Assembly: GCA_030445695.1 (NCBI GenBank)
Contig: JASUTF010000003.1
Span: forward strand, 1 to 47,787
Length of the DNA: 47,787 nucleotides
DNA from: Candidatus Iainarchaeum sp.
GTDB lineage: Archaea > Iainarchaeota > Iainarchaeia > JAADDC01
Direction of reading: 5' to 3'
Part shown: piece by piece, positions 1 through 47,787 of the stretch
Numbering within the stretch: the stretch's first letter is position 1
How the letters are laid out: every line of letters starts with the position of its first letter
The notes under the pieces: model-generated
Databases searched by the model: none
Seen by the model: the letters and a program-made list of their open reading frames with translations, nothing else
What the model was told of the DNA's origin: nothing
Program-made: the position numbers and the translations under genes

Positions 1-482
1 ATGATGGCTGCCTTCCAGTCGGCGGGGATGTCCACGTTGTCCAGGACGTGGGGGCCAGTGAACACGATCTCCTCGAAGGCGGCGAGGGCGTCCTCAAAGA
101 CCTCCGATAGCTTCTTCTCTATCTCGGGGATCTCGCTCTCCGGGCGGGCGGCCATCTTGGCGGCAGCACGGAGGAGGCCCTGGCCGCGCTTCTTCCTGCG
201 GAGTTCATCGAGCTTCCTCCTTTCGATGGCCCCCGAGACGCGCTTGAGGGAAAGGTCGCACATCTTCTTGTGATGGGAGACGTTCAGAACCTTGGCGACA
301 CGCATCTGTCCCTCTTTGATGTGGTGCCGTATGTTCTTGACCCAGGACGTTGAGATCTCGGAGATATGGATAAAACCCCTGTATCCGGGGTACTCTACAA
401 GCTCAACGAATGCCCCGTAGGGCACGATGTCCTTCACGACCACGATGACGTAGTCCCCGGCGTTTGGACCTTCCGCGCTCAT
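1..482 (-). CDS. eif2a: translation initiation factor aIF-2 alpha subunit, N-terminal part. The C-terminus lies beyond the left edge, and the gene is absent from the ORF track because no stop falls in the window.
   Basis: Own translation of the minus strand from ATG 482-480 gives [68 protein letters not shown]..., an S1/OB domain typical of aIF2-alpha. The start overlaps the stop of the upstream S27e gene. Confidence 0.85.
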
Positions 483-664
483 GTTAACGTCTCCACCACT
501 TTACCGAGTATCTTTGCCTTGCCACCCGTGGGGATCGCGAGCGTCTCACCACAGGTCAGGCACTTGACGCGGGTAGCGGCCTTGTTAAAGACGATCTGCT
601 CGTTTCCGCACTTCGGGCACTTGACCACGAGGAAACGGGATCTAGGCATGGGTATTGTCTTCAT
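479..664 (-). CDS. rps27e: ribosomal protein eS27 (S27e)
   Basis: 61-aa ORF with a C4 zinc ribbon (CPKCGNEQ ... CLTCGE) and the PTGGKAKI tail typical of S27e. An alternative start MPRSRF lies at 649. Confidence 0.9.
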
Positions 665-1229
665 CTCCTACCACCTCTGCAAGGTTCCTCACCAGCAGGA
701 TATCGGCAATCTCCTGCGGCAGCTCAGCGATCTCGCCGGCAGCGTAGGGGCCGTAGGTCTTGTAGTCGGTCCCTATGAACTCGGGAATTGCCTTTAAGAT
801 CTTAACACGAACGGTCTTTAAACGCTTCTCCTCTTCCTCCTTCTTCCCTTCCTCCTCCTTGAGCCCCACGAACACAAGTGCGCTGTCGCGGTACTTCCTC
901 ACCGTCTCCACAACGTCCCTGTAAAGGTCCTTCTCCCAGCCCACGAGGTTCTCCGGCTCCCACGCCTCGTCGAACATGCTGGCAAGGGCCAGTGAAACGA
1001 TCTTGCGCTGGCGGATCGCGATGATGTCGTTCACGAGCTTCACGAGGTTCGCGAAGAGGACAAGACGCTGGATGTCCTGCTCCTGCCAGGCAAGGTCCAC
1101 TTCCTTCTTCTCCCCCTCTATATACTCCCTCAGCAATCGGTAGAAGTCCGGCTCGAGGGGTGTGAGGCGCGTGCGGGACTGCTTCTCCAGCCGGTAAAGG
1201 TTCCTCAACCGCGAGTAGTTAATCTCCAA
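642..1229 (-). CDS. gins51: GINS complex subunit, Gins51/Gins15 type
   Basis: 195 aa with a helical N-terminal A-domain, an acidic linker and a C-terminal B-domain ([48 protein letters not shown]). It lies immediately downstream of and overlapping priS, the conserved archaeal priS-gins arrangement. Confidence 0.7.
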
Positions 1230-2455
1230 CTTGCAACCCCCTTGCTCAACAGGAATATACTAACATGAAGTGGTAGCTCCACATTTATATCCTCGAACGG
1301 TCCCCACGTCTCGCCGGCGAACTCGAACTCCGGTGCGAAGTCCACGTGGAGGTTCAGGTAGGGCCGCTCCGGGAGAGCCACGGCGTCCCTGTAGGGGTCA
1401 AAGGCATTTAAGTTATCCACGCTCTTGGCAAGCAGGCCTGTGCTCCCGTGTATGGAGTCAGGGACGCGGATCAGGCGGTGAATGTCGACGGACGTGTTGG
1501 TGTCGATCTCCTTCCCCATGAAGGGGGAAAGGGACCGGACAAGGGATGCAACGGACTCGAAGGCGTCCGCCTTCCTCGTGTCTATGAAGGGCCAGATGCC
1601 CTGCCTTATGAGTTCCACGATCCTTTCCCTGTCGCGCATGATCCTGCGGGCAGTGGAGGGGCTAACGCCTCTCCTGACGAGATCTGACACGTCCCGGGCA
1701 GAGGAGAGGATTGAGATGACGCCCCTCGCTATCCTCCCCTTCCAGCCGCCGTCCGTGGGTCTGGGGCCGACAATGGGCATTCTTGGCACGTCGAAGAAGT
1801 AGCGAACGTCGATCTTCTGCCCTGTGACGTATTCCACGATCTCTATGCGCGCCTCCTTGTCCAGTTCCCGGAGGGCAGGAGAGCGGACATGTATGTGGTA
1901 TCCCCTGTTTCCGGAGAAGTTTATGGAGATCTCCTTCTTTGATATGCCAAAATCGTCCACAAGAAAGTCCTTAATGAGGGTCTCGACCTCTTCCTTCAGT
2001 TTTTCCTCTCGCTCGGCGTCAGGAAACGTAACAACCTTCGTGGGCTCCCCGCACCTCGGACAGAACCCAACCCTGAACCCCTTCAGGTCTTTGACAAGGC
2101 CCCTTGCCCCGCAGGACGGGCAGACCCACAGATCGTTGGGCGCGAACAGTCCCAGTTCATCGGCGTCGAACTCGAATATGAGATCCGCTCCCAGGAGCCC
2201 CTTCGCCTCCATGGGGGTCGCTTCAGGCCGCTCAAAGTAGCCCACTGAGTAGGAAATGTAGAGGGGTGCCTCTTCCCGGAGGTAGCGGCGGAACTCCCGG
2301 GGTGAGACGAAGGATATGTGCCGCCGGACGATCTTCCTCCCGTAGTCGCCCACACCGAACTCCCTCTTCTCAAGGTCGGGGGGTGGCGGCACGTCGTGAG
2401 ACCGGTAATACCTGCGGAACGCGTCCTTCAGCACCCTTGCTATCATATCGCTCAC
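1205..2455 (-). CDS. priS: DNA primase small (catalytic) subunit PriS
   Basis: 416 aa carrying the AEP motifs LIFEFDADE (DxD), SGNRGYHIHV (SGxGxH) and LIRVPDSIHGSTGL, plus a zinc knuckle CPSCG...CPRCG. GTG 2455 overlaps the priL stop; an alternative ATG lies at 2446. Confidence 0.9.
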   Translation of the reverse strand: MSDMIARVLKDAFRRYYRSHDVPPPPDLEKREFGVGDYGRKIVRRHISFVSPREFRRYLREEAPLYISYSVGYFERPEATPMEAKGLLGADLIFEFDADELGLFAPNDLWVCPSCGARGLVKDLKGFRVGFCPRCGEPTKVVTFPDAEREEKLKEEVETLIKDFLVDDFGISKKEISINFSGNRGYHIHVRSPALRELDKEARIEIVEYVTGQKIDVRYFFDVPRMPIVGPRPTDGGWKGRIARGVISILSSARDVSDLVRRGVSPSTARRIMRDRERIVELIRQGIWPFIDTRKADAFESVASLVRSLSPFMGKEIDTNTSVDIHRLIRVPDSIHGSTGLLAKSVDNLNAFDPYRDAVALPERPYLNLHVDFAPEFEFAGETWGPFEDINVELPLHVSIFLLSKGVASWRLTTRG

Positions 2456-3354
2456 TGGAGCACCCCCAGATCACGGAGCATCTTGACAAGGGCTGGATCC
2501 GTGGATTCCACCTTCTTCAACCCCCAGGGGCGGATACCCTTCCTCTTGGCGAGGATCAGCTCGTCCTTAAGCCACGATTTCGTTATCTTGCCTCCGCTCT
2601 GCCGGGAAAGCCACTCTTCAAGGACGGGGAGCGCGTCCTCTGGCGCCATACCCTTCACGTTAACGAGGTATGGGGCAAGCCAGAAGAAGATGATACGCTT
2701 CCTCCCGTCGGGCAGACCGGAAGCACCCATGATCGACTCTATGAAGGAGTATCCTTTTGAACTGACGGGTTTTGACCTCTTTATGGGAACCGCTCGCCTC
2801 GCATAGTCAGCAAAGTGCTTCGGCACGCCCGAAACGTCAAGGGGGAGTCCCTTCCTGGCAAGGGTGTACGCCACATCTCCGGCGAAGAGGCGTGCGGTAA
2901 CATCGTCCAGATGCACGATACCGCCCCTCAGGTCCACGTGGTATAGGAGCGTTTCAGGATATATGTGCCTGTAACTCATGTAAACGGGCAGGGGAATGGC
3001 GGAGGGGTCTATACCGAGCTCGGCGAAGAGTTCGGAGGGATCGTGCTGCCGCACACGCTCAGCATAGAAGCGGCCGAGCAGATCGTAGTAATACTCGCTC
3101 CCCAGGATCGACGCGAATATGCGGAAGAGGATGAAATGCAGTATCTCCGTCCTCTCGTCCAGAACGGGCAGGTCAAAACGCCTGGAAAGGATCTCGCGGA
3201 AACGGTCAGAAGCAGCCGTAATTTCTAAATCCCCCACGCCCTCCATGGTGATCCCGAGACGCTCAGCACGCTTCGAGGCAGAGGGGAGAAAGGGGTAGAG
3301 GGCGTAGAACGACACCATGATAACATATGGACGGTGGTAAATGTAAGGATACAC
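2452..3354 (-). CDS. priL: DNA primase large subunit PriL-like, lacking all Fe-S cysteines
   Basis: Has the N-terminal YPF motif (YALYPFLPSASKRAE). The C-terminal region (GLPDGRKRIIFFWLAPYLVNVKGMAPEDALPVLEEWL) matches the PriL-CTD R/H-x-aRFaL-x-FL-x-x-G helix pattern. There is a 4-nt overlap with priS. The 300-aa translation contains no Cys. The likely true start is MVSFYALYPF at 3318. Confidence 0.65.
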   Translation of the reverse strand: MYPYIYHRPYVIMVSFYALYPFLPSASKRAERLGITMEGVGDLEITAASDRFREILSRRFDLPVLDERTEILHFILFRIFASILGSEYYYDLLGRFYAERVRQHDPSELFAELGIDPSAIPLPVYMSYRHIYPETLLYHVDLRGGIVHLDDVTARLFAGDVAYTLARKGLPLDVSGVPKHFADYARRAVPIKRSKPVSSKGYSFIESIMGASGLPDGRKRIIFFWLAPYLVNVKGMAPEDALPVLEEWLSRQSGGKITKSWLKDELILAKRKGIRPWGLKKVESTDPALVKMLRDLGVLQ

Positions 3355-3372
3355 GGTTCGGGTTTCGAACCG
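3354..3372. other. 7-bp-stem hairpin (cggttcg-ggttt-cgaaccg) between the PCNA gene and priL
   Basis: Perfect inverted repeat read directly from the sequence. It lies in the 5' region of priL if priL starts at 3318. Function unknown. Confidence 0.3.
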
Positions 3373-3387
3373 GAAAAGAAAGAGAGT

Positions 3388-4137
3388 TCAGAGTATCATT
3401 TGAGCCAGGAAGAAGGTCAGCCGTATGCCCCCTATCTCGTAGGAGATTTTCAGGGGCGTGTCGTTGCCAAAGACCATGGTTACGAACCCGTCGGGGTCCG
3501 CAGCACGCACTATGTTCTGAAGGAACGACAGGGAATACCTGGAGACCGCCTCCGGACCGCCCTCTATGGAAACGCCGTCTCCCTCCCTTGCAACGGTCCT
3601 CGTGACCCCCGTCTGGCCCTTCGCCTCCACCATGAACACGTCGTCCCGGGCAACCAGAACCGCTGAGGACGAGAAGATCCCGGCGTCCTTCAGGGCGTCC
3701 TTTATGATCCTGCCCAGAACTCTGACAGTCACAACGCCCTCCACCGGTGCTATCTCCGCCTCCCTGTCCGGAACGTCCATAAGCGGTATGTAAAACTCGC
3801 GGCGGAGCGTCCCGTTGGGCAGCTCCAGAAGAACGTAGAGATTCACGTCCTCCAGCGCCATCACGAGCCGGTCCTCGGAAGATGCGCGCGAGAGTATCTT
3901 CGTATACTCTGAAAGGTCTATGGGAACGCGTATGGGCGACTCCACGAGGTTATACTCCCTGAAGACAGATCTGGGGGCGAAGAAGTCCACCATAACGACC
4001 TGTGACGGGTCTATGGCTCGCAAGCGGACACCGTCGCTGTTAAAGTAGAATACGCCCTCGGGGAGAAAGGAGTAGAGGGCGTCCACCGCCTGCTTCCAGG
4101 GACGCGGATCCTCGAGGGAGACACGCAGTAGCTCCAT
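3388..4137 (-). CDS. pcna: DNA polymerase sliding clamp PCNA, paralogue B
   Basis: 249 aa. The N-terminus (WKQAVDALYSFLPEGVFYFNSDGVRLRAIDPSQVVMVDFFAPRSVFREYNL) follows the canonical PCNA pattern, and the length is typical. Confidence 0.9.
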   Translation of the reverse strand: MELLRVSLEDPRPWKQAVDALYSFLPEGVFYFNSDGVRLRAIDPSQVVMVDFFAPRSVFREYNLVESPIRVPIDLSEYTKILSRASSEDRLVMALEDVNLYVLLELPNGTLRREFYIPLMDVPDREAEIAPVEGVVTVRVLGRIIKDALKDAGIFSSSAVLVARDDVFMVEAKGQTGVTRTVAREGDGVSIEGGPEAVSRYSLSFLQNIVRAADPDGFVTMVFGNDTPLKISYEIGGIRLTFFLAQMIL

Positions 4138-4141
4138 GGTA

Positions 4142-4891
4142 TCAACCCGTCTCTATTCTGGGCGCCAGGAAGTATATGAAGTTCGCATCTCCTATCGCGT
4201 AGGCCAGCTTCAGCGGTGCATCCGTCGAAAGGGATATGGTAATCGCGGCGCTCTTGTTTGCCTGCGAGACCATGTCCTCCAGATAGTCCAGCGGATAGGA
4301 CGCTTTGGCACGCTCCGTAACGTTCAGGTCGAGGAGCGCGTCGTGCACGTCCTTCTTGAGCTCAAGAACGTATTCGCCCTTGCTGCCGGAGGCGCGCATC
4401 ACGAACTCCTCGGGCGTCACGTCAATGGTCACGTGCGTGGAGAAGTTGGACGCGTCGTCAAGGGCAGAGGCAAAGACGTCCGCAATGACCTTGGCCGTCG
4501 CGGTAAACGTAATCTTTGGCAGCGGGAGCTCCATGCCGCCGAGGTCAAGGACGGAGAGGACGAAACGCCTGCGTGCACGCCCCACGAGTTCGATCACGAG
4601 TCGAGAACCGTCCTCTGAAAGCGACATCTCAACGGACTCCGAGGCCTTCGCCTTCTTGAAGACGTCCTCGAGGTCGGAGAGGTTCAGCCCGATCTTCACA
4701 GGCCCGGGAACGTCGTATTCGCGGAAGGCGTGCTTCGGAAGGGAGAAGTCAACCATCGCTATCTTCGAAGGATCCGTGGCGCGGAGCTTCATGCCCTCCT
4801 CGTCAAATATGAACTCTCCCTCGTCTATCAAGGCAGAGAGCGCCTTGACGCTCTTCTTCATAACGTCCGCACTATCAAACACCACCTTCAT
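4142..4891 (-). CDS. pcna: DNA polymerase sliding clamp PCNA, paralogue A
   Basis: 249 aa. MKKSVKALSALIDEGEFIFDEEGMKLRATDPSKIAMVDFSLPKHAFREYDV follows the canonical PCNA pattern. It is clearly diverged from paralogue B. Confidence 0.9.
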   Translation of the reverse strand: MKVVFDSADVMKKSVKALSALIDEGEFIFDEEGMKLRATDPSKIAMVDFSLPKHAFREYDVPGPVKIGLNLSDLEDVFKKAKASESVEMSLSEDGSRLVIELVGRARRRFVLSVLDLGGMELPLPKITFTATAKVIADVFASALDDASNFSTHVTIDVTPEEFVMRASGSKGEYVLELKKDVHDALLDLNVTERAKASYPLDYLEDMVSQANKSAAITISLSTDAPLKLAYAIGDANFIYFLAPRIETG

Positions 4892-5264
4892 TGTAAACCC
4901 TCCTTTCCAGATCGCGTATTTGAGCGTAAAGGGCAGGATCCACGCCGTCCATATCCTGAACGACTTCCGCCCTAATTAATAGTCCATCCTCCGATTTATA
5001 AGCCCTGCCGAGAACGCGCACAAGGGCCCCCGGCTTGAGTTTCTCCGCAAAGAGGATGTCCTCAAGGATTACAAGGGCAATGCCAGTCCCGTCATCGATC
5101 TTGCCCTCCATCTTGTTCGTATCGAAATCAACAACGGTGCACAGAACCGAAACGCGTTCGCCCTCCCCCTGAATCTCGGAAATCGTCACATCCCTTGCAT
5201 GCATACGTCGGAGGGCCACGATAAATGCTGAGGGAAAGGGCATATAAATGACCTCTTCCATCAT
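4875..5264 (-). CDS. OB-fold nucleic-acid-binding protein, RPA32/Stn1-like small subunit (putative ssDNA-binding partner)
   Basis: Shows the pattern VSVLCTVVDFD...GKIDDGTGIALVILED...LKPGALVRVLGRAY...LIRAEVVQDM typical of RPA2/Stn1-type OB folds. It heads the replisome gene string. An alternative start MPFPSAF lies at 5243. Confidence 0.45.
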   Translation of the reverse strand: MMEEVIYMPFPSAFIVALRRMHARDVTISEIQGEGERVSVLCTVVDFDTNKMEGKIDDGTGIALVILEDILFAEKLKPGALVRVLGRAYKSEDGLLIRAEVVQDMDGVDPALYAQIRDLERRVYNEGGV

Positions 5265-5270
5265 TAGAGC

Positions 5271-6002
5271 ATGGACAGGGCACCCACTGGAATTGACGGT
5301 CTGGACGAGCTCATAGAGGGAGGCATACCAAGAAGGCGCATGGTCCTCGTATCCGGAAGCACAGGTACGGGGAAGACCATATTCTCCGCACAGTATATAT
5401 ACAGGGGGGCCGTGGACTACGGGGAGCCGGGAATATTTGTCACGCTCGACGAGCGCCCGTCAACTATCCGAGAGGACATGCTCCAGTTCGGCTGGGACTT
5501 CAAGGCACTCGAGGACAAGGGGATGATCCGGATCATCGACGGGACGGTAACAAAGGTCGGTATCCCGTCGGAGGAGGAGTACGCACTGCCTGAGACAGGG
5601 TTCAACCTCGACAAACTCCTGGTGGAAATCATAAAGGCAGTGAAGGAGATGGGGGTGAAGCGCCTCGTCGTTGACTCCCTCCCTGCTCTGGGGTTCAAAT
5701 ACGACACGGAGGCAGAGGTAAGGAAGGCGATCCTGAAGATGTCATACGTGCTGGCAAAGACGGGGGTCACGTCCATCGTCACCACTGAGATCCCGGAGAA
5801 CGCAGGGGTCTACTCCAAGTATGGGGTGGAAGAATACGTGGCAGACGGCCTTATAGTCCTCCGATACGGGGCTCTGGGCGGAAGGGCTACGAGAACGCTG
5901 CAGGTAAGAAAGATGCGTGGGACGAAGCACTCGGAGTTCGTCCACCCCTTAGAGATAACGAGGGAGAGGGGCATCGTCGTTTATCCGATTGAGGAGGTAT
6001 GA
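5271..6002 (+). CDS. KaiC/RadA-like single-domain RecA-superfamily ATPase (COG0467-like)
   Basis: TGIDGLDELIEGGIPRRRMVLVSGSTGTGKT (Walker A), RLVVDSL (Walker B), 243 aa. Confidence 0.8.
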   Translation: MDRAPTGIDGLDELIEGGIPRRRMVLVSGSTGTGKTIFSAQYIYRGAVDYGEPGIFVTLDERPSTIREDMLQFGWDFKALEDKGMIRIIDGTVTKVGIPSEEEYALPETGFNLDKLLVEIIKAVKEMGVKRLVVDSLPALGFKYDTEAEVRKAILKMSYVLAKTGVTSIVTTEIPENAGVYSKYGVEEYVADGLIVLRYGALGGRATRTLQVRKMRGTKHSEFVHPLEITRERGIVVYPIEEV

Positions 6003-6245
6003 TCACCCCTCCTTGTCAGAGACGCTCAGGGGCTGCTTGAAGTCAAAGAGTGAATCGTCGCTCCCGCCCTGTGGCGGATTCTGCGGTGCGGACGAGCCGC
6101 CGGGTGGCTCCTGCTCTTGGTGTCCGTGCTCCAGAATGTCCAGAATGTAGAGGTAGGCATCGATCAGCTCGTCCAGCTCCACACGCACCCTGTGCGTCTC
6201 CAGGAATATCTTCAACAGCTCGAGGGCGACCTCCTTGTTGTCCAT
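6003..6245 (-). CDS. small hypothetical protein with a helical N-terminus and a Pro/Gly/Gln-rich acidic tail
   Basis: Internal ATG (MDNKEVALELLKIFLETHRV...) of track ORF 6003-6374. The longer form would overlap the neighbouring divergent membrane-protein gene. Its stop directly abuts the KaiC-like stop. Confidence 0.4.
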   Translation of the reverse strand: MDNKEVALELLKIFLETHRVRVELDELIDAYLYILDILEHGHQEQEPPGGSSAPQNPPQGGSDDSLFDFKQPLSVSDKEG

Positions 6246-6278
6246 GTTTTGAAAAGGAGCAGGGGGTATATATTGGTG

Positions 6279-7724
6279 ATGGATCTCAACAAAGCAAAAA
6301 GATATGGGTGGATAGGAATACTTTTTCTCGCCGCCCTGCCCATGTTCTTGTTCAACACGTGGGCCCCATACCACACGGATTCGGCGGGCATTGCGCTAAG
6401 GGCTGAAGAAATACTCCACGGAAAGATACAGCCGGGCTGGAGATGGGGCACAGCTGTTGTGGAGGCGGTCCTCGGGGCACTACCATACTTCATAACGAGG
6501 GACAGGGTCTGGTTGCACATGGCTGGGGCCGCTGCAGGAATAATCGCGTTTCTGGTTGGACTCTACCTGCTGCTCGTAAGGGAGAGCAAAGACAGAACAT
6601 TCGCAGCTATGCTTACGCTGATCGGAGCGTTATCTCCCGCTGTACTGATCACAGGAACCATAGGGAAGGAGGACTTGCTCGCGATAGGAGAGATACTCCT
6701 CGGGGCAGCGATGGCGCCCGCAGGAATGGCACCGGCGGTCGTGGCGGGGGTTCTGTTCGGTCTGGCACTGGCATCCAAGGAGATGTCCTTTGCACTTGTT
6801 TACCTTGCCATTGTATACATCTTCACAAAGAACCGGAAGGCAGCGGCAGTGGCGGCAGGGACAACGATAATAACGTTGCCCCTGTGGCTCCCAATGCTGG
6901 AATTCGTCCTCAGCAGCCGTTCCGTGGGCATGGGAAAGTTCATGGGCTTCTGGAGTGGTTACCCATTCGTGCTGAGCGAACTCATAAAGGGTACGGGAGC
7001 GGCAGCGATTCTGGTGGGAATAGTGGCACTCGTACTGGCCATAAGATCCAAGCGATGGGATAACACCGTTCCACTGCTCCTCGCAGTGTTGTTGATACTG
7101 TATCTGGCGGGTGTGAGCGTCACCAGATACAGGAGTGCCGCGTGGGTCGTGCCGCTGCTCCTCCTGCCCGCCGCGAGACAGGGCGAGAGGTGGATGCGAT
7201 ACGGGATCTACGTATCGCTGCTCGTTGCCTTCATCGCCATGTTCGACATTATGCCAACGCTCGAGTTCAGGGCCGCCACGAACCTGCCAGGAAGCTATCC
7301 CTCCGGGGCGAGGGGCATCTTGGAAAGGAACGGGCTGATCCTTGCAATGGATTCCTCGGCACTGGTCCGCTTCTACACGGATCTGAACGTGAAAACGCAT
7401 AAACCATATCCAACGGAGGAAGAGGCAGCCCAGATACGTAAAGAAGTAGAAGAACTCGCAGGGAAAATGCCAGTATATATTTACCCCGACTACCTGGCGT
7501 ATGACAACGGGACGCTGGCAAGGGCACTGTCGGACCTGAACGTGACGCCCGTTTACACAGCGTGGTATAGGGATTACCACGCCGTCCCGATATATCCGAA
7601 AAAGGAGGAGTGGCTGAACAAGATAAGAGAAGCCGGCTACGTATACTACTTCCTGTCAAAACGGGCGGACAGCATTAACGGCGTTTCAGTCACCGTCGAG
7701 ACGTATAGGATCATCACCCCCTGA
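6279..7724 (+). CDS. polytopic membrane protein, possibly a GT-C fold (ArnT/PMT-like) glycosyltransferase, with a C-terminal soluble domain
   Basis: About 11 hydrophobic segments. The first loop (APYHTDSAGIALRAEEIL) resembles GT-C acidic loops. The start is set at ATG 6279 (MDLNKAKRYGW); the track start at 6117 overlaps the divergent gene. Confidence 0.45.
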   Translation: MDLNKAKRYGWIGILFLAALPMFLFNTWAPYHTDSAGIALRAEEILHGKIQPGWRWGTAVVEAVLGALPYFITRDRVWLHMAGAAAGIIAFLVGLYLLLVRESKDRTFAAMLTLIGALSPAVLITGTIGKEDLLAIGEILLGAAMAPAGMAPAVVAGVLFGLALASKEMSFALVYLAIVYIFTKNRKAAAVAAGTTIITLPLWLPMLEFVLSSRSVGMGKFMGFWSGYPFVLSELIKGTGAAAILVGIVALVLAIRSKRWDNTVPLLLAVLLILYLAGVSVTRYRSAAWVVPLLLLPAARQGERWMRYGIYVSLLVAFIAMFDIMPTLEFRAATNLPGSYPSGARGILERNGLILAMDSSALVRFYTDLNVKTHKPYPTEEEAAQIRKEVEELAGKMPVYIYPDYLAYDNGTLARALSDLNVTPVYTAWYRDYHAVPIYPKKEEWLNKIREAGYVYYFLSKRADSINGVSVTVETYRIITP

Positions 7725-7804
7725 CGGGAGAATGGGAGACGTTGATGTGGCGGTATACAGGGGCGTAGTCCTCGAAGGAGTAGCAAAAGTGCCGATATAC
7801 ATGG

Positions 7805-8857
7805 TCATTCCCTCAGCCGCACCGCCCTGACGTAACCACGGACGTTGAGGCGGCGGGTCTCCACAACACCCAAGGATTCCAGCTCCTTTATGTAGTTTCG
7901 GAACGCACGGAGCGTTATCTTATCCGCCCTGCGAACGTACTCCTCATACAGCTCCTTCACGGTGAGCTCTCCCCTCTCGCGGAGGATCTCCACGATGGGG
8001 ATGAACTTGGGGTCCACCGACTCGTGGCGCGACGACTTTATGAGCCCCTCAACGCGGCGCACGTGCTCAGGGGTTATTCTATCGGCACCTTCCCGCTCCG
8101 CAAGGACAGCCGCCTCGTAGAGGCAGGAGATTGCTGCCCTGGCGTCGCCGCCCCGCTTCCAGCCGATGGCTGCACAGAGGCCGATTACGTTCTCGTCATA
8201 CGTCCCCTCCGCCAGAGCGATTTTTGCCCTCTCGCGCAGGATGTCCTTGAGCTGGGGAACAGTGTACGGCGAGAACTCCACCTTTCTTGAGAAGAGCGTC
8301 GAGTATATGCGCGGGTCCAGGCGGTAGACGAAGGACTCGGAGTTGGCAATGGTGATGATGACCGTGGGGACTTCAAGAAACTCGTGGAGGCGGGAGAAAT
8401 CGTAGAGAACGTCGGTGGACTCCCTGGAGAGCCGGTCCACCTCGTCCAGAACAATCACGGCACCACGGGAGTCGTTGAGCCGGGCGAATATGCGGTCATA
8501 CGCCTCGTCCGGTGCCACACCCCTCCGGGGGACGGGTATGCGGAGCTCCTTGGCAAGGAAAGAGATGATGGAATACCTTGTGCGGTAGACCCAGCAGTTT
8601 ATGTATGTCTGGAACGTCAGGGGGGAGTAAGAAGAGAGTTCCCGGAGGATATAGCGGACGGATGCCGTTTTCCCCGTTCCCGGCGGGCCGACAACGAATA
8701 TATTCGAGGAGTGCCCAGTATCAAGCGCGTAGGATATTGCAGAGGCGATTTCCTTCATCTGTGCCTCACGGTGGGGGAGAACATCTGGAATGTAGTCCGT
8801 ATCGAGGACTTCCGGGCGGAGGAGGATTGTGGCACGGGGTTCCTCAAACAGGCCCAT
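7805..8857 (-). CDS. cdc6: Orc1/Cdc6 replication initiator
   Basis: 350 aa with GPPGTGKT (Walker A), VIVLDEVD (Walker B), an AAA+ lid and a C-terminal winged helix (LESLGVVETRRLNVRGYVRAVRL). Confidence 0.92.
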   Translation of the reverse strand: MGLFEEPRATILLRPEVLDTDYIPDVLPHREAQMKEIASAISYALDTGHSSNIFVVGPPGTGKTASVRYILRELSSYSPLTFQTYINCWVYRTRYSIISFLAKELRIPVPRRGVAPDEAYDRIFARLNDSRGAVIVLDEVDRLSRESTDVLYDFSRLHEFLEVPTVIITIANSESFVYRLDPRIYSTLFSRKVEFSPYTVPQLKDILRERAKIALAEGTYDENVIGLCAAIGWKRGGDARAAISCLYEAAVLAEREGADRITPEHVRRVEGLIKSSRHESVDPKFIPIVEILRERGELTVKELYEEYVRRADKITLRAFRNYIKELESLGVVETRRLNVRGYVRAVRLRE

Positions 8858-8876
8858 GAAGAAAAAGGGAAGGGGA

Positions 8877-8885
8877 TTTATAAAT
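8877..8885 (-). promoter_or_regulatory. TATA box for cdc6
   Basis: tttataaat centred about 24 nt upstream of ATG 8857, which implies a leaderless or very short-leader mRNA. Confidence 0.5.
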
Positions 8886-8911
8886 TAGTGGTTGTTACGT
8901 CTTTCCGCTGA

Positions 8912-9223
8912 TCAACGGAGGAGCTTCCAGCGAATGACTGTAACGGGAGAATCGGGGGTAATATCGGGGTATATGCGGCGCAGGTGCTTTATGAGTGCGT
9001 TGAGCGACTTGAAGCCCTCCATTTTTATCTCGTGCTCCGATAGTTCCCTGAGCTTCTTGACGTAGACGTGCGTGATCTTGGCGCGGGCGATGGGCTTTCC
9101 CCGGACGGCCAGAAAGACGATGTTTCCTGGACGAACGTCGTAAGATCTTCCGTATCGGATGGTGATCCTCTTTTTCCCCGAGAGGACGTCCCTCTCATAC
9201 TCGGGGCGGAAATGGAGCATCAC
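8912..9223 (-). CDS. ASCH-domain protein, YqfB-like (candidate N4-acetylcytidine amidohydrolase)
   Basis: 103 aa. DVLSGKKRITIRYG ... ALIKHLRRIYPD ... VTVIRWKLL parallels my recollection of E. coli YqfB along its whole length. There is a 4-nt overlap with the upstream tmcA. Confidence 0.75.
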   Translation of the reverse strand: MMLHFRPEYERDVLSGKKRITIRYGRSYDVRPGNIVFLAVRGKPIARAKITHVYVKKLRELSEHEIKMEGFKSLNALIKHLRRIYPDITPDSPVTVIRWKLLR

Positions 9224-11502
9224 GATACTTCACCCAGGTACCATCTCGCCAGCCCGTAGAGGATCCTGTCGAGACGGCGCGCCACCTTCATGGGATCCTT
9301 GCCAAAGACGTCGCCGACGCCCTTCCACGTCCTCTTCTTCAGCACCTTCTCAATGAGGTATAAACGGTCCTTCTCCTCCATAGGGGGCTCCATCTTGCCG
9401 ATGAAGTAGTTGATGGTCATCCGGTATATGACCTCGGAGAGGGCGTCATAGTGCAGGCCACCCTCCACCATTCGCTTTAACTTCCTCTTCTCGGGGGTCG
9501 TCAGGTCGAGCGGGACGTCCCTCTTCTCGCCGGAAGAGAAGAGGAGAAGGGCAACCCGCGCCTCCATGTTCCTGTAGAAGTTGTCCAGCTCGTATGCGAG
9601 GCGCAACTTCATGCCGAAGTTTGAAACGTTCACTATGTCCTTGATGGCCGGACGCAGCGGGTAGAGAACCGCCGTGGAGTACTCTCCCGACTCGGGGTTG
9701 CGTTTCGGCGAGACGTGCACAGGGATAAACCCGTTCTTCATCCAGAAGCGGAGGAGCATGTCAGAGGAGCCGAAAACAGCCCCCACCCACGCATAGTCAT
9801 TATCTCTGGCGTAATCAATGAGGTTCTTCAGGGCAAACGACCCGATGCCCTTCCCCTGGAGTTCGGGGTGCGTGGCGATCCTCACCACGCGGAGGCCCTT
9901 GGCACGGGCGAAGTTGTCGTATCCGTAATACTTCAGCATGAGGTCGGGGATTATGTTGCCCTGGACGATCTCCCCCTCCTTGAGGAGGTCAATGACCGCC
10001 TTCGGAAGGCCGCCCTCTTCGGCTATCTGGAGGGAACAGACGATCTTTCCGGACTCCGTTCTAACGGCGAAGGCGTTCTGGTTAGGGGCGTCTGCAAGTA
10101 TTGCAACGTCGCGCGGGTTGTTTCTGTAGTGCGCGTAAACGTATATGCCGATGAACTGGCGGAGCGTTTCCTCGTCCTCGAGGAAGAGCTTCTCAACGTC
10201 CAGTTTCTCAAATACCAGACGGCCCTCTGCCACCTGCTTCAGATCTTCCTCCGTCAGGTCGGCCGGCTCGGCGTCGAGGAGGAAAACGTCGTAGAGCCAT
10301 TGCTCGATGGGGTCGCCCTCGCCGTAGCGGATCGGCTCGCTCATGCGGAGTGTTTTCACCTCGAACTTCTCCTGCAACGCCGGGAGAAAGCGGTACTGGA
10401 AGAGGCGGCCCGTTCCCTCGTAACCGTGGGTTGTAGTAGCGAAAACGATGCGTTTGTAACGCTGCATGAACGAGCGGAGTATGGACACGTATATGCCCGC
10501 CGCCTCGTCCACTACCAGTATATCCGCCTTCCTCTCCACCGCCTCCAGCGGCTCAAGGAAAACGACTTCTCCACCCTCCTTAACGCTAATTTCCCGCTTC
10601 TTCTCCTTGTACTCCTTTCCAAGCGCCTCAAGACCCGTCCTGATGAACCTGAACACCTCTTCGGCGTTCTGGAAGGAGGGAGCGGTCACAACGACCTTCC
10701 ACTTCTTGGAAGAGAGTATTCCGGCAAGGGCAAGACCCATGGCCGCCGATTTCCCCCTTCCCCTGTCTGCAAGTATGACGTAGGCGTGCTTCTTCGCCTT
10801 CGGGACGTTCTCAAGGGCATGGATAACGTCGATCTGATCCTGCGTCAGGGCGAGTTGATATATCTCATCGGGGAATTCGTGCTCCTTGGGTATCTTCAGC
10901 TTCCTTTTCCTCTTCTTTGCCTTCTTCTCCTTCGGGAGTTTAACGGGCTTCCCCTCGTCGGAGAGGATGTATATTCCGTCGTGCTCGAAGAGCTTCTTAA
11001 CAACGCGGTTGAGGAAGATGTCCCTGCAGTCCTTCACGGAGTATGGAGGGGTAACGACGTACTGTTCATGGAAGAAGAGTTTGGAAGATGCCCACTTCGG
11101 GAGTTCAGGGACGAGTAGGACAATAACGCCGGGGCCGCGAACCGTCTCGACGATGATGCCTATGTCCCGGGGCGGGAAGTTCTCGTACGCGTCCAGAACG
11201 AGAACATCGTATGTGCGCCCCAGAACGGAGGAAGCAATGGCGAATGGCTTCTTCTGGACGAGGTACCCGAGGCCGTGAACGTTACGGGCAAACTCCTTGA
11301 ATCGACGTTCCCCGATGTCCGACTCCTTGGGGAACTCCGCAAAGTAGAGGAGATCCCTTCCGACGAAGTCCCTCGCCTCGCGTAGGATCTGCCCCACTAC
11401 CTTCATGCCCTTCTTCCAGTCGCCGGATATGACGAAGAGCCGCCTCTGACGTGTAGCCGCAGCCGTCTCGAGTGCCTTCCTCACAAATTCCATGTCACTC
11501 AC
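9220..11502 (-). CDS. tmcA: RNA cytidine N4-acetyltransferase TmcA/NAT10 family (tRNA(Met) cytidine acetyltransferase)
   Basis: 760 aa with a DUF1726-like N-terminus, a helicase-type P-loop (ADRGRGKSAAMGLALA), a GNAT motif (RIATHPELQGKGIGSFAL) and a C-terminal tRNA-binding helical domain. Confidence 0.9.
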   Translation of the reverse strand: MSDMEFVRKALETAAATRQRRLFVISGDWKKGMKVVGQILREARDFVGRDLLYFAEFPKESDIGERRFKEFARNVHGLGYLVQKKPFAIASSVLGRTYDVLVLDAYENFPPRDIGIIVETVRGPGVIVLLVPELPKWASSKLFFHEQYVVTPPYSVKDCRDIFLNRVVKKLFEHDGIYILSDEGKPVKLPKEKKAKKRKRKLKIPKEHEFPDEIYQLALTQDQIDVIHALENVPKAKKHAYVILADRGRGKSAAMGLALAGILSSKKWKVVVTAPSFQNAEEVFRFIRTGLEALGKEYKEKKREISVKEGGEVVFLEPLEAVERKADILVVDEAAGIYVSILRSFMQRYKRIVFATTTHGYEGTGRLFQYRFLPALQEKFEVKTLRMSEPIRYGEGDPIEQWLYDVFLLDAEPADLTEEDLKQVAEGRLVFEKLDVEKLFLEDEETLRQFIGIYVYAHYRNNPRDVAILADAPNQNAFAVRTESGKIVCSLQIAEEGGLPKAVIDLLKEGEIVQGNIIPDLMLKYYGYDNFARAKGLRVVRIATHPELQGKGIGSFALKNLIDYARDNDYAWVGAVFGSSDMLLRFWMKNGFIPVHVSPKRNPESGEYSTAVLYPLRPAIKDIVNVSNFGMKLRLAYELDNFYRNMEARVALLLFSSGEKRDVPLDLTTPEKRKLKRMVEGGLHYDALSEVIYRMTINYFIGKMEPPMEEKDRLYLIEKVLKKRTWKGVGDVFGKDPMKVARRLDRILYGLARWYLGEVS

Positions 11503-12256
11503 CGTGGGCGTCCGCTATGTAGACCTCCGTGATCACCGAGAGGGACAGAACAAAGGAGATCGCCTGGTAGAGGACCAGGAGGAAGTCAGATGCCCACGGA
11601 GCCCGGAGAGCAATGAAGTCAAAGATGTAGAGGAGAAGGGTGGTAACGATGGAGACGGCGAGCATGTAGAGGATGATACGGATCCAGCGTCTCCTGCCAA
11701 CGAGGACGCCGTCACGCAGTGCCTTGGAAACGGTGTCTGCATCGATGACGAGGGCTGCCATGGAGGGCGCGACCACCGGTGTGTAGACGAGGAGGAAGAT
11801 GAGGAAGAGGGCGAACATGACAGTAAGTAAAGATATGCTGTAGGAGAAGTAGAGCATGAGGGTGAAGAAAACGGACACCGGTGCAAAAACGATTATGGAA
11901 AGGATTATGAATGGGATCAGAACGTCAACGGCCCTCTTGAACGGGTTCTCGGGGTAGCCCACGCGTTTCTTGGCGATCCAGCCGATGACCACGAGTGACA
12001 GATACGTCATCAGGACTCCGTAGATGAGGACGGAGAGGAGGACAAGGGGGTCTGAGAGGGCGGAGAGGGCATCGTAGAATGCAGACCGCATGGCGAGCAG
12101 GGGATCGGGCGATGCAAGGATCGTGAAGAAGTATGACGACTGGACCTCCGCAAGAGCAGATCCGAAGGCGTAGAACATACCGTAGAGGAAGAGAATGACC
12201 ACCGCGAGCAGGCCCAGATCAAAGGCGTCCGCCAGAACCCTCTTGAAGACGGCCAT
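11495..12256 (-). CDS. polytopic membrane protein, function unknown
   Basis: 253 aa with 5-6 hydrophobic helices. A TATA box lies about 27 nt upstream. Confidence 0.6.
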   Translation of the reverse strand: MAVFKRVLADAFDLGLLAVVILFLYGMFYAFGSALAEVQSSYFFTILASPDPLLAMRSAFYDALSALSDPLVLLSVLIYGVLMTYLSLVVIGWIAKKRVGYPENPFKRAVDVLIPFIILSIIVFAPVSVFFTLMLYFSYSISLLTVMFALFLIFLLVYTPVVAPSMAALVIDADTVSKALRDGVLVGRRRWIRIILYMLAVSIVTTLLLYIFDFIALRAPWASDFLLVLYQAISFVLSLSVITEVYIADAHGE

Positions 12257-12277
12257 CAGAGAAAATACGCCCCGGAA

Positions 12278-12288
12278 GTATTTAAATG
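12278..12288 (-). promoter_or_regulatory. TATA box for membrane-protein gene 11495-12256
   Basis: gtatttaaatg centred about 27 nt upstream of ATG 12256. Confidence 0.45.
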
Positions 12289-12300
12289 CGCAAGCACGAG

Positions 12301-12310
12301 ATTTATAAAC
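12301..12310 (+). promoter_or_regulatory. TATA box for the acidic miniprotein gene
   Basis: atttataaac centred about 32 nt upstream of ATG 12338. Confidence 0.45.
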
Positions 12311-12337
12311 TCTACTCCGCCGTTGATAGCGATCGCC

Positions 12338-12496
12338 ATGGTGGAGGAGGAGAAGGAGAAGGAAGAGTACTACGAGGGTGAGGAGATCGACGAGGAAGAG
12401 TGGGAAGAAGAGGACTGGGACGAGGAAGAGTGGGACGAGGACTGGGACGAAGATGAGGACATAGAGGACGAGGACTACGACGAGGAAGAGTGGTAA
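12338..12496 (+). CDS. hyper-acidic Trp-rich miniprotein, 52 aa (below the ORF-track size cutoff)
   Basis: Own translation: MVEEEKEKEEYYEGEEIDEEEWEEEDWDEEEWDEDWDEDEDIEDEDYDEEEW*. It has its own TATA box. The 3' end overlaps the convergent AEP gene by 22 nt. Confidence 0.45.
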   Translation: MVEEEKEKEEYYEGEEIDEEEWEEEDWDEEEWDEDWDEDEDIEDEDYDEEEW

Positions 12497-13218
12497 GGGT
12501 CAAATTCTTCCAACTTCTTCCTACTGACGGGCAGCACAACAAGGCCGGAGATGCCGTTCAGCGTATACGGTAGACGGGCCAGGGAAACGCCGCCCGCGGT
12601 CACGGGAACGTCCACACCGTATGAGGCGTAGCGTCTTGCAAGTTCCACCCGCTCCTCTATAGTATAGAGGAACGTGTCCTCATCGCGGACGTGGATGTGG
12701 AAACCCCTGCCAGAGAAGACGATGCGTAAACGGGAGAACTCCTCGGCCAGGGCATCATAAAGGCGGATCACAGCATCTTTAACGGCGGGGAACTCCTCGG
12801 GGCCCACCTCATCACGCCTTTTCCCGGTCACCCTTTCCGGATCAACGTCGAACATCAGCTCCTGGCCCAGATAGTTGGGGCAGCGTTCGCATAGGTTCCT
12901 ACGCCTGAAGAACTTCAGGGGGCAGCCATAGCAGTATTCGGGGTCGGAAACAACGTTCCTCCAGTAATAGACGCCCTCCGGCAGGTATTTCAGGAGCTTG
13001 GCACGCAGGGCCTTGGGGTTCCGCACGTTCCGGAGATACACCATCCTGTATCCCTGCCGAACGAGGGAGAGCATGCGGTCAGTTGCTATACGCGTGTACC
13101 AGCCGGGGTTTATGGCAAAAACAGGGGTTGCAGATATGGTTCGGGCCCACGAGAAGGCATTCCGTGCATCGAAGGATCTGTAGAAGACCCTCCTCTCCTC
13201 GAGTGTGGGGGGAGGCAC
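12475..13218 (-). CDS. second, compact PriS-family archaeo-eukaryotic primase (AEP) / primase-polymerase-like protein
   Basis: 247 aa with all three AEP motifs: ELMFDVDPE (DxD), FSGRGFHIHV (SGxGxH) and LARLPYTLNGISGLVV (compare LIRVPDSIHGSTGL in PriS at 1205-2455). It has a PriS-like N-terminus (LEERRVFYRSF...LPEGVYYWRN) and a CxxC...CxxC knuckle (CYGCP...CERCP). GTG start. Confidence 0.75.
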   Translation of the reverse strand: MPPPTLEERRVFYRSFDARNAFSWARTISATPVFAINPGWYTRIATDRMLSLVRQGYRMVYLRNVRNPKALRAKLLKYLPEGVYYWRNVVSDPEYCYGCPLKFFRRRNLCERCPNYLGQELMFDVDPERVTGKRRDEVGPEEFPAVKDAVIRLYDALAEEFSRLRIVFSGRGFHIHVRDEDTFLYTIEERVELARRYASYGVDVPVTAGGVSLARLPYTLNGISGLVVLPVSRKKLEEFDPYHSSSS

Positions 13219-13248
13219 AATAGATAATGGTTTCCGGGGGAAATATAT
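13219..13248. promoter_or_regulatory. 30-bp head-to-head promoter region shared by the AEP gene and lhr
   Basis: caatagataatgg (about 25 nt before lhr ATG 13249) and aaatatatat (about 25 nt before AEP GTG 13218, read on the other strand). Both TATA-like elements are interleaved. Confidence 0.4.
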
Positions 13249-15990
13249 ATGGTGAACGGGGAGGAAAAGATCCTTGAACTCTGGAAGAAGCGGGGCCTCA
13301 GGGAGCCCACAGAGGTGCAGAAGAGAGCATACCCCCTCATACGCAGTAGCAAGAATGTCCTGATCATCGCACCGACGGGCTCCGGGAAAACGGAGGCAGC
13401 CCTCATTCCCGTGCTTGCAGAGATGCTGAACACGGAAGCGAGACCTGTGACGCTGTTATACATAACTCCCCTCCGCGCCCTGAACCGCGATATGCTGGAA
13501 CGCATACGGTGGTGGGGAGAACATCTGGGGTTCCGCGTGGACGTCCGGCACGGGGACACAACCCAGTACAGGCGATCCAAGCAGGCCCGCGAGCCGCCAC
13601 ACATACTCATAACGACGCCCGAGTCGCTGCAGGCCATGCTCCCCGCGGAGAAGATGGGAGCACACCTGAGGAACGTGAAATACGTCATAATCGACGAGAT
13701 ACACGAGCTGGTGGGGGAGAAGCGAGGATACCAGCTGGCCATTGCCCTGGAGCGGCTCAGGGAGAAGACGGGGCACGAGTTCCAGAGAATAGGGCTCTCG
13801 GCAACCGTGGGTTCCCCCGATCTCGTGGCACACTTCCTGGGCGGGAAAGGGCGAAGCGTGGAGATCGTGGACGTTTCCATGGAGAAAGATTACCGCATAA
13901 CCGTGACATACCCCACGCCAGACAGGAAGATGCGGGAGGAGGCGAAGAAGCTCGGGCTCTCCCCAGACGTCTACGCACGCGTTCTGAAGCTGAAGGAAAT
14001 CGTGGAGCGGCACAGGCAGGTAATCACCTTCGTGAACACGAGGAACATGGCGGAACAGTTGTCCCTGTATTTCTCGGCGTTCCACGACAGGACAGACGTG
14101 CATCACTCATCCCTGTCGAGGGACGTGCGCCTTTCCGTTGAGAAAACGTTCAAGTCGGGCGAGATAAAACACCTCATTGCGACGTCATCCATGGAGCTGG
14201 GCATAGACGTGGGGGAAGTGGACGCCGTGGTCCAGTACGGATCCCCGAGGCAGGTGACCCGGCTAATCCAGAGGGTGGGGCGTTCGGGGCACAGGTGGGA
14301 CCGCCCATCCATCGGATACATCATTGCCCTGGACGGAAACGATTTCGTGGAGGCAGCCGTGATTGCAAAACTCGCCACGAGGAAGCAGTTAGAGCCCATC
14401 GCGCAGGAGGAAAAGCCGTATGACGTCCTTGCACACCAGATCGCCGGCATCCTCATGGACTGGGGGGAGATAGACATAAGGGAGGCATACGAGATCGTGC
14501 GCCGGGCCCAGCCCTATGAGAACCTGAGCGAGGAGGAGTTCTGGGAGGTTGTAAAGCAGCTGGAGTCGGAGCGCTTCCTTCGGGTGAGGGGAGACAGGAT
14601 CACCAAGTCAAGGGACACGTGGAGGTATTATTACTACAACCTGAGCATGATCCCCGACGAGGAGCGATTCTACGTGGTGGACACCATAAGCGGCAAGCGT
14701 GTGGCCACGCTGGACGAGGACTTCGTCACATCATACCTGGAAAACGGCGTCGTCTTCGTGGTCAAGGGCCGACCGTGGCGTGTGGTCACCATAGAGGACA
14801 AGAACGTCTACGTGGAGCCGTCTGAGAGTTTGGTGGGAGCAATACCGGCGTGGATAGGCGAGATGATTCCCGTGGAGAAGAGTGTGGCGGAGGAGGTCTG
14901 GCGCGAGCGGAGGAGAATCGGAAAGGGCATGGAGACCATAGGGGACGTGGCCAGCGTGACGGACATCGACAAGGTGCGGGAGCTCTTCAGGGACGTTCCG
15001 GGGGAGAACGAGGTACTAATAGAGAAGAGTGAAGAATATGTAGTCATACACGTCCCCCTCGGCTCTAAAGGAAATACAACGCTCTCCCGGCTGATAGCAG
15101 CCGAGATATCGAGGAGGTATGGCATGCCCGTTCGCGTGTTCTCCTCCCCCTACGCAATAGTCATCGAGTTCCCCGCCCCGGGTTTCCCCGTGGAGGAGGT
15201 TGAAAAGATCCTGAAGACGGTGGACCCGGAGGTGCTCGACATCATACTGGAAAACCACATAGCCAAGACGAATCTCTTCAAGTGGCGGTTCATACACGTG
15301 GCAAAGCGGTTTGGCCTCATATCAAAGAACGCAAAACTGGACAGGATAAACGTGCGCCGGCTCGTTGATGCCCTTACTGATTCTCCTGTCTACCGCGAGA
15401 CGCTGAAGGAGCTCTACGCGGAGAAACTCGACGTGGACGCCGTGAAGGAACTCCTGGAAGACATACGTGCTGGGAAGCGGAAGATCACAATACGGGATGG
15501 TATAGGTAAAATAGGAAAGATGGAGCTCTCGCGGGCGCTCCAGGTCCCCGAACTCGTGAGCCCTGACACGCCGGAGCACACCATCGTGGAACTCTTCAAG
15601 CAAAGGGTCTTAGAGAAGAAGGTAACGCTCATGTGCATCTCCTGCGGCGCCGAACACGTATACAAGGTGTCAGAGGTGCCGGAGCAGCCGAAGTGCCCGA
15701 GATGCGGATCCCCCCTCGTCGCGGTGGTCCACAACGTGGAGAAGGCAAGGGAGATATTGAAGAAAAAGAAGCTAAGCAGGGCAGACGAGAGGAAGATGAC
15801 TGACTTGATTAGGAGCGCGGAACTGGTAAAGGAGTTCGGCAAGAAGGCAGTCATAGCGATGGCGGTAACGGGGATCGGCTCGCAGACAGCGGCACGCATC
15901 TTGAGAGTCCCCTACAGCGAGGAGGAGTTCTGGAAGGCACTTCTGGACGCGGAAAGGAACTACTACAGGACAAAGATGTTCTGGGGCTAG
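13249..15990 (+). CDS. lhr: Lhr-type large ATP-dependent SF2 helicase
   Basis: 913 aa with APTGSGKTEAA (motif I), LLYITPLRALN (Ia), DEIHE (II), SATV (III), VGRSGHR (VI), an Lhr/DEAD-associated middle region and a C-terminal zinc ribbon (CISCG...CPRCG). Confidence 0.85.
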   Translation: MVNGEEKILELWKKRGLREPTEVQKRAYPLIRSSKNVLIIAPTGSGKTEAALIPVLAEMLNTEARPVTLLYITPLRALNRDMLERIRWWGEHLGFRVDVRHGDTTQYRRSKQAREPPHILITTPESLQAMLPAEKMGAHLRNVKYVIIDEIHELVGEKRGYQLAIALERLREKTGHEFQRIGLSATVGSPDLVAHFLGGKGRSVEIVDVSMEKDYRITVTYPTPDRKMREEAKKLGLSPDVYARVLKLKEIVERHRQVITFVNTRNMAEQLSLYFSAFHDRTDVHHSSLSRDVRLSVEKTFKSGEIKHLIATSSMELGIDVGEVDAVVQYGSPRQVTRLIQRVGRSGHRWDRPSIGYIIALDGNDFVEAAVIAKLATRKQLEPIAQEEKPYDVLAHQIAGILMDWGEIDIREAYEIVRRAQPYENLSEEEFWEVVKQLESERFLRVRGDRITKSRDTWRYYYYNLSMIPDEERFYVVDTISGKRVATLDEDFVTSYLENGVVFVVKGRPWRVVTIEDKNVYVEPSESLVGAIPAWIGEMIPVEKSVAEEVWRERRRIGKGMETIGDVASVTDIDKVRELFRDVPGENEVLIEKSEEYVVIHVPLGSKGNTTLSRLIAAEISRRYGMPVRVFSSPYAIVIEFPAPGFPVEEVEKILKTVDPEVLDIILENHIAKTNLFKWRFIHVAKRFGLISKNAKLDRINVRRLVDALTDSPVYRETLKELYAEKLDVDAVKELLEDIRAGKRKITIRDGIGKIGKMELSRALQVPELVSPDTPEHTIVELFKQRVLEKKVTLMCISCGAEHVYKVSEVPEQPKCPRCGSPLVAVVHNVEKAREILKKKKLSRADERKMTDLIRSAELVKEFGKKAVIAMAVTGIGSQTAARILRVPYSEEEFWKALLDAERNYYRTKMFWG

Positions 15991-16412
15991 CGGACAAGAA
16001 CGACGAGGCGGTTTCCCTCGCGATCTGGATAGGCGTCGAGAAGGACAGAATTTCCATTCACGTCAAAATCCGCGGACAAATACCAGTTGCTCCCGTTCAC
16101 GAGCCGAACAACCTTGCCGCCACGGCTCTGGATCTCACTCACCAGTGCATCAGGGCCTCCGGGAACGGGGGAGTAGTAGAGGAAGTAGCGGCCGCCGGTG
16201 CTGTGGCGCATCACGAGGGACGCGTCGGGATAGGCGGAAGTCACGATCCCGTGGGCAAAAACTTCTAAAGGGGCGACGGGGCGAATGGGCACGGGCTTTT
16301 CTTCAGAAGAAAGGACGGAATAACCAGTGATACGTATTTGGGGAGCGAGGCGCCAGGCAGCATAGACAACGACAAGGAGGAGTAGGATCTTTACTATGCG
16401 GGGGACGTGCAT
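15987..16412 (-). CDS. N-terminally membrane-anchored or secreted protein, unknown function
   Basis: 141 aa. The hydrophobic N-terminus (IVKILLLLVVVYAAW) is followed by a beta-rich domain. Confidence 0.55.
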   Translation of the reverse strand: MHVPRIVKILLLLVVVYAAWRLAPQIRITGYSVLSSEEKPVPIRPVAPLEVFAHGIVTSAYPDASLVMRHSTGGRYFLYYSPVPGGPDALVSEIQSRGGKVVRLVNGSNWYLSADFDVNGNSVLLDAYPDREGNRLVVLVR

Positions 16413-16462
16413 GTAATGAAAACGCAGTTACGCATTTCAAGCATTTCGGAACGATTACCTAC

Positions 16463-17242
16463 ATGCCCACCGTAGTGGTATCCAAGAGGGACATGGCGTC
16501 CGTTCTCATCGGTGAATACTTAACGGAGAACTACTTCGAGAAAACGGACAAGACCTTTGGCAACTACCACGTCTTCAGATACAAAAACGCGGACCTCATA
16601 ATCATCGACACGGAGCACATATATGCGGACTGGCTGGAAGAAAAGTACCCGTCGGACCTCTACATCGTTGCATCTCGCCACTCCGCGGAGTCGGGGATTC
16701 CGTGCCTCACGGTGCACACAACGGGAAACTGGGGGGACGCCATGTATGGCGGCAAGAGCAGAACGCTGTCGAGGGCCCCCGCACAGCACATGCTCTCGGC
16801 GCTCCGCTACCTGAAGGAACACCCCCTCGAAGGATTCTCCGTCTCCTACGAGGTGACGCATCACGGCCCCACCACAGAAACCCCCATCATGTTCGTGGAG
16901 GTGGGGAGCACGGAAAACGAGTGGGGAAACGAGGAAGCGGCAGCGGTGGTGGCCGAGGCAATAATCGCCGGGCTCGAGCCGGAGAAGGTGCCGACCGCCA
17001 TAGGGGTGGGCGGCGGCCACTACGCACCCCGCTTCACCGAGATAGCCCTGAAGAAGAGTATAGCGTTCGGCCACATGGCACCGAGATACGCCTTCGACTA
17101 TTTGGACGAGTACATGCTTCGTCAGGCGGTGGAAAAGACCGTCCCGAGGCCGGAGTACTACGCGATGCACGGGGTGAGCGAAGAGGTAAAGGAGACATTG
17201 GAGGAAATAGTGGAGGAATACGGTCTGCAGAGGATCAGGTGA
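16463..17242 (+). CDS. dtdA: D-aminoacyl-tRNA deacylase, archaeal DTD2 type
   Basis: ASRHSAESGIPCLTVHTTGNWG, SYEVTHHGPT, GVGGGHYAPRF and IAFGHMAPRYA match the DTD2 signature blocks. 259 aa. Confidence 0.88.
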   Translation: MPTVVVSKRDMASVLIGEYLTENYFEKTDKTFGNYHVFRYKNADLIIIDTEHIYADWLEEKYPSDLYIVASRHSAESGIPCLTVHTTGNWGDAMYGGKSRTLSRAPAQHMLSALRYLKEHPLEGFSVSYEVTHHGPTTETPIMFVEVGSTENEWGNEEAAAVVAEAIIAGLEPEKVPTAIGVGGGHYAPRFTEIALKKSIAFGHMAPRYAFDYLDEYMLRQAVEKTVPRPEYYAMHGVSEEVKETLEEIVEEYGLQRIR

Positions 17243-18617
17243 GCTGTTCCCCTATAACCTCGTCGAGCTCTCTTAGGAACTCCTCCTCCGCTCCCCTTGG
17301 TATCCTTGCACCGGCTGCGGGCCGGTGGCCGCCCGCCTCTCCGCCCACGTGGGCAGCTGCCCTCCTCATGGCCTCCGCCAGATCCAGACCCTTGCGCACA
17401 AGGGAAGAACTGGCACGGGCAGACACCTTGACGAAGCCCTCTTCCTCATACGCCATGCCCACTATGGGCCGGTCAGGCGGGACGATACCGGAACCGTAGA
17501 CCATGCCCGCCACGATGCCCACGAGGGACGCCGGAATGAAGGAACGGGCGTGGAAGAAGTAAAAGTTTCCGTAATCCTCTATGCCGTACTTCTCCACCCA
17601 CTCTATTCCCCTACGCAGGGCCTCCCTGTGCTCGTGCAGAAGTTTGAGCGCCTCTGAATACCAGCGGTCGCGGTCGCCCATGGCAACGTGAACGCCGACC
17701 TCCGGGCGTCCATGCCGTCCACAGGCGTTGAGGAGCGTAGCGTACTCCCGGACGTCACGCAGGGGGGAGTGCAGATCCTCGTCCGTGAGCTCGTACACCT
17801 CGCCTATGAGCTTGGCGATTTTTTCCTCGCTCCAACCGGCACGGGAGAGGTAGAGGGCAAGTTCCGTGAAGAGATGTCTTTTCTCCTCCTCGTTCAGATC
17901 CACATATGATATCCAGACGCCCTCGCGCACGTATTCTATCCCTGCACGGCGGAGAAGGTCAAAGACGGCGTCCTCGTTCGCCGTCAGCCCGGGAAGCACG
18001 GGATCAGACGAGTAGACGAACATGTAAGGCAGCGGCCTCGATGCCCTGCCGTAGAGCGCCAGATCCCTGTATGCGAATACCTTTCCGGAAGCGATGGCAT
18101 CCCTTAGAACAACATCACGGTTGTAGCCGGTTAGGGCGCCCCGCACGAGCTGCACGTCGCCCACCGCACCGACCACCGCAACGGGTGCAAGGGAGATGTC
18201 GCCGGTGAGCACCCTGGCGAGGGCGTATGCCACGCCTGCCCCGCTGATCTCATGGGCCCCGTCCAGGCCGAAGAAGTGGGGGTGCAGAAGAAGGGGGTAG
18301 TCCTCCCCTTTCGGTATCTGGTGGTGATCCAGAACCACGAAGGGCTTCCCGAAACTGCGACGGAGCGTGGGGAGCTGGCCCACGCCGAGGTCCGCAAAGA
18401 TGAAATGCTCCCCCATGTCCTGGATACGCTCGATGTCGTCGGTGTAGAGCTGCTTGAGGTTGATAAAACGCACTTCCTTACCCATCTGCTCCAGGGCGGA
18501 GACGAGGATGGCCGTGGATGTGATACCGTCCGCGTCGTAGTGCCCCACCACAACAACGTCGTCCCAGCCACGCACAACGTTCGCTATCCTCTTTGCCAGT
18601 TCCAGAAAGCCGTCCAC
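17235..18617 (-). CDS. DHH/DHHA1 phosphoesterase, archaeal RecJ/Cdc45-like nuclease (GAN/HAN family)
   Basis: VVVGHYDADGITS (motif I/II), VVLDHHQIP (DHH) and GGEAGGHRPAAGARI (DHHA1 GGH). 460 aa. Confidence 0.8.
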   Translation of the reverse strand: MDGFLELAKRIANVVRGWDDVVVVGHYDADGITSTAILVSALEQMGKEVRFINLKQLYTDDIERIQDMGEHFIFADLGVGQLPTLRRSFGKPFVVLDHHQIPKGEDYPLLLHPHFFGLDGAHEISGAGVAYALARVLTGDISLAPVAVVGAVGDVQLVRGALTGYNRDVVLRDAIASGKVFAYRDLALYGRASRPLPYMFVYSSDPVLPGLTANEDAVFDLLRRAGIEYVREGVWISYVDLNEEEKRHLFTELALYLSRAGWSEEKIAKLIGEVYELTDEDLHSPLRDVREYATLLNACGRHGRPEVGVHVAMGDRDRWYSEALKLLHEHREALRRGIEWVEKYGIEDYGNFYFFHARSFIPASLVGIVAGMVYGSGIVPPDRPIVGMAYEEEGFVKVSARASSSLVRKGLDLAEAMRRAAAHVGGEAGGHRPAAGARIPRGAEEEFLRELDEVIGEQLT

Positions 18618-18668
18618 AATCTTCCATGAGTGGAAGGTTTTAAGGTTGAGACGCGTATTTTATTGGGG

Positions 18669-18932
18669 ATGCATATGAAGGCAAGTGAAGAGGTTATCAA
18701 GACCCTGGAAATGCTTAAGTCGGCCGGTTTCGAGCCCGTAGACGCCATATTCAAGGGCATGATCACGGTCATGAATAAGAGCCAGCTCGAATGGATCCAG
18801 GGGCTGGCGGACGCGAAGGAGGCCGTGGGCACGATCACCATCATATACAAGACGCCGGACGGAGACGTCAGGACCATAGAAATACCTGTGGGCGAAATAC
18901 CCGGGGAGGAAGAGGAGGGTGGATCTCAGTAA
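18669..18932 (+). CDS. small hypothetical protein
   Basis: ATG 18669 (MHMKASEEVIKTLEML...) within track ORF 18630-18932. A TATA-like gttttaagg lies about 28 nt upstream. Confidence 0.45.
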   Translation: MHMKASEEVIKTLEMLKSAGFEPVDAIFKGMITVMNKSQLEWIQGLADAKEAVGTITIIYKTPDGDVRTIEIPVGEIPGEEEEGGSQ

Positions 18933-19482
18933 AGTGAAAACACCCATGGTATACTTCGTCGTGGGGGTCCTCGTCACGGCCCCCGTTTTCTACGCCCTCG
19001 GCTACTCCATAGCAGAGGCGGGCATGGAAAGGTCAGTGGAGTCGCTTCAGACCAAATACGATCTGGCAAAAAAGGCACTGGAGGCGGAGATAGCAAAGAA
19101 CAGGGATCTGGAGAGCAGGGTGGTACATCTGGAGACAACGGTGCGTAACCTTTCAAGGATTCTGGACACGGTCTATGACGCAGTCAGGGACGTGAAGGTG
19201 AGCGGGCAGTATGACGGAATAGACGTGGAGGCACAGGCGCTCTACATCGTGGGGAGCCGCTTTTGCATTGAGATCACCATGAAGAACACCACTGACCTTC
19301 AGAAAACGTTCACGCTGGGTATCTCCGGACAGGGCGTCGAGGGGGACCAGAAAGAGACAACGCTCTACGCGGGGGAGCGGAGGAAGGTGGACGTCTGCGG
19401 GACCCTTAAGGACATCGCCGCGGAAGCGACCATCGTTATGGATGGCAGCCCCGTCGTCAGGACGGTACTGGTGGCGGAATGA
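18919..19482 (+). CDS. membrane-anchored coiled-coil protein, unknown function
   Basis: 187 aa with an N-terminal TM segment (MVYFVVGVLVTAPVFYALGY), a coiled-coil segment and a beta-rich C-terminus. Confidence 0.5.
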   Translation: MDLSKVKTPMVYFVVGVLVTAPVFYALGYSIAEAGMERSVESLQTKYDLAKKALEAEIAKNRDLESRVVHLETTVRNLSRILDTVYDAVRDVKVSGQYDGIDVEAQALYIVGSRFCIEITMKNTTDLQKTFTLGISGQGVEGDQKETTLYAGERRKVDVCGTLKDIAAEATIVMDGSPVVRTVLVAE

Positions 19483-19900
19483 TCTGCTCGCAGGAGTAGA
19501 GGATTTCTACGCGGAACGGGACATAGCCCACCGCGCAGCTGCGCACTTTATCACAAACGGACCTGCACACGTGGTACCCGCCAATCATCACCGCGAAGGC
19601 GAGCAGCAGGAAGATCACGAGGAAAACAGCGAACACGTTCTTCCTAGGATGTTTTCCCTCACCGAACCACGCCCACTTCTCTTTCTCCCAGAGCTGCTCG
19701 AGGATAAGGGCCACGGGCACGGACAGAATAAAGACAAGGAGATCGCTTCCGACAAGCAGGACCTTCCCGTCCTGCCGGAAGACCTGAACGAAAGGTGTCC
19801 CCAGCCCCCAGAGCTCAAGCGCTATGAGGAGAAGATCAAGCGAAAGAAACACCAGCACAAGAAGAGATATCAGCGTGATAACCCTGTCCTTACGCATCAC
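19457..19900 (-). CDS. small polytopic membrane protein, unknown function
   Basis: 147 aa with 3-4 hydrophobic helices. There is a 4-nt overlap with the upstream AMMECR1 gene. Confidence 0.5.
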   Translation of the reverse strand: MMRKDRVITLISLLVLVFLSLDLLLIALELWGLGTPFVQVFRQDGKVLLVGSDLLVFILSVPVALILEQLWEKEKWAWFGEGKHPRKNVFAVFLVIFLLLAFAVMIGGYHVCRSVCDKVRSCAVGYVPFRVEILYSCEQIIPPPVPS

Positions 19901-20496
19901 ATCACCCTCTTGACTTTACCGCCGGGACTCTCCTCGGCAAATACCTCTGCCTGAAACACATATATATCCGTATCGGGCCACATCCACGCATCCGGTGGAA
20001 GACCCGATTTCAGAGCGGTGTATGCGAGGAATTCCTCCGCGTTCCAGCCCTCCTCCACGGGCACCTGGGGCAGCAGAAGCCCCGAATACGGCCCGTAGCG
20101 GACTATCAGGCCGTCACGTCCCACCTTTATGTGCTTCGGGAGCTCTTCCTTGGGTGCGTCGAGCTTTTTGGGCGGGGTAAGGGCGCTCACCTCAATAACC
20201 ACGGAGTCCAGTTCGTCCCCCGTCATGGGTGGAAAGCGAGGGTCGTCCGTGGCGGCAAGGACCGCCGTCTCCGCAACTGCCTCGTATAGCGGCTTTATGG
20301 GCTCGGGGTAGCCGATGCAGCCCCGGAGTCGAAGATCTGGGTACGTTTTGATGGTTGTAAAGACGCCCGACGGCTTTCTCAGCTTATCCGTGGGCGGTTC
20401 GAAATACTCCACGTTCCCCGTCTCGAAAAACCGCTCCAAGACGTGGCGGGCAGTTCTTACCAGCCACTCCCCCTCCGAGTCGTCAAAGTATGCCAC
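19897..20496 (-). CDS. AMMECR1-domain protein
   Basis: LRLRGCIGYPEP motif and PRFPPM. 199 aa. Confidence 0.85.
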   Translation of the reverse strand: MAYFDDSEGEWLVRTARHVLERFFETGNVEYFEPPTDKLRKPSGVFTTIKTYPDLRLRGCIGYPEPIKPLYEAVAETAVLAATDDPRFPPMTGDELDSVVIEVSALTPPKKLDAPKEELPKHIKVGRDGLIVRYGPYSGLLLPQVPVEEGWNAEEFLAYTALKSGLPPDAWMWPDTDIYVFQAEVFAEESPGGKVKRVM

Positions 20497-20526
20497 GTAT
20501 AAAAGGAGGTCGAACAGAGTTTAAAC

Positions 20527-20940
20527 ATGGACCCCGTCCTGCGAACGGTCACCGATCTCCGCCGCCTGAGATCTGAGGTAGACAACCCCTTCGACAGGGA
20601 GAAGGTTGTGGAATACTTCTGCAAGCTGGCGGATGAAATGGGGTTCAAGGCGGTCAGGAACCTGCGGTGGAGTGGGGTGCGGCTGGACTGCGGCTGGAAA
20701 GACGGTCAGGACCTTTTCCTGGCAATGAACGTGGAATATGGAAGCGAGAGGGAGATACTGGGCGCCATGGCAGAAATCGTGGTGGCATCGCCGGAGGTGG
20801 GGGTGCTTGTAACCGCCAGCAACCCGCTAAAGCCAATAACATGGATACTGGACGCTGCAAAGCGGTTGGGCCCCTCCTTCGACCTGGCGATACTGGACGT
20901 GGGCAGGGGACGCTTCGAAATCTTGAGGGGAGAAAAGTGA
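20527..20940 (+). CDS. hypothetical protein (137 aa)
   Basis: The ORF has good coding character but I recognise no motif. Confidence 0.5.
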   Translation: MDPVLRTVTDLRRLRSEVDNPFDREKVVEYFCKLADEMGFKAVRNLRWSGVRLDCGWKDGQDLFLAMNVEYGSEREILGAMAEIVVASPEVGVLVTASNPLKPITWILDAAKRLGPSFDLAILDVGRGRFEILRGEK

Positions 20941-21221
20941 AAGCGCAGGACGCAGCAAGGTATATGGCTTCGGTAATCCTCGGGGCAGCGCTGGCGCTAA
21001 TACCAAATCAGGCGATACTATCGTTCGTAACGGGAATCGTACTGGCATTCATCGCTCAGGGAAAAATGGCATCCATCGAGGGGCGCCTGTTCTCATCCAG
21101 CTACCTGCTCATCTACGTGATCCAGCCACGGACCGTCCACGTTCCTTTCCTGATCGCCGGGGTGCTGCTTGCGTGGATCATTTGTAGAGCGATGCGAGGT
21201 TCCTCACGGCCTTCTCGATGA
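20937..21221 (+). CDS. small membrane protein (tentative)
   Basis: GTG 20937 overlaps the preceding stop; an alternative ATG lies at 20964. Three hydrophobic segments. This is the in-frame tail of track ORF 20667-21221. Confidence 0.3.
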   Translation: MKAQDAARYMASVILGAALALIPNQAILSFVTGIVLAFIAQGKMASIEGRLFSSSYLLIYVIQPRTVHVPFLIAGVLLAWIICRAMRGSSRPSR

Positions 21222-21681
21222 GCTGTTTGGAGGAAAGGATCTGCTCAAAGACCGACTCGACAAACGCCGCGGGGTCAGCGTAGGACGACTCGAAGCCCTT
21301 GGCAAAGCGGTAATTGCCTCCTCGAACCTTCGTTTTCTCTATGATCCCTGCGGCTTCCAGACGGCGCAGATGGTACCTTATTGCCTCCATCACCACGGGC
21401 TTTTCCCCACGCTCCTGACGCCGGCGGTTAACAAACACGTGTATCTGCTCAACGCTGGGTTCCACATCCTTCCCGTGGATGTAGTAAAAGATCGCGTCCA
21501 GAACGTCTATAACCGCGTCCCTCTCATCTCCGGGCGATATAAGACCGAGAGAAAGCGCAACCCATCGGAGCAACTGCCTGCGCCTGGACAGGATTTCAGG
21601 GGGTAGTTCAAGGAGGCGGATGGTCCATTCCCTGCGAACGAGAGCTGCCTCGGGGTGGACATTTTTTGAACGCTTATACAT
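21178..21681 (-). CDS. winged-helix DNA-binding protein, unknown function
   Basis: MEAIRYHLRRLEAAGIIEKTKVRGGNYRF is a typical wHTH recognition helix plus wing. The start is set at ATG 21681 (MYKRSKN); the track start at 21723 is a TTG. Confidence 0.55.
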   Translation of the reverse strand: MYKRSKNVHPEAALVRREWTIRLLELPPEILSRRRQLLRWVALSLGLISPGDERDAVIDVLDAIFYYIHGKDVEPSVEQIHVFVNRRRQERGEKPVVMEAIRYHLRRLEAAGIIEKTKVRGGNYRFAKGFESSYADPAAFVESVFEQILSSKQLIEKAVRNLASLYK

Positions 21682-21795
21682 AAACACCACTTCCAAACAT
21701 TCTTCTTTACAATACAAAAACAATGCTTGCGAAAACTATTTAAATGACCTTGACCTTATAGCCACGGGCGAGGGGGGCGAGGAGGATGAAAGGCC

Positions 21796-22008
21796 ATGAA
21801 GATACTGACGTGCGCGGTATGTGGTGTTCCTCTTCGCCCCGAGGAAGCGAGGAGATGTCAGGAGTGCGGCCACATCGTGTGCCGCAAGCACATAAGATAT
21901 CATAACGGAAAAGGGGTATGCGTAACGTGCCTTAGGAAAAAGCTCCACAAGGAGGCGGCACCGGCGCGGAGAGAACTAGAGCTCGAACTGGCAGTGATAC
22001 AGTTCTGA
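21796..22008 (+). CDS. small zinc-ribbon protein
   Basis: 70 aa with CAVCG...CQECGHIVC...CVTC. A GGAGG lies about 10 nt upstream of the ATG. Confidence 0.5.
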   Translation: MKILTCAVCGVPLRPEEARRCQECGHIVCRKHIRYHNGKGVCVTCLRKKLHKEAAPARRELELELAVIQF

Positions 22009-22034
22009 CATCATGCGCCTCACCTCTCGAGGCT

Positions 22035-22065
22035 CTGGAGGGCGAGGGCCAACCCTCCCCTCCAG
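22035..22065 (+). terminator. GC-rich hairpin (about 13-bp stem with one bulge, loop ccaa) followed about 20 nt later by a T5 run
   Basis: ctggagggcgaggg-ccaa-ccctcccctccag, read directly. It lies 27 nt after the stop of the zinc-ribbon gene. Confidence 0.3.
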
Positions 22066-22116
22066 ATATTCACCACTGCGGTCAGCTTTTTATTATAGTT
22101 AAACCATGTATTAGCG

Positions 22117-22470
22117 ATGGTGAGAATATCCACGATGTTCGTCCCCTACAAGCTGGTTCTTGCAGAGCGGAAGCCGGTTGTCCTTGAGGTAACCGTAAAG
22201 AACACGGCGCAGGAGCCCAAGCTTATGTCCATTATAGTTGAAGTGCCTTACGACCTCTCCCTGAACTCAGGGGGCTATATAAGGCGTCAGGAGCAGCGTC
22301 TTGGAACGCTAAAGCCGGGGGAGGAAAGAAAGGTTAACTTCAACATATTTGCAAAGCCCACGACCCTGCCGGGCACCTACGAGATCACGATCACAGCAGT
22401 GGAGCACATGGATGACTATGACTATATAGCCAGAGAGACAAAGAAGACGGTGACACTGCGGGTGGTTTGA
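22117..22470 (+). CDS. beta-sandwich (CARDB/NEW3-like) protein without an obvious signal peptide
   Basis: 117 aa. LEVTVKNTAQEP...LKPGEERKVNFNIFAKPTTLPGTYEITITA is the usual Ig-like/CARDB pattern. Confidence 0.5.
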   Translation: MVRISTMFVPYKLVLAERKPVVLEVTVKNTAQEPKLMSIIVEVPYDLSLNSGGYIRRQEQRLGTLKPGEERKVNFNIFAKPTTLPGTYEITITAVEHMDDYDYIARETKKTVTLRVV

Positions 22471-23168
22471 TGATAGACGAGCTCATTGCGAGGGCATTCC
22501 GGGTATGGAGGGAGAACACAGGCCTGCTCATAGCCGTCGGTATCCTTTCCTGGCTTGTACCCATCGCGTTCAGTTTTCTGCTCGTGGTAATCGCATCGCT
22601 GTTTGGTATAACCGACCCGGCAAACATACCCTACTGGGCGGTCATCATCACGTTCGTCGCGTCCTCTGCCCTCATGAATGCGGTTGCGATAAACGGGAAT
22701 TACGCGGTCAGGAAAAGGGTTGGAGACGTAAAGGAAATCACGCGACGGGCATTTGAACATTCTCTTGAGACGGCAACGGCAGTCCTTTTCACGGCATTCC
22801 CCGCAATAACGGGCGCCCTACTGGCACTGGTTGTAATAACGCTGCTCGGCGAGGCGTGGGCATGGTTGGCCACAGTCCTCTTCGTTGTGGGAGTCCTCGG
22901 ATCCGTTCTTGTCACGCTCATGCCATACTACGCGGCCGAGCACGGGTGGCAGAACGCCATGGAGCACGCCATGGACACGGGAAAGAAGATATACATAACA
23001 CTACTCCTGCTCAACCTCTTCTTCGGCCTGATATACATAACGATCGTCCTTCCCTTCGACCCCGAAACAGCCAGCTTCATACTGATAGCAGTGGACACGC
23101 TGTTCCTCATGCACCTGCGGCATCAGACGTTCTTCGAGGTTCTAGATTCGGTATCGGGCCGCGAATGA
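22467..23168 (+). CDS. polytopic membrane protein, unknown function
   Basis: 233 aa with 5-6 TM helices. There is a 4-nt overlap with the preceding beta-sandwich gene. Confidence 0.6.
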   Translation: MMIDELIARAFRVWRENTGLLIAVGILSWLVPIAFSFLLVVIASLFGITDPANIPYWAVIITFVASSALMNAVAINGNYAVRKRVGDVKEITRRAFEHSLETATAVLFTAFPAITGALLALVVITLLGEAWAWLATVLFVVGVLGSVLVTLMPYYAAEHGWQNAMEHAMDTGKKIYITLLLLNLFFGLIYITIVLPFDPETASFILIAVDTLFLMHLRHQTFFEVLDSVSGRE

Positions 23169-24141
23169 CGGGGTCAATGTCCATTCCTTCTCTCTTGTTC
23201 TTCAACACGACAATGCGGGACGCCTCGTGCTCGTCCATGTACTCGAACCCGTCCAGGCGTTCCTCAAGACCCCTGGCCCACTCCTTGATGTATTCGTGCG
23301 TTGGCATGTTCTCCTCCTTCAAGCGCTGGCGGGAACGGCCGATATACATGTACGCCTTGACCTCGACGAAGTGAGGATTGTAACGATTGATTAGTTCAAC
23401 CCACTCGTCGTAGCAGCAATCGTTGTAGCCCTTTATGAGGGTGATTCTTGCCACCTTGCGCACGGGAGCATCTGATAGTATGTCCAGCGTTCTAAGGAAG
23501 CGCTGCCACGCGTCCTTGTGTATTGGGTGGGATACCTTCCGGTAAATCTCCTCGTTGGGTGCGGTGAAGGAAACGTAGAACTGCGTGGGCCAGACGCCCA
23601 TATCCTTCATGCGCTGGACCTCTTCCGGCACCTGGCCGTTCGTGACGACGAAAATACTCTTGATCCATGGCCAGTGCTCGCGAAGGTATTTAATGCTCTC
23701 GGGAACGTAAGGATAGAGTAAAGGTTCGCCCATGAGAGAAAACGTCACGTGGTTTGGCAGGAGTGCCTCCTTATACTTCTCCGGGTCCACCTTGGGGTTC
23801 CCGCCGAAGCCCGAAAGGAGTTTGATCCTATACTCGCGCAGTTTCTCCAGAGTGACCTCAGGCGGGTCTACCTGGTCCTTCGGGAGCATGTTCGCGCCGG
23901 GCATGAAGTCCTCGTTGGCGCGCCAGCAGTAAATACATCTATTGGTGCACCACGCCACCGCCTGGCTTATCTGCATGCACCTGTGTGTATCAATACCGTA
24001 GAACTTGTTCTTGTAGCAGTATTCACCCTCTGTAAGCGCCTTCTTCGTCCATGTGCAGATCTCCACGCCGGAATGGTGGTATATTCTGTAGCCCGCGTCC
24101 TCAAGGGCCTTTCTTATGTCCTCTCGAACCTCCAACACCAT
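23107..24141 (-). CDS. taw1: radical-SAM tRNA 4-demethylwyosine synthase Taw1/TYW1
   Basis: 344 aa with the CTNRCIYCWR (CxxxCxxC) radical-SAM cluster motif, overall Taw1 length and an N-terminal auxiliary Cys. Confidence 0.85.
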   Translation of the reverse strand: MVLEVREDIRKALEDAGYRIYHHSGVEICTWTKKALTEGEYCYKNKFYGIDTHRCMQISQAVAWCTNRCIYCWRANEDFMPGANMLPKDQVDPPEVTLEKLREYRIKLLSGFGGNPKVDPEKYKEALLPNHVTFSLMGEPLLYPYVPESIKYLREHWPWIKSIFVVTNGQVPEEVQRMKDMGVWPTQFYVSFTAPNEEIYRKVSHPIHKDAWQRFLRTLDILSDAPVRKVARITLIKGYNDCCYDEWVELINRYNPHFVEVKAYMYIGRSRQRLKEENMPTHEYIKEWARGLEERLDGFEYMDEHEASRIVVLKNKREGMDIDPVIRGPIPNLEPRRTSDAAGA

Positions 24142-24144
24142 GCA

Positions 24145-25344
24145 TCAATCTGGATACAACGTTGTTAAAGCGTTTAGCAGGAACTCCTTGGAGCGTTCTA
24201 TTCTCTTTTCTGTCCTCCCGTCGAAGGGGTATTTCGTTTTTCCGTTCAGGAAGACGTGCGTCACCAGATCGGAGTGCCCGTTAAACACGAGGTTCGCAAG
24301 CACGTTCCTCTCCGTCACAGGGAAGAAACGCAGGCCGGAAACGTCCACAAGCATCCAGCCGGGACCCCTCGCCGCGGAGAGCACCTCCTGAACAGGGGCG
24401 ACGGTGGCGTCCCAGTATCTGTCCTTTGCACTCAGGGCAGCCATTCGCATCTCCATGAACAGGTCCTGTGTGTTATTACTCACCTGCGAGTCCGTGCCGA
24501 GGAGTATTCGTATGCCCCTTTCCCTTGCCTCTCTCCAGGGGAAGAAGCCGTGCGTGGCGAGCTTTGCGTTGGAAACTGGGCAGTGAACAAGGGCAGCGCC
24601 TCGTCTCGCGATCAGGTCCAGTTCACCCTTGGTCAGCCAGCCACCGTGCACTAAAGTTGTTTTCTCGTCGAGAGGAACGTGTTCGTCCACGTATTCTGCA
24701 GGGTATTTCCCGTACTTCCGCTTTATGTCCACCACTTCCTCCCTCGTCTCCGAAACGTGGATCTGGTGCGGTACATCGTACTTCTCCTTCAGTTCTGCCA
24801 CCGTCTCCAACGTTTCAGGCGAGCACGTGTAAGGGGCGTGGGAGAAGATTGTAGGTATTGTGTGTTTCCACCTCTTCCTAAAGAACGATTCGGCGGAGGC
24901 GACGCGGTCCCCCATCTTGTGGTCGTCCACGAAGACAGGGCCCACGTAGTAGGGCAGTCCGAACTCATCCACCGCATTTGCGGTCTCCTCGTAGAAGAAG
25001 TACATGGAGATGGCAGAGGTCACGCCACCGCGAAGGTTCTCCGCGATGGAAACGACTGACGCGTGGTAGACGATTTCCGGGGTCAGTCGCTCCTCAACCT
25101 TCCAGACGCCGCTCAGCCATTCGTGGAAGTACTGGTCCTCGTGGTTCCCGCGCATGACAATCATGGGTAAATGCGTGTGTGCGTTGAAGAATGCGGGCAA
25201 GAGTATTTTTCCTCTCCCGTCAACCACAACGTCCGATTTATCCGTTCCGATTGCTGCGTTGTTCTCTTCATCAATAACAACGTTCGTATTCTCCCGAAGT
25301 TTTTCTCCGTCGTAAAAGAAGCGTGCGTTCTTAACGAGAATCAT
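24145..25344 (-). CDS. mtaD: amidohydrolase, 5-methylthioadenosine/S-adenosylhomocysteine deaminase family
   Basis: FFNAHTHLPM (HxH), HVSETREEV, VHCPVSNAKL and LGTDS. 399 aa. Confidence 0.78.
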   Translation of the reverse strand: MILVKNARFFYDGEKLRENTNVVIDEENNAAIGTDKSDVVVDGRGKILLPAFFNAHTHLPMIVMRGNHEDQYFHEWLSGVWKVEERLTPEIVYHASVVSIAENLRGGVTSAISMYFFYEETANAVDEFGLPYYVGPVFVDDHKMGDRVASAESFFRKRWKHTIPTIFSHAPYTCSPETLETVAELKEKYDVPHQIHVSETREEVVDIKRKYGKYPAEYVDEHVPLDEKTTLVHGGWLTKGELDLIARRGAALVHCPVSNAKLATHGFFPWREARERGIRILLGTDSQVSNNTQDLFMEMRMAALSAKDRYWDATVAPVQEVLSAARGPGWMLVDVSGLRFFPVTERNVLANLVFNGHSDLVTHVFLNGKTKYPFDGRTEKRIERSKEFLLNALTTLYPD

Positions 25345-25995
25345 TCACACCACCTCATCGATTATGAAACGTTTTCCTTCAACGTGACCTGTTACATCCA
25401 GCTCGTATAAGGGTGTTTTGACCACGAACGTCTCGTATTCTCCGCCTTCGCCGGCGGGGTTGAATGAATGTTTTTCGGCGAGGGCGATGAGTTCGTCCAC
25501 GTTCTCCTTCGTTATCCTCCGCCCGAGCCACGACTCATCCAGACCCCCCGCGGCTACACGCGTGATTATGAACTCGAAACCGTCTCGCGTGAGTTTCTTC
25601 AAATACGCCTTCGGCTCCAGATGCCAGAGTGGCGTATGAACCCTAAGTCCCAAGTCCTTTGCCACGTAGTTGAACCGCACACGCTGGTAGTCCGACGCGA
25701 GGGCGCCCACCACTACCCACTCAATGCCATAATCGTCAATTCCTTTTTCCAGAACCCGCCGCAGTGCATCCAGCTCCGAATCCTCGCCGGAACTCGACTC
25801 TGCAACGATGGATGGGACGTTCAAGGCGTCTGCGTGTGCCGCGGCAAACACTACGTTCTCGTGCTGGACAACCATGGAATCAGACGGTGGGACGACAACG
25901 CCGGCCGCACGAACGTCAAAGCCCTGCCAGAGTGCAATGTGCATCGCGTAGACGGAGTCCTTTCCACCGGAGAGTAGGGCGATGGCAGGGCGCAT
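25345..25995 (-). CDS. PP-loop ATP pyrophosphatase of the MJ0570/Dph6 (diphthine-ammonia ligase) family
   Basis: LLSGGKDS PP-loop and GEGGEYETFV. 216 aa. Confidence 0.78.
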   Translation of the reverse strand: MRPAIALLSGGKDSVYAMHIALWQGFDVRAAGVVVPPSDSMVVQHENVVFAAAHADALNVPSIVAESSSGEDSELDALRRVLEKGIDDYGIEWVVVGALASDYQRVRFNYVAKDLGLRVHTPLWHLEPKAYLKKLTRDGFEFIITRVAAGGLDESWLGRRITKENVDELIALAEKHSFNPAGEGGEYETFVVKTPLYELDVTGHVEGKRFIIDEVV

Positions 25996-26099
25996 ACAGA
26001 AAGAAGCACGGTAACCATTAAGAACACATAAAGGATTCTTGTTGGGTGGGACTCGAATCCAGCACGCTCCGCTGGCTGCTCAGGAGACAGGTTCGAAGG

Positions 26100-26702
26100 A
26101 TGGCAGAAGAGCTGAAAGAGTGGGGCATAAACCCACACGCCAACGAAACGCACGCCAAAATAACGGCATGGGTGAGTGAAACGGACCACAGAACAGGAGA
26201 GATGCAGATATTTGCACTAAGCGTGCTGAGCAAAGAGACAGTGAGACACGAAGGGGTTCACCGCGCTCACATTCTAAACACGCATGCACCAACGCCAGAG
26301 ATGCGGAAAAAGCTCCGTGGGAAATACATGGCCGGAGAGGACGTGCCCAGGGATTTTGAGGCAATATCTGAGGCGCTGGCAGGGCTCGCAGAAAGGAATA
26401 TCAGATACAAAAACCAGCTAGTGAGGACGTTGGACATGATATACAAGGCGGGGAGGGGCGGCAAATTCCTTCATGCTGTCCGCAAGAGAGTATTGCACCT
26501 ATGGGAATATCTTGACAAAAAGAACGTTCCGCACGAAGAGAAGAGATGGGCAATCATGCAAGCGCTCTACCACTCCAAGAACCTGCGAGAACTGAACGAG
26601 AATATCGAGGCGGTAAAGATTTGGGCAGAGTTAAAGAAGTCAGGGATCAGGACGAGCGTAAGAGAAGCTCTGGCAATGAAGCGGTTGGGAAGGTGGAAGT
26701 AG
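26100..26702 (+). CDS. hypothetical helical protein
   Basis: ATG 26100 (MAEELKEWGINPH...) within track ORF 26046-26702. No motif recognised. Confidence 0.5.
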   Translation: MAEELKEWGINPHANETHAKITAWVSETDHRTGEMQIFALSVLSKETVRHEGVHRAHILNTHAPTPEMRKKLRGKYMAGEDVPRDFEAISEALAGLAERNIRYKNQLVRTLDMIYKAGRGGKFLHAVRKRVLHLWEYLDKKNVPHEEKRWAIMQALYHSKNLRELNENIEAVKIWAELKKSGIRTSVREALAMKRLGRWK

Positions 26703-26742
26703 CAAAAGAAATCCACTTAAACGCTCGCTTCGTTTTCTACCC

Positions 26743-29184
26743 GTGGAACGCTGGTGGGCAGAGAACGTAAGGACCGTGGAGATAGCGCTTGAAACGGACG
26801 CAGAACGAGGGCTGACAGAAGAGGAGGCAAAGAAGCGTCTGGAACGGTATGGAGAGAACAAGATTGAGCGAGAGAAGAAGGTATCTCCTCTTGTTATTTT
26901 CGCCCGCCAATTCCAGGACCCCCTCGTATACATACTGCTGGTTGCCGCGGGCATAAGTGCATTTCTGGGAGAATTTACGGACTTTCTTCTTATCTCGATC
27001 ATTCTCGTATTTAACGCCATATTCGGATTTGTTCAGGAGTACAGGGCAGAGAAAGCCATAGAAGCGTTGAAGAAGATGACGACGCCGCGTGCAAAGGTTC
27101 TGAGAGACGGGAAGCTCGTGGAAATACCCGCAACGGAAGTGGTGCCCGGCGATGTGGTCATACTGGAGGAAGGGGACGCGGTTCCAGCAGATATTCGCCT
27201 CGTAGAGGCAAAGGGATTAACCATCGATGAGTCCCTGCTTACAGGGGAGTCCATTCCGGTCATAAAAACAGTGGAGGCCCTGCCTGAAGAAACGGCGCTT
27301 GCTGACCGGAAGAACATGGCATATATGGGCACCTTCGTCGTTAAGGGGCATGGAATGGGCATCGTCGTCGCCACGGGCATGAACACGGAGATGGGAAGAA
27401 TTGCCCACGAGATTGCAGTTTCCGAGGAGAAGAAGACGCACCTTGAAGAGGAGCTGGAACGTCTGGGTAGCTTCCTGACAAAGGCCATATTGGGTATTGT
27501 TGCGGTGACAGGAGGCATCATGCTGGCATACAATCCCACGATTCAGGGGGCGGCGAATGCACTGCTCACGTCCGTATCCCTTGCCGTCGCCGCCGTTCCA
27601 GAGGGGCTCCCCGCGGTCGTGACAATAACGCTGGCGTTGGGCGTCCGCCAGATGGCCAAAAGAAAGGCAATAGTCCGAAGGTTAAAGTCAGTGGAGACGC
27701 TGGGCAGCGTGGACGTCATATGCACGGACAAGACGGGGACACTGACATACAATAAAATGCGTGTCGTCGAAAAGTACGGCGATGAGGAAAAGATGGCTGA
27801 AATTGGCTACTTCTGTCACTCGCTGGACGAGAACGGAAATGGAGATCCGACAGAAGTCGCAATATTTGAATGGGCAAAGGAAAGGGGCCCGTTCGAAGGT
27901 AAGAAGGTAGACGAAATACCCTTTGACTCGGAACGGAAGAGGATGACTGTCATCGTGGAACGCGATGGAAAACAGTACGCCTACATGAAAGGTGCTCCAG
28001 AAATCGTCCTATCACTATGTTCCTTGAAAGCAGACGAGCGGAAAAAACTTGCGGAGAAGGCAGAAGCGTTAGCGTCAAAGGGCCTGCGTGTCCTTGCACT
28101 GGCGTGGAAGGAGTATGACGGGATAGACCCTGAAGGGAATATGCACTTCGCCGGATTCGTGGGCCTCCTTGACCCGCCCCGGGAAGACGCAATAAGAGCA
28201 ATGAAGACGGCCATGGAGGCAGGGATAAGAGTCATCATGATAACGGGAGATCACGCAAAGACAGCGGAGGCCATTGCAAGGACTATGGGACTGAAAGGGA
28301 GGACCATAACGGGAGCGGAACTGGATAGAATGAGCGACGAAGAACTGGACGAAATCATAGAGGAGGTTGCCGTTTTTGCCCGTGTCTCACCGCACCACAA
28401 GCCAAGAATCGTGGAGGCATTACAGAAAAGGGGCCACATCGTCGCTATGACAGGAGACGGGGTGAACGATGCAGTTGCGCTGAAGAGGGCAGACATTGGA
28501 GTGGCAATGGGCTCGGGAACGGAAGTGGCAAAGGAAGCGGCGGACATGATACTCATCGACGACTCATTCGCAACAATAGTGGCTGCAATAGAGGAGGGGC
28601 GGCGCATATTCAACAACATAAAATCCTTCGTCATATATCTGCTCTCCGCAAACATGGGGGAGGTCGTGGCAGTATTCTCCGGCTCGCTCTTCGGTTACGC
28701 GGTGTTGAAGCCGGCACAGCTGCTCTGGATGAACCTTCTGACAGACGGGCCGCCGGCACTGGCCATATCTGCGGACCCAGCGCCCGAAGACATCATGAAA
28801 AGACCACCGAGGAAGCGGGGCGAAGGTCTCCTGACGGAAAGGGACAAAAGAGTAAGAATCCTCCTCTTCGGTGCGATTTTGGGCCTTGGGATACTGGGCA
28901 TGTTCCTGGTGAACGCCCACGACATTGCACTGGCACAGGGGGCAGTACTAACGGGTTTCGTGGTGCTTGAACTCGTGCGACTGGACATCATACGCGAGGT
29001 GCCCCTCTGGAAGAACAAATACCTCGTCGCAACCGTGCTGGGCGTTCTGGTGCTACAGTTGCTGGTACTCTACACCCCTCTATCTTCAATACTCGGCGTA
29101 AAGGCCCTGACGCTGGAGGACTGGGGAGAGATAGCAGCATTCGCGGTGATCATCTACTTCCTCGCAAAGGTTATGAAGGTGTGA
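26743..29184 (+). CDS. P-type cation-transporting ATPase, type II (Ca2+-ATPase-like)
   Basis: 813 aa with TGES, ICTDKTGTLT, MITGDH and MTGDGVNDAVALKRADIGVAMG. The N-terminus (GLTEEEAKKRLERYGENKI) is typical of P2-type pumps. GTG start. Confidence 0.9.
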   Translation: MERWWAENVRTVEIALETDAERGLTEEEAKKRLERYGENKIEREKKVSPLVIFARQFQDPLVYILLVAAGISAFLGEFTDFLLISIILVFNAIFGFVQEYRAEKAIEALKKMTTPRAKVLRDGKLVEIPATEVVPGDVVILEEGDAVPADIRLVEAKGLTIDESLLTGESIPVIKTVEALPEETALADRKNMAYMGTFVVKGHGMGIVVATGMNTEMGRIAHEIAVSEEKKTHLEEELERLGSFLTKAILGIVAVTGGIMLAYNPTIQGAANALLTSVSLAVAAVPEGLPAVVTITLALGVRQMAKRKAIVRRLKSVETLGSVDVICTDKTGTLTYNKMRVVEKYGDEEKMAEIGYFCHSLDENGNGDPTEVAIFEWAKERGPFEGKKVDEIPFDSERKRMTVIVERDGKQYAYMKGAPEIVLSLCSLKADERKKLAEKAEALASKGLRVLALAWKEYDGIDPEGNMHFAGFVGLLDPPREDAIRAMKTAMEAGIRVIMITGDHAKTAEAIARTMGLKGRTITGAELDRMSDEELDEIIEEVAVFARVSPHHKPRIVEALQKRGHIVAMTGDGVNDAVALKRADIGVAMGSGTEVAKEAADMILIDDSFATIVAAIEEGRRIFNNIKSFVIYLLSANMGEVVAVFSGSLFGYAVLKPAQLLWMNLLTDGPPALAISADPAPEDIMKRPPRKRGEGLLTERDKRVRILLFGAILGLGILGMFLVNAHDIALAQGAVLTGFVVLELVRLDIIREVPLWKNKYLVATVLGVLVLQLLVLYTPLSSILGVKALTLEDWGEIAAFAVIIYFLAKVMKV

Positions 29185-29199
29185 TGACATAGTTTTTAC

Positions 29200-29556
29200 A
29201 TGCGTGGTTTCAATCCCTGGCTCATAGGTATGATCGTCGTGTTCGTGGGTGCGGTCCTGTTTATGACGCTGGCGCTCTACGGCATAATGGCGAAGAATGC
29301 AGCACCAAAGGCGATAGACGACTGCAGGACGCTCTGCATGAGGGCAAAAGCGGAATACGATCTTTCAAACGGGCCCTGCCTGTCGGACATATATCCCGAC
29401 AAGTGGAACGTGCCTGACTGGGTCTGCGACGTGGCTCACTCGCCAAGGCAGCCAGTGGATAACCTGCCCGAGAACCAGTGCTCCGCTTTCAGGGCTGGAA
29501 TGGCACACCACTTCGTAGAGGTAGACGAGAACTGCAACGTCATACGCATCATGTAG
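29200..29556 (+). CDS. Cys-rich secreted or membrane-anchored protein with a prepilin-like (class III) N-terminus
   Basis: The N-terminus MRGFNPWLIGMIVVFVGAVLF resembles the MRG[YI] / RRG[VF] N-termini of the pilin-like genes in this window. Six Cys residues in the mature part. It starts 16 nt after the ATPase stop. Confidence 0.55.
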   Translation: MRGFNPWLIGMIVVFVGAVLFMTLALYGIMAKNAAPKAIDDCRTLCMRAKAEYDLSNGPCLSDIYPDKWNVPDWVCDVAHSPRQPVDNLPENQCSAFRAGMAHHFVEVDENCNVIRIM

Positions 29557-29992
29557 GGCAGTTTCCCGGGTCCCCGTTCTTGAGCACTGAGAGCTCGGAT
29601 ACCTCCCTGCCGACCCAGACCGTTACTCTGTGGAGGTTACCGTCCAGAATGCCCGCATTGATTTCTACATATGCAAGATCCCTGGCGTCCAGGTAGCCGT
29701 CCCCGTCCCTGTCCCGGAGAATACCATAGGATACCACGTTCACGTCCATTCCGTCGACGTAGACCCTTGGCTCGAGGCGGAGGGTGCCCTGCAGCCCGTA
29801 GATGTAGATGTTGGTCTCGTTGCTGCCGGAATAAACGGACATTATGCAGAAGGAGCCGCGGGACGCGATCTGCTGGGAGGCCGTGACCCCCCTGCCCGCA
29901 GCCGTCTGCACAAGTGGATAGAGGGTGAAGACCGCGAGGGCTGCCACAACCACGGCAGCAGAGAAAAGGATGAGCTCTTCAACGGCGTTCAC
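29549..29992 (-). CDS. FlaF/FlaG-like (archaeal type IV pilin-related) protein with a DxDxDG calcium-binding-like loop
   Basis: Hydrophobic N-terminus (VEELILFSAAVVVAALAVFTLY), beta-sandwich pattern (NIYIYGLQGTLRLEPRVYVDGMDVNVV) and DRDGDGYLD at 29687-29713. Confidence 0.55.
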   Translation of the reverse strand: MNAVEELILFSAAVVVAALAVFTLYPLVQTAAGRGVTASQQIASRGSFCIMSVYSGSNETNIYIYGLQGTLRLEPRVYVDGMDVNVVSYGILRDRDGDGYLDARDLAYVEINAGILDGNLHRVTVWVGREVSELSVLKNGDPGNCPT

Positions 29993-30468
29993 GGCAGCAC
30001 CACCGTGTAGGGATCCGTGGCGGCACCGTTACCCGCCACCACCTTTACCTCCCACGAACCGGAGGCCGCCGGCCAGGGCGTGTTCACCTCCATGGTCTCG
30101 CCTGGATCCAAGACGTAATCGCCGATGTTCGAACAGTTTGCATCGCCGCAGACGTTGCAGAAGACGCTGCCGCCGTTGCAACTGCCCCTGTACCGCCCGT
30201 CTATGTAGACATCCATATCGTTAACGTCAAGCTTCGTTCTGCCCGTATTCTTCACGTAGACCCAGAGGTAGTTCCCGTCTGCCCCGCCATCCACGATATC
30301 GATCATTGTCTGCGTCTTCCCAACGGTGATCGCTGTTTTCTGCTCCATGGCGGTCTGGACGTTCTGGATCATCATGGTGATGGCTGTAACGGCAACAGAT
30401 ACCGCTACGAGCGCGCCTATGAAGAAGATCAGATTCGAAACAACTGTTGTGAAACCCCTCCGCACCAT
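29989..30468 (-). CDS. archaeal type IV prepilin / FlaF-FlaG-like protein
   Basis: MVRRGFTTVVSNLIFFIGALVAV is a class III signal peptide plus hydrophobic helix. LWVYVKNTGRTKLDVNDMDVYIDG is the FlaF/G-type beta-sandwich pattern. There is a 4-nt overlap with the next gene. Confidence 0.65.
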   Translation of the reverse strand: MVRRGFTTVVSNLIFFIGALVAVSVAVTAITMMIQNVQTAMEQKTAITVGKTQTMIDIVDGGADGNYLWVYVKNTGRTKLDVNDMDVYIDGRYRGSCNGGSVFCNVCGDANCSNIGDYVLDPGETMEVNTPWPAASGSWEVKVVAGNGAATDPYTVVLP

Positions 30469-30495
30469 TAACTAAACACCTCGGCGTATTTATTC

Positions 30496-31986
30496 CTACC
30501 CTCCATACGAGTACGCCTCCCGCGGACGCACTGACACGGATACACCGGGATCCTTCCTGCGCACCAGCAGGTGACCGGGATAGTAGGAGGAAACGAAGTA
30601 GTCCTCGCTGTATATGTCGCTCACGGCGTCCGCAGAAAGATAGCCAGGGAATATCATGAGTTCGTCAATGGTTCCGATAAAGGCCTGATTGGGATCAAAG
30701 CTTGACGGATCGGCAAGTGCATCCTGATCCTGGCCCACAACGAGGGATCCGCCATCAGTTATGGTGTTACCATCGGACAGCGTGTTGGTGTATACGAACG
30801 CTCCGTTATCGTAGAGCGATACGTTTCCGTCCGAACTCCTCCACACCGTCGCGAGCTGGTGCCACGTGCCGTCGTTAAAGGCAAGTTGGGGCCATCTGTA
30901 ATTTCCCGCAACATATATCCGCAAGCTCCTATAGTTCATAAGGGCAAAGTCGTTCGGAGTGGCCGAGGACGCGTAGGAGAGGGGGACGCCGCTGTTGTTT
31001 GTATCGTTCGTCTCCATCCAGAAGATAGCAGTGATTTGTGTAGAGGGGAAGCCGTTAAACGGGTAAACGATGCCGTAGCTATCCGTCCCACCGTCCAGGT
31101 AGATGGCCTTGCCCCTTATCCCCGAAACCCACTGGTGCCCGTAGAGGTTCATATCGTAGCCGTTTCCGCTGGCATCGTATGCCACGCTTCCGTTTCCCTC
31201 GTCGAAGGGCCAGTAAGCAACAAGGTTAAGGTCGTGGAGGAAAACGTCTGAAGGGGTATACGACGGGGTGGAATCGCAGGCATAGTACATGTAGGCGTAG
31301 TTTGAATCGCCAGCAGGAACATCCAGCCGAACCCAGATCCTCGACTGCCCGGAAACGTCCCAGTACTCCACCCAGAAGGGTATCTCCGTCAGCCCGTCGG
31401 GTCCCGTGAAGAGGATTTGCGAGGAAGACGCGGAAGAGTAGTCGAAGTTCCCGTCAAGGTCCACGGGGATCTGGAAGCCCGTCAGATTGCTGGCAGAAGG
31501 GTTCGACACGTAAACGAGGCGCCGATATTTACAGCCAGCGTGCCAGTTGTTCAGATCCGCCGAAAGGGCCGTAACGCCATACTCTCCAGCGGTAACAGAA
31601 ACCCTGTATGGCTTGAAGGGTATGGAGACGGAAACGTTGAGATCCTCGCCGGGCAGGAGCTTTCCGTCCGGATTCGACTCGTTACAGCCAAGTGTGCTGC
31701 ACGAACCAAAATATATACCATCTACAAAGACCCCGATCGAGTTCAGGTCGAGGGGGACATCGCCATTACGCAGGCGAAGCAGGAGTGTATTCTTATCGCC
31801 GTTCCACTCGTATCCAAGAAGTTCCACGCTTGTTTTTTTCTGCTGACTCTTCACGTATTCCCTGAACTGCTTTGCCTCCGAGATCCTGGCCGACTCCCGC
31901 ACACCCGATACAAACAGGACTGACGCGGCTGACACAACAACGACGAACATGATCAGCGATGCGATAACGGTGGCGTATCCCCTCAC
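30496..31986 (-). CDS. large prepilin-like surface protein: class III signal, FlaF/G-like domain, DUF2341-like domain and LamG/ConA-like lectin domain
   Basis: MRGYATVIASLIMFVVVVSAA. LLLRLRNGDVPLDLNSIGVFVDG. The DUF2341-like segment covers about aa 148-237 (YRRLVYVSNPSASNLTGFQIPVDLD...IPFWVEYWD...RIWVRLDVPAG...YAYMYY; nt about 31276-31545). The LamG_3-like segment covers about aa 250-462 (LVAYWPFDEGNGSVAYDASGNGYD...GTWHQLATVW...LYDNG...GTIDELMIF; nt about 30601-31239). Confidence 0.7.
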   Translation of the reverse strand: MRGYATVIASLIMFVVVVSAASVLFVSGVRESARISEAKQFREYVKSQQKKTSVELLGYEWNGDKNTLLLRLRNGDVPLDLNSIGVFVDGIYFGSCSTLGCNESNPDGKLLPGEDLNVSVSIPFKPYRVSVTAGEYGVTALSADLNNWHAGCKYRRLVYVSNPSASNLTGFQIPVDLDGNFDYSSASSSQILFTGPDGLTEIPFWVEYWDVSGQSRIWVRLDVPAGDSNYAYMYYACDSTPSYTPSDVFLHDLNLVAYWPFDEGNGSVAYDASGNGYDMNLYGHQWVSGIRGKAIYLDGGTDSYGIVYPFNGFPSTQITAIFWMETNDTNNSGVPLSYASSATPNDFALMNYRSLRIYVAGNYRWPQLAFNDGTWHQLATVWRSSDGNVSLYDNGAFVYTNTLSDGNTITDGGSLVVGQDQDALADPSSFDPNQAFIGTIDELMIFPGYLSADAVSDIYSEDYFVSSYYPGHLLVRRKDPGVSVSVRPREAYSYGG

Positions 31987-32036
31987 GAAAGAAAATGCAT
32001 CCGTGTGAATAAAAACATGAAAGACATTCTGTTACC

Positions 32037-32915
32037 ATGGGATGGAAGGAACTGGACGAGAACGTCTTCGTGTTATCGGGTTCTCCCAACACCGGAATGG
32101 TTGTGACGAACTCCATAGCCCTCGTTGTCGACCCGGGCCACGGGGACGGGCGGGCGAAAGGTATACATAACAAGATCGACTCATTGAACGCGTCGGCACG
32201 GTTCGCACTGCTCACGCACGGGCACATCGACCACATAGCCGAGTGCAGGGGATTTGACCGTGTCTTCACCCACCGCTGGGAAGTCGGCCTTGCGGAGAAT
32301 GCAACGATTCGCAACGCCCTTGAGTTCAACGTCCTGTCCACAAAGGGGTTCAAGTTCATCTCTGGAGATTCTGTCCACGTGACGGGCGCGTTCTGGTGGG
32401 GGGACGATGTTCTGGGCATCGAAGCGGTGGACACGCACGGTCATACGCCCGGGCACACTGCCTTCCGCTACAAGAACTACATCTTCGCCGGTGATGCGAT
32501 CTTCGGCGACCAGCTCATCAAAAAGGTGAAGATACTGTTCCACACAGACGTCTTTGAGGCGTTGGAGACGTTAAAACGACTGAATGGCAAGATAAAGGAC
32601 GATACTGTCCTGATTCCGGGGCACGGGCCGATCGTGGAAGGGGAGAAGGCCAGAGAACTGATAGAACTGAATATTGAAGCGATAAACAGAACGATACAAG
32701 ACCTCTGGAACGTAATGGACGAAGGAGGAACGCTGGAGGAGATAACGATTCGCCTGATGGAGTATTACGGGCTAAAAACGGAGCCGGAGTTCGTCCTGCT
32801 GGACATGACCCCGATAAGGTCCATCCTGTCAAAATGGCACGAAGAGGGAAAGGTAGAGGTAAAAACAGAAAAGAGGGGGCTTGTGTGGGCAAAGAAAACG
32901 GATAAAAAGGGGTAA
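32037..32915 (+). CDS. metallo-beta-lactamase-fold hydrolase
   Basis: LLTHGHIDHI (HxHxDH) and THGHTPGH. 292 aa. Confidence 0.8.
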   Translation: MGWKELDENVFVLSGSPNTGMVVTNSIALVVDPGHGDGRAKGIHNKIDSLNASARFALLTHGHIDHIAECRGFDRVFTHRWEVGLAENATIRNALEFNVLSTKGFKFISGDSVHVTGAFWWGDDVLGIEAVDTHGHTPGHTAFRYKNYIFAGDAIFGDQLIKKVKILFHTDVFEALETLKRLNGKIKDDTVLIPGHGPIVEGEKARELIELNIEAINRTIQDLWNVMDEGGTLEEITIRLMEYYGLKTEPEFVLLDMTPIRSILSKWHEEGKVEVKTEKRGLVWAKKTDKKG

Positions 32916-32935
32916 ACCAGTTCTTTACGATTGGC

Positions 32936-33493
32936 ATGGTAATCGGCATCAGATCGGGACGGGTGCGACTCAGACCTGTTCAAGAAGAGGACTTTGACTT
33001 TGTGTATAACCTTTGGTTCGATGCAGACACATATCGTAGGTCAAGCTGGCCGCCGTACAAGCCCATCAGCAAGGAAAAGTTCAAGGAGTGGTTCCTAGAG
33101 CGGTTCTTGCCAAAGGCAGAGAAGGGTGATGCACCCAGTGGAAACGCATACATCATAGAGGTGAATGGGAAGTCGGTAGGGCTTTGCGGGTTCCATGTTG
33201 ACTGGAAGCGCCTGGCGGCAGATATCTGGTACGAAATCACCCCTGAAGAAAGAGGAAAGGGTATCGGCAAAGAGGCGGTCAAGGCACTTGTAGAACACAT
33301 ATTTAAGGAATACCCTGTCGAGATCGTGGAAGCCGAAACACAGAGCGATAACGTCCCATCGATACGGCTCCTTGAATCTCTGGGATTCACAAGAACGGGA
33401 TACGACAAGTATGCATACATGGTAAAAGGGAGGTACAAATCATCGGTAAAGTACGGGATACGAAGAAAGAAGTGGGATAGATCACCCAAGTAA
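32936..33493 (+). CDS. GNAT family N-acetyltransferase (RimJ/RimL-like)
   Basis: RLRPVQEEDFDFVYNLW and ERGKGIGKEAVKALVEHIF (Q/RxxGxG/A-type motif). 185 aa. Confidence 0.75.
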   Translation: MVIGIRSGRVRLRPVQEEDFDFVYNLWFDADTYRRSSWPPYKPISKEKFKEWFLERFLPKAEKGDAPSGNAYIIEVNGKSVGLCGFHVDWKRLAADIWYEITPEERGKGIGKEAVKALVEHIFKEYPVEIVEAETQSDNVPSIRLLESLGFTRTGYDKYAYMVKGRYKSSVKYGIRRKKWDRSPK

Positions 33494-34708
33494 TCTCTTT
33501 GCCGCGTCGCCGATGAACTCGCGGAACTTCAGGGCCAGAGATGGCCTCTCCTTCAACGCCTTCAGTGCTATCGCCTTGATTCTATCCACATCGCCGCGGG
33601 AAATGGCCAAAATGTCTTCATCGCTGAGGATCTCCGCGAAGTAGTTGAAGTCGTCGTCGCTGAGGCGTTCGAAGGCATACCTCATCTTCAATGCGTTCTC
33701 CAGCTCGTGTCCGCGGATCTCCCACCAGCGTTTATTGTATTCGTCCAGTGTTCTATCGCTGAAGTCGTTCCGCTCGAAGGCCTTGGCAGCAACCTCCGCG
33801 GCAAGCCCTGCCGCCTCCATGGCTAAGGCCATGCCGCCGCCGTGAAGTGGATGCACCTGATGCGCCGCGTCACCGATCACCATGAGCCCATCCATGGTCA
33901 TCTTCTTCAGGAAACCGCCCACGGGGATGCCACCGCCGCGCACCTCAATGATAGAAGCGTCTTCAAAGCCGTATTCCTCCTTGTGCGCCTCAATCCACTT
34001 GTCGAGGTAGTATTTGGCCGTCCTGTCCAGACGCGCGTCTATACCGATGCCTACATTGGCAGTATCCTTGTCCTTGGGGAATATCCAGACATAGCCCCTC
34101 GGCGCCACGTCCGTTCCGAAGAAGAGGTGTATCGCGTCTGCATCAATGTTCAGACCCGTCATGACGTACTCGAAGCCTGAATCCGTGTGGTATGCCGCCT
34201 GGAGCGTCTGGAGCCCCGCCTTCCTTGCTATGAGCGACTCAAAACCATCGGCGGCTATAACCAAGGGCGCGTAAAACTCTCTTTCCTCGCCGAGGAAGCG
34301 AGCACGGACGCCGACGACCTTGTTCCCTTCCTTGATAACGTCGTAGACATCGTGGCGCGCAAGGACCGTGGCACCCTTTCGCGTGGCTGCCTTTGCCATC
34401 TCCTTTTCCATCATGGTCCTCTCGACGACGTAGCCGTCGCCGGGGACGTAAACGTTATCGCCATTTGGTGCGTAGAGGTATGCTCCGTGCACCAGCCAGC
34501 CCTTCCACTTCTCGGAGTCGGGAAGGCCGTTTTCAACGAGCATATTCACCGTATCGATTCCCAAACCCTCCGCACAGCGAACGGGGGAGCCAATCTCCTG
34601 CTTCTTGTCCAGAACGAGGACCTTAAGCCCCTTTTCGGCGGCTTTCATGGCAAAGAACAGGCCGCCGGGGCCACCGCCAACGACTATGACGTCCCAGTCC
34701 TTACGCAT
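33482..34708 (-). CDS. geranylgeranyl reductase family flavoprotein (digeranylgeranylglycerophospholipid reductase-like)
   Basis: WDVIVVGGGPGGLFFAMKAAEKGLKVLVLDKK (FAD GxGxxG), GDAAHQVHPLHGGG. 408 aa. Confidence 0.85.
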   Translation of the reverse strand: MRKDWDVIVVGGGPGGLFFAMKAAEKGLKVLVLDKKQEIGSPVRCAEGLGIDTVNMLVENGLPDSEKWKGWLVHGAYLYAPNGDNVYVPGDGYVVERTMMEKEMAKAATRKGATVLARHDVYDVIKEGNKVVGVRARFLGEEREFYAPLVIAADGFESLIARKAGLQTLQAAYHTDSGFEYVMTGLNIDADAIHLFFGTDVAPRGYVWIFPKDKDTANVGIGIDARLDRTAKYYLDKWIEAHKEEYGFEDASIIEVRGGGIPVGGFLKKMTMDGLMVIGDAAHQVHPLHGGGMALAMEAAGLAAEVAAKAFERNDFSDRTLDEYNKRWWEIRGHELENALKMRYAFERLSDDDFNYFAEILSDEDILAISRGDVDRIKAIALKALKERPSLALKFREFIGDAAKRLLG

Positions 34709-34916
34709 CTCTCTTCGCCTCCAGAACTATCTTTTTCAGCTGAAGAGCACCGACCGGGCAACCCTTGACACAGATACCACACCCCGTGCATTTTTCTACG
34801 TCAATCTCAATGCCTCTCTCCGTCAGGCGAATGGCAGCGACGGGGCAGACACCAACGCACAGACCGCATTGAATGCACCGCTCGCCAATCCAGACCGCAA
34901 CGGTTTTTTCAGGCAT
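34701..34916 (-). CDS. 2x[4Fe-4S] ferredoxin, probable electron donor for the downstream reductase
   Basis: Internal ATG 34916 gives a 71-aa protein with CIQCGLCVGVCP and CTGCGICVKGCP. There is an 8-nt overlap with the reductase gene. The track ORF extends to 35093 with an implausible N-terminal extension. Confidence 0.8.
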   Translation of the reverse strand: MPEKTVAVWIGERCIQCGLCVGVCPVAAIRLTERGIEIDVEKCTGCGICVKGCPVGALQLKKIVLEAKRDA

Positions 34917-34966
34917 GAAGAGATTGGAGCAAAAAACTTTATAAAGCAGAACAACGTTCTTGTTTC

Positions 34967-35533
34967 GTGGTGGAGGGACTACCAAAGGAAGAAAGAAAGA
35001 GGATACGAGATCTGGCAGAATTCGCCGCTGCAGACAAGGCACAGCGATACTGGGAAATATATAGCGCGCACAGGATATTGCTCCCCGCGGCAATAAGAGA
35101 ACTCAGCGGAAAGGACCTATTCAAAAGAATCAAAAGAATCGAGCAAAGGCGAGTTGCCTGGGAGAAACGGGCAAAGGGGGACTGGTTGGATTACAATCCA
35201 GACGATACGTTCATAATCGGTCCGGATGAAGAGGGGTACTATGACGAGTTTAACGGACCACATGACTGGCTTACAGAATGGTATGCTCGATGGAAAAGAG
35301 GGGAGATTGAGGGAGGACTCTTCGCAATCAGCGATAGCAAGGATGCGGAAGAATTTCGGCGGGAGAAGGAGAAGGACGCTGTTCAGGCATTGAACTACGT
35401 CAGAAATAAGTATTTTTCAAAGCGTTTTGGCGGCGAGAGACACGTCTGGCAAATAGAGAATGCGCTATACAAAACGATGTACGGGATAGACCTGCATCTT
35501 GCAAACCTTGCAAAACGTGCACAGGAGATGTGA
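34967..35533 (+). CDS. hypothetical protein (188 aa), Trp/acidic-rich
   Basis: Clear ORF; no motif recognised. Confidence 0.5.
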   Translation: MVEGLPKEERKRIRDLAEFAAADKAQRYWEIYSAHRILLPAAIRELSGKDLFKRIKRIEQRRVAWEKRAKGDWLDYNPDDTFIIGPDEEGYYDEFNGPHDWLTEWYARWKRGEIEGGLFAISDSKDAEEFRREKEKDAVQALNYVRNKYFSKRFGGERHVWQIENALYKTMYGIDLHLANLAKRAQEM

Positions 35534-35578
35534 TATCTGCTGGAGAGACGCCAAGTAAAGAAAGGCAAGGAAAAGAAG

Positions 35579-36340
35579 TTGGCAGATGCTCTAATGGACG
35601 AAGTGGCCTGGCACGGCGCAATGGAGGTGAATGCACAAGCACTAAAAGATGTGGACGTTCTGGAAGTGGGCCATGAGTACGTAACCGGTGGAAGGGGCCC
35701 ACAGTCCTGGGAAGAAACCAAGCGATACCACAAGCTCGTAGCGCTGGGCCCGAGGGCACTGCTGGACGGCCTTGGGGTCCTGGACTGGTCGCTTATACAA
35801 AAACTCAGGGAAGACAGGCGGTTCTATAAAAGAGCACAGATTGCAGCAGCTATCCTCTCATCAAAACTGGAGGAAGTGCTAAGGTTTTTGGAAAAGCACC
35901 CTGAACCCTCTGAAAGCTCAAAAGGGGGAAAAAGCACGATAGAAGAGGCGAAGCCCGCAGTCATTACAAAGGCAGACCCGCAACGCACGCTGATGAGAAT
36001 ATTTGAAGAGGAACTGCGAAAGATTATCCCAGAAGACAAGAAGGTAAAGCCCGAACACATAAAAATAGCGCTTGAAAGGACCCGAAAACGGGCACTTACC
36101 GAGAAAATCGCCAAAAGTGCAGCAACCCCGACGATCATGACCGATGCACTACTCAGGGCTATATCCCAGTTCTATATAGAATATACAAAGCGGTACGGAA
36201 GGCCGCCAATAATCCTCGATGAGGAAGACGCAAAAGATATCCTATTCGAAATCGAGGACTATGCCAGGTGGATTGTAAAGCGTGGGCCGAAACACTACTT
36301 CAAGGGTTATGTTGTGGGGCGCCTGCCACCAGAAAAATAA
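35579..36340 (+). CDS. hypothetical protein (253 aa)
   Basis: Clear ORF; no motif recognised. Confidence 0.5.
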   Translation: MADALMDEVAWHGAMEVNAQALKDVDVLEVGHEYVTGGRGPQSWEETKRYHKLVALGPRALLDGLGVLDWSLIQKLREDRRFYKRAQIAAAILSSKLEEVLRFLEKHPEPSESSKGGKSTIEEAKPAVITKADPQRTLMRIFEEELRKIIPEDKKVKPEHIKIALERTRKRALTEKIAKSAATPTIMTDALLRAISQFYIEYTKRYGRPPIILDEEDAKDILFEIEDYARWIVKRGPKHYFKGYVVGRLPPEK

Positions 36341-36464
36341 AGGTTTAAAACGAGAACACGGCAAATGCATACGTGGCAGGTGTTTGCCTTCTTCAGGCAT
36401 GACGTCTTCTCTCCGATTTTTGTTAGTGTGAACGCTGGAGGTGTTGTGATTGGCAAGGGATGAA

Positions 36465-39317
36465 ATGCAGCGTATAGAGGAGAAATGGCAGAAAGAATGG
36501 GAAAGGGCAAGGATATTTGAGGCGGATGCGGATCCGTCACGGCCGAAAATCTTCGTCACGTTCCCATATCCCTACGTGAACGGAGATGGACACCTTGGCC
36601 ACCTGTACTCGCAGATCCACGCGGAGATCTACGCACGATACAAGCGTATGAAGGGGTACAACGTCCTGTTCCCGCAGGGCTTCCACGCAACGGGTCAGCC
36701 CATTGTAGCAGCAGCCCGGAGGATTAGAGAGGGGGACCCGAAGTATATACGCATCCTAAAACAGTACGGCTTCTCTGACGAGGAGATTCCGGAGTTCGGC
36801 GACCCGAAGAAGTGGATAAAGACCTTCTCCGAGCGTTGGAAGAGCGCACTGCATAAGATGGGCTTCTCCATCGACTGGAGGAGGAGCTTCCACACCACAG
36901 AGTTAAACCCGCCGTACGACAAGTTCGTGCGCTGGCAGTATAACAAGCTGAAAGAGAAGGGGCTCGTGGTAAAGGGCAGCCACCCAGTGGTCTGGTGCCC
37001 CGTGGAGGAAATACCAATAGGCGACCACGACAGGCAGGACGAGTTCGCGGGCATCGGGCCGGAGGAGGTTGTTGTCATCAAGTTCCGCATGGACGATGGA
37101 ACGGTCATTCCAACGGGCACGTATCGTCCTGAAACGGTCTACGGCGTTACGAACATATGGATACACCCAGATGTGGAGTATGTCATTGCAGAGGTGGACG
37201 GGGAGCGCTGGATTATTTCTGAGTGGGGTGCAGAACATCTGAAGGAACAGCAGCACGACGTGAAAATCGTTGGAAGGGTAAAGGGCGAGGAACTGGTCGG
37301 GAAATACGTGAAGAACCCAGTCACCGGTGATTCCGTTCCAATCCTGCCAGCAACCTTCGTAGACCCGGATGTGGCAACGGGTATCGTCATGAGCGTGCCC
37401 GCTCACGCTCCCTACGACTGGATAGCACTGGAGGATCTGAAGAAGGATGAGGAAACGCTGGAGAAGTACGGAATCAAGGAAATCGTCCAGAAGATTGAGC
37501 CCATCAGTTTGATCGGGGTCGAGGGCTACTCGGAGTTCCCAGCGAAGGACGCAGTAGAGAAGTACGGAGTGAAGAGCCAGAAGGACGTCGAGGCGCTGGA
37601 GAAGGCCACGGAGGAGATATACAAGAAGGAGTTCTACACGGGAAAACTAAAGGGACTATACGGCGAGTTTGCGGGCAGAACCGTGCAGGAAGTAAAGGAC
37701 GAGATGATAGAACGCTTCAAGGATATGGGTGCGGCAACAACAATGTGGGTAACGCCTGTCCCAATCATTGACCGCGCCGGCCACAAATGTCTGGTCAAGA
37801 TCGTGGAGAACCAGTGGTTCCTGAAGTACTCCGACGAGAAATGGAAGGAGAAGGCAAGGGAGACGCTGGAGACGACGCGGTTCGACCCGGAGCCCGATGC
37901 GAGGAGGGCAGTGGAGCACACGATAGAGTGGCTACACGACTGGGCGTGCACGCGTGATGTCCGCTCATCCCTGGGGACGAAACTGCCGTGGGACGACTCG
38001 CAGTACATAGAATCGCTGTCCGACTCCACCATATACATGGCATACTACACCATAGCTCATTATCTCCAAAATGCAGAGAAGTATGGCATAGACGTGGAGA
38101 AAATAGACGACGCGTTCTTTGACTACGTGTTCTACGGAAAGGGAGATGCCGAAGATATTGCAAAGAAGGTGGGGACAACCAAAGACGTAATGGAGGCCAT
38201 GCGGCGCGAGTTCGAGTACTGGTACCCCGTGGATTTGAGAAGCACAGGAAAGGACCTGCTGCAGAACCACGTAACGTTTTCCATCTTCCACCACGCTGCC
38301 ATATTTCCCAACAAGCACATACGCAGGTGGACGGCTAACGGGTGGGTGCTGCTGAACGGCGAGAAGATGAGCAAGAGCAAGGGCAACTCCATCACAATAA
38401 TTCAGGCACAGGAGCAGTGGGGGGCAGACGCAACGCGATTCGCAGAGGCCTACGCCGGAAACCTGACGCTGGAGGACGCGAACTTCGAGACAGAGATAGC
38501 GGAGCAGATGGTGGAGGAACTACCACGCTGGAAGGACTTCATCGCACAGTGGTATGGCAAAGGGATCGACGAGTACAGGGATATAGATAGATGGTTCGAG
38601 AGTAGGGTGAACAGGATCATAAAGATGGTGGACGAGGAGTACGAGGCGCTGAACACGAGGAACATTGTGAATGCAGCGTGGTTTGAGTTCTGGAGGGTAG
38701 TTCGCTACTACCTGAGGAGAACCATGAACGGGCCGAACAAGGAGGTCTTCTCCAACGCCCTGGAGGACTGGGTAAAGATCATGGCGCCCGTGACGCCGCA
38801 CATAGCAGAGGAGATATGGCACGAGGTCTTTGGAAAGGATAGCTTCGTTTCAGTGGAGAAGTTCCCGAAGGTGGACGAGAGCAAGATAGACGAGAGAATG
38901 GAGAAGATGGAAGAGTTTGTGCAGAGAACCGTGGACGACATACGCGAGGTCATGAAGCTGGCAAAGGTGGAGGAGCCGGAGCGTGTTGTCATCATGCTGG
39001 CGGACCAGTGGAAGTACGACGCGTTCAGAAAGGTTCGTGAGATGCTGGAGAACGGTGTGCGAAATGTGGGGCAGTTGATGGAAGCGATACCAGCGGAGCA
39101 CAGGAAGGACGTGGCGAAACTGCTATCCTCAGCGGTGAAGAACCCCAAGAGGATACCAGAGGTCATCGGCACGAGAGAAGAGGAGAAGGAAGCGCTGGAG
39201 CAGGCCAGAGAGTTCATGGAGGCAGAGCTGGGCGTGAAGATAGAGATCGTGGAGGACTACGACCACCCTAAGCGGAAGAACGCTTTACCGTTTAAGCCAG
39301 CGATCCTGGTGGAGTGA
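36465..39317 (+). CDS. leuS: leucyl-tRNA synthetase, archaeal type
   Basis: MQRIEEKWQKEW, PYVNGDGHLGHLYS (HIGH) and GEKMSKSKGN (KMSKS), with a CP1 editing-domain-sized insertion. ATG 36465 is preferred over the track TTG at 36450. Confidence 0.93.
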   Translation: MQRIEEKWQKEWERARIFEADADPSRPKIFVTFPYPYVNGDGHLGHLYSQIHAEIYARYKRMKGYNVLFPQGFHATGQPIVAAARRIREGDPKYIRILKQYGFSDEEIPEFGDPKKWIKTFSERWKSALHKMGFSIDWRRSFHTTELNPPYDKFVRWQYNKLKEKGLVVKGSHPVVWCPVEEIPIGDHDRQDEFAGIGPEEVVVIKFRMDDGTVIPTGTYRPETVYGVTNIWIHPDVEYVIAEVDGERWIISEWGAEHLKEQQHDVKIVGRVKGEELVGKYVKNPVTGDSVPILPATFVDPDVATGIVMSVPAHAPYDWIALEDLKKDEETLEKYGIKEIVQKIEPISLIGVEGYSEFPAKDAVEKYGVKSQKDVEALEKATEEIYKKEFYTGKLKGLYGEFAGRTVQEVKDEMIERFKDMGAATTMWVTPVPIIDRAGHKCLVKIVENQWFLKYSDEKWKEKARETLETTRFDPEPDARRAVEHTIEWLHDWACTRDVRSSLGTKLPWDDSQYIESLSDSTIYMAYYTIAHYLQNAEKYGIDVEKIDDAFFDYVFYGKGDAEDIAKKVGTTKDVMEAMRREFEYWYPVDLRSTGKDLLQNHVTFSIFHHAAIFPNKHIRRWTANGWVLLNGEKMSKSKGNSITIIQAQEQWGADATRFAEAYAGNLTLEDANFETEIAEQMVEELPRWKDFIAQWYGKGIDEYRDIDRWFESRVNRIIKMVDEEYEALNTRNIVNAAWFEFWRVVRYYLRRTMNGPNKEVFSNALEDWVKIMAPVTPHIAEEIWHEVFGKDSFVSVEKFPKVDESKIDERMEKMEEFVQRTVDDIREVMKLAKVEEPERVVIMLADQWKYDAFRKVREMLENGVRNVGQLMEAIPAEHRKDVAKLLSSAVKNPKRIPEVIGTREEEKEALEQAREFMEAELGVKIEIVEDYDHPKRKNALPFKPAILVE

Positions 39318-39358
39318 TTTCCACCTTCTTTTTATTTTCAGAATAACGCAATCAATAC

Positions 39359-39946
39359 ATGGAGCCCGCGGAAATGCAGGAAGCGGTGGAGAAACTAGAG
39401 GAACTCGTGGAAAAAACAGATTGGGGGAAAGACCACCGCGTCGAGGACCTGCTGCTCCGTTCCAGGAACCTTGCGGCAGCACTTTTGGACCCATATGTCC
39501 TCTTCCACACGAAGGTCGTCGCTTCTCTCGTGAAGAAACGCGGAGGAGACAGGATAGATGAAGTGGCCGCGTGGCTGCACGATACTGGAAGGGTGGTGAC
39601 TGATGATGGACATAGGGATGTAGGATACCTCTGGGCAAAGAAGTGGTTGAAGAAGTTCTACATAACTGATGAGGAGATAGAACGCATACTCGACGGCATA
39701 AAGAACCACGGAACGAAGGATGATCCAAAAACGAAGACGGGAAAGATGCTGAAACTGGTGGACGCGCTGGCAGTGTTCGACGAGGGCTGGGCTGCAATGA
39801 TTCTAAAGTACTACGAGAGTGTCGGAAAGATAGAGAAAGCGATAAAGATGTTGAGGAAAAAGGCCAGTGTTATTCACGAGTTGGGCAGTCCGGAAGACGT
39901 CGAAGAGGTGGAAAGAGTGGCGAAGATGTTTGGGATAGAGGTATGA
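39359..39946 (+). CDS. HD-domain phosphohydrolase
   Basis: LFHTKVVASL ... AAWLHDTGRV ... IKNHG fits the H...HD...H/D pattern. 195 aa. Confidence 0.7.
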   Translation: MEPAEMQEAVEKLEELVEKTDWGKDHRVEDLLLRSRNLAAALLDPYVLFHTKVVASLVKKRGGDRIDEVAAWLHDTGRVVTDDGHRDVGYLWAKKWLKKFYITDEEIERILDGIKNHGTKDDPKTKTGKMLKLVDALAVFDEGWAAMILKYYESVGKIEKAIKMLRKKASVIHELGSPEDVEEVERVAKMFGIEV

Positions 39947-39999
39947 CTCCTATGGCAGCGGGATAAAGGGATAAAAACAGAACTGACCAGTAGTAACAT

Positions 40000-40641
40000 A
40001 TGGATCCGCTGACCCACGATGTCATCATTGGTATCCCCCTTTTCATCTGGGTTCTGTTCGTCGTATTCGTCGTTGCACGCTGGTTCTACAGGCAATACTC
40101 CAACTACAGGGCAAGGAAGGCAATACACTACTTTGCAGGTGGGTTTGTTGCGTTAATTGCACCGTTCATCTTCCAGACGCCATACGTGTTTGTCACTGCT
40201 TCCTTCCTCCTCTTTATATTCACGTATCTGCCTCACGCGTGGGGAAAGCAGTTCAAATGGTTCCAGATCCCGGGAAAGTACGGCGAGGTCTACTTCACGT
40301 TCTCGTATTTTGTGCTTTTTGCAATATTCTGGAATCTTGACGTGTGGGTTGCCGTGACTGCGGCGCTCTTCATGGCGTTCGGTGACGGGGTGACAGGCAT
40401 TGTCAAGGAGCACTTCTACGGGAAGAGGGAGAACGAACGCGCAGTGAAAGGATTGAACCTCGGGAATTTAGCAATGTTCCTTGTCTGCGCCCCCATTGGA
40501 TACGTGTTTGAAGGAGCTCCGGGACTCGTAGCAGCGGTCTACGCGTCGCTAGTGGAGGCGTTCTACGGAGTTGACGATAACGTCACCGTACCGCTCGGTT
40601 CAGCGGCGATTATGTGGTTGTTGAAGAGTGCAGGGCTATAA
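40000..40641 (+). CDS. polytopic membrane protein, possibly polyprenol (dolichol/phytol) kinase / CdsA-superfamily
   Basis: 213 aa with about 6 TM helices. MAFGDGVTGIVKEHF resembles the GDxxA/TxxxG loop of Sec59/VTE5-type kinases. This is a weak call. Confidence 0.4.
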   Translation: MDPLTHDVIIGIPLFIWVLFVVFVVARWFYRQYSNYRARKAIHYFAGGFVALIAPFIFQTPYVFVTASFLLFIFTYLPHAWGKQFKWFQIPGKYGEVYFTFSYFVLFAIFWNLDVWVAVTAALFMAFGDGVTGIVKEHFYGKRENERAVKGLNLGNLAMFLVCAPIGYVFEGAPGLVAAVYASLVEAFYGVDDNVTVPLGSAAIMWLLKSAGL

Positions 40642-40680
40642 CAAACCGGGATTATAAAGCAGTAATGCATTCTGTAATAC

Positions 40681-41331
40681 GTGTTCACGTTCGGAGAAGA
40701 TATGAGTCCAGCATTCAGGCGAAAGTTGCGCGAAGAAATAAAGATCCCTGAGCAACCGGTGAAGCACCAAGAACACGTTGCAGAACTTGCTAAGCGGGTT
40801 GCCGACATGGAACCACACGAGAGAACGCTAATACGCCTATCGATCGACCCGAGATACGCCGCAGATGGCCGGAAGACATCAATAATCTTTGAACCAGTAG
40901 CGATAGTACCAAAAAATGTTGATGGGAAAAATGTGCTTCAAATGCTCCGTGGAAACAGTATTGAAGATTTCGTGGACTTCGGGGGCCTGGACAACATTGT
41001 GGGGGTATCTGGGTACGCCTACACCCGCACAGGCAGAAAGATACCAATCATTGTGAAAAAGTGGGAATTCTCGCCAAGCTACCCAGATGCAAGGGAACTC
41101 TTCGGACTTGGAACCATATACCTTGCCCCGGGCAACAGGAAAGCGCTTATACGCGGTAAATTGGGACGACTAACAGGCATACAGGTAGTTGGAAGGGGTC
41201 TGACACCCGATGACTATCTAATGAACATGATACGACTATATGCAGAGCAGATTATTAGGCAAGAGGGAACCGCCGATCGTGGTAAAGGATTACTATCCAC
41301 CGAACGTCGCGAAAGTTATCGGCTGGTTTGA
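40681..41331 (+). CDS. hypothetical protein (216 aa). Its 3' end overlaps the next ORF by 53-92 nt in another frame.
   Basis: Clear ORF; no motif recognised. Confidence 0.5.
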   Translation: MFTFGEDMSPAFRRKLREEIKIPEQPVKHQEHVAELAKRVADMEPHERTLIRLSIDPRYAADGRKTSIIFEPVAIVPKNVDGKNVLQMLRGNSIEDFVDFGGLDNIVGVSGYAYTRTGRKIPIIVKKWEFSPSYPDARELFGLGTIYLAPGNRKALIRGKLGRLTGIQVVGRGLTPDDYLMNMIRLYAEQIIRQEGTADRGKGLLSTERRESYRLV

Positions 41332-41734
41332 TCTTGTGACAGGACGTGTCAGCAGCAAAAAAGACGTACAGGAAACGTTGAACAAAATCCTTGGAACCGC
41401 AATAGAGGAAACCAGAGCTCTGGTCCAGTTGCAGAAGGAATACACGAAGATAAGGGGCTCTTCCCTGAATGCCAGAGAATTTCTGGAATTCGTTGACACT
41501 AAAGGCGCAGGTGAGACGGGTATTGAGCGAGCACGGGCATGGTTCGAGTCAATGTTGCAATCACCTCAGTTCTGGCGTTGGGCAACTGCAAGGTTCCGGC
41601 ACCTGTTGCCAAAATCTCGGGCGAAGCAGATGCGAAAGTTTGTACTTAGTGCGTTAACAGTCGAAGAGAGATTGCACCGACTGAGAGTCGCGGAAAAGCA
41701 CGCAAACGCCATGGTTGTACGGCAGCTCATATAG
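41240..41734 (+). CDS. hypothetical helical protein (164 aa), possibly the frameshifted continuation of 40681-41331
   Basis: The ORF lies in the +1 frame relative to the previous one. An alternative GTG start lies at 41279. Confidence 0.45.
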   Translation: MQSRLLGKREPPIVVKDYYPPNVAKVIGWFDLVTGRVSSKKDVQETLNKILGTAIEETRALVQLQKEYTKIRGSSLNAREFLEFVDTKGAGETGIERARAWFESMLQSPQFWRWATARFRHLLPKSRAKQMRKFVLSALTVEERLHRLRVAEKHANAMVVRQLI

Positions 41735-41838
41735 CGCAAGAGTTGCTCAGCCCTCGCCGCTCCTCGTCATCCCAGCGGTCCCGGGGGCAAGGCATCATCA
41801 TCGCTGGATAAAATTGGTGGGGGGACGGTTTAACAGGG

Positions 41839-42189
41839 CTACTGGCACGGAACCGGGACCTGCTTGTCGGCACCTCTCCAGACAAAAGACACTGTCACGG
41901 ACTGATATGTGCCGGTAAAGGTCTGGGCAACGGACCAGCCGGCCTGAATCTCCGGCAAGATCGCAAGTTCCTTTCCATCGGGCAAAATGACCCTAAGATT
42001 CGAAACGTCTTCGACAGCAGCGATCCGCACAATGGTTTTCCCCGCAAGGTATGTGCACTTAGCGGCCACTGGGCTCTCAGGAACCACAGATATTGGCGTT
42101 TTGCTCGTGTCGCTCGCTACAGCAGAGTGTAGGACGTGTATAAGCGCGCCGAGCGCTGCAAGTACTACTATTATCTTCGCTAACCGCAT
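41839..42189 (-). CDS. small secreted beta-rich protein
   Basis: Start set at ATG 42189 (MRLAKIIVVLAALGALIHVLHSAVA, a signal-peptide-like N-terminus). The track start at 42213 lies directly against the TATA box. Confidence 0.5.
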   Translation of the reverse strand: MRLAKIIVVLAALGALIHVLHSAVASDTSKTPISVVPESPVAAKCTYLAGKTIVRIAAVEDVSNLRVILPDGKELAILPEIQAGWSVAQTFTGTYQSVTVSFVWRGADKQVPVPCQ

Positions 42190-42213
42190 GTGGTGATTAT
42201 GGATTTTGGGCAT

Positions 42214-42221
42214 TTATAAAC
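42214..42221 (-). promoter_or_regulatory. TATA box for 41839-42189
   Basis: tttataaa centred about 28 nt upstream of ATG 42189. Confidence 0.45.
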
Positions 42222-42248
42222 CTGGCTAGGTGCGATGCTCCGAAATTT

Positions 42249-42260
42249 GTTATACATAAC
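42249..42260. repeat. box copy A: gttatacataac (GTTAT-AC-ATAAC palindrome)
   Basis: Read directly from the sequence. Confidence 0.6.
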
Positions 42261-42417
42261 ACATGTAAGGGTCTGGATGATACCATACCAACAAACTACA
42301 TTTTTTAAAATATTAAATTTGTTTAACTACGTAGCTTGCAATCTCATTCAATGGATACCTTAAAAATTATTATTTGCAGGGTATGCAAAAAATATTGCCA
42401 ACAGGATACAGATTGTA

Positions 42418-42433
42418 GTTATATACATAACGC
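42418..42433. repeat. box copy B: gttatatacataacgc (GTTAT-ATAC-ATAAC palindrome plus GC)
   Basis: Read directly. It shares tatacataacgc and about 18 further similar nt with copy C. Confidence 0.6.
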
Positions 42434-42463
42434 AGATTCCGCTGTTTCAGCACCAATTGTGAA

Positions 42464-42480
42464 GCCAGAATATGGGGTAA
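42464..42480 (+). repeat. module R1: gccagaatatggggtaa
   Basis: One of three direct copies of CCAGwwTwyGGG(G/T)TA, each followed within about 15 nt by AAAACA. Confidence 0.5.
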
Positions 42481-42660
42481 GAGTACGAAAACATTGTGTA
42501 AAGTGGGACTTTTTGACAAAAACTATGTTTGCATTGTTGGTAGCATAAACAAACATATTTTTTGTATATGGAAGATATTGCTACAAATAATGTCATAAAA
42601 ATAGTGATTCTTTTACAAACAGTTTATTTTGATATACTGTAATCAGAAGTGATAGAACAC

Positions 42661-42676
42661 GCCAGATTTTGGGTTA
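42661..42676 (+). repeat. module R2: gccagattttgggtta
   Basis: Second copy. It is preceded at 42632-42644 by a degenerate box (atatactgtaatc). Confidence 0.45.
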
Positions 42677-42878
42677 TGCAAAAACACATTACGGCGCGGT
42701 ATTTTAGGCGAAGAAGTTGGATTCTGTGGCAGGTCATTTTTGGGGTGTTACTGTAGGAAATCACGGATTTTTTTAGAATAATCAAAAATAATATTGGGTT
42801 TGTTGGGAAGGACAAGTGAAACGCGGGTTACCGTGATTTTACGGGATGGAACGATAAAAATTTTGGTTAAAATGAAAC

Positions 42879-43220
42879 TCACTGCAGGCGCTCCAGATGC
42901 CTGTAAAGGCCCTCAAGATCGTGTGCTAGCTCATCACCGCGTTCAGTGAGCTCAATGTAGCGAGTTCTACCCTCTTTGGCGGTTTTCACGATACCAAGTT
43001 CTTCGAACCGCTTCACCAGCTTGACCATGTGAGGGTACGTGGTGTCGACCTCCTTTGCAAGTGCGGATACATACCACTTTCGTCTGCGATCGCGAAGGAG
43101 AATGATCGCCTTGGCTGGCTTCACCTTCAAGAAAAGTCCCACGGTGTCGTTGCTCCCGGCCATATAGATACTCATGCATATATCTCCTTTTAAAGATTTA
43201 GATAGGACGAATGAAAGCAT
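42879..43220 (-). CDS. small winged-helix transcription regulator (ArsR/MarR-like)
   Basis: WYVSALAKEVDTTYPHMVKLVKRFEELGIVKTAKEGRTRYIELTERGDELA is a canonical wHTH. An alternative start at ATG 43175 (MSIYMAGS) is preceded by AGGAG. Confidence 0.7.
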   Translation of the reverse strand: MLSFVLSKSLKGDICMSIYMAGSNDTVGLFLKVKPAKAIILLRDRRRKWYVSALAKEVDTTYPHMVKLVKRFEELGIVKTAKEGRTRYIELTERGDELAHDLEGLYRHLERLQ

Positions 43221-43281
43221 TTAGCAGTTAATATAGTATCTATTTTGTTAATTTGCACATAGATTCTTATGGAGCTATTCC

Positions 43282-43293
43282 TATACATAACGC
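43282..43293. repeat. box copy C: tatacataacgc
   Basis: Read directly. It lies in the divergent intergenic region between the wHTH gene and the PRC-barrel gene. Confidence 0.6.
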
Positions 43294-43314
43294 GAATACC
43301 ACAGTTCTATAGAT

Positions 43315-43324
43315 GTTATGTATA
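43315..43324. repeat. box copy C-prime: gttatgtata, the inverted copy of tatacataac, 21 nt from copy C
   Basis: Exact 10-nt reverse complement of 43282-43291. Confidence 0.6.
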
Positions 43325-43344
43325 AGTATGCAACCCCCTTAACT

Positions 43345-43361
43345 TCCAGTATTCGGGGTAA
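43345..43361 (+). repeat. module R3: tccagtattcggggtaa
   Basis: Third copy of the CCAG...GGGGTAA module, followed by aaaaacac. Confidence 0.5.
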
Positions 43362-43410
43362 AAAACACCGCGTGTTATTAGTTCAGGAGTGGGGGATATA
43401 CACAGCAACA

Positions 43411-43418
43411 TTTAAATA
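43411..43418 (+). promoter_or_regulatory. TATA box for the PRC-barrel gene
   Basis: tttaaata lies about 40 nt upstream of ATG 43454. A GAGGTGA Shine-Dalgarno-like element lies about 8 nt upstream of the ATG. Confidence 0.4.
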
Positions 43419-43453
43419 CTCTTAATGGTTTTTCTTGGCAGGAGCAGAGGTGA

Positions 43454-43780
43454 ATGATCATGACCATCGAGCTATCGAAGATGTTCGGGATGGACATATA
43501 CTCAATTGACGCGGAATACGTCGGAAAGGCCTATGACTTCGTAATAGATCTGGAACAGGGCAGGGTTTCCAAGATCACCCTCGAACCATTCAAAGTGAGG
43601 TCCAAGAAAGAGGCAGCAGAGATACTCAAGAAGAAGAGTGTTGGGTATGAGAAAGTGATCGCGGTCAAGGATATTATCCTCATCGACCCGCGCAAGACGG
43701 CAGCTCCAGTGAAGCAGCAGCCAGTACAGTCAACGTACTCCCGGTTCGGTGCACGTAGGGGTATTCTTGGCAGACGATGA
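43454..43780 (+). CDS. PRC-barrel domain protein
   Basis: ELSKMFGMDIYSIDAEYVGKAYDFVIDLEQGRVSKITLEP is the usual PRC-barrel pattern (G..V......lG.v.D...d...g.v). 108 aa with a basic tail. Confidence 0.72.
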   Translation: MIMTIELSKMFGMDIYSIDAEYVGKAYDFVIDLEQGRVSKITLEPFKVRSKKEAAEILKKKSVGYEKVIAVKDIILIDPRKTAAPVKQQPVQSTYSRFGARRGILGRR

Positions 43781-43815
43781 ACAGGAATTATGTATATTCC
43801 CACTTCTTTTTAATC

Positions 43816-43825
43816 TACATAACGC
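43816..43825. repeat. box copy D: tacataacgc
   Basis: Read directly. It lies 45-54 nt upstream of ATG 43870, just downstream of the T/A-rich stretch cttctttttaat. Confidence 0.55.
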
Positions 43826-43869
43826 ATATTCTACCTGACTAACTACAGGATTACCGGAAGTGAAGGGCC

Positions 43870-44436
43870 ATGCCATACCATGGATACCGCGTCATGTATT
43901 CCATCAAATGGAGCGGCAAAAAGTCCGCTTACATCTACCAGCGCTTTTTCCGGGCAATTTACGGGTACACGCAGGTCGTGGTCAAGGGTAACGGACGCCG
44001 CTACGTTTATTATCGTGAAGGCGTCCTCACGAAATATCCGTTCATCAAAGAGGGCAAGAATATGGTGGTTGTCCCCGACAACGCGTTGCAACCCCTCCTA
44101 AATTTCCTTAAGACGGGGCAGAACCCCGCTCACCGCTTTAGCTTCTCTGCAAACTGGCCCGAGCTCGTGAAGTACAGCATGGAGGAAACATCTGTGGATG
44201 ATCATCCTGCATCCATGGCGGTTCTCGAGGCCCTAGGCAGGATCAAAGTGTCACTTGTTGGGGGCCCCGTTTCGGCCCGCGATCTTCTCCAGCGTGTGGA
44301 TATGCTCCAGCCCGATGAGCTCTACGCTCTATACTATGCTGTAACGCCCATACTCCAGTCCAACTGGGTCAGAGCACTCGCGAGCACAGAACCACAGCTC
44401 TTCGAGCGGCTTCGCCTGTTACAGTCACGTGTCTGA
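43870..44436 (+). CDS. hypothetical protein (188 aa) with a beta-alpha-beta N-terminal module and a possible C-terminal HTH
   Basis: YRVMYSIKWSGKKSAYIYQRFFRAIYGYTQVVV...RRYVYYREGVL, then AVLEALGRI...GPVSARDLLQRVDMLQPDELYALYYAVTPIL. I could not assign a family. Confidence 0.55.
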   Translation: MPYHGYRVMYSIKWSGKKSAYIYQRFFRAIYGYTQVVVKGNGRRYVYYREGVLTKYPFIKEGKNMVVVPDNALQPLLNFLKTGQNPAHRFSFSANWPELVKYSMEETSVDDHPASMAVLEALGRIKVSLVGGPVSARDLLQRVDMLQPDELYALYYAVTPILQSNWVRALASTEPQLFERLRLLQSRV

Positions 44437-44919
44437 TCAACTCACTTTTTCTACGCTGAGCTTCTGCGCCTTATACGTTCCGATAACGTAGCAGCCCAGC
44501 TTATCGGTAGCACACGCAGCGTTCAGGTCAGCGGGGCACGCCATCAGGTTCAGCTCAACATCTCTCAGAAATGGGACGGAGGAGTCCAGGTACTGCGCGG
44601 ACATGCTATTCGTTCCCCCCGTTATGTATGGTAGCACGCAGAACGTACTTGGCGGGTCTGCAACATCATAGCACACGACCCTGACAAGGTATTCTGGCTC
44701 GATGCCCGTGTATGTCACCTTCAAAACGCCCGCGGACGTGTTACATTCACTGGTGCCGTATGATACATATGTGGCCCGAATCTGCCTCGACACCACCCTC
44801 TTCACCGCCGATGCGAGGTCAGAAGTATGGCGGACGTACGCCGACATTGTGGCATATGCCGCTATTAGTATTGCTGCCACGACGAACAGCGCTGTAATTA
44901 CGTTGGAAATCCCCCTCAT
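44437..44919 (-). CDS. archaeal type IV prepilin-like protein, Cys-rich
   Basis: MRGISNVITALFVVAAILIAAYA is a class III signal peptide plus hydrophobic helix. There is a 4-nt overlap with the upstream pilin gene. Confidence 0.6.
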   Translation of the reverse strand: MRGISNVITALFVVAAILIAAYATMSAYVRHTSDLASAVKRVVSRQIRATYVSYGTSECNTSAGVLKVTYTGIEPEYLVRVVCYDVADPPSTFCVLPYITGGTNSMSAQYLDSSVPFLRDVELNLMACPADLNAACATDKLGCYVIGTYKAQKLSVEKVS

Positions 44920-45404
44920 TCCGCCACACCAATGGTCACGGACTTCTCGAACTTCAACCCGATGACTGTAATCGTGTATCCGGAATATGAAGAATCGGCG
45001 GGTAGCCAGAATATTATTGCCTCTCCCGGGCTGAGTGCCTCCAGCGGCCAGTCCGTGGAGTTTATGTCGAAGACATTTCCATCCACGTCGATCAGTTTGC
45101 CGCTGGGCGCGATTGGTGTCGGGTCTCCTGGCTTTGTGTATATTACACGCACGTTGACGATGGGTACAGAGCCGTTGTTATGTATAATAACTGGCTGGTT
45201 TGAATCCCATATGTTTATGGGTGGTGGCGTGAGAATCGCCACGGATGCAAGGATTCTTTGCTCTGCGGCCGCGGCGTCCGTATAAATTGCGCTGGAGACC
45301 TGGGTCGTGCTCGCCGTGGCCCACGTGTAGAACAGTGCGACGATAGCCATGCTCACGAGAACAAGAAGCGCAGATGTCACAACCGGGCTAACACCTCTCC
45401 GCAC
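44916..45404 (-). CDS. archaeal type IV prepilin (DUF361-type N-terminus)
   Basis: Re-started at GTG 45404, giving (M)RRGVSPVVTSALLVLVSMAIVALFY, the canonical short class III signal. The track start at 45449 is a TTG that would place the TATA box inside the gene. Confidence 0.7.
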   Translation of the reverse strand: MRRGVSPVVTSALLVLVSMAIVALFYTWATASTTQVSSAIYTDAAAAEQRILASVAILTPPPINIWDSNQPVIIHNNGSVPIVNVRVIYTKPGDPTPIAPSGKLIDVDGNVFDINSTDWPLEALSPGEAIIFWLPADSSYSGYTITVIGLKFEKSVTIGVAE

Positions 45405-45420
45405 ACAAGGAGAACGAACC

Positions 45421-45436
45421 GTTATATTTAAATATA
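45421..45436 (-). promoter_or_regulatory. TATA box for the prepilin operon
   Basis: gttatatttaaatata centred about 25 nt upstream of GTG 45404. Confidence 0.5.
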
Positions 45437-45519
45437 CCTTACGATCCAAACTTATGTTTAGGAAAGGGCCTACACCCCCTCCGTCCGCACGGTTTCTGTA
45501 CCCTTTCCCACCCCCACCC

Positions 45520-45529
45520 TTTTATATCC
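45520..45529 (+). promoter_or_regulatory. TATA box for 45548-46033
   Basis: cttttatatcc centred about 23 nt upstream of GTG 45548. Confidence 0.4.
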
Positions 45530-45547
45530 CCGTGTAGAATTAATCTC

Positions 45548-46033
45548 GTGATCCGCAGAATCATTAATGCGGGACGCTCCCGGGCAGCAAAACTGCCAAA
45601 TCTCCGGCAGGAAGAGCTTGTTGCAATATCCCTTTCCCAAGTGTTTTTCCTATATGCACTTACCCTTGTTCTCATATCCGGCTGGGCGAGCGGTTTCGTT
45701 GAGTTCTCACAATTAACACGCGTTCTCTATGGACTCGCAGCAATAATCTTCCTCGCGTTTTCATACGTTGCCTTCGACAGGGTGGAGGGCATCGACTTCT
45801 TCGATTTCATCTCGGGCATGGTGTTTACGGGCGAGCTGCGGAAGTACCCCCACGGCAAGGCGGTGGATATCGCGGCAGCTCAACTCTATTTTGGCCTCGT
45901 CCTGATCGGCGTTGTCCCTGTGATCGTCAAGGTGTACGGCGATCCGTCAGTGGCCGCGGGGTTCCTCACGCTTGGTGGCCTTCTCGTGGCCACGGGGGTG
46001 GCTGGCTATGTACTATCAGGAAAGGCGCGTTGA
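45548..46033 (+). CDS. polytopic membrane protein, unknown function
   Basis: 161 aa with 4 hydrophobic helices. GTG start. Confidence 0.55.
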   Translation: MIRRIINAGRSRAAKLPNLRQEELVAISLSQVFFLYALTLVLISGWASGFVEFSQLTRVLYGLAAIIFLAFSYVAFDRVEGIDFFDFISGMVFTGELRKYPHGKAVDIAAAQLYFGLVLIGVVPVIVKVYGDPSVAAGFLTLGGLLVATGVAGYVLSGKAR

Positions 46034-46349
46034 TCCTGATCTGATCATCCTTCTTGTTGCCGCAGCGGTGCTGGCATTTGCAGTTATGTATACGCCCTAC
46101 CGTGCGGACATCCTTTCGGAGGGCTTCACGCACGTTTTGATACTCGACGCCACGGTGTCCGGCGAAGGCGTGTCCATTCTTCTCTACTCCCCTGCTGACG
46201 CCCGTTTTGATGCGGACATGAATTTTGTGTCCGTAATCCCTGCGGGGGAGTCCATAATCCATATACCAAAACCTGTCGAGCGAATAAACGCGTGCGTGGA
46301 GTCAAACAACTTCCGTGATTGCGGCACAATCTCCCCAAGGGGGTATTAA
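46008..46349 (+). CDS. membrane-anchored beta-rich protein, unknown function
   Basis: ATG 46008 (MYYQERRVDPDLIILLVAAAVLAFAVMY) within track ORF 45972-46349. It overlaps the previous gene by 26 nt. Confidence 0.45.
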   Translation: MYYQERRVDPDLIILLVAAAVLAFAVMYTPYRADILSEGFTHVLILDATVSGEGVSILLYSPADARFDADMNFVSVIPAGESIIHIPKPVERINACVESNNFRDCGTISPRGY

Positions 46350-46879
46350 ATCTCGTTCAGGATCTTTTTGGCTCTCCATATCTGGTCCAGCTGCTCGTCG
46401 ATCTTCTTCTTCTCTTCCTCCACGTCCAGCGGTTGGAGTTCTGCACCACAGGCGGGGCATCTGAAGTCGTACTCCATGGCCACCTCGAATGGCTCCCGGA
46501 CGTGGCCCTCCGGGCAGACGAAGAACATGAACTGGTCTAATTCTTCCCGCTTCTGGCGCAGCTCGCTTTCCCTCTCCTCAAGCTCCCCGATAACTGCCTC
46601 CTTTATCTTGTCCTTCACCAAGAACCATGTGTACGTCCACCAGCCCGTTTCGGGGTTCTGCTCCTTCGTGTAGTCCGCGATCCCCCAGTAGTGGAGGCGG
46701 TTGAAGACGGCACGGACCACCGTTACCTTTACGCCCATCTTTTCAGCCACCTGCTCGTCCGTTACTGCGTTCCCCATCTCCACCATGAGCTTCATCACGG
46801 TCAGCGCGTTCTCACCGCCGATTCTCTGCAGGTATTCCGCAACAAACGGGAGTTCAATGAGCTGGAGGATCGGATCCAT
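46346..46879 (-). CDS. tfe: transcription factor E (TFE, TFIIE-alpha homologue)
   Basis: An N-terminal winged helix ([31 protein letters not shown]), followed by WWTYTWFL, a coiled coil and a zinc ribbon (CPEGH...CPACG). 177 aa. Confidence 0.85.
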
Positions 46880-47456
46880 TATTCTTATTCCCCTCCGAAA
46901 TCTTTTTGATAACGGTCTTCCCGCGGGGGTTCGGCACTATTTTTACCTTCCAGTCCCTGAACTCCTGCTCCAGTTCTTTCCCCCCGAACAACCTGTCCAG
47001 GAATATTGCAAGGGCGGCGATCTCGCTGTGCGGCTGGTTACCCACAGCCACGTTGTAGTCCGCCAGCTCGTAGACCTCCCTCGGGACCTTTTCCGCCCCA
47101 ACCACCACGAGGATGTCCTTCTCCCCCTCTGCCTTTATCCTCTGAACCGCCTCGTTCACTGGCATCCCGTACATGGTGAGGTGGACGATGATACCCCCCC
47201 TCTCCTTCCAGTCACGTATGGTTTTGCGCCAGGAATCCGTGTATGTTATGTAGAATGGTCCCCCCCACCTCTCCGTCACGTCTCGCCAGGTTTTCAGCAC
47301 GTTCTCGTCCCTCTCACCCGCCAGTATGATGCCGTCCGCCCCGAAGGCCCTCGCGACAAGGCCCACGTGCGTCGTTACCCTCTTGTCGCGGTCCTTCCTA
47401 TGGCCGAGCCGCAGCACGTAGATCGTATCTATCCCCCCTTTCAGGCACGATTGCAC
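46854..47456 (-). CDS. trm56: tRNA (cytidine56-2'-O)-methyltransferase aTrm56 (SPOUT)
   Basis: [30 protein letters not shown] is the Trm56 N-terminal signature, and [14 protein letters not shown] is also present. The start is uncertain (GTG 47456 or GTG 47417). Confidence 0.85.
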
Positions 47457-47787
47457 CGTAGCCCTTCTTTTCCAGCTCTCCGGCGAACTCCACTGCCTTA
47501 TCAGGATCCCCGTGGACCACGAACACCGTTTCCGGGTCGGAGGACCGCACGTAGTTCATCAGGTCGTTGTAGTCACCGTGGGCACTGAACTTCGCCGTGT
47601 ATACCGCGCATTTCACGGGTATTTCCTCACCGTCTATTGTTATCGTCTCCGCACCGTCCTGCAGTTCCCGTCCAAGCGTCCCCTCTGCCTGGTAGCCCAC
47701 CAGGATGACCGTGCTCTCCGGTTCCCTTGCGATGTGCTTCAGGTAGCGTATAGCCGGCCCCCCCGTCAGCATGCCCGATGTCGTCAC
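47398..47787 (-). CDS. beta-CASP family metallo-beta-lactamase RNase (aCPSF-like), C-terminal part; the N-terminus lies beyond the right edge
   Basis: [34 protein letters not shown] and VVHGD are the beta-CASP motifs B/C and the RMMBL region. Confidence 0.8.

Follow-up and report, generated by a model that had tools for sequence, protein, structure and literature searches.

The window, a stretch of 47,787 nucleotides from Candidatus Iainarchaeum sp. (contig JASUTF010000003.1), was found to carry a gene for a small ASCH-domain protein whose start lies inside the end of a gene for a TmcA/NAT10-type RNA cytidine N4-acetyltransferase. The genes and features identified at this locus, in window coordinates and in the direction of transcription, were as follows.

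12301-12309, minus strand: second TATA-like box, TTTATAAAT, read from the sequence
12279-12286, minus strand: TATA-like box TTTAAATA, about 26 nt 5' of ATG 12256, read from the sequence
11495-12256, minus strand: first gene of the operon; its 253-aa product, described from its sequence, has roughly six hydrophobic segments and was assigned to no family
9220-11502, minus strand: TmcA/NAT10-type RNA cytidine N4-acetyltransferase, assigned from Pfam domains and invariant columns
9140-9365, unstranded: metatranscriptome contig (run X13, record 213359) across the TmcA/ASCH junction
9230-9235, minus strand: Shine-Dalgarno-like GGGTGA within the TmcA coding end, read from the sequence
9218-9223, minus strand: stop/start junction GTGATG, comprising the TmcA stop TGA (9222-9220) and the ASCH starts GTG 9223 and ATG 9220
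8912-9223, minus strand: ASCH-domain gene of the YqfB clade, assigned from Pfam ASCH, an AF2 model and Foldseek
8876-8884, minus strand: TATA-like box TTTATAAAT, about 23 nt 5' of the Orc1/Cdc6 ATG 8857, within the spacer of 54 nt between the ASCH stop and that ATG

The TmcA gene encodes 760 aa if translated from GTG 11502 and 757 aa if translated from ATG 11493. The ATG is the more likely start; a database homolog (P0014) that is 100% identical to the window protein is 757 aa long. Three Pfam domains were detected, namely TmcA_N (PF08351, 111 bits), NAT10_TcmA_helicase (PF05127, 192 bits) and GNAT_acetyltr_2 (PF13718, 123 bits). The protein keeps 70 of the 70 columns that are invariant among 24 archaeal TmcAs, and the invariant motifs RGRGK (Walker A, residues 247-251), DEAA (332-335) and G552 and G554 in the GNAT domain, which we take to be the ATP and acetyl-CoA binding motifs, are all present. 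The tRNA_bind_2 domain (PF13725), detected in many TmcA homologs, gave no match at the C-terminus at E <= 0.01 in the Pfam search; the C-terminal 140 residues nevertheless exist and align with other TmcAs, and this domain is optional for membership of the TmcA/NAT10 family. The 760-aa TmcA/NAT10-type enzyme described by an earlier, sequence-only reading of this DNA is thus complete and has the three-domain architecture, although its length is more likely 757 aa.

The sequence at the junction of the two genes is tcGTGATGctc. Starting from GTG 9223, the ASCH ORF encodes 103 aa and overlaps the end of TmcA by 4 nt; starting from ATG 9220, it encodes 102 aa and overlaps by 1 nt. The former version was that of the sequence-only reading, and its ORF, translation and overlap all hold, but ATG 9220 is the start conserved in all close homologs and gives the shorter protein and overlap. 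An identical ATG-in-TGA overlap was found in the close relatives L006-L008. The GGGTGA motif, whose end precedes the GTG by 6 nt and the ATG by 9 nt, may serve as the ribosome-binding site of the ASCH gene; at most other TmcA-ASCH loci a similar GGTGA or GGAGG motif is present 7-14 nt 5' of the ASCH start.

Upstream of TmcA, a single nucleotide separates the stop of the 253-aa membrane gene from the TmcA ATG. The TTTAAATA box is the likely promoter of a transcript comprising the membrane gene, TmcA and the ASCH gene, provided that its assignment as an archaeal TATA element, made from the letters, is correct. Similarly, the TTTATAAAT box at 8876-8884 may be the promoter of Orc1/Cdc6 and would then mark the downstream boundary of the transcription unit. 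An internal promoter for the ASCH gene was considered and rejected: the 120 nt upstream of the gene are GC-rich coding sequence in which no TATA-like box was found, and a separate ASCH transcript from a promoter of its own appears unlikely. The metatranscriptome contig (226 nt, word depth 2.4, one mismatch to the window) hints that TmcA and the ASCH gene lie on one transcript; this evidence is weak because it consists of a single low-depth contig with possible DNA carry-over.

The 253-aa protein had no significant Pfam match. Its homologs were found upstream of TmcA only at loci L001-L009; being restricted to the window's own clade, the gene was rejected as a third partner of TmcA and ASCH and does not belong to the conserved pair. 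Within this clade the neighbourhood is syntenic throughout, from Lhr-TmcA-ASCH-Cdc6 to PCNA and PriS. A functional tie of the Orc1/Cdc6, PCNA and primase genes to the pair was likewise rejected, the synteny being clade-specific. No RNA family was detected by Rfam across the whole window.

The ASCH assignment made without database searches was confirmed by a profile search, in which the ORF matched Pfam PF04266 with 63.7 bits (E 2.8e-17, cut-off 21.2), residues 3-101 aligning to profile positions 1-101 of 103. The AF2 model (pLDDT 94.2) has the strand and helix order expected for a PUA-like beta-barrel with flanking helices. When it was compared with the PDB by Foldseek, the best match was 9kyh_B, which is YqfB bound to ac4C (TM 0.83, rmsd 1.9 Å, all 103 columns); ranks 1-3 were all occupied by 9kyh and 9kyf (TM 0.82-0.83), and the top 21 fold matches were all ASCH proteins. 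In a search of the PDB with the family profile, YqfB ranked first and second (E 2.9e-8 and 7.4e-8), the best match extending over residues 6-102. BLASTP against E. coli YqfB gave 23% identity (E 5e-7), and hhalign gave a probability of 96%. The parallel to YqfB over the whole length, claimed by the sequence-only reading, is therefore real, though distant.

E. coli YqfB (PDB 1TE7, 9KYF, 9KYH) is likewise a stand-alone ASCH beta-barrel of about 103 aa. The window protein did not reach the YqfB equivalog NCBIfam NF003443, scoring 30.5 bits, far short of the cut-off of 93; judged by its sequence, it is a member of the YqfB clade and not a YqfB equivalog, and because of this score it should not be named YqfB. 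We advise annotation as a putative YqfB-clade ASCH-domain ac4C amidohydrolase, in place of either 'hypothetical protein' or 'YqfB'. With a pI of 10.5 and a net charge of +12.9, it is the most basic of the 23 window proteins, whereas YqfB is acidic (pI 4.7). Such a basic charge is typical of the TmcA-linked archaeal ASCH members, unlike YqfB.

The ASCH octapeptide of the window protein is G16-K-K18-R-I-T21-I-R23, which fits G-x-K-x-x-[T/S]-x-R; Thr or Ser, not Glu, in this octapeptide defines the YqfB clade. Further conserved residues are E69-G70-F71 and Y85. Across 19 diverse TmcA-linked relatives, K18, T21, R23 and Y85 were invariant and position 69 was always E or D. The equivalents in YqfB are K21 (K18), T24 (T21), R26 (R23), E74 (E69) and Y89 (Y85), and in YqfB the K21A, T24A and R26A mutants are inactive while E74A is 100- to 1000-fold slower (PMC6972931). 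The catalytic Lys, Thr and Glu are thus retained as K18, T21 and E69, together with R23 of the oxyanion hole. Two of the seven YqfB-invariant residues are changed in the window protein (D27 to Y24 and H70 to E65); alanine mutants of YqfB at D27 and H70 were not inactive, H70A being about 10-fold slower (PMC6972931).

The gene neighbourhood was surveyed at 80 archaeal TmcA loci, one from each of different species. This ASCH subfamily was found directly downstream of TmcA on the same strand at 23 of them, including that of the cultured Aciduliprofundum boonei. At 21 of the 23 linked loci the end of TmcA contains the ASCH start codon, and a long gap between the genes (70 nt) was found at one linked locus only. 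Among 20-21 loci, the flanking genes formed 16 clusters unrelated to one another on either side of the pair. Lineages that lack the linked short form include Thermococcales and most Thermoproteota. In a sample of five further family members, TmcA linkage was seen in two of the three short-form ASCH proteins. The fixed operon proposed from the single locus is therefore conserved, at 23 of 80 loci in many lineages with differing flanks. In E. coli K-12, by contrast with the single operon found here, yqfB and tmcA lie 447 kb from each other, in line with the sequence-only reading, which took them to be unlinked in that species.

The genomic link between TmcA and ASCH was already known before the present analysis. 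[quoted passage not shown] S1a. Our data add the counts over the 80 loci, the overlapping starts, the lack of relation among the flanking genes and the change to a basic charge.

Biochemical data are available for a relative from A. fulgidus, Afu2ASCH (UniProt O28749), which fully hydrolysed ac4C within 4 h and stripped ac4C from E. coli and wheat-germ tRNA in vitro (bioRxiv 10.64898/2026.02.27.708502). In that study, which does not mention gene context, 19 of 19 ASCH proteins tested, Afu2ASCH included, took ac4C off tRNA in vitro. In gel-shift assays, Afu2ASCH, though basic, was not one of the tested proteins found to bind tRNA. Like the window protein, it is a short GKTR-type archaeal ASCH protein with a basic pI. 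The ends of Afu2ASCH encoded by the cloning primers (MERINL... and ...FEVVK) match TmcA-linked members of Archaeoglobus, Ferroglobus and L054, and a pattern search with the primer sequences returned L054 as the sole match. On the strength of these primer-encoded termini, Afu2ASCH is a probable ortholog of the window ASCH protein, with about 33-35% identity as judged via the related L054 and L066.

The analysis shows the fold, the residues of the active site, the overlap of the reading frames and the conservation of the pair across archaeal lineages; amidohydrolase activity is predicted for the window ASCH protein. From the similarity to YqfB, the kept residues, the conserved adjacency and the activity of Afu2ASCH, TmcA and ASCH probably constitute an ac4C writer and remover produced from one mRNA, in which the remover would act both on the free nucleoside and on ac4C in RNA or its fragments; its activity and its substrate in the cell are what we infer. 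In this scheme, TmcA would acetylate RNA cytidines with ATP and acetyl-CoA, and the ASCH protein, whose translation begins at the overlapping start codon, would be a YqfB-clade amidohydrolase of ac4C. In analogy to the YqfB mechanism, Lys18 would act as the base, Thr21 as the nucleophile and Glu69 as the acid, with Arg23 in the oxyanion hole, and the products would be cytidine and acetate. The substrate may comprise ac4C still in RNA or RNA fragments in addition to the free nucleoside, the RNA-level substrate being proposed because the protein is very basic. The ASCH protein would thereby clear acetyl groups off degraded or accessible RNA for reuse of the cytidine, and production of the remover would be coupled to that of the writer. 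The combination of a writer with a deacetylase or salvage enzyme, suggested by the sequence-only reading, is accordingly supported in its substance, except that the protein is not a YqfB equivalog and the link is not new.

Human EOLA1, a member of the TRIP4-like ASCH clade, resembles the window protein in its ASCH fold and in having the conserved octapeptide Lys and Arg, and likewise acts on ac4C. It differs in having Glu for Thr in the octapeptide and in belonging to a different clade, and it was a distant fold match in Foldseek (TM 0.51, E 0.035). EOLA1 has been reported as a deacetylase of free ac4C (bioRxiv 10.64898/2026.08.01.741249).

A substantial possibility, though short of a probability, is that the window protein is a strict salvage enzyme, which would deacetylate only free ac4C nucleoside or nucleotide from RNA turnover and never intact RNA, its linkage to TmcA serving to scale salvage capacity. 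This is in accordance with the kcat/Km of YqfB on ac4C (about 2e6 M-1 s-1) and with the finding that the YqfB-type enzymes showed no detected binding to nucleic acids. Deletion of yqfB leaves tRNA ac4C unchanged (bioRxiv 10.64898/2026.02.27.708502), and loss or overexpression of EOLA1 shifts free ac4C, not RNA-bound ac4C (bioRxiv 10.64898/2026.08.01.741249). These in vivo effects of YqfB and EOLA1 speak against action at the RNA level. In addition, other clade members adjoin genes of nucleoside or nucleotide metabolism: P0195 overlaps a RuBisCO large-subunit gene, and the long form of Thermococcus overlaps a HAD hydrolase gene. Salvage would also involve no futile cycle; a co-expressed remover acting at the writer's own RNA sites would waste ATP and acetyl-CoA, a consideration against the writer/remover pair. 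On the other hand, it is not apparent what a protein of 103 residues would gain from a charge of +12.9 (pI 10.5) if its substrate were a nucleoside, and tRNA ac4C was deacetylated in vitro by all 19 of the tested ASCH proteins, Afu2ASCH among them.

The writer/remover pair could also take a stronger form, which we regard as unlikely, in which TmcA and the basic ASCH protein make up a physical writer-eraser complex that proofreads or resets RNA acetylation, for instance through removal of ac4C at sites that are unfolded or off-target. If true, such a complex would set the temperature-dependent ac4C pattern, a role beyond nucleoside recycling.

It is improbable that the ASCH protein is a non-catalytic partner of TmcA, either an ac4C reader or an RNA-binding adaptor that steers the acetyltransferase or holds its products. 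THUMPD1/Tan1 are adaptors for NAT10/Kre33, the ASCH domain has a PUA-like fold of the RNA-binding type, the window protein is strongly basic, and overlapping frames suit production at a constant ratio, as with the subunits of a complex. However, the complete set of residues essential in YqfB is kept across divergent lineages, which would be needless for binding alone, and the relatives are active enzymes. Very improbable, too, is a single-strand-specific ribonuclease like ZmASCH of Zymomonas, acting in RNA decay and not in deacetylation. Structures of ZmASCH were among the fold matches (TM 0.67-0.70), but the fold is nearer to YqfB (TM 0.83) than to ZmASCH (about 0.69), the octapeptide has Thr as in YqfB where ZmASCH and other GKER-type proteins have Glu, and ZmASCH is about 40 residues longer. 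Least credible of all is inherited gene order devoid of functional meaning, which the synteny from Lhr to PriS within the window's clade would allow but which is contradicted by the overlapping starts (21 of 23 loci) and the unrelated flanks: across lineages only the pair is kept, with its neighbours in 16 clusters among 20-21 loci, and chance would be expected to put a one-to-few-copy family directly after TmcA in much less than one genome out of 80 (an estimate, uncomputed).

The reversibility of ac4C in RNA is under debate, and two preprints from 2026 disagree on whether ASCH proteins erase RNA ac4C or only recycle the free nucleoside (bioRxiv 10.64898/2026.08.01.741249; bioRxiv 10.64898/2026.02.27.708502). 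Archaea in which expression of the writer is fused to that of a YqfB-type remover, and in which the remover is strongly basic, offer a natural setting for testing this reversibility.

The family profile also retrieved long archaeal ASCH proteins, at E 1e-22 to 1e-25. These proteins (Afu3ASCH, Pku4ASCH and their kin) have the YqfB-clade core with K-x-x-T-x-R in common with the window protein, but are 177-198 aa long and carry an additional C-terminal helix-turn-helix domain that binds tRNA. Their genes do not lie directly beside TmcA, following instead a HAD hydrolase gene in Thermococcus and an MGS-domain gene in Archaeoglobus; in Undinarchaeota, a long ASCH copy was found 2 kb downstream of TmcA.

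The 103-aa ORF at 8912-9223 (reverse strand) described in the sequence-only reading was recovered with an identical translation. It meets the upstream ORF at 9220-11502 (reverse strand), encoding the RNA cytidine acetyltransferase TmcA, at a junction that reads tcGTGATGctc in the window sequence, with the following features in or near it:

9222-9220, reverse strand: TmcA stop codon TGA, read from the sequence
9223, reverse strand: ASCH start GTG, overlapping TmcA by 4 nt and opening the 103-aa ORF
9220, reverse strand: ASCH start ATG, overlapping TmcA by 1 nt and giving 102 aa
9235-9230, reverse strand: GGGTGA motif 5' of the ASCH start, read from the sequence, the window version of a GGTGA/GGAGG motif

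The ATG was kept among close homologs and the codon before it differed (GTG, TTG or ATG), which makes the 102-aa form starting at ATG 9220 the more likely product. The upstream ORF contained TmcA_N, NAT10/TmcA helicase, and GNAT_acetyltr_2 domains, and all columns invariant across 24 aligned archaeal TmcAs were present in it. TmcA probably starts at ATG 11493, one base past the stop of a gene for a 253-aa membrane protein, giving 757 aa, the same length as a 100%-identical database homolog (P0014). Neither the window TmcA nor the TmcAs closely related to it matched tRNA_bind_2 (PF13725), a domain present in many archaeal TmcAs; the ASCH-linked TmcA of Aciduliprofundum boonei contained it, and absence of the domain thus does not track with ASCH linkage.

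A TATA-like TTTAAATA preceded the ATG of the membrane gene by about 26 nt, no A/T-rich box was found in the 120 nt upstream of the ASCH start in the window, and the 54-nt spacer past the ASCH stop contained a TTTATAAAT box that would serve the Orc1/Cdc6 gene; the local unit therefore consists of the membrane gene, TmcA, and ASCH. The membrane gene was restricted to the window's own clade. One metatranscriptome contig (226 nt, word depth 2.4) covered 9140-9365 and crossed the TmcA/ASCH junction, thin evidence that agrees with co-transcription. Metagenomes from the subsurface, hydrothermal vents, sediment, and oil contained the same DNA.

The ASCH domain of the small protein was detected with significance (Pfam, 63.7 bits). 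Its proposed whole-length likeness to YqfB, the N4-acetylcytidine (ac4C) amidohydrolase of Escherichia coli, held at the family level, where the relationship is clear. Single-sequence similarity was weak (E 0.13, search of PDB sequences) and direct alignment with K-12 YqfB gave 23% identity (E 5e-7); for a profile of 64 homologs, YqfB was the best solved protein (E 2.9e-8, residues 6-102), with an hhalign probability of 96%. The best structure match of the AlphaFold model (pLDDT 94.2) was the ac4C-bound crystal structure of YqfB (TM 0.83, rmsd 1.9 Å, all 103 columns), followed by PH0355 (TM 0.76) and ZmASCH (TM about 0.69). Orthology did not hold, since the protein scored 30.5 bits against a cut-off of 93 with the NCBIfam YqfB equivalog model.

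Seven invariant residues have been listed for YqfB, of which mutants K21A, T24A, and R26A were inactive and E74A was 100- to 1000-fold slower (PMC6972931). K18, T21, R23, E69, and Y85 of the window protein corresponded to YqfB K21, T24, R26, E74, and Y89, whereas D27 and H70 were replaced by Y24 and E65. K, T, R, G70, and Y85 did not vary in a set of 19 diverse TmcA-linked relatives, in which position 69 was only Glu or Asp. The octapeptide Thr marks the YqfB clade by definition (bioRxiv 10.64898/2026.02.27.708502, 10.64898/2026.08.01.741249).

Two homologs (62-64% identity) were encoded directly after TmcA in neighborhoods fully syntenic with the window. For a wider survey, an archaeal TmcA alignment was scanned against one genome per species, yielding 80 loci in which members of the ASCH subfamily were detected with a local HMM. 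The adjacency recurred: a member was present in 25 loci, and in 23 of them it followed TmcA directly and in the same orientation. In the other two, ASCH was divergent and upstream of TmcA (L047), or 2 kb downstream with a C-terminal extension (L010). By record titles, linked loci included window relatives labelled Micrarchaeota, Iainarchaeum or uncultured archaeon, as well as Bathyarchaeia, Nezhaarchaeales, Methanomethylicota, Candidatus Scotarchaeum, Archaeoglobus, Ferroglobus, several Thermoplasmatota, and one Nitrososphaerota MAG. The subfamily was not found beside TmcA in the surveyed loci of Thermococcus, Desulfurococcales, Thermofilaceae, Sulfolobales, and Nanopusillus. Of the 23 linked loci, 21 had the ASCH start within the last part of the TmcA ORF (overlap 1 to 71 nt), and gaps of 5 and 70 nt separated the genes in the remaining two. 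Cultured A. boonei also carried the pair, with 47 nt of overlap. A GGTGA or GGAGG motif occurred 7-14 nt 5' of the ASCH start in most linked loci. Flanking genes were unrelated between lineages (on either side, 20-21 loci gave 16 clusters), and the conserved element is the TmcA-ASCH pair only. In E. coli K-12, yqfB and tmcA are unlinked, as the sequence-only reading stated, lying 447 kb apart.

In four loci from Desulfurococcales or Acidilobaceae, TmcA was followed at a distance of 1.5-2.4 kb by a same-strand ORF of ~150 aa with a G-x-K-x-x-E-x-R motif:

L036, 4445-4900: G-x-K-x-x-E-x-R ORF
L040, 7974-8456: G-x-K-x-x-E-x-R ORF
L060, 6835-7326: G-x-K-x-x-E-x-R ORF
L069, 7856-8398: G-x-K-x-x-E-x-R ORF, no Pfam match

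The other three had sub-threshold ASCH similarity (18-19 bits vs. a cut-off of 21.2). These ORFs may represent a looser link of TmcA with the other, Glu-type ASCH clade.

The observation of a TmcA-ASCH gene pair was thus confirmed and its interpretation supported, the system being of a kind already described. The genomic link between writer and candidate remover is real but not new: an August 2026 preprint, with the Aravind group contributing the comparative genomics, reported that YqfB-clade ASCH genes and TmcA/Nat10 orthologs share a conserved operon in several prokaryotes (Fig. S1a), and cited this in favor of an action of YqfB on ac4C (bioRxiv 10.64898/2026.08.01.741249). The present work adds a tally of the pair in the archaeal lineages, its overlapping start codons, the lack of relatedness among its flanking genes, the difference in charge from YqfB, and a probable identity with a tested protein, Afu2ASCH of A. 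fulgidus.

A preprint of February 2026, in which gene context was not discussed, assayed 19 ASCH proteins, among them three A. fulgidus and six Pyrococcus kukulkanii proteins, and each of the 19 removed ac4C from tRNA in vitro (bioRxiv 10.64898/2026.02.27.708502). Afu2ASCH is GKTR-type without the extra HTH domain, and its cloning primers encode MERINL... and ...FEVVK (bioRxiv 10.64898/2026.02.27.708502). Ends that match these were found in the TmcA-linked ASCH of Archaeoglobus sp. (...EKINFD ... HFEVVD), Ferroglobus, and L054 (MERINFD...), and Afu2ASCH is therefore a probable ortholog. This use of primers was validated by those of Afu3ASCH (MKHLEF), which exactly matched a 177-aa Archaeoglobus protein of the long form. 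Hydrolysis of ac4C by Afu2ASCH went to completion within four hours; the protein also decreased the ac4C content of tRNA in E. coli even though TmcA was present, and it took ac4C12 off tRNA from wheat germ (bioRxiv 10.64898/2026.02.27.708502).

The analysis supports a co-transcribed pair in which TmcA would install ac4C and the putative YqfB-type amidohydrolase would remove the acetyl group via a Lys/Thr/Glu triad and an Arg oxyanion hole. With moderate confidence, we favor RNA or RNA fragments as predicted substrates in addition to the nucleoside, because tested ASCH proteins including Afu2ASCH deacetylated tRNA ac4C in vitro and because the archaeal ASCH proteins linked to TmcA are strongly basic. 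With pI 10.5 and net charge +12.9, the one in the window was the most basic among 23 window proteins, in contrast to E. coli YqfB (pI 4.7). A role limited to salvage of free ac4C nucleoside is less probable. In its favor, free but not RNA-bound ac4C changed in experiments on YqfB and EOLA1 in vivo (bioRxiv 10.64898/2026.02.27.708502, 10.64898/2026.08.01.741249), a futile cycle would be avoided, and other clade members adjoin a RuBisCO large-subunit or HAD hydrolase gene.

An exhaustive profile search retrieved 968 cluster representatives (E <= 1e-10), which separated by length into a short form of about 100-115 aa and a long form of about 185-200 aa. The long form has an HTH domain (bioRxiv 10.64898/2026.02.27.708502) and was not directly beside TmcA in Thermococcus and Archaeoglobus loci. 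In Thermococcus, where a SIR2 gene was nearby, its gene overlapped the last part of a gene for a HAD-family hydrolase, and in Archaeoglobus it overlapped an MGS-domain gene; pairing a deacetylase with a HAD phosphatase would be consistent with ac4C nucleotide processing. The gene for P0195 (118 aa, KTSTIR motif), a divergent member of the clade, shared 23 nt with the start of a gene for the RuBisCO large subunit. Form III RuBisCO of archaea functions in the salvage of nucleosides, and this neighbor therefore hints at a nucleoside-level role for some YqfB-clade members. The corresponding loci in other genomes were:

L088, 4294-5560: long ASCH-HTH locus
L089, 4532-5534: long ASCH-HTH locus
L094, 919-2581: P0195-type locus with RuBisCO large-subunit gene
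L095, 1248-2910: P0195-type locus with RuBisCO large-subunit gene

A replication-gene cluster (window 1205-8857) adjoined the TmcA-ASCH pair, in the same order in two homologous loci (L001 and L004), and no origin-type repeats were seen around cdc6:

1205-2455: PriS
2452-3354: PriX
3388-4137 and 4142-4891: two PCNA paralogs
4875-5264: Ten1-like OB-fold protein
5271-6002, forward strand: KaiC-family ATPase
7805-8857: Orc1/Cdc6

Between the KaiC-family gene and cdc6, a 535-aa ORF (6117-7724, forward strand) without a Pfam family resembled a multi-pass membrane protein; it may be an insertion, since L001 and L004 had only two small genes at this position. Also absent from these syntenic loci were a 57-aa ORF (12323-12496, forward strand), nearly all Glu, Asp, and Trp and encoded by 12-18-nt repeats, and a 247-aa ORF (12475-13218, reverse strand) with a partial DNA_primase_S domain (40 bits), together spanning 12323-13218. 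Further, a D-aminoacyl-tRNA deacylase gene (16463-17242, forward strand) converged with a DHH/DHHA1 RecJ-like gene (17235-18617, reverse strand), their ends overlapping.

Follow-up and report, generated by a model that had tools for sequence, protein, structure and literature searches.

The divergent arrangement of a gene for a small primase-like protein and a gene for an Lhr-type helicase, with only 30 bp between them, raises the question as to whether the two proteins belong to a dedicated archaeal system or merely inherited their position from a common ancestor. The locus lies in the window analysed here, a stretch of 47,787 nucleotides from Candidatus Iainarchaeum sp. A first-pass annotation had proposed a miniaturised second primase of the PriS family, coupled in its regulation to the helicase and forming a dedicated AEP-Lhr module with it. 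We refer to the small protein as AEP2.

AEP2 is a trimmed paralogue of PriS

The features of the AEP2 gene and of the canonical primase genes in the window are:

12475..13218, minus strand: AEP2, a trimmed PriS paralogue of 247 aa with a GTG start (ORF, PF01896, homologues, AF2 model and Foldseek)
12835..12861, minus strand: motif I, ELMFDVDPE, residues 120-128, with the predicted catalytic residues D124 and D126 (translation, alignment)
12688..12717, minus strand: motif II, FSGRGFHIHV, residues 168-177 (translation, alignment)
12541..12612, minus strand: motif III region, DVPVTAGGVSLARLPYTLNGISGL, residues 203-226 (translation, alignment)
12880..12933, minus strand: four-Cys insert, CYGC...CERC, residues 96-113, a putative zinc site before DxD
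1205..2455, minus strand: canonical PriS, 416 aa, the comparator (TIGR00335, 158 bits vs. a cutoff of 143.5)
2452-3354, no strand assigned: PriX-domain protein, the second gene of the presumed PriS/PriL pair

The motifs named for AEP2 by the first-pass annotation are all located in the translation, including ERRVFYRSF (residues 8-16) and PEGVYYWRN (residues 80-88), which give the N-terminus its PriS-like layout, and LARLPYTLNGISGL, which corresponds to residues 213-226. The same annotation had described a PriS/PriL pair at 1205-3354; the PriS assignment stands, whereas the second gene encodes the PriX-domain protein and no recognisable PriL.

Profile searches link AEP2 to PriS without placing it among the canonical enzymes. 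The match to Pfam PF01896 is partial (residues 143-197) and above the gathering score (40 bits vs. 26.8, E 6.8e-10), and the scores for the PriS equivalogs are below their cutoffs (TIGR00335, 45.8 vs. 143.5; NF001639, 60.8 vs. 577; NF001641, 51.7 vs. 326); the best homologues are found at E 5.5e-98. An AF2 model of the protein (pLDDT 93.9) has Pyrococcus PriS as its top match in Foldseek (E 2e-10, TM 0.71-0.74), with human and Sulfolobus PriS also first-ranked, and all of the top 42 PDB matches are PriS or Pri1 chains. Matches to viral AEPs (E 2e-6, TMq at most 0.56) and to LigD-Pol (E 6e-5 to 2e-4, TMq 0.5 vs. 0.74 for PriS) are weaker. The fold is thus the one shared by PriS/Pri1 proteins (PF01896) such as P. 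furiosus p41 (1g71) and P. horikoshii PriS (1v33), with TMq values of 0.71-0.74, and AEP2 is a genuine second version, reduced in size, of the catalytic subunit of archaeal primase.

The proposed catalytic set holds up in an alignment with 41 canonical PriS sequences, in which DxD, SGRGxH and D...RxP..L are in register. D124 and D126 correspond to D95 and D97 of P. furiosus PriS, and D203, which likewise falls on a column invariant in the canonical set, to its D280. Aspartate occupies each of the first two columns in 169 of 173 AEP2 family members, and in 40 of 41 (D124) or all 41 (D126) canonical sequences. S169, G170, R171, G172, H174 and H176 are conserved in both groups; R215, P217 and L220 of motif III are conserved as well. 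Some positions do differ: Q119, P127-E128, G209 and N221 stand where PriS typically has A, A-D, D and H. The D replaced by G209 is invariant in the canonical set, and the N221 column holds H in 37/41 canonical PriS, whereas among the 173 members of the AEP2 family, 105 have N there and 64 have H. Because of N221 and G209, AEP2 may handle its substrates differently from PriS.

AEP2 is about 100 residues shorter than PriS because it lacks the small domain inserted after motif II, as had been proposed: in 161 family members, ~40 aa separate motif II from motif III, compared with ~140 aa in P. furiosus PriS. The cysteine cluster was also placed correctly, its two CxxC elements (residues 96-99 and 110-113) both being N-terminal of DxD. 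The columns of this insert are gaps in canonical PriS, 51 of 173 family members show the CxxC...CxxC pattern, and the confidence of the AF2 model drops across the insert (pLDDT 68-87); the four cysteines may bind zinc. The clade of the window carries this insert and has lost the zinc knuckle that follows DxD in PriS: no Cys or His is present within 45 residues after DxD in six of its members (P0001-P0004, P0007 and P0024), whereas a CxH after DxD is kept in 124 of 173 family members.

Such losses could suggest that AEP2 is a structural relic of PriS in which catalysis has been lost. The missing domain and canonical zinc knuckle, the N221 and G209 substitutions and a dN of 0.28-0.46 against close relatives, ~2.5-fold that of Lhr (dS is saturated), would all be in line with this. 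However, all metal- and nucleotide-binding residues hardly vary among 173 family members, and the fold is predicted with high confidence, making a dead relic a very improbable reading. The dN values fit a gene that is constrained but evolving faster, and AEP2 is probably active.

AEP2 belongs to a widespread archaeal family

Proteins of the AEP2 family are carried by 331 species-representative genomes from many archaeal groups, with labels that include Archaeoglobi, Bathyarchaeia, Thermoplasmatota, Methanomicrobia, Micrarchaeota, Iainarchaeota, Woesearchaeota, Altiarchaeales and Freyarchaeota. An AEP2 profile search of 1.84 billion representatives gave 71 matches at E<=1e-30; most of them are full-length (230-295 aa) and align in one stretch, and some are fragments. 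Canonical PriS sequences (320-425 aa), which align in two or three stretches, appear only from about E 1e-21. A neighbour-joining tree places all 173 family members in one group and the 41 canonical PriS sequences in another; this tree is crude, being based on BLOSUM62 distances with a midpoint root and no bootstrap support. Taken together, the sequence comparisons indicate that the minimal PriS paralogues of archaea, AEP2 among them, constitute a family of their own.

Database entries name these proteins "DNA primase" or "hypothetical". We found no paper on the family in the literature; it is widespread and unstudied. The AEP2 sequence of the window itself occurs only in DNA metagenomes.

The neighbouring helicase is of the aLhr1 type

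The second gene of the divergent pair has the following features:

13249..15990, plus strand: Lhr helicase, 913 aa, aLhr1-type architecture (Pfam domains, motifs)
15634..15705, plus strand: C-terminal CxxC-x16-CxxC of Lhr, residues 796-819 (translation; weak zinc-ribbon Pfam matches at 796-823)

Four domains score above cutoff, PF00270 (DEAD), PF00271 (Helicase_C), PF19306 (WH_Lhr) and PF08494 (DEAD_assoc), and the complete Lhr core of RecA1, RecA2, winged helix and Domain 4 (DEAD_assoc) is present, with Walker A (residue 41) and DEIH (residue 149). Beyond the core, the C-terminus carries a zinc ribbon and a helix-hairpin-helix-like motif, with CISC at 796 and CPRC at 816 followed by VTGIGSQTAARIL. 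Archaeal aLhr1 is defined by an added C-terminal Cys-rich, zinc-finger-like motif and a helix motif (Hajj et al. 2021, PMC8301817), and since RecA1, RecA2, WH, Domain 4 and the Cys-rich motif are all found in the window protein, it is of the aLhr1 type by architecture. The closest solved structure is that of M. smegmatis Lhr (5v9x). Against TIGR04121 the protein scores 412 bits, below the cutoff of 850.

The PADLOC models for the BrxHI and SngC helicases also match this Lhr, and plasmids and viruses commonly encode AEPs of the stand-alone kind (PMC5862659), so AEP2 might be viewed as a primase-polymerase of a mobile element or defence system that was domesticated or integrated beside a BrxH-like helicase. 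This origin is disfavoured and has only a slight chance of being correct. AEP2 itself has no match in PADLOC or PHROGs, and cellular PriS is a stronger structural match than the viral AEPs. Moreover, its neighbours are housekeeping genes with no further BREX component among them, its GC content (0.578) equals that of the adjoining genes, and synteny is stable across the lineage. A chromosomal, vertically inherited gene is the best explanation.

The AEP2-Lhr junction is typical of a compact genome

The intergenic region is short enough for each of the two putative promoters to abut the opposite gene:

13219..13248, no strand: divergent intergenic region of 30 bp with two TATA-like elements (sequence; conservation in L001-L003)

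The head-to-head arrangement across 30 bp is confirmed by the ORFs, and so is the interleaving of the TATA-like boxes. The A/T-rich elements AATAGATAAT (13219-13228) and ATATATATTT (13249-13240, minus strand) are each centred ~26 nt upstream of the start of their own gene and abut the start codon of the other, and both are kept in three related contigs (L001-L003). The elements would act as promoters, and transcription would probably be leaderless. Coupled regulation, which had been read from the interleaving, does not follow from it: the window is 95% coding and its divergent gaps measure 6, 18, 30, 50, 50, 50 and 72 bp, making such gaps the rule. In addition, initiation complexes with start sites 30 bp apart would overlap, and mutual exclusion of AEP2 and Lhr transcription is therefore as plausible as co-activation. 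The back-to-back boxes probably reflect the usual packing of divergent, probably leaderless, genes in a very compact genome.

Linkage to Lhr is confined to one lineage

In order to be a general system, an AEP-Lhr module should recur where the AEP2 family recurs. Of the loci that carry the family, at least 331 in number, we inspected 84, comprising 80 that were fetched and four contigs of the sister clade. Lhr adjoins AEP2 only in the window and in seven related contigs of one lineage (L001-L003 and L081-L084); it lies within 8 kb of AEP2 at 3 of the 80 fetched loci and on the four sister-clade contigs, and is absent from this interval at the other 77, which span at least 16 other context groups. 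Within the lineage, around ten genes keep the same order (DHH, DTD, Lhr, AEP, acidic ORF, membrane protein, TmcA, ASCH, Orc1). In the nearest outgroup (L027, L037, L051 and L056), the block from AEP through the acidic ORF, membrane protein and TmcA to ASCH is retained, and Lhr is absent. A survey of archaeal Lhr genes likewise reports no conserved primase neighbour, and none of the Lhr groups is described as having an AEP beside it (Hajj et al. 2021, PMC8301817).

These data bear directly on the proposal of a dedicated, co-regulated module of AEP2 and aLhr1 for repair or repriming, present at least in the lineage of the window. The helicase would open or remodel stalled forks or gaps, and synthesis across them would be the task of the minimal AEP. 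In its favour, the head-to-head pair is kept in the window and all seven related contigs at gaps of 6-55 bp despite identities as low as 45% for AEP2 and 65% for Lhr, a pattern that functional pairing would also give, and both TATA-like boxes persist in three of these contigs. However, synteny in the lineage extends over the whole ten-gene block, so that the two genes can be adjacent without any selection acting on them as a pair, and the 77 loci, outgroup included, the gap length and the published survey all argue against a module. The adjacency is the gene order of one lineage and not a conserved primase-helicase module; a dedicated AEP-Lhr module as a general system is not supported. The paralogue is instead widespread, occurring in 331 genomes, and shows no conserved linkage to Lhr, which is largely the outcome that the first-pass annotation had named as refuting its proposal.

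Neighbours in other lineages hint at DNA repair

In three other lineages, AEP2 has an MBL/beta-CASP exonuclease, an MPE-type phosphoesterase or MCM as an adjacent or nearby gene. A TIGR04122-like exonuclease adjoins it in one of these, a phosphoesterase matching both TIGR00024 and TIGR04123 lies 1.1 kb away in another, and MCM is head-to-head with it at a distance of ~210 bp at four loci (L004, L023, L034 and L038). Such neighbours are a hint of DNA-repair work and little more. TIGR00024 is a recurrent neighbour family of Lhr (Hajj et al., PMC8301817), and the exonuclease and phosphoesterase resemble the Lhr partners of the bacterial ligase-associated damage-response cluster (TIGR04120-04123), in which a ligase, an MBL exonuclease and PdeM/MPE adjoin the Lhr core. 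This leaves room for a real link, and AEP2 may be tied to the Lhr pathway by analogy with these partners. On the other hand, the window Lhr is without them: HMMs from the neighbour clusters found neither MPE nor MBL exonuclease in the window, no ligase is among its annotated ORFs, and in Bathyarchaeia an unrelated FBPase/IMPase gene separates AEP2 from the phosphoesterase. Weighing both sides, we regard the repair module as unlikely, even for the lineage of the window.

The MCM neighbours can also be read in another way, with AEP2 standing in for PriS as the catalytic subunit of a replicative primase, where it would pair with PriL or the PriX-like protein for some special kind of priming, e.g., in origin firing or restart. 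Its PriS-like N-terminus and core are compatible with this, and AEP2 lies in a replication-gene island with Orc1/Cdc6, PCNA, PriS, the PriX-like protein and a DHH-CID RecJ/GAN homologue. Nevertheless, AEP2 has no PriL-like or PriX-like gene next to it at any of the 84 loci and lacks the small PriS domain, and the family evolves faster than expected for a core replisome gene. The canonical PriS, ~10 kb away, retains its own context in a cluster of two PCNA genes, the PriX-like protein, PriS, Gins51, S27e and aIF2-alpha, which is the PPsG-LSIN arrangement (PMC2643942); the AEP2 family is not found in the PCNA-PriS-Gins context. We consider an alternative replicative subunit improbable.

AEP2 as a putative auxiliary enzyme

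The reading that we favour, and consider reasonably probable, is that AEP2 is a vertically inherited, minimal PriS paralogue that serves as an auxiliary enzyme, with its position next to Lhr a matter of lineage gene order. It keeps the whole PriS catalytic domain, with the Asp pair of motif I, SGRGxH, the motif III Asp and RxP..L(N/H). What it has lost is the small domain of PriS and, in the clade of the window, the zinc knuckle. The head-to-head position would then have been inherited within one lineage, inside the larger island of replication genes.

With regard to known systems, AEP2 can be likened to single-domain AEPs of ~250-290 aa such as the polymerase domain of LigD (PolDom; 2iru, 2r9l) and PrimPol types. 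As for stand-alone repair AEPs, no obligate large-subunit gene is nearby and a role in repair or damage tolerance is plausible. The comparison does not imply membership: AEP2 is clearly nearer to PriS than to LigD-Pol, and the window shows no Ku or phosphoesterase partner, nor a ligase among its annotated ORFs.

AEP2 is most likely an active, template-dependent nucleotidyltransferase acting on DNA in an auxiliary capacity, while the role of replicative primase would fall to the canonical PriS. Gap filling, lesion bypass or repriming are plausible jobs of such an enzyme, and it may take part in DNA repair.

A small PriS paralogue head-to-head with an Lhr helicase

The divergent gene pair proposed in the first-pass annotation is real and was correctly read. 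The two ORFs occupy the following positions and are separated, as described there, by a 30-bp spacer, AATAGATAATGGTTTCCGGGGGAAATATAT:

12475–13218, minus strand: AEP2, a 247-aa minimal PriS paralogue with a GTG start
13249–15990, plus strand: Lhr, a helicase ORF of 913 aa

Lhr has all four Lhr-core domains (DEAD, Helicase_C, WH_Lhr and DEAD_assoc), and its C-terminus carries a CxxC-x16-CxxC cluster followed by a GIG helix-hairpin-like motif. Such a C-terminal extension defines aLhr1 (Hajj et al. 2021, PMC8301817), to which the window's Lhr would be assigned from its domain architecture; a database search with the C-terminal 163 aa gave three matches. A 141-aa ORF with a hydrophobic start (15987–16412, minus strand) shares 4 nt with the 3' end of Lhr and has neither a Pfam nor an NCBIfam match.

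The AEP2/Lhr spacer contains two A/T-rich elements, each centred ~26 nt 5' of the start codon of its own gene and abutting the start codon of the opposite one. Both are kept in L001–L003, three of the fetched AEP2-family loci. The interleaved TATA-like elements described earlier stand, and they would fit back-to-back promoters giving leaderless transcripts. The coupled regulation that had been read from this layout does not follow. Roughly 95% of the window is coding, and further divergent pairs within it have gaps of 6, 18, 50, 50, 50 and 72 bp, which makes the close geometry of AEP2/Lhr unremarkable here. Moreover, with start sites 30 bp apart, initiation complexes would share DNA, so the layout would fit competition between the two promoters just as well as co-activation. 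The AEP2/Lhr sequence is present only in DNA metagenomes (subsurface, sediment, vent and oil), and an Rfam scan of the whole window returned zero matches.

AEP2 has the catalytic set of PriS in a reduced form

All motifs quoted for AEP2 in the first-pass annotation are found in its translation, between residues 8 and 226:

8–16: ERRVFYRSF
80–88: PEGVYYWRN
96–99 and 110–113: CYGC and CERC
120–128: ELMFDVDPE
168–177: FSGRGFHIHV
213–226: LARLPYTLNGISGL

In the profile search suggested there, AEP2 clears the gathering score of Pfam DNA_primase_S (40 bits versus 26.8, E 6.8e-10) and lies well under each NCBIfam PriS equivalog cutoff. Its ColabFold model, built with 34 homologues, is confident (pLDDT 93.9, pTM 0.91). 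The best structural matches are Pyrococcus PriS (1g71, 1v33 and 9f26; E 2–4e-10, TMq 0.71–0.74), followed by human and yeast Pri1 and Sulfolobus PriS, whereas LigD-Pol first appears at E 6e-5 and viral AEPs form a still weaker listing (best E 2e-6, TMq ≤0.56).

To compare residues, we aligned 173 AEP2-family members with 41 canonical PriS sequences. D124 and D126 coincide with the canonical catalytic columns; S169, G170, R171, G172, H174 and also H176 share columns with canonical PriS, as do R190, T207, R215, P217 and L220, and D203 equals D280 of P. furiosus PriS. Because the catalytic columns coincide across both sets of sequences, the complete AEP catalytic set claimed for AEP2 is correctly aligned. 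As judged from these residues, AEP2 is probably an active nucleotidyltransferase.

The differences from PriS lie around this core. Motifs II and III are ~40 residues apart in the AEP2 family compared with ~140 in P. furiosus PriS; AEP2 lacks the small inserted domain, as had been noted. A family-specific insert precedes the DxD; it holds CxxC...CxxC in 51 of the 173 members, including the window's AEP2, in which the Cys cluster does stand before the DxD at 124/126, as the first-pass annotation described. The four cysteines (C96, C99, C110 and C113) form a putative zinc site. After the DxD, a CxH...C is kept in 124/173 members and lost in the window's clade. Signature residues distinct from PriS are E81, R87, Q119 and P127-E128; G209 replaces an aspartate invariant in canonical PriS, and N221 the usual histidine (within the family, 105 members have N and 64 have H).

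The canonical PriS remains in its replication cluster

The window is a replication-gene island, with the following features besides the divergent pair:

1–4891, minus strand: aIF2-alpha, S27e, Gins51, PriS, a PriX-like protein and two PCNA paralogues, a complete PPsG-LSIN-type cluster
1205–2455: canonical PriS (TIGR00335, 158 bits; cutoff 143.5)
2452–3354, minus strand: PriX-like protein, 300 aa, directly upstream of PriS
5271–6002: KaiC/RadA-like ATPase
7805–8857: Orc1/Cdc6
17235–18617: DHH-CID RecJ/GAN homologue

PriX is considered crenarchaeal. The lineage carrying the PriX-like protein here is labelled Euryarchaeota or Methanobacteriota. The PPsG-LSIN supercluster is complete mainly in Crenarchaea (Berthon et al. 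2008, PMC2643942). Its presence around PriS means that the canonical PriS keeps a canonical replisome context and that AEP2 is an extra copy. Of the "PriS/PriL pair" annotated at 1205–3354, the PriS half holds, its TIGR00335 score being above cutoff; the supposed PriL is not recognisable as one. Over its last 95 residues it is a homologue of Sulfolobus PriX (NF033412, 79.5 bits, cutoff 50; ~E 1e-18 against PDB 4wyh and 5of3 chain C). The ~195-aa N-terminal extension of this protein has no match to the PriL family. Elsewhere in the window, a 535-aa ORF (6117–7724, plus strand) is without a Pfam match, and the stretch 42001–44000 has a GC content of 0.43 versus ~0.55 elsewhere, contains only ORFs of 60–124 aa and has no Rfam matches.

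AEP2 belongs to a widespread family

A word-indexed search found 146 AEP2 relatives of 240–295 aa. Among 1.84 billion representatives, a profile search yielded 71 relatives at E≤1e-30, mostly full-length and matched as a single stretch, with some fragments, while canonical PriS (320–425 aa, two to three matched stretches) starts only at ~E 1e-21. In a neighbour-joining tree, which is rough and carries no support values, the family and canonical PriS form two separate groups, and the phylogeny proposed in the first-pass annotation thus places the window's AEP2 apart from canonical PriS. Within this rough tree it clades with the family proteins P0002–P0004; the sister group comprises P0006, P0007 and P0130, followed by P0024 and P0159.

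Scanning one genome per GTDB species, we found 331 loci with an AEP2 relative, in carriers labelled, among others, Archaeoglobi, Bathyarchaeia, Thermoplasmatota, Methanomicrobia/Halobacteriota, Micrarchaeota, Iainarchaeota, Woesearchaeota, Altiarchaeales and Freyarchaeota. At source these relatives are annotated as "DNA primase", "DNA primase catalytic subunit" or "DNA primase small subunit domain-containing protein", and "hypothetical protein" in the window's clade. We found neither a description of this paralogue family nor an AEP–Lhr link in the literature, and AEP2 has no match among phage and defence protein families. Its GC content equals that of its neighbours. Against close relatives, its dN is ~2.5x that of Lhr, a comparison restricted to relative dN because dS is saturated. 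It is this family of minimal PriS paralogues, widespread but unstudied, that gives the finding most of its interest.

Lhr adjacency is confined to one lineage

Using the window's Lhr as tblastn query against 80 fetched loci (8 kb per side), we obtained matches only in L001–L003, the window's closest relatives (Lhr 78–84%, AEP 54–65% identity). A protein look-up added the sister-clade contigs L081–L084 (AEP 45–49%, Lhr 65–77%), which keep the head-to-head arrangement with gaps of 6–55 bp; Lhr is present only as a fragment in L084. With these contigs, 84 of at least 331 loci were inspected. About eight paired AEP–Lhr sequences exist. In L081 (3168–5945) Lhr is split into two gene calls, one of 165 aa and one of 759 aa, reflecting a frameshift/pseudogene or an assembly error. 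The window and these seven loci are collinear: a RecJ/GAN-like DHH gene, D-Tyr-tRNA deacylase, Lhr facing AEP, a small acidic ORF, a membrane protein, TmcA, ASCH and Orc1/Cdc6.

The next outgroup (L027, L037, L051 and L056; AEP identity ~41%) retains AEP, the acidic ORF, membrane protein, TmcA and ASCH. Lhr is absent within 8 kb per side, the upstream position being taken by ribosomal protein S3Ae and a CarS-like gene. At least 16 other context groups account for the remaining loci, and Lhr occurs in none of them (80 loci, 8 kb per side). In a published survey of aLhr1 and aLhr2 neighbourhoods, the only recurrent neighbours are an MPE-type phosphoesterase and a glycosyltransferase (Hajj et al., PMC8301817). 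The first-pass annotation had proposed a dedicated AEP–Lhr module and tied it to conserved linkage; with a widespread paralogue that has Lhr beside it only in the window, L001–L003 and L081–L084, such linkage is largely absent. The head-to-head Lhr is thus a gene order that a single uncultured thermophilic lineage has conserved, and not a general archaeal AEP–Lhr system.

Conservation is deeper on the other side of AEP2, where two features lie:

12338–12496, plus strand: conserved mini-gene for a very acidic, aromatic-rich protein of ~52 aa, MVEEEKEKEEYYEGEEIDEEEWEEEDWDEEEWDEDWDEDEDIEDEDYDEEEW
8912–12256, minus strand: operon of a 253-aa membrane protein, TmcA (RNA cytidine acetyltransferase) and a 103-aa ASCH-domain protein, in overlapping frames

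The operon also occurs in L027, L037, L051, L056, L081 and L083, so its conservation reaches deeper than that of the Lhr adjacency; its membrane protein has no family match. In the window, Orc1/Cdc6 (7805–8857) comes next. The mini-gene sits between the operon and AEP2, is convergent with AEP2, overlaps its final 22 nt and has a TTTATAAA box upstream. We read its sequence in the window and seven loci (L001–L003, L027, L037, L051 and L056), and its C-terminus is (D/E)EW in each; L081 and L083 have a 45–50 aa gene call at this position. Pfam and NCBIfam gave no match. Some AEP homologues (P0004; P0006, L082 3612–4478) have Ser-rich C-terminal tails, and in the window (12376–12477) a Ser-rich frame runs 33 codons past the AEP2 TAG stop. 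We rejected these tails as a family feature, as they are the antisense frame of the mini-gene and are probably read-through or gene-calling artefacts.

Other neighbours of the AEP2 family

AEP2 is head-to-head with MCM at ~210 bp in L004, L023, L034 and L038, and some of these MCM genes contain inteins; L078 was discarded as a further case, its MCM HMM match being a ribonucleotide reductase with a shared intein. In L013, L024, L030 and L069, an MBL/RMMBL protein is divergent from AEP2 (214–980 bp), its best NCBIfam match being TIGR04122, the ligase-associated DNA damage response exonuclease model (E 3e-25, under cutoff). Six Bathyarchaeia loci (L017, L041, L045, L048, L054 and L055) have a metallophosphoesterase matching TIGR00024 and TIGR04123 (PdeM) 1.1 kb downstream, with one unrelated gene in between. 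Searches with HMMs of the MPE and MBL clusters recovered only members of those clusters themselves. A universal neighbour was rejected, given that the commonest cluster covers 14/80 loci and reflects within-clade synteny.

DNA-related contexts make up four of ~17 context groups. This exceeds our expectation for a random gene, but the count is post hoc, each association belongs to a single clade and most contexts are metabolic; the contexts hint weakly at DNA repair and give no support to a module. They are also the basis of a further reading, which we consider improbable, in which the family supplies the polymerase so far missing from an archaeal DNA damage response centred on Lhr. The differing neighbours would then be members of that system: the window's lineage has aLhr1, an Archaeoglobaceae clade a TIGR04122-like beta-CASP exonuclease and a Bathyarchaeia clade a TIGR00024/PdeM-like phosphoesterase. 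The helicase would unwind, the nucleases would clean ends and the minimal AEP would fill or reprime.

Implications

Primase-polymerase activity is a candidate role of AEP2 at the sequence level. The pairing with Lhr is on present evidence a lineage-level gene-order trait, whose importance would depend on a demonstrated interaction. To our knowledge, Y-family polymerases and canonical excision repair are missing in many archaea. Lesion bypass has so far been proposed for PriS itself (PMC4538821). AEP2 combines conservation in many groups of archaea with an intact active site, which makes it an obvious candidate for damage tolerance, and as a compact AEP it would be biochemically easy to study.

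Follow-up and report, generated by a model that had tools for sequence, protein, structure and literature searches.

The window analysed here, that is, the whole stretch of 47,787 nt from Candidatus Iainarchaeum sp. (contig JASUTF010000003.1), contained an AT-rich, gene-poor region near its right end that was made up of two intergenic regions separated by one small gene. The main spacer (nt 42190–42878, about 689 nt) lay between a 116/124-aa gene on the left and a gene encoding a small winged-helix (wHTH) DNA-binding protein, whereas the second spacer (nt 43164–43459, 296 nt, 35% G+C) separated the wHTH gene from a gene encoding a PRC-barrel protein and carried the divergent promoters of both. 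The left neighbour most likely starts at nt 42189 on the minus strand, giving 116 aa as in relatives, behind a canonical TATA box (TTTATAAA, nt 42214–42221, minus strand); TTTAAA was conserved 25–32 nt upstream of the ATG in the relatives. The wHTH gene (nt 42879–43163, minus strand) was assigned 94 aa, starting from Met20 of a 113-aa open reading frame, because its homologues are 91–94 aa and a TATA box (nt 43188–43194) lies 25–31 nt upstream of the ATG at nt 43163. To the right, the PRC-barrel gene (nt 43460–43780, plus strand; Pfam PRC, E = 8e-9) was followed by a conserved 188-aa gene of unknown function (nt 43870–44436, plus strand) with no Pfam or NCBIfam hit.

The first of these spacers (nt 42214–42878) was 33.8% G+C and the second (nt 43164–43453) 35.2%, against 54.9% for the window. 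A nearest-neighbour stability scan placed the three least stable 100-nt segments of all 47.8 kb here, at nt 42544–42643 (21% G+C, the least stable and the best candidate DNA-unwinding element), nt 43162–43261 (26%, the second least stable) and nt 42276–42375 (24%, the third least stable and also a candidate unwinding element), and the A/T tracts listed in the preliminary description (nt 42301–42327, 42595–42637 and 42765–42798) were present. When six-frame translations of nt 42200–43470 were searched against nine relatives, only the wHTH gene, and its PRC neighbour at the right edge, gave conserved peptides. No tRNA, no Rfam match at gathering score, no tandem repeat, no sigma-70 promoter and no intrinsic-terminator-like site was found in the region; a permissive E-value search of Rfam gave only one spurious hit, and there was no Rfam hit in nt 41800–44000 even at E ≤ 5. 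RNA-folding z-scores were unremarkable (minimum -2.3 among 38 windows, mean -0.34). The preliminary observation of a drastically AT-rich, largely gene-free locus was thus confirmed, although several details required correction. It had placed the gene-free parts at about 660 bp (nt 42222–42878) and about 230 bp (nt 43221–43453), whereas the revised starts give the lengths stated above; it had counted about 40 G+C per 60 nt in coding lines, whereas coding DNA holds about 33; and its statement that genes elsewhere overlap or are separated by fewer than 110 nt was not exact, since gaps of 507, 368, 237, 236 and 218 nt exist, all with normal G+C of 0.48–0.57. The two families of short repeats that it mentioned were real and are designated here M (GTTATGTATA) and K (the palindrome ACAAAAANTATNTTTG).

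The length of the main spacer, 688, 698 and 708 nt in the relatives' loci L005, L020 and L022, respectively (loci of relatives are denoted by L and a number), was conserved while its sequence diverged, and conservation was confined to short motifs. A proximal M copy (GTGTTATGTATA, nt 42251–42262, minus strand) occurred at the same place in L005, L009, L010, L020 and L022, and a distal copy (TGCGTTATGTATA, nt 42422–42434, minus strand) with conserved downstream positions formed an invariant block in two alignments; the spacing of about 160–170 nt between these two direct copies, which enclose the AT-rich stretch at nt 42276–42375, was conserved as well. A pair of K palindromes (ACAAAAACTATGTTTG, 18 nt, CAAACATATTTTTTGT) was located at nt 42516–42565; K copies recurred in the gaps of L005, L010, L014, L022, L039 and L061, and the 18-nt spacing in L020 and L014. 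In the second spacer, two divergent M copies formed an inverted pair (TATACATAAC, 23 nt, GTTATGTATA) at nt 43282–43326, and an equivalent pair with a 20–36 nt spacer was found in L006, L007, L009, L014, L020, L022 and L039. Next to it was an element with a G-string, designated Box (TACTGGAAGTTAAGGGGG, nt 43333–43351, minus strand), present in every relative at the same place; a second, inverted copy (TTACCGGAAGTGAAGGG, nt 43849–43867, plus strand) abutted the ATG of the 188-aa gene, so that the PRC-barrel gene lies between the two Box copies. A metagenome scan for the Box gave 42 loci, of which only 3 were relatives and the rest were unrelated coding matches. A convergent M pair (ATTATGTATA, 17 nt, TCTACATAAC) was observed at nt 43787–43825.

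The predicted wHTH protein showed Pfam hits only below the curated cut-offs, and its best solved relative by sequence was AF1382 (E = 1.3e-9). Residues 24–113 of the 113-aa frame were modelled mostly at pLDDT of 80 or more, and the model had a winged-helix fold with a C-terminal dimerisation helix, of the MarR/ArsR/AF1382/Sso10a/AspA-like type; fold matches included MepR, AF1382 (TM 0.84), Sso10a-2 and AspA. Distant relatives of the protein were found in DPANN-labelled MAGs, although two PCNA genes and a PriX-like protein encoded elsewhere in the window are unusual for DPANN. These belong to a replication-gene island 25–43 kb away that comprises GINS51, PriS and the PriX-like protein, the two PCNA genes, Lhr, a GAN/RecJ-like DHH protein and an Orc1 gene (nt 7805–8857, minus strand). 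The latter possessed Pfam Cdc6 lid, AAA and WH domains and was of the Orc1-1 (initiator) type, its best PDB matches being A. pernix ORC1 (3e-51) and S. solfataricus Cdc6-1 (1e-45), far above ORC2 (3e-11). It lies 34 kb from the AT-rich locus, is flanked by gaps of only 54 and 80 nt, and shows no change of skew across it.

Strand asymmetry was examined at four-fold degenerate sites. Left of 43.3 kb, plus-strand genes showed a GC skew of +0.13 and an AT skew of +0.33 on their coding strand, and minus-strand genes -0.15 and -0.24, so that the plus strand is G- and A-rich irrespective of transcription; right of 43.3 kb the sign reverses and the strand becomes C- and T-rich. All nine bins from 0 to 43.3 kb had the same sign, and this was the only sign change in the window. 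The pooled per-gene purine-pyrimidine skew fell from +0.24 (116-aa gene) through +0.09 (PRC-barrel gene, inside the transition zone) and -0.04 (188-aa gene, at the right edge of that zone) to -0.31 (the next gene, of 160 aa) within 2.5 kb. The flip falls within 42.2–44.4 kb, and relatives showed the same flip. The cumulative GC skew was at a maximum here.

The M motif occurred 17 times in the window against 0.86 expected, and 16 of the 17 copies pointed away from nt 43291/43315, that is, from the inverted pair (binomial p = 2.7e-4). In the window plus eight relatives, 87 of 93 copies obeyed this rule, and the 6 exceptions were one orthologous site, the second copy of the convergent pair at nt 43787–43825. 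Four further copies in the 2.4 kb beyond the window's right end were read from contig L001 of the same organism and also obeyed the rule; the assemblies end about 2.4 kb beyond the window. Polarity as a by-product of gene orientation was rejected, since a rule based on gene strand was obeyed by 19 and violated by 8 of 27 coding copies, all of which obey the position rule; a by-product of base skew was rejected because composition would predict about 2:1 (estimated from the four-fold skews), whereas 16:1 was observed. M as the core promoter of the neighbouring genes was also rejected, since each gene has its own TTTAAA-type TATA box at the expected distance. Copies were densest near the locus, about 1–1.4 per kb within 7 kb against about 0.13 per kb beyond 12 kb.

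The coincidence of the skew switch with the polarity switch of M indicates that the 42.2–44.4 kb zone is a replichore boundary. The preliminary description had proposed a replication origin in a non-canonical context, and this interpretation is partly supported: the zone is most likely the origin of the chromosome, of a lineage-specific and non-canonical type (probability about 0.5), but the support, though real, is indirect and the sequence data cannot tell an origin from a terminus. In this view, replication would start in or next to the easily melted DNA at nt 42276–42375, 42544–42643 and 43162–43261, and forks leaving in both directions would, over time, have made the strand exposed as lagging-strand template T-rich and G-poor on each side, while the M sites, the K palindromes and the two inverted Boxes would be the protein-binding architecture, with the Orc1-1-type protein and/or the small, presumably dimeric winged-helix protein as possible partners. 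What the analysis itself establishes is the AT-richness and lack of genes, the conserved position and length of the gap, the switch of neutral-site bias, the over-representation and polarity of M, and the conserved elements; that the boundary is the origin rather than the terminus, that DNA synthesis initiates here, where unwinding would begin, and which protein binds which element are inferred.

Besides the low duplex stability and the conserved gap length, an origin is favoured by the Orc1-1-type gene and the replication-gene island 25–43 kb away, a proximity inferred to be unlikely by chance for a terminus, and by the sharpness of the switch, which sits at the same syntenic spot in relatives whose wHTH proteins share 60–88% identity with that of the window, whereas archaeal termination is described as diffuse (PMC2958812). 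The AT skew is about twice the GC skew and the T-rich strand is also G-poor, which would fit purine loss or G-to-T damage on the exposed template if forks move away from the locus, and haloarchaea set a precedent for C-rich leading strands (PMC1868953). Origins without discernible ORBs, or not next to an initiator gene, are documented (PMC3089459; bioRxiv 10.64898/2026.08.15.744077). On the other hand, a cumulative GC-skew maximum, although origin-like by the haloarchaeal rule (PMC1868953), marks the terminus in bacteria, thermophilic archaea and the DPANN archaeon Ca. Forterrea (PMC1868953, PMC5905446); polar motifs that pile up at a switch, such as KOPS at dif and Ter sites, do so at termini; genes immediately flanking the zone mostly point toward it; the 23-nt spacer of the inverted M pair is too short to be an unwinding element; and one relative, L039, keeps the M switch without the wHTH gene or the AT-richness.

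Compared with archaeal Orc1/Cdc6-dependent origins of ORB(-)/DUE/ORB(+) architecture, the locus shares a long AT-rich intergenic region that contains unwinding-prone DNA and short repeats of opposite orientation, a location at an extremum of the disparity curves, albeit of ambiguous polarity, and an Orc1-1-type gene and replication genes in the neighbourhood. It differs in that no initiator gene is adjacent, M is also scattered with polarity through coding DNA tens of kb away, and no canonical ORB or mini-ORB (GTTCCAGTGGAAAC...GGGGG) was present: a search of the window gave 3 hits at up to 3 mismatches against 4.3 expected, none in the locus, and the extended pattern 20 hits against 18.9 expected. 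The Box only loosely resembles an ORB, with a shorter dyad and a shorter G-string spacing than the consensus (PMC1868953). M and Box both occur as inverted pairs, but the Box pair flanks the PRC-barrel gene and the two M copies that flank AT-rich DNA are direct repeats. As in the WhiP-dependent oriC3 of Sulfolobus, a winged-helix gene is embedded next to a chromosomal AT-rich region with no adjacent orc1. However, WhiP is described as a Cdt1 relative (PMC3607249); it is larger and has tandem wH domains, whereas the protein here is a 94-aa single wH of the predicted MarR/AF1382/Sso10a type, and the TACTACTACTAC motif, whose repeats go with the IR(+)/UCM/IR(-) arrangement of WhiP-type origins, was absent from the AT-rich region, the one nearby 2-mismatch hit lying in coding DNA. 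With centromere-like protein/site clusters near origins (ParB-parS, archaeal AspA, the Sso10a chromatin protein) it shares a small, presumably dimeric wH protein of AspA/Sso10a-like predicted fold whose gene sits in a cluster of short, partly palindromic sites (M core GTTAT-GT-ATAAC and K), but no ParA or SegA ATPase gene is adjacent and the M sites are polar.

Replication landmarks are essentially unmapped in uncultured archaeal lineages, and since prediction tools depend on ORB motifs next to orc1 genes, this locus would be missed by them; it offers a concrete, conserved and testable case of a replichore boundary defined by neutral-site skew plus a polar, 20-fold over-represented 10-mer. If it is an origin, it shows an ORB-less origin separated from its Orc1-1 gene, with a resident winged-helix protein. 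Either way, M is a candidate architecture-imparting sequence far more specific than the 4-mer ASPS known so far.

The strongest alternative, less likely but possible, is that the locus is the replication terminus, toward which the polar M sites would guide or trap something, either as KOPS/ASPS-like guides for a translocase or as Ter-like one-way fork barriers bound by the adjacent winged-helix protein. The convergence of the G-rich strands here is terminus-like by the rule cited above for bacteria, thermophilic archaea and Ca. Forterrea, and the converging genes, the M density and the lack of ORBs also count in favour of a terminus. The M sites form two opposed groups that flip at an inverted pair about 90–120 nt upstream of a small wH gene (119 nt in the window), which is the layout of a fork trap; in Bacillus subtilis, the rtp gene lies beside the inverted TerI/TerII pair, and, as in the RTP/Ter trap of that species and the Tus/Ter system of E. 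coli, the arrangement coincides with a skew switch. The AT-rich DNA could also be a chromosome-domain boundary like that of Thermococcus kodakarensis, in which dif lies in a 1.9-kb intergenic region whose DNA, with the wH protein TrmBL2, forms an SMC boundary (PMC11840125). Against this, no RTP or Tus was among the 66 PDB sequence matches of the wHTH protein at E ≤ 1, nor RTP or Tus among the top 50 fold matches, and M sites at about one per kb are far more numerous than any known Ter system, with about ten sites per genome. No dif-like site (11-nt inverted arms, 6–8 nt spacer, TAA-N-TTA core) was conserved in the locus or in nine relatives, and no FtsK or XerA gene was seen among the window ORFs scanned against Pfam or among the called genes of the relatives' loci. 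M, a 10–12-mer, also differs from ASPS (PMC2958812), which are 4-mers, and its flip at one locus is also expected at an origin. Fork traps are not known in archaea, and the strong excess of A over T on the supposed leading strand would be hard to obtain from known single-strand damage. The boldest form of this reading, a terminus with a sequence-directed system without archaeal precedent, in which M sites conserved even inside genes and the winged-helix protein either trap converging forks, as an RTP/Ter analogue that arose independently, or steer a translocase or SMC complex to the AT-rich boundary, is unlikely but not excluded, polar arrest and binding being inferred from the arrangement alone. 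If the locus is a terminus, it would be the first sign of site-specific, motif-directed termination or chromosome organisation in archaea.

It is doubtful that the region is only a regulatory hub in which the wHTH protein autoregulates and controls its neighbours (the 116-aa, PRC-barrel and 188-aa genes) through M, K and Box operators, the AT-richness merely reflecting stacked promoters and the coincidence with the strand-bias switch having no replication function. Canonical TATA boxes serve the three genes, M, K and Box elements lie upstream of them, the predicted fold is MarR/ArsR-like, and K resembles a BRE/TATA promoter, since a K-like site sits beside a true promoter at 21.7 kb and K sites lie upstream of a C/D box sRNA in L020 and L009. 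However, this does not explain the 690 nt of conserved-length spacer downstream of the wHTH gene, the M copies with position-dependent polarity inside coding regions up to 30 kb away, the neutral-site skew switch, or the retention of the M switch in L039 without a local wHTH gene.

The small-RNA promoter cluster offered as an alternative in the preliminary description is not supported inside the coordinates stated there and appears very unlikely. A C/D box sRNA, invariant among relatives, does lie about 400 nt to the left (nt 41745–41805), and the K palindromes look promoter-like, but no C/D pattern was found inside the gap, no covariance model matched nt 42190–43459, folding was ordinary, and the sequence between the short motifs was not conserved among relatives. 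The other alternative offered there, a scar of foreign AT-rich DNA, considered here as a remnant of horizontally acquired DNA that came in with the wHTH gene, is likewise not supported and is the least likely: although the composition is strongly atypical and the wHTH gene is inverted in L016 and absent from the locus in L039, where the AT-richness is also absent, the gap keeps its position and length in at least eight relatives, whose wHTH proteins are 66–88% identical to that of the window, there is no integrase, direct-repeat border or tRNA, and the wHTH gene has normal G+C and shares the local skew.

The preliminary description of this locus as AT-rich and largely free of genes was borne out. 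The window, an archaeal chromosome segment, has a G+C content of about 55%, whereas nt 42214–42878 and 43164–43453 were 33.8% and 35.2% G+C, respectively, and a nearest-neighbour stability scan placed the three least stable 100-nt windows of all 47.8 kb inside the locus, at nt 42544–42643, 43162–43261, and 42276–42375. The A/T tracts named in the preliminary description were present. When six-frame segments of nt 42200–43470 were searched by tblastn against nine related loci, only the winged-helix (wHTH) gene and the start of its PRC neighbour were conserved, and no tRNA, Rfam family, tandem repeat, or unusually stable RNA fold was detected in the region. Three details required correction. The wHTH gene starts at nt 43163 rather than 43220, since its homologues are 91–94 aa and a TATA box lies 25–31 nt upstream; the left neighbour starts at nt 42189 behind a TATA box at nt 42214–42221; and gaps of 218–507 nt do exist elsewhere in the window, contrary to the claim that they are all shorter than 110 nt, although they are of normal composition. 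A second long stretch without a called gene, about 400–500 nt with 52% G+C, was found at nt 41332–41744, where the 164-aa ORF at nt 41240–41734 had no Pfam hit and no conserved translation in relatives.

Related contigs (designated with the prefix L) were retrieved with the wHTH protein as the query. The order TFIIE ... 162-aa, 160-aa, 188-aa, PRC, wHTH, gap, 116-aa gene ... LeuRS was conserved. The gap downstream of the wHTH gene was 688, 698, and 708 nt in L005, L020, and L022, respectively, against 689 nt here, and was AT-rich there too, yet its sequence was mostly unalignable. More distant homologues lacked the big gap (L018/L019 at 61% identity and L011-L013 at about 50%). Structural variants of the locus were observed in L016 (nt 3200–4500), where the wHTH gene is inverted and lies between the diverging copies of the M motif described below, and in L039 (nt 12195–13250), where the wHTH gene and the AT-richness are missing at this place, a third Box-like copy is present, and the M switch sits beyond the homologue of the 116-aa gene.

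Several short elements survived the divergence. M, YGTTATGTATAW, was located at nt 42251, 42422, 43282, 43315, 43787, and 43814, whereas K, a palindrome ACAAAAANTATNTTTG, was present in two or more copies in the gaps of most relatives. The Box, TTACCGGAAGTNAAGGGGG, occurred in every relative as two inverted copies flanking the PRC gene (nt 43333–43351 and 43849–43867 here). This G-string element (TACCGGAAGTNAAGGGGG) was conserved as an inverted pair even in the distant L013 (nt 182–196 and 4296–4310), a contig labelled Ca. Iainarchaeum whose wHTH protein is only 49% identical, where it sits next to a different palindromic repeat (TACGTAATATTACGTAA); it loosely resembles an ORB with a shortened dyad. 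Ordinary TTTAAA-type TATA boxes were found at the expected distance from the three neighbouring genes, and M is therefore not their core promoter. A short AT-rich promoter region at nt 21670–21800, upstream of a small Cys-rich ORF (nt 21798–22007), held an M-like site (CTTATACATAAAC) and a K-like site (ACAAAAACAATGCTTG) beside a canonical TATA (AACTATTTAAAT), suggesting that K resembles a BRE/TATA promoter. Two small PRC-barrel genes lie near the locus (nt 43460–43780; L001 nt 163–426), the former exactly between the two inverted Box copies in the zone where the strand skew is neutral; PRC-barrel proteins have been linked to archaeal cell division.

Two independent signals changed sign at the locus and mark it as a replichore boundary. 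The first was neutral-site composition. At four-fold degenerate sites left of 43.3 kb, plus-strand genes had a GC skew of +0.13 and an AT skew of +0.33 on their coding strand, whereas minus-strand genes had -0.15 and -0.24; the plus strand is therefore G- and A-rich whichever way the genes are transcribed, and to the right the signs invert. All nine bins from 0 to 43.3 kb agreed, and nothing changed at the orc1 gene. Pooled over up to twelve related loci, the per-gene purine skew was +0.20, +0.17, and +0.24 for the HD, 213-aa, and 116-aa genes, then +0.09, +0.09, and -0.04 for the wHTH, PRC, and 188-aa genes, and then -0.31, -0.17, and -0.21, which places the transition zone at 42.2–44.4 kb.

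The second signal was the M 10-mer, the most unexpected element of the locus. GTTATGTATA with up to one mismatch occurred 17 times against 0.86 expected; all ten copies left of nt 43300 were on the minus strand and six of seven to the right were on the plus strand (p=2.7e-4). Four more copies in the 2.4 kb beyond the right end of the window, read from contig L001 of the same organism, followed the rule. Contig L001/L024, seen in two samples (SRR23823818_3338), ends about 2.4 kb past the window, two other contigs carrying this stretch end even earlier, inside the window, and none of the contigs examined extended further right, which may point to a repeat or variable region there. Across the window and eight relatives, 87 of 93 copies pointed away from the inverted pair, the six exceptions being one orthologous site between PRC and the 188-aa gene. 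Gene orientation explained the data less well (19 copies fit, 8 did not), and base skew alone would predict a ratio of only about 2:1. The density was about 1–1.4 copies per kb within 7 kb of the centre and about 0.13 per kb beyond 12 kb. Copies of M (GTTATGTATA) at nt 13457, 21675, 22990, 23032, 32162, 35466, 39657, 44621, 45177, 46083, and 47245, and at nt 94–1897 of L001, lie inside coding regions in different reading frames; several recur in orthologous genes of relatives and all follow the position-dependent polarity. This looks like a DNA-level signal under selection, comparable to an architecture-imparting sequence.

A conserved, sharp, strand-symmetric switch of this kind is what replication origins and termini produce. 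The locus is thus almost certainly a replication landmark of a non-canonical kind, more likely the origin (a probability of about 0.5) than the terminus, and the origin interpretation in the preliminary description is partly supported. The AT-richness, the skew switch, and the polarity of M were observed in the sequences themselves, whereas the choice of origin over terminus, the mutational cause of the skew, and the binding of any protein to the short elements are inferred. In favour of an origin, the DNA is the most easily melted in the window and keeps its length in evolution. The Orc1 gene 34 kb away is of the initiator (Orc1-1) class, matching A. pernix ORC1 at 3e-51 against 3e-11 for ORC2. 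It sits in an island of replication genes (nt 642–18617) encoding GINS51, PriS, a PriX-like protein, two tandem PCNA genes, a Ten1-like OB-fold protein, a KaiC-like ATPase, the Orc1-1-type Cdc6, a second primase-like gene, Lhr helicase, and a GAN/RecJ-like DHH protein, although neither a skew switch nor a large intergenic region was found next to orc1. The switch is also sharp and syntenically fixed, whereas archaeal termination zones are described as broad (PMC2958812). The skew is of the purine/pyrimidine type with an AT component about twice the GC component, which we infer is most simply produced by purine loss or G-to-T damage on the exposed template if forks move away from the locus. Haloarchaea already show C-rich leading strands (PMC1868953), and ORB-less origins as well as origins not adjacent to an initiator gene are documented (PMC3089459; bioRxiv 10.64898/2026.08.15.744077). 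However, neither an ORB nor a WhiP motif was found.

A terminus is the strongest alternative, though the less likely of the two. The cumulative GC skew is maximal here, which is the terminus signature in bacteria, thermophilic archaea, and the DPANN archaeon Ca. Forterrea, whose origin abuts cdc6 (PMC1868953, PMC5905446). Polar motifs that pile up at their switch point are known for termini, namely KOPS/ASPS toward dif and Ter sites, and the layout mirrors that of B. subtilis rtp-TerI/II, in which two opposed groups of sites meet at an inverted pair just upstream of a small dimeric wH gene. The genes closest to the zone converge on it, and in T. kodakarensis dif lies in a 1.9-kb intergenic region that forms a wH-protein-dependent SMC boundary (PMC11840125). 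On the other hand, no dif-like site was found, and no similarity to RTP or Tus was detected by sequence or fold comparison of the embedded protein.

This 94-aa protein was modelled confidently, 87 of the 90 residues from 24 to 113 having a pLDDT of 70 or more and 59 of them 90 or more, as a predicted winged helix followed by a long C-terminal helix. Its best sequence relative with a solved structure was the uncharacterised AF1382, and its fold neighbours were MarR/ArsR regulators, AF1382, the Sulfolobus chromatin protein Sso10a-2, and the plasmid centromere-binding protein AspA. By analogy, it is a plausible dimeric binder of the palindromic K sites or of the pseudo-palindromic M core (GTTAT-GT-ATAAC), although L039 keeps the M switch without a local copy of the gene.

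The suggestion that the stretch is a scar of foreign DNA is contradicted by the conservation of its position and length. The other alternative raised, an ncRNA hub, is not supported within the AT-rich stretch, although K sites look promoter-like and low-level transcription cannot be excluded. One C/D box sRNA of about 61 nt (AGCGATGATGATGCC...CTGG GATGACGA...CTGAGC) does lie nearby, at nt 41745–41805 on the minus strand, with only sub-threshold Rfam hits (sR1, E=0.005; snoPyro_CD, E=0.04). Of its 61 nt, 59–60 were invariant in L061, L009, L020, L005, and L014, while the flanks diverged; in L014 it directly follows an M copy, whereas in L020 and L009 a K palindrome lies just upstream.
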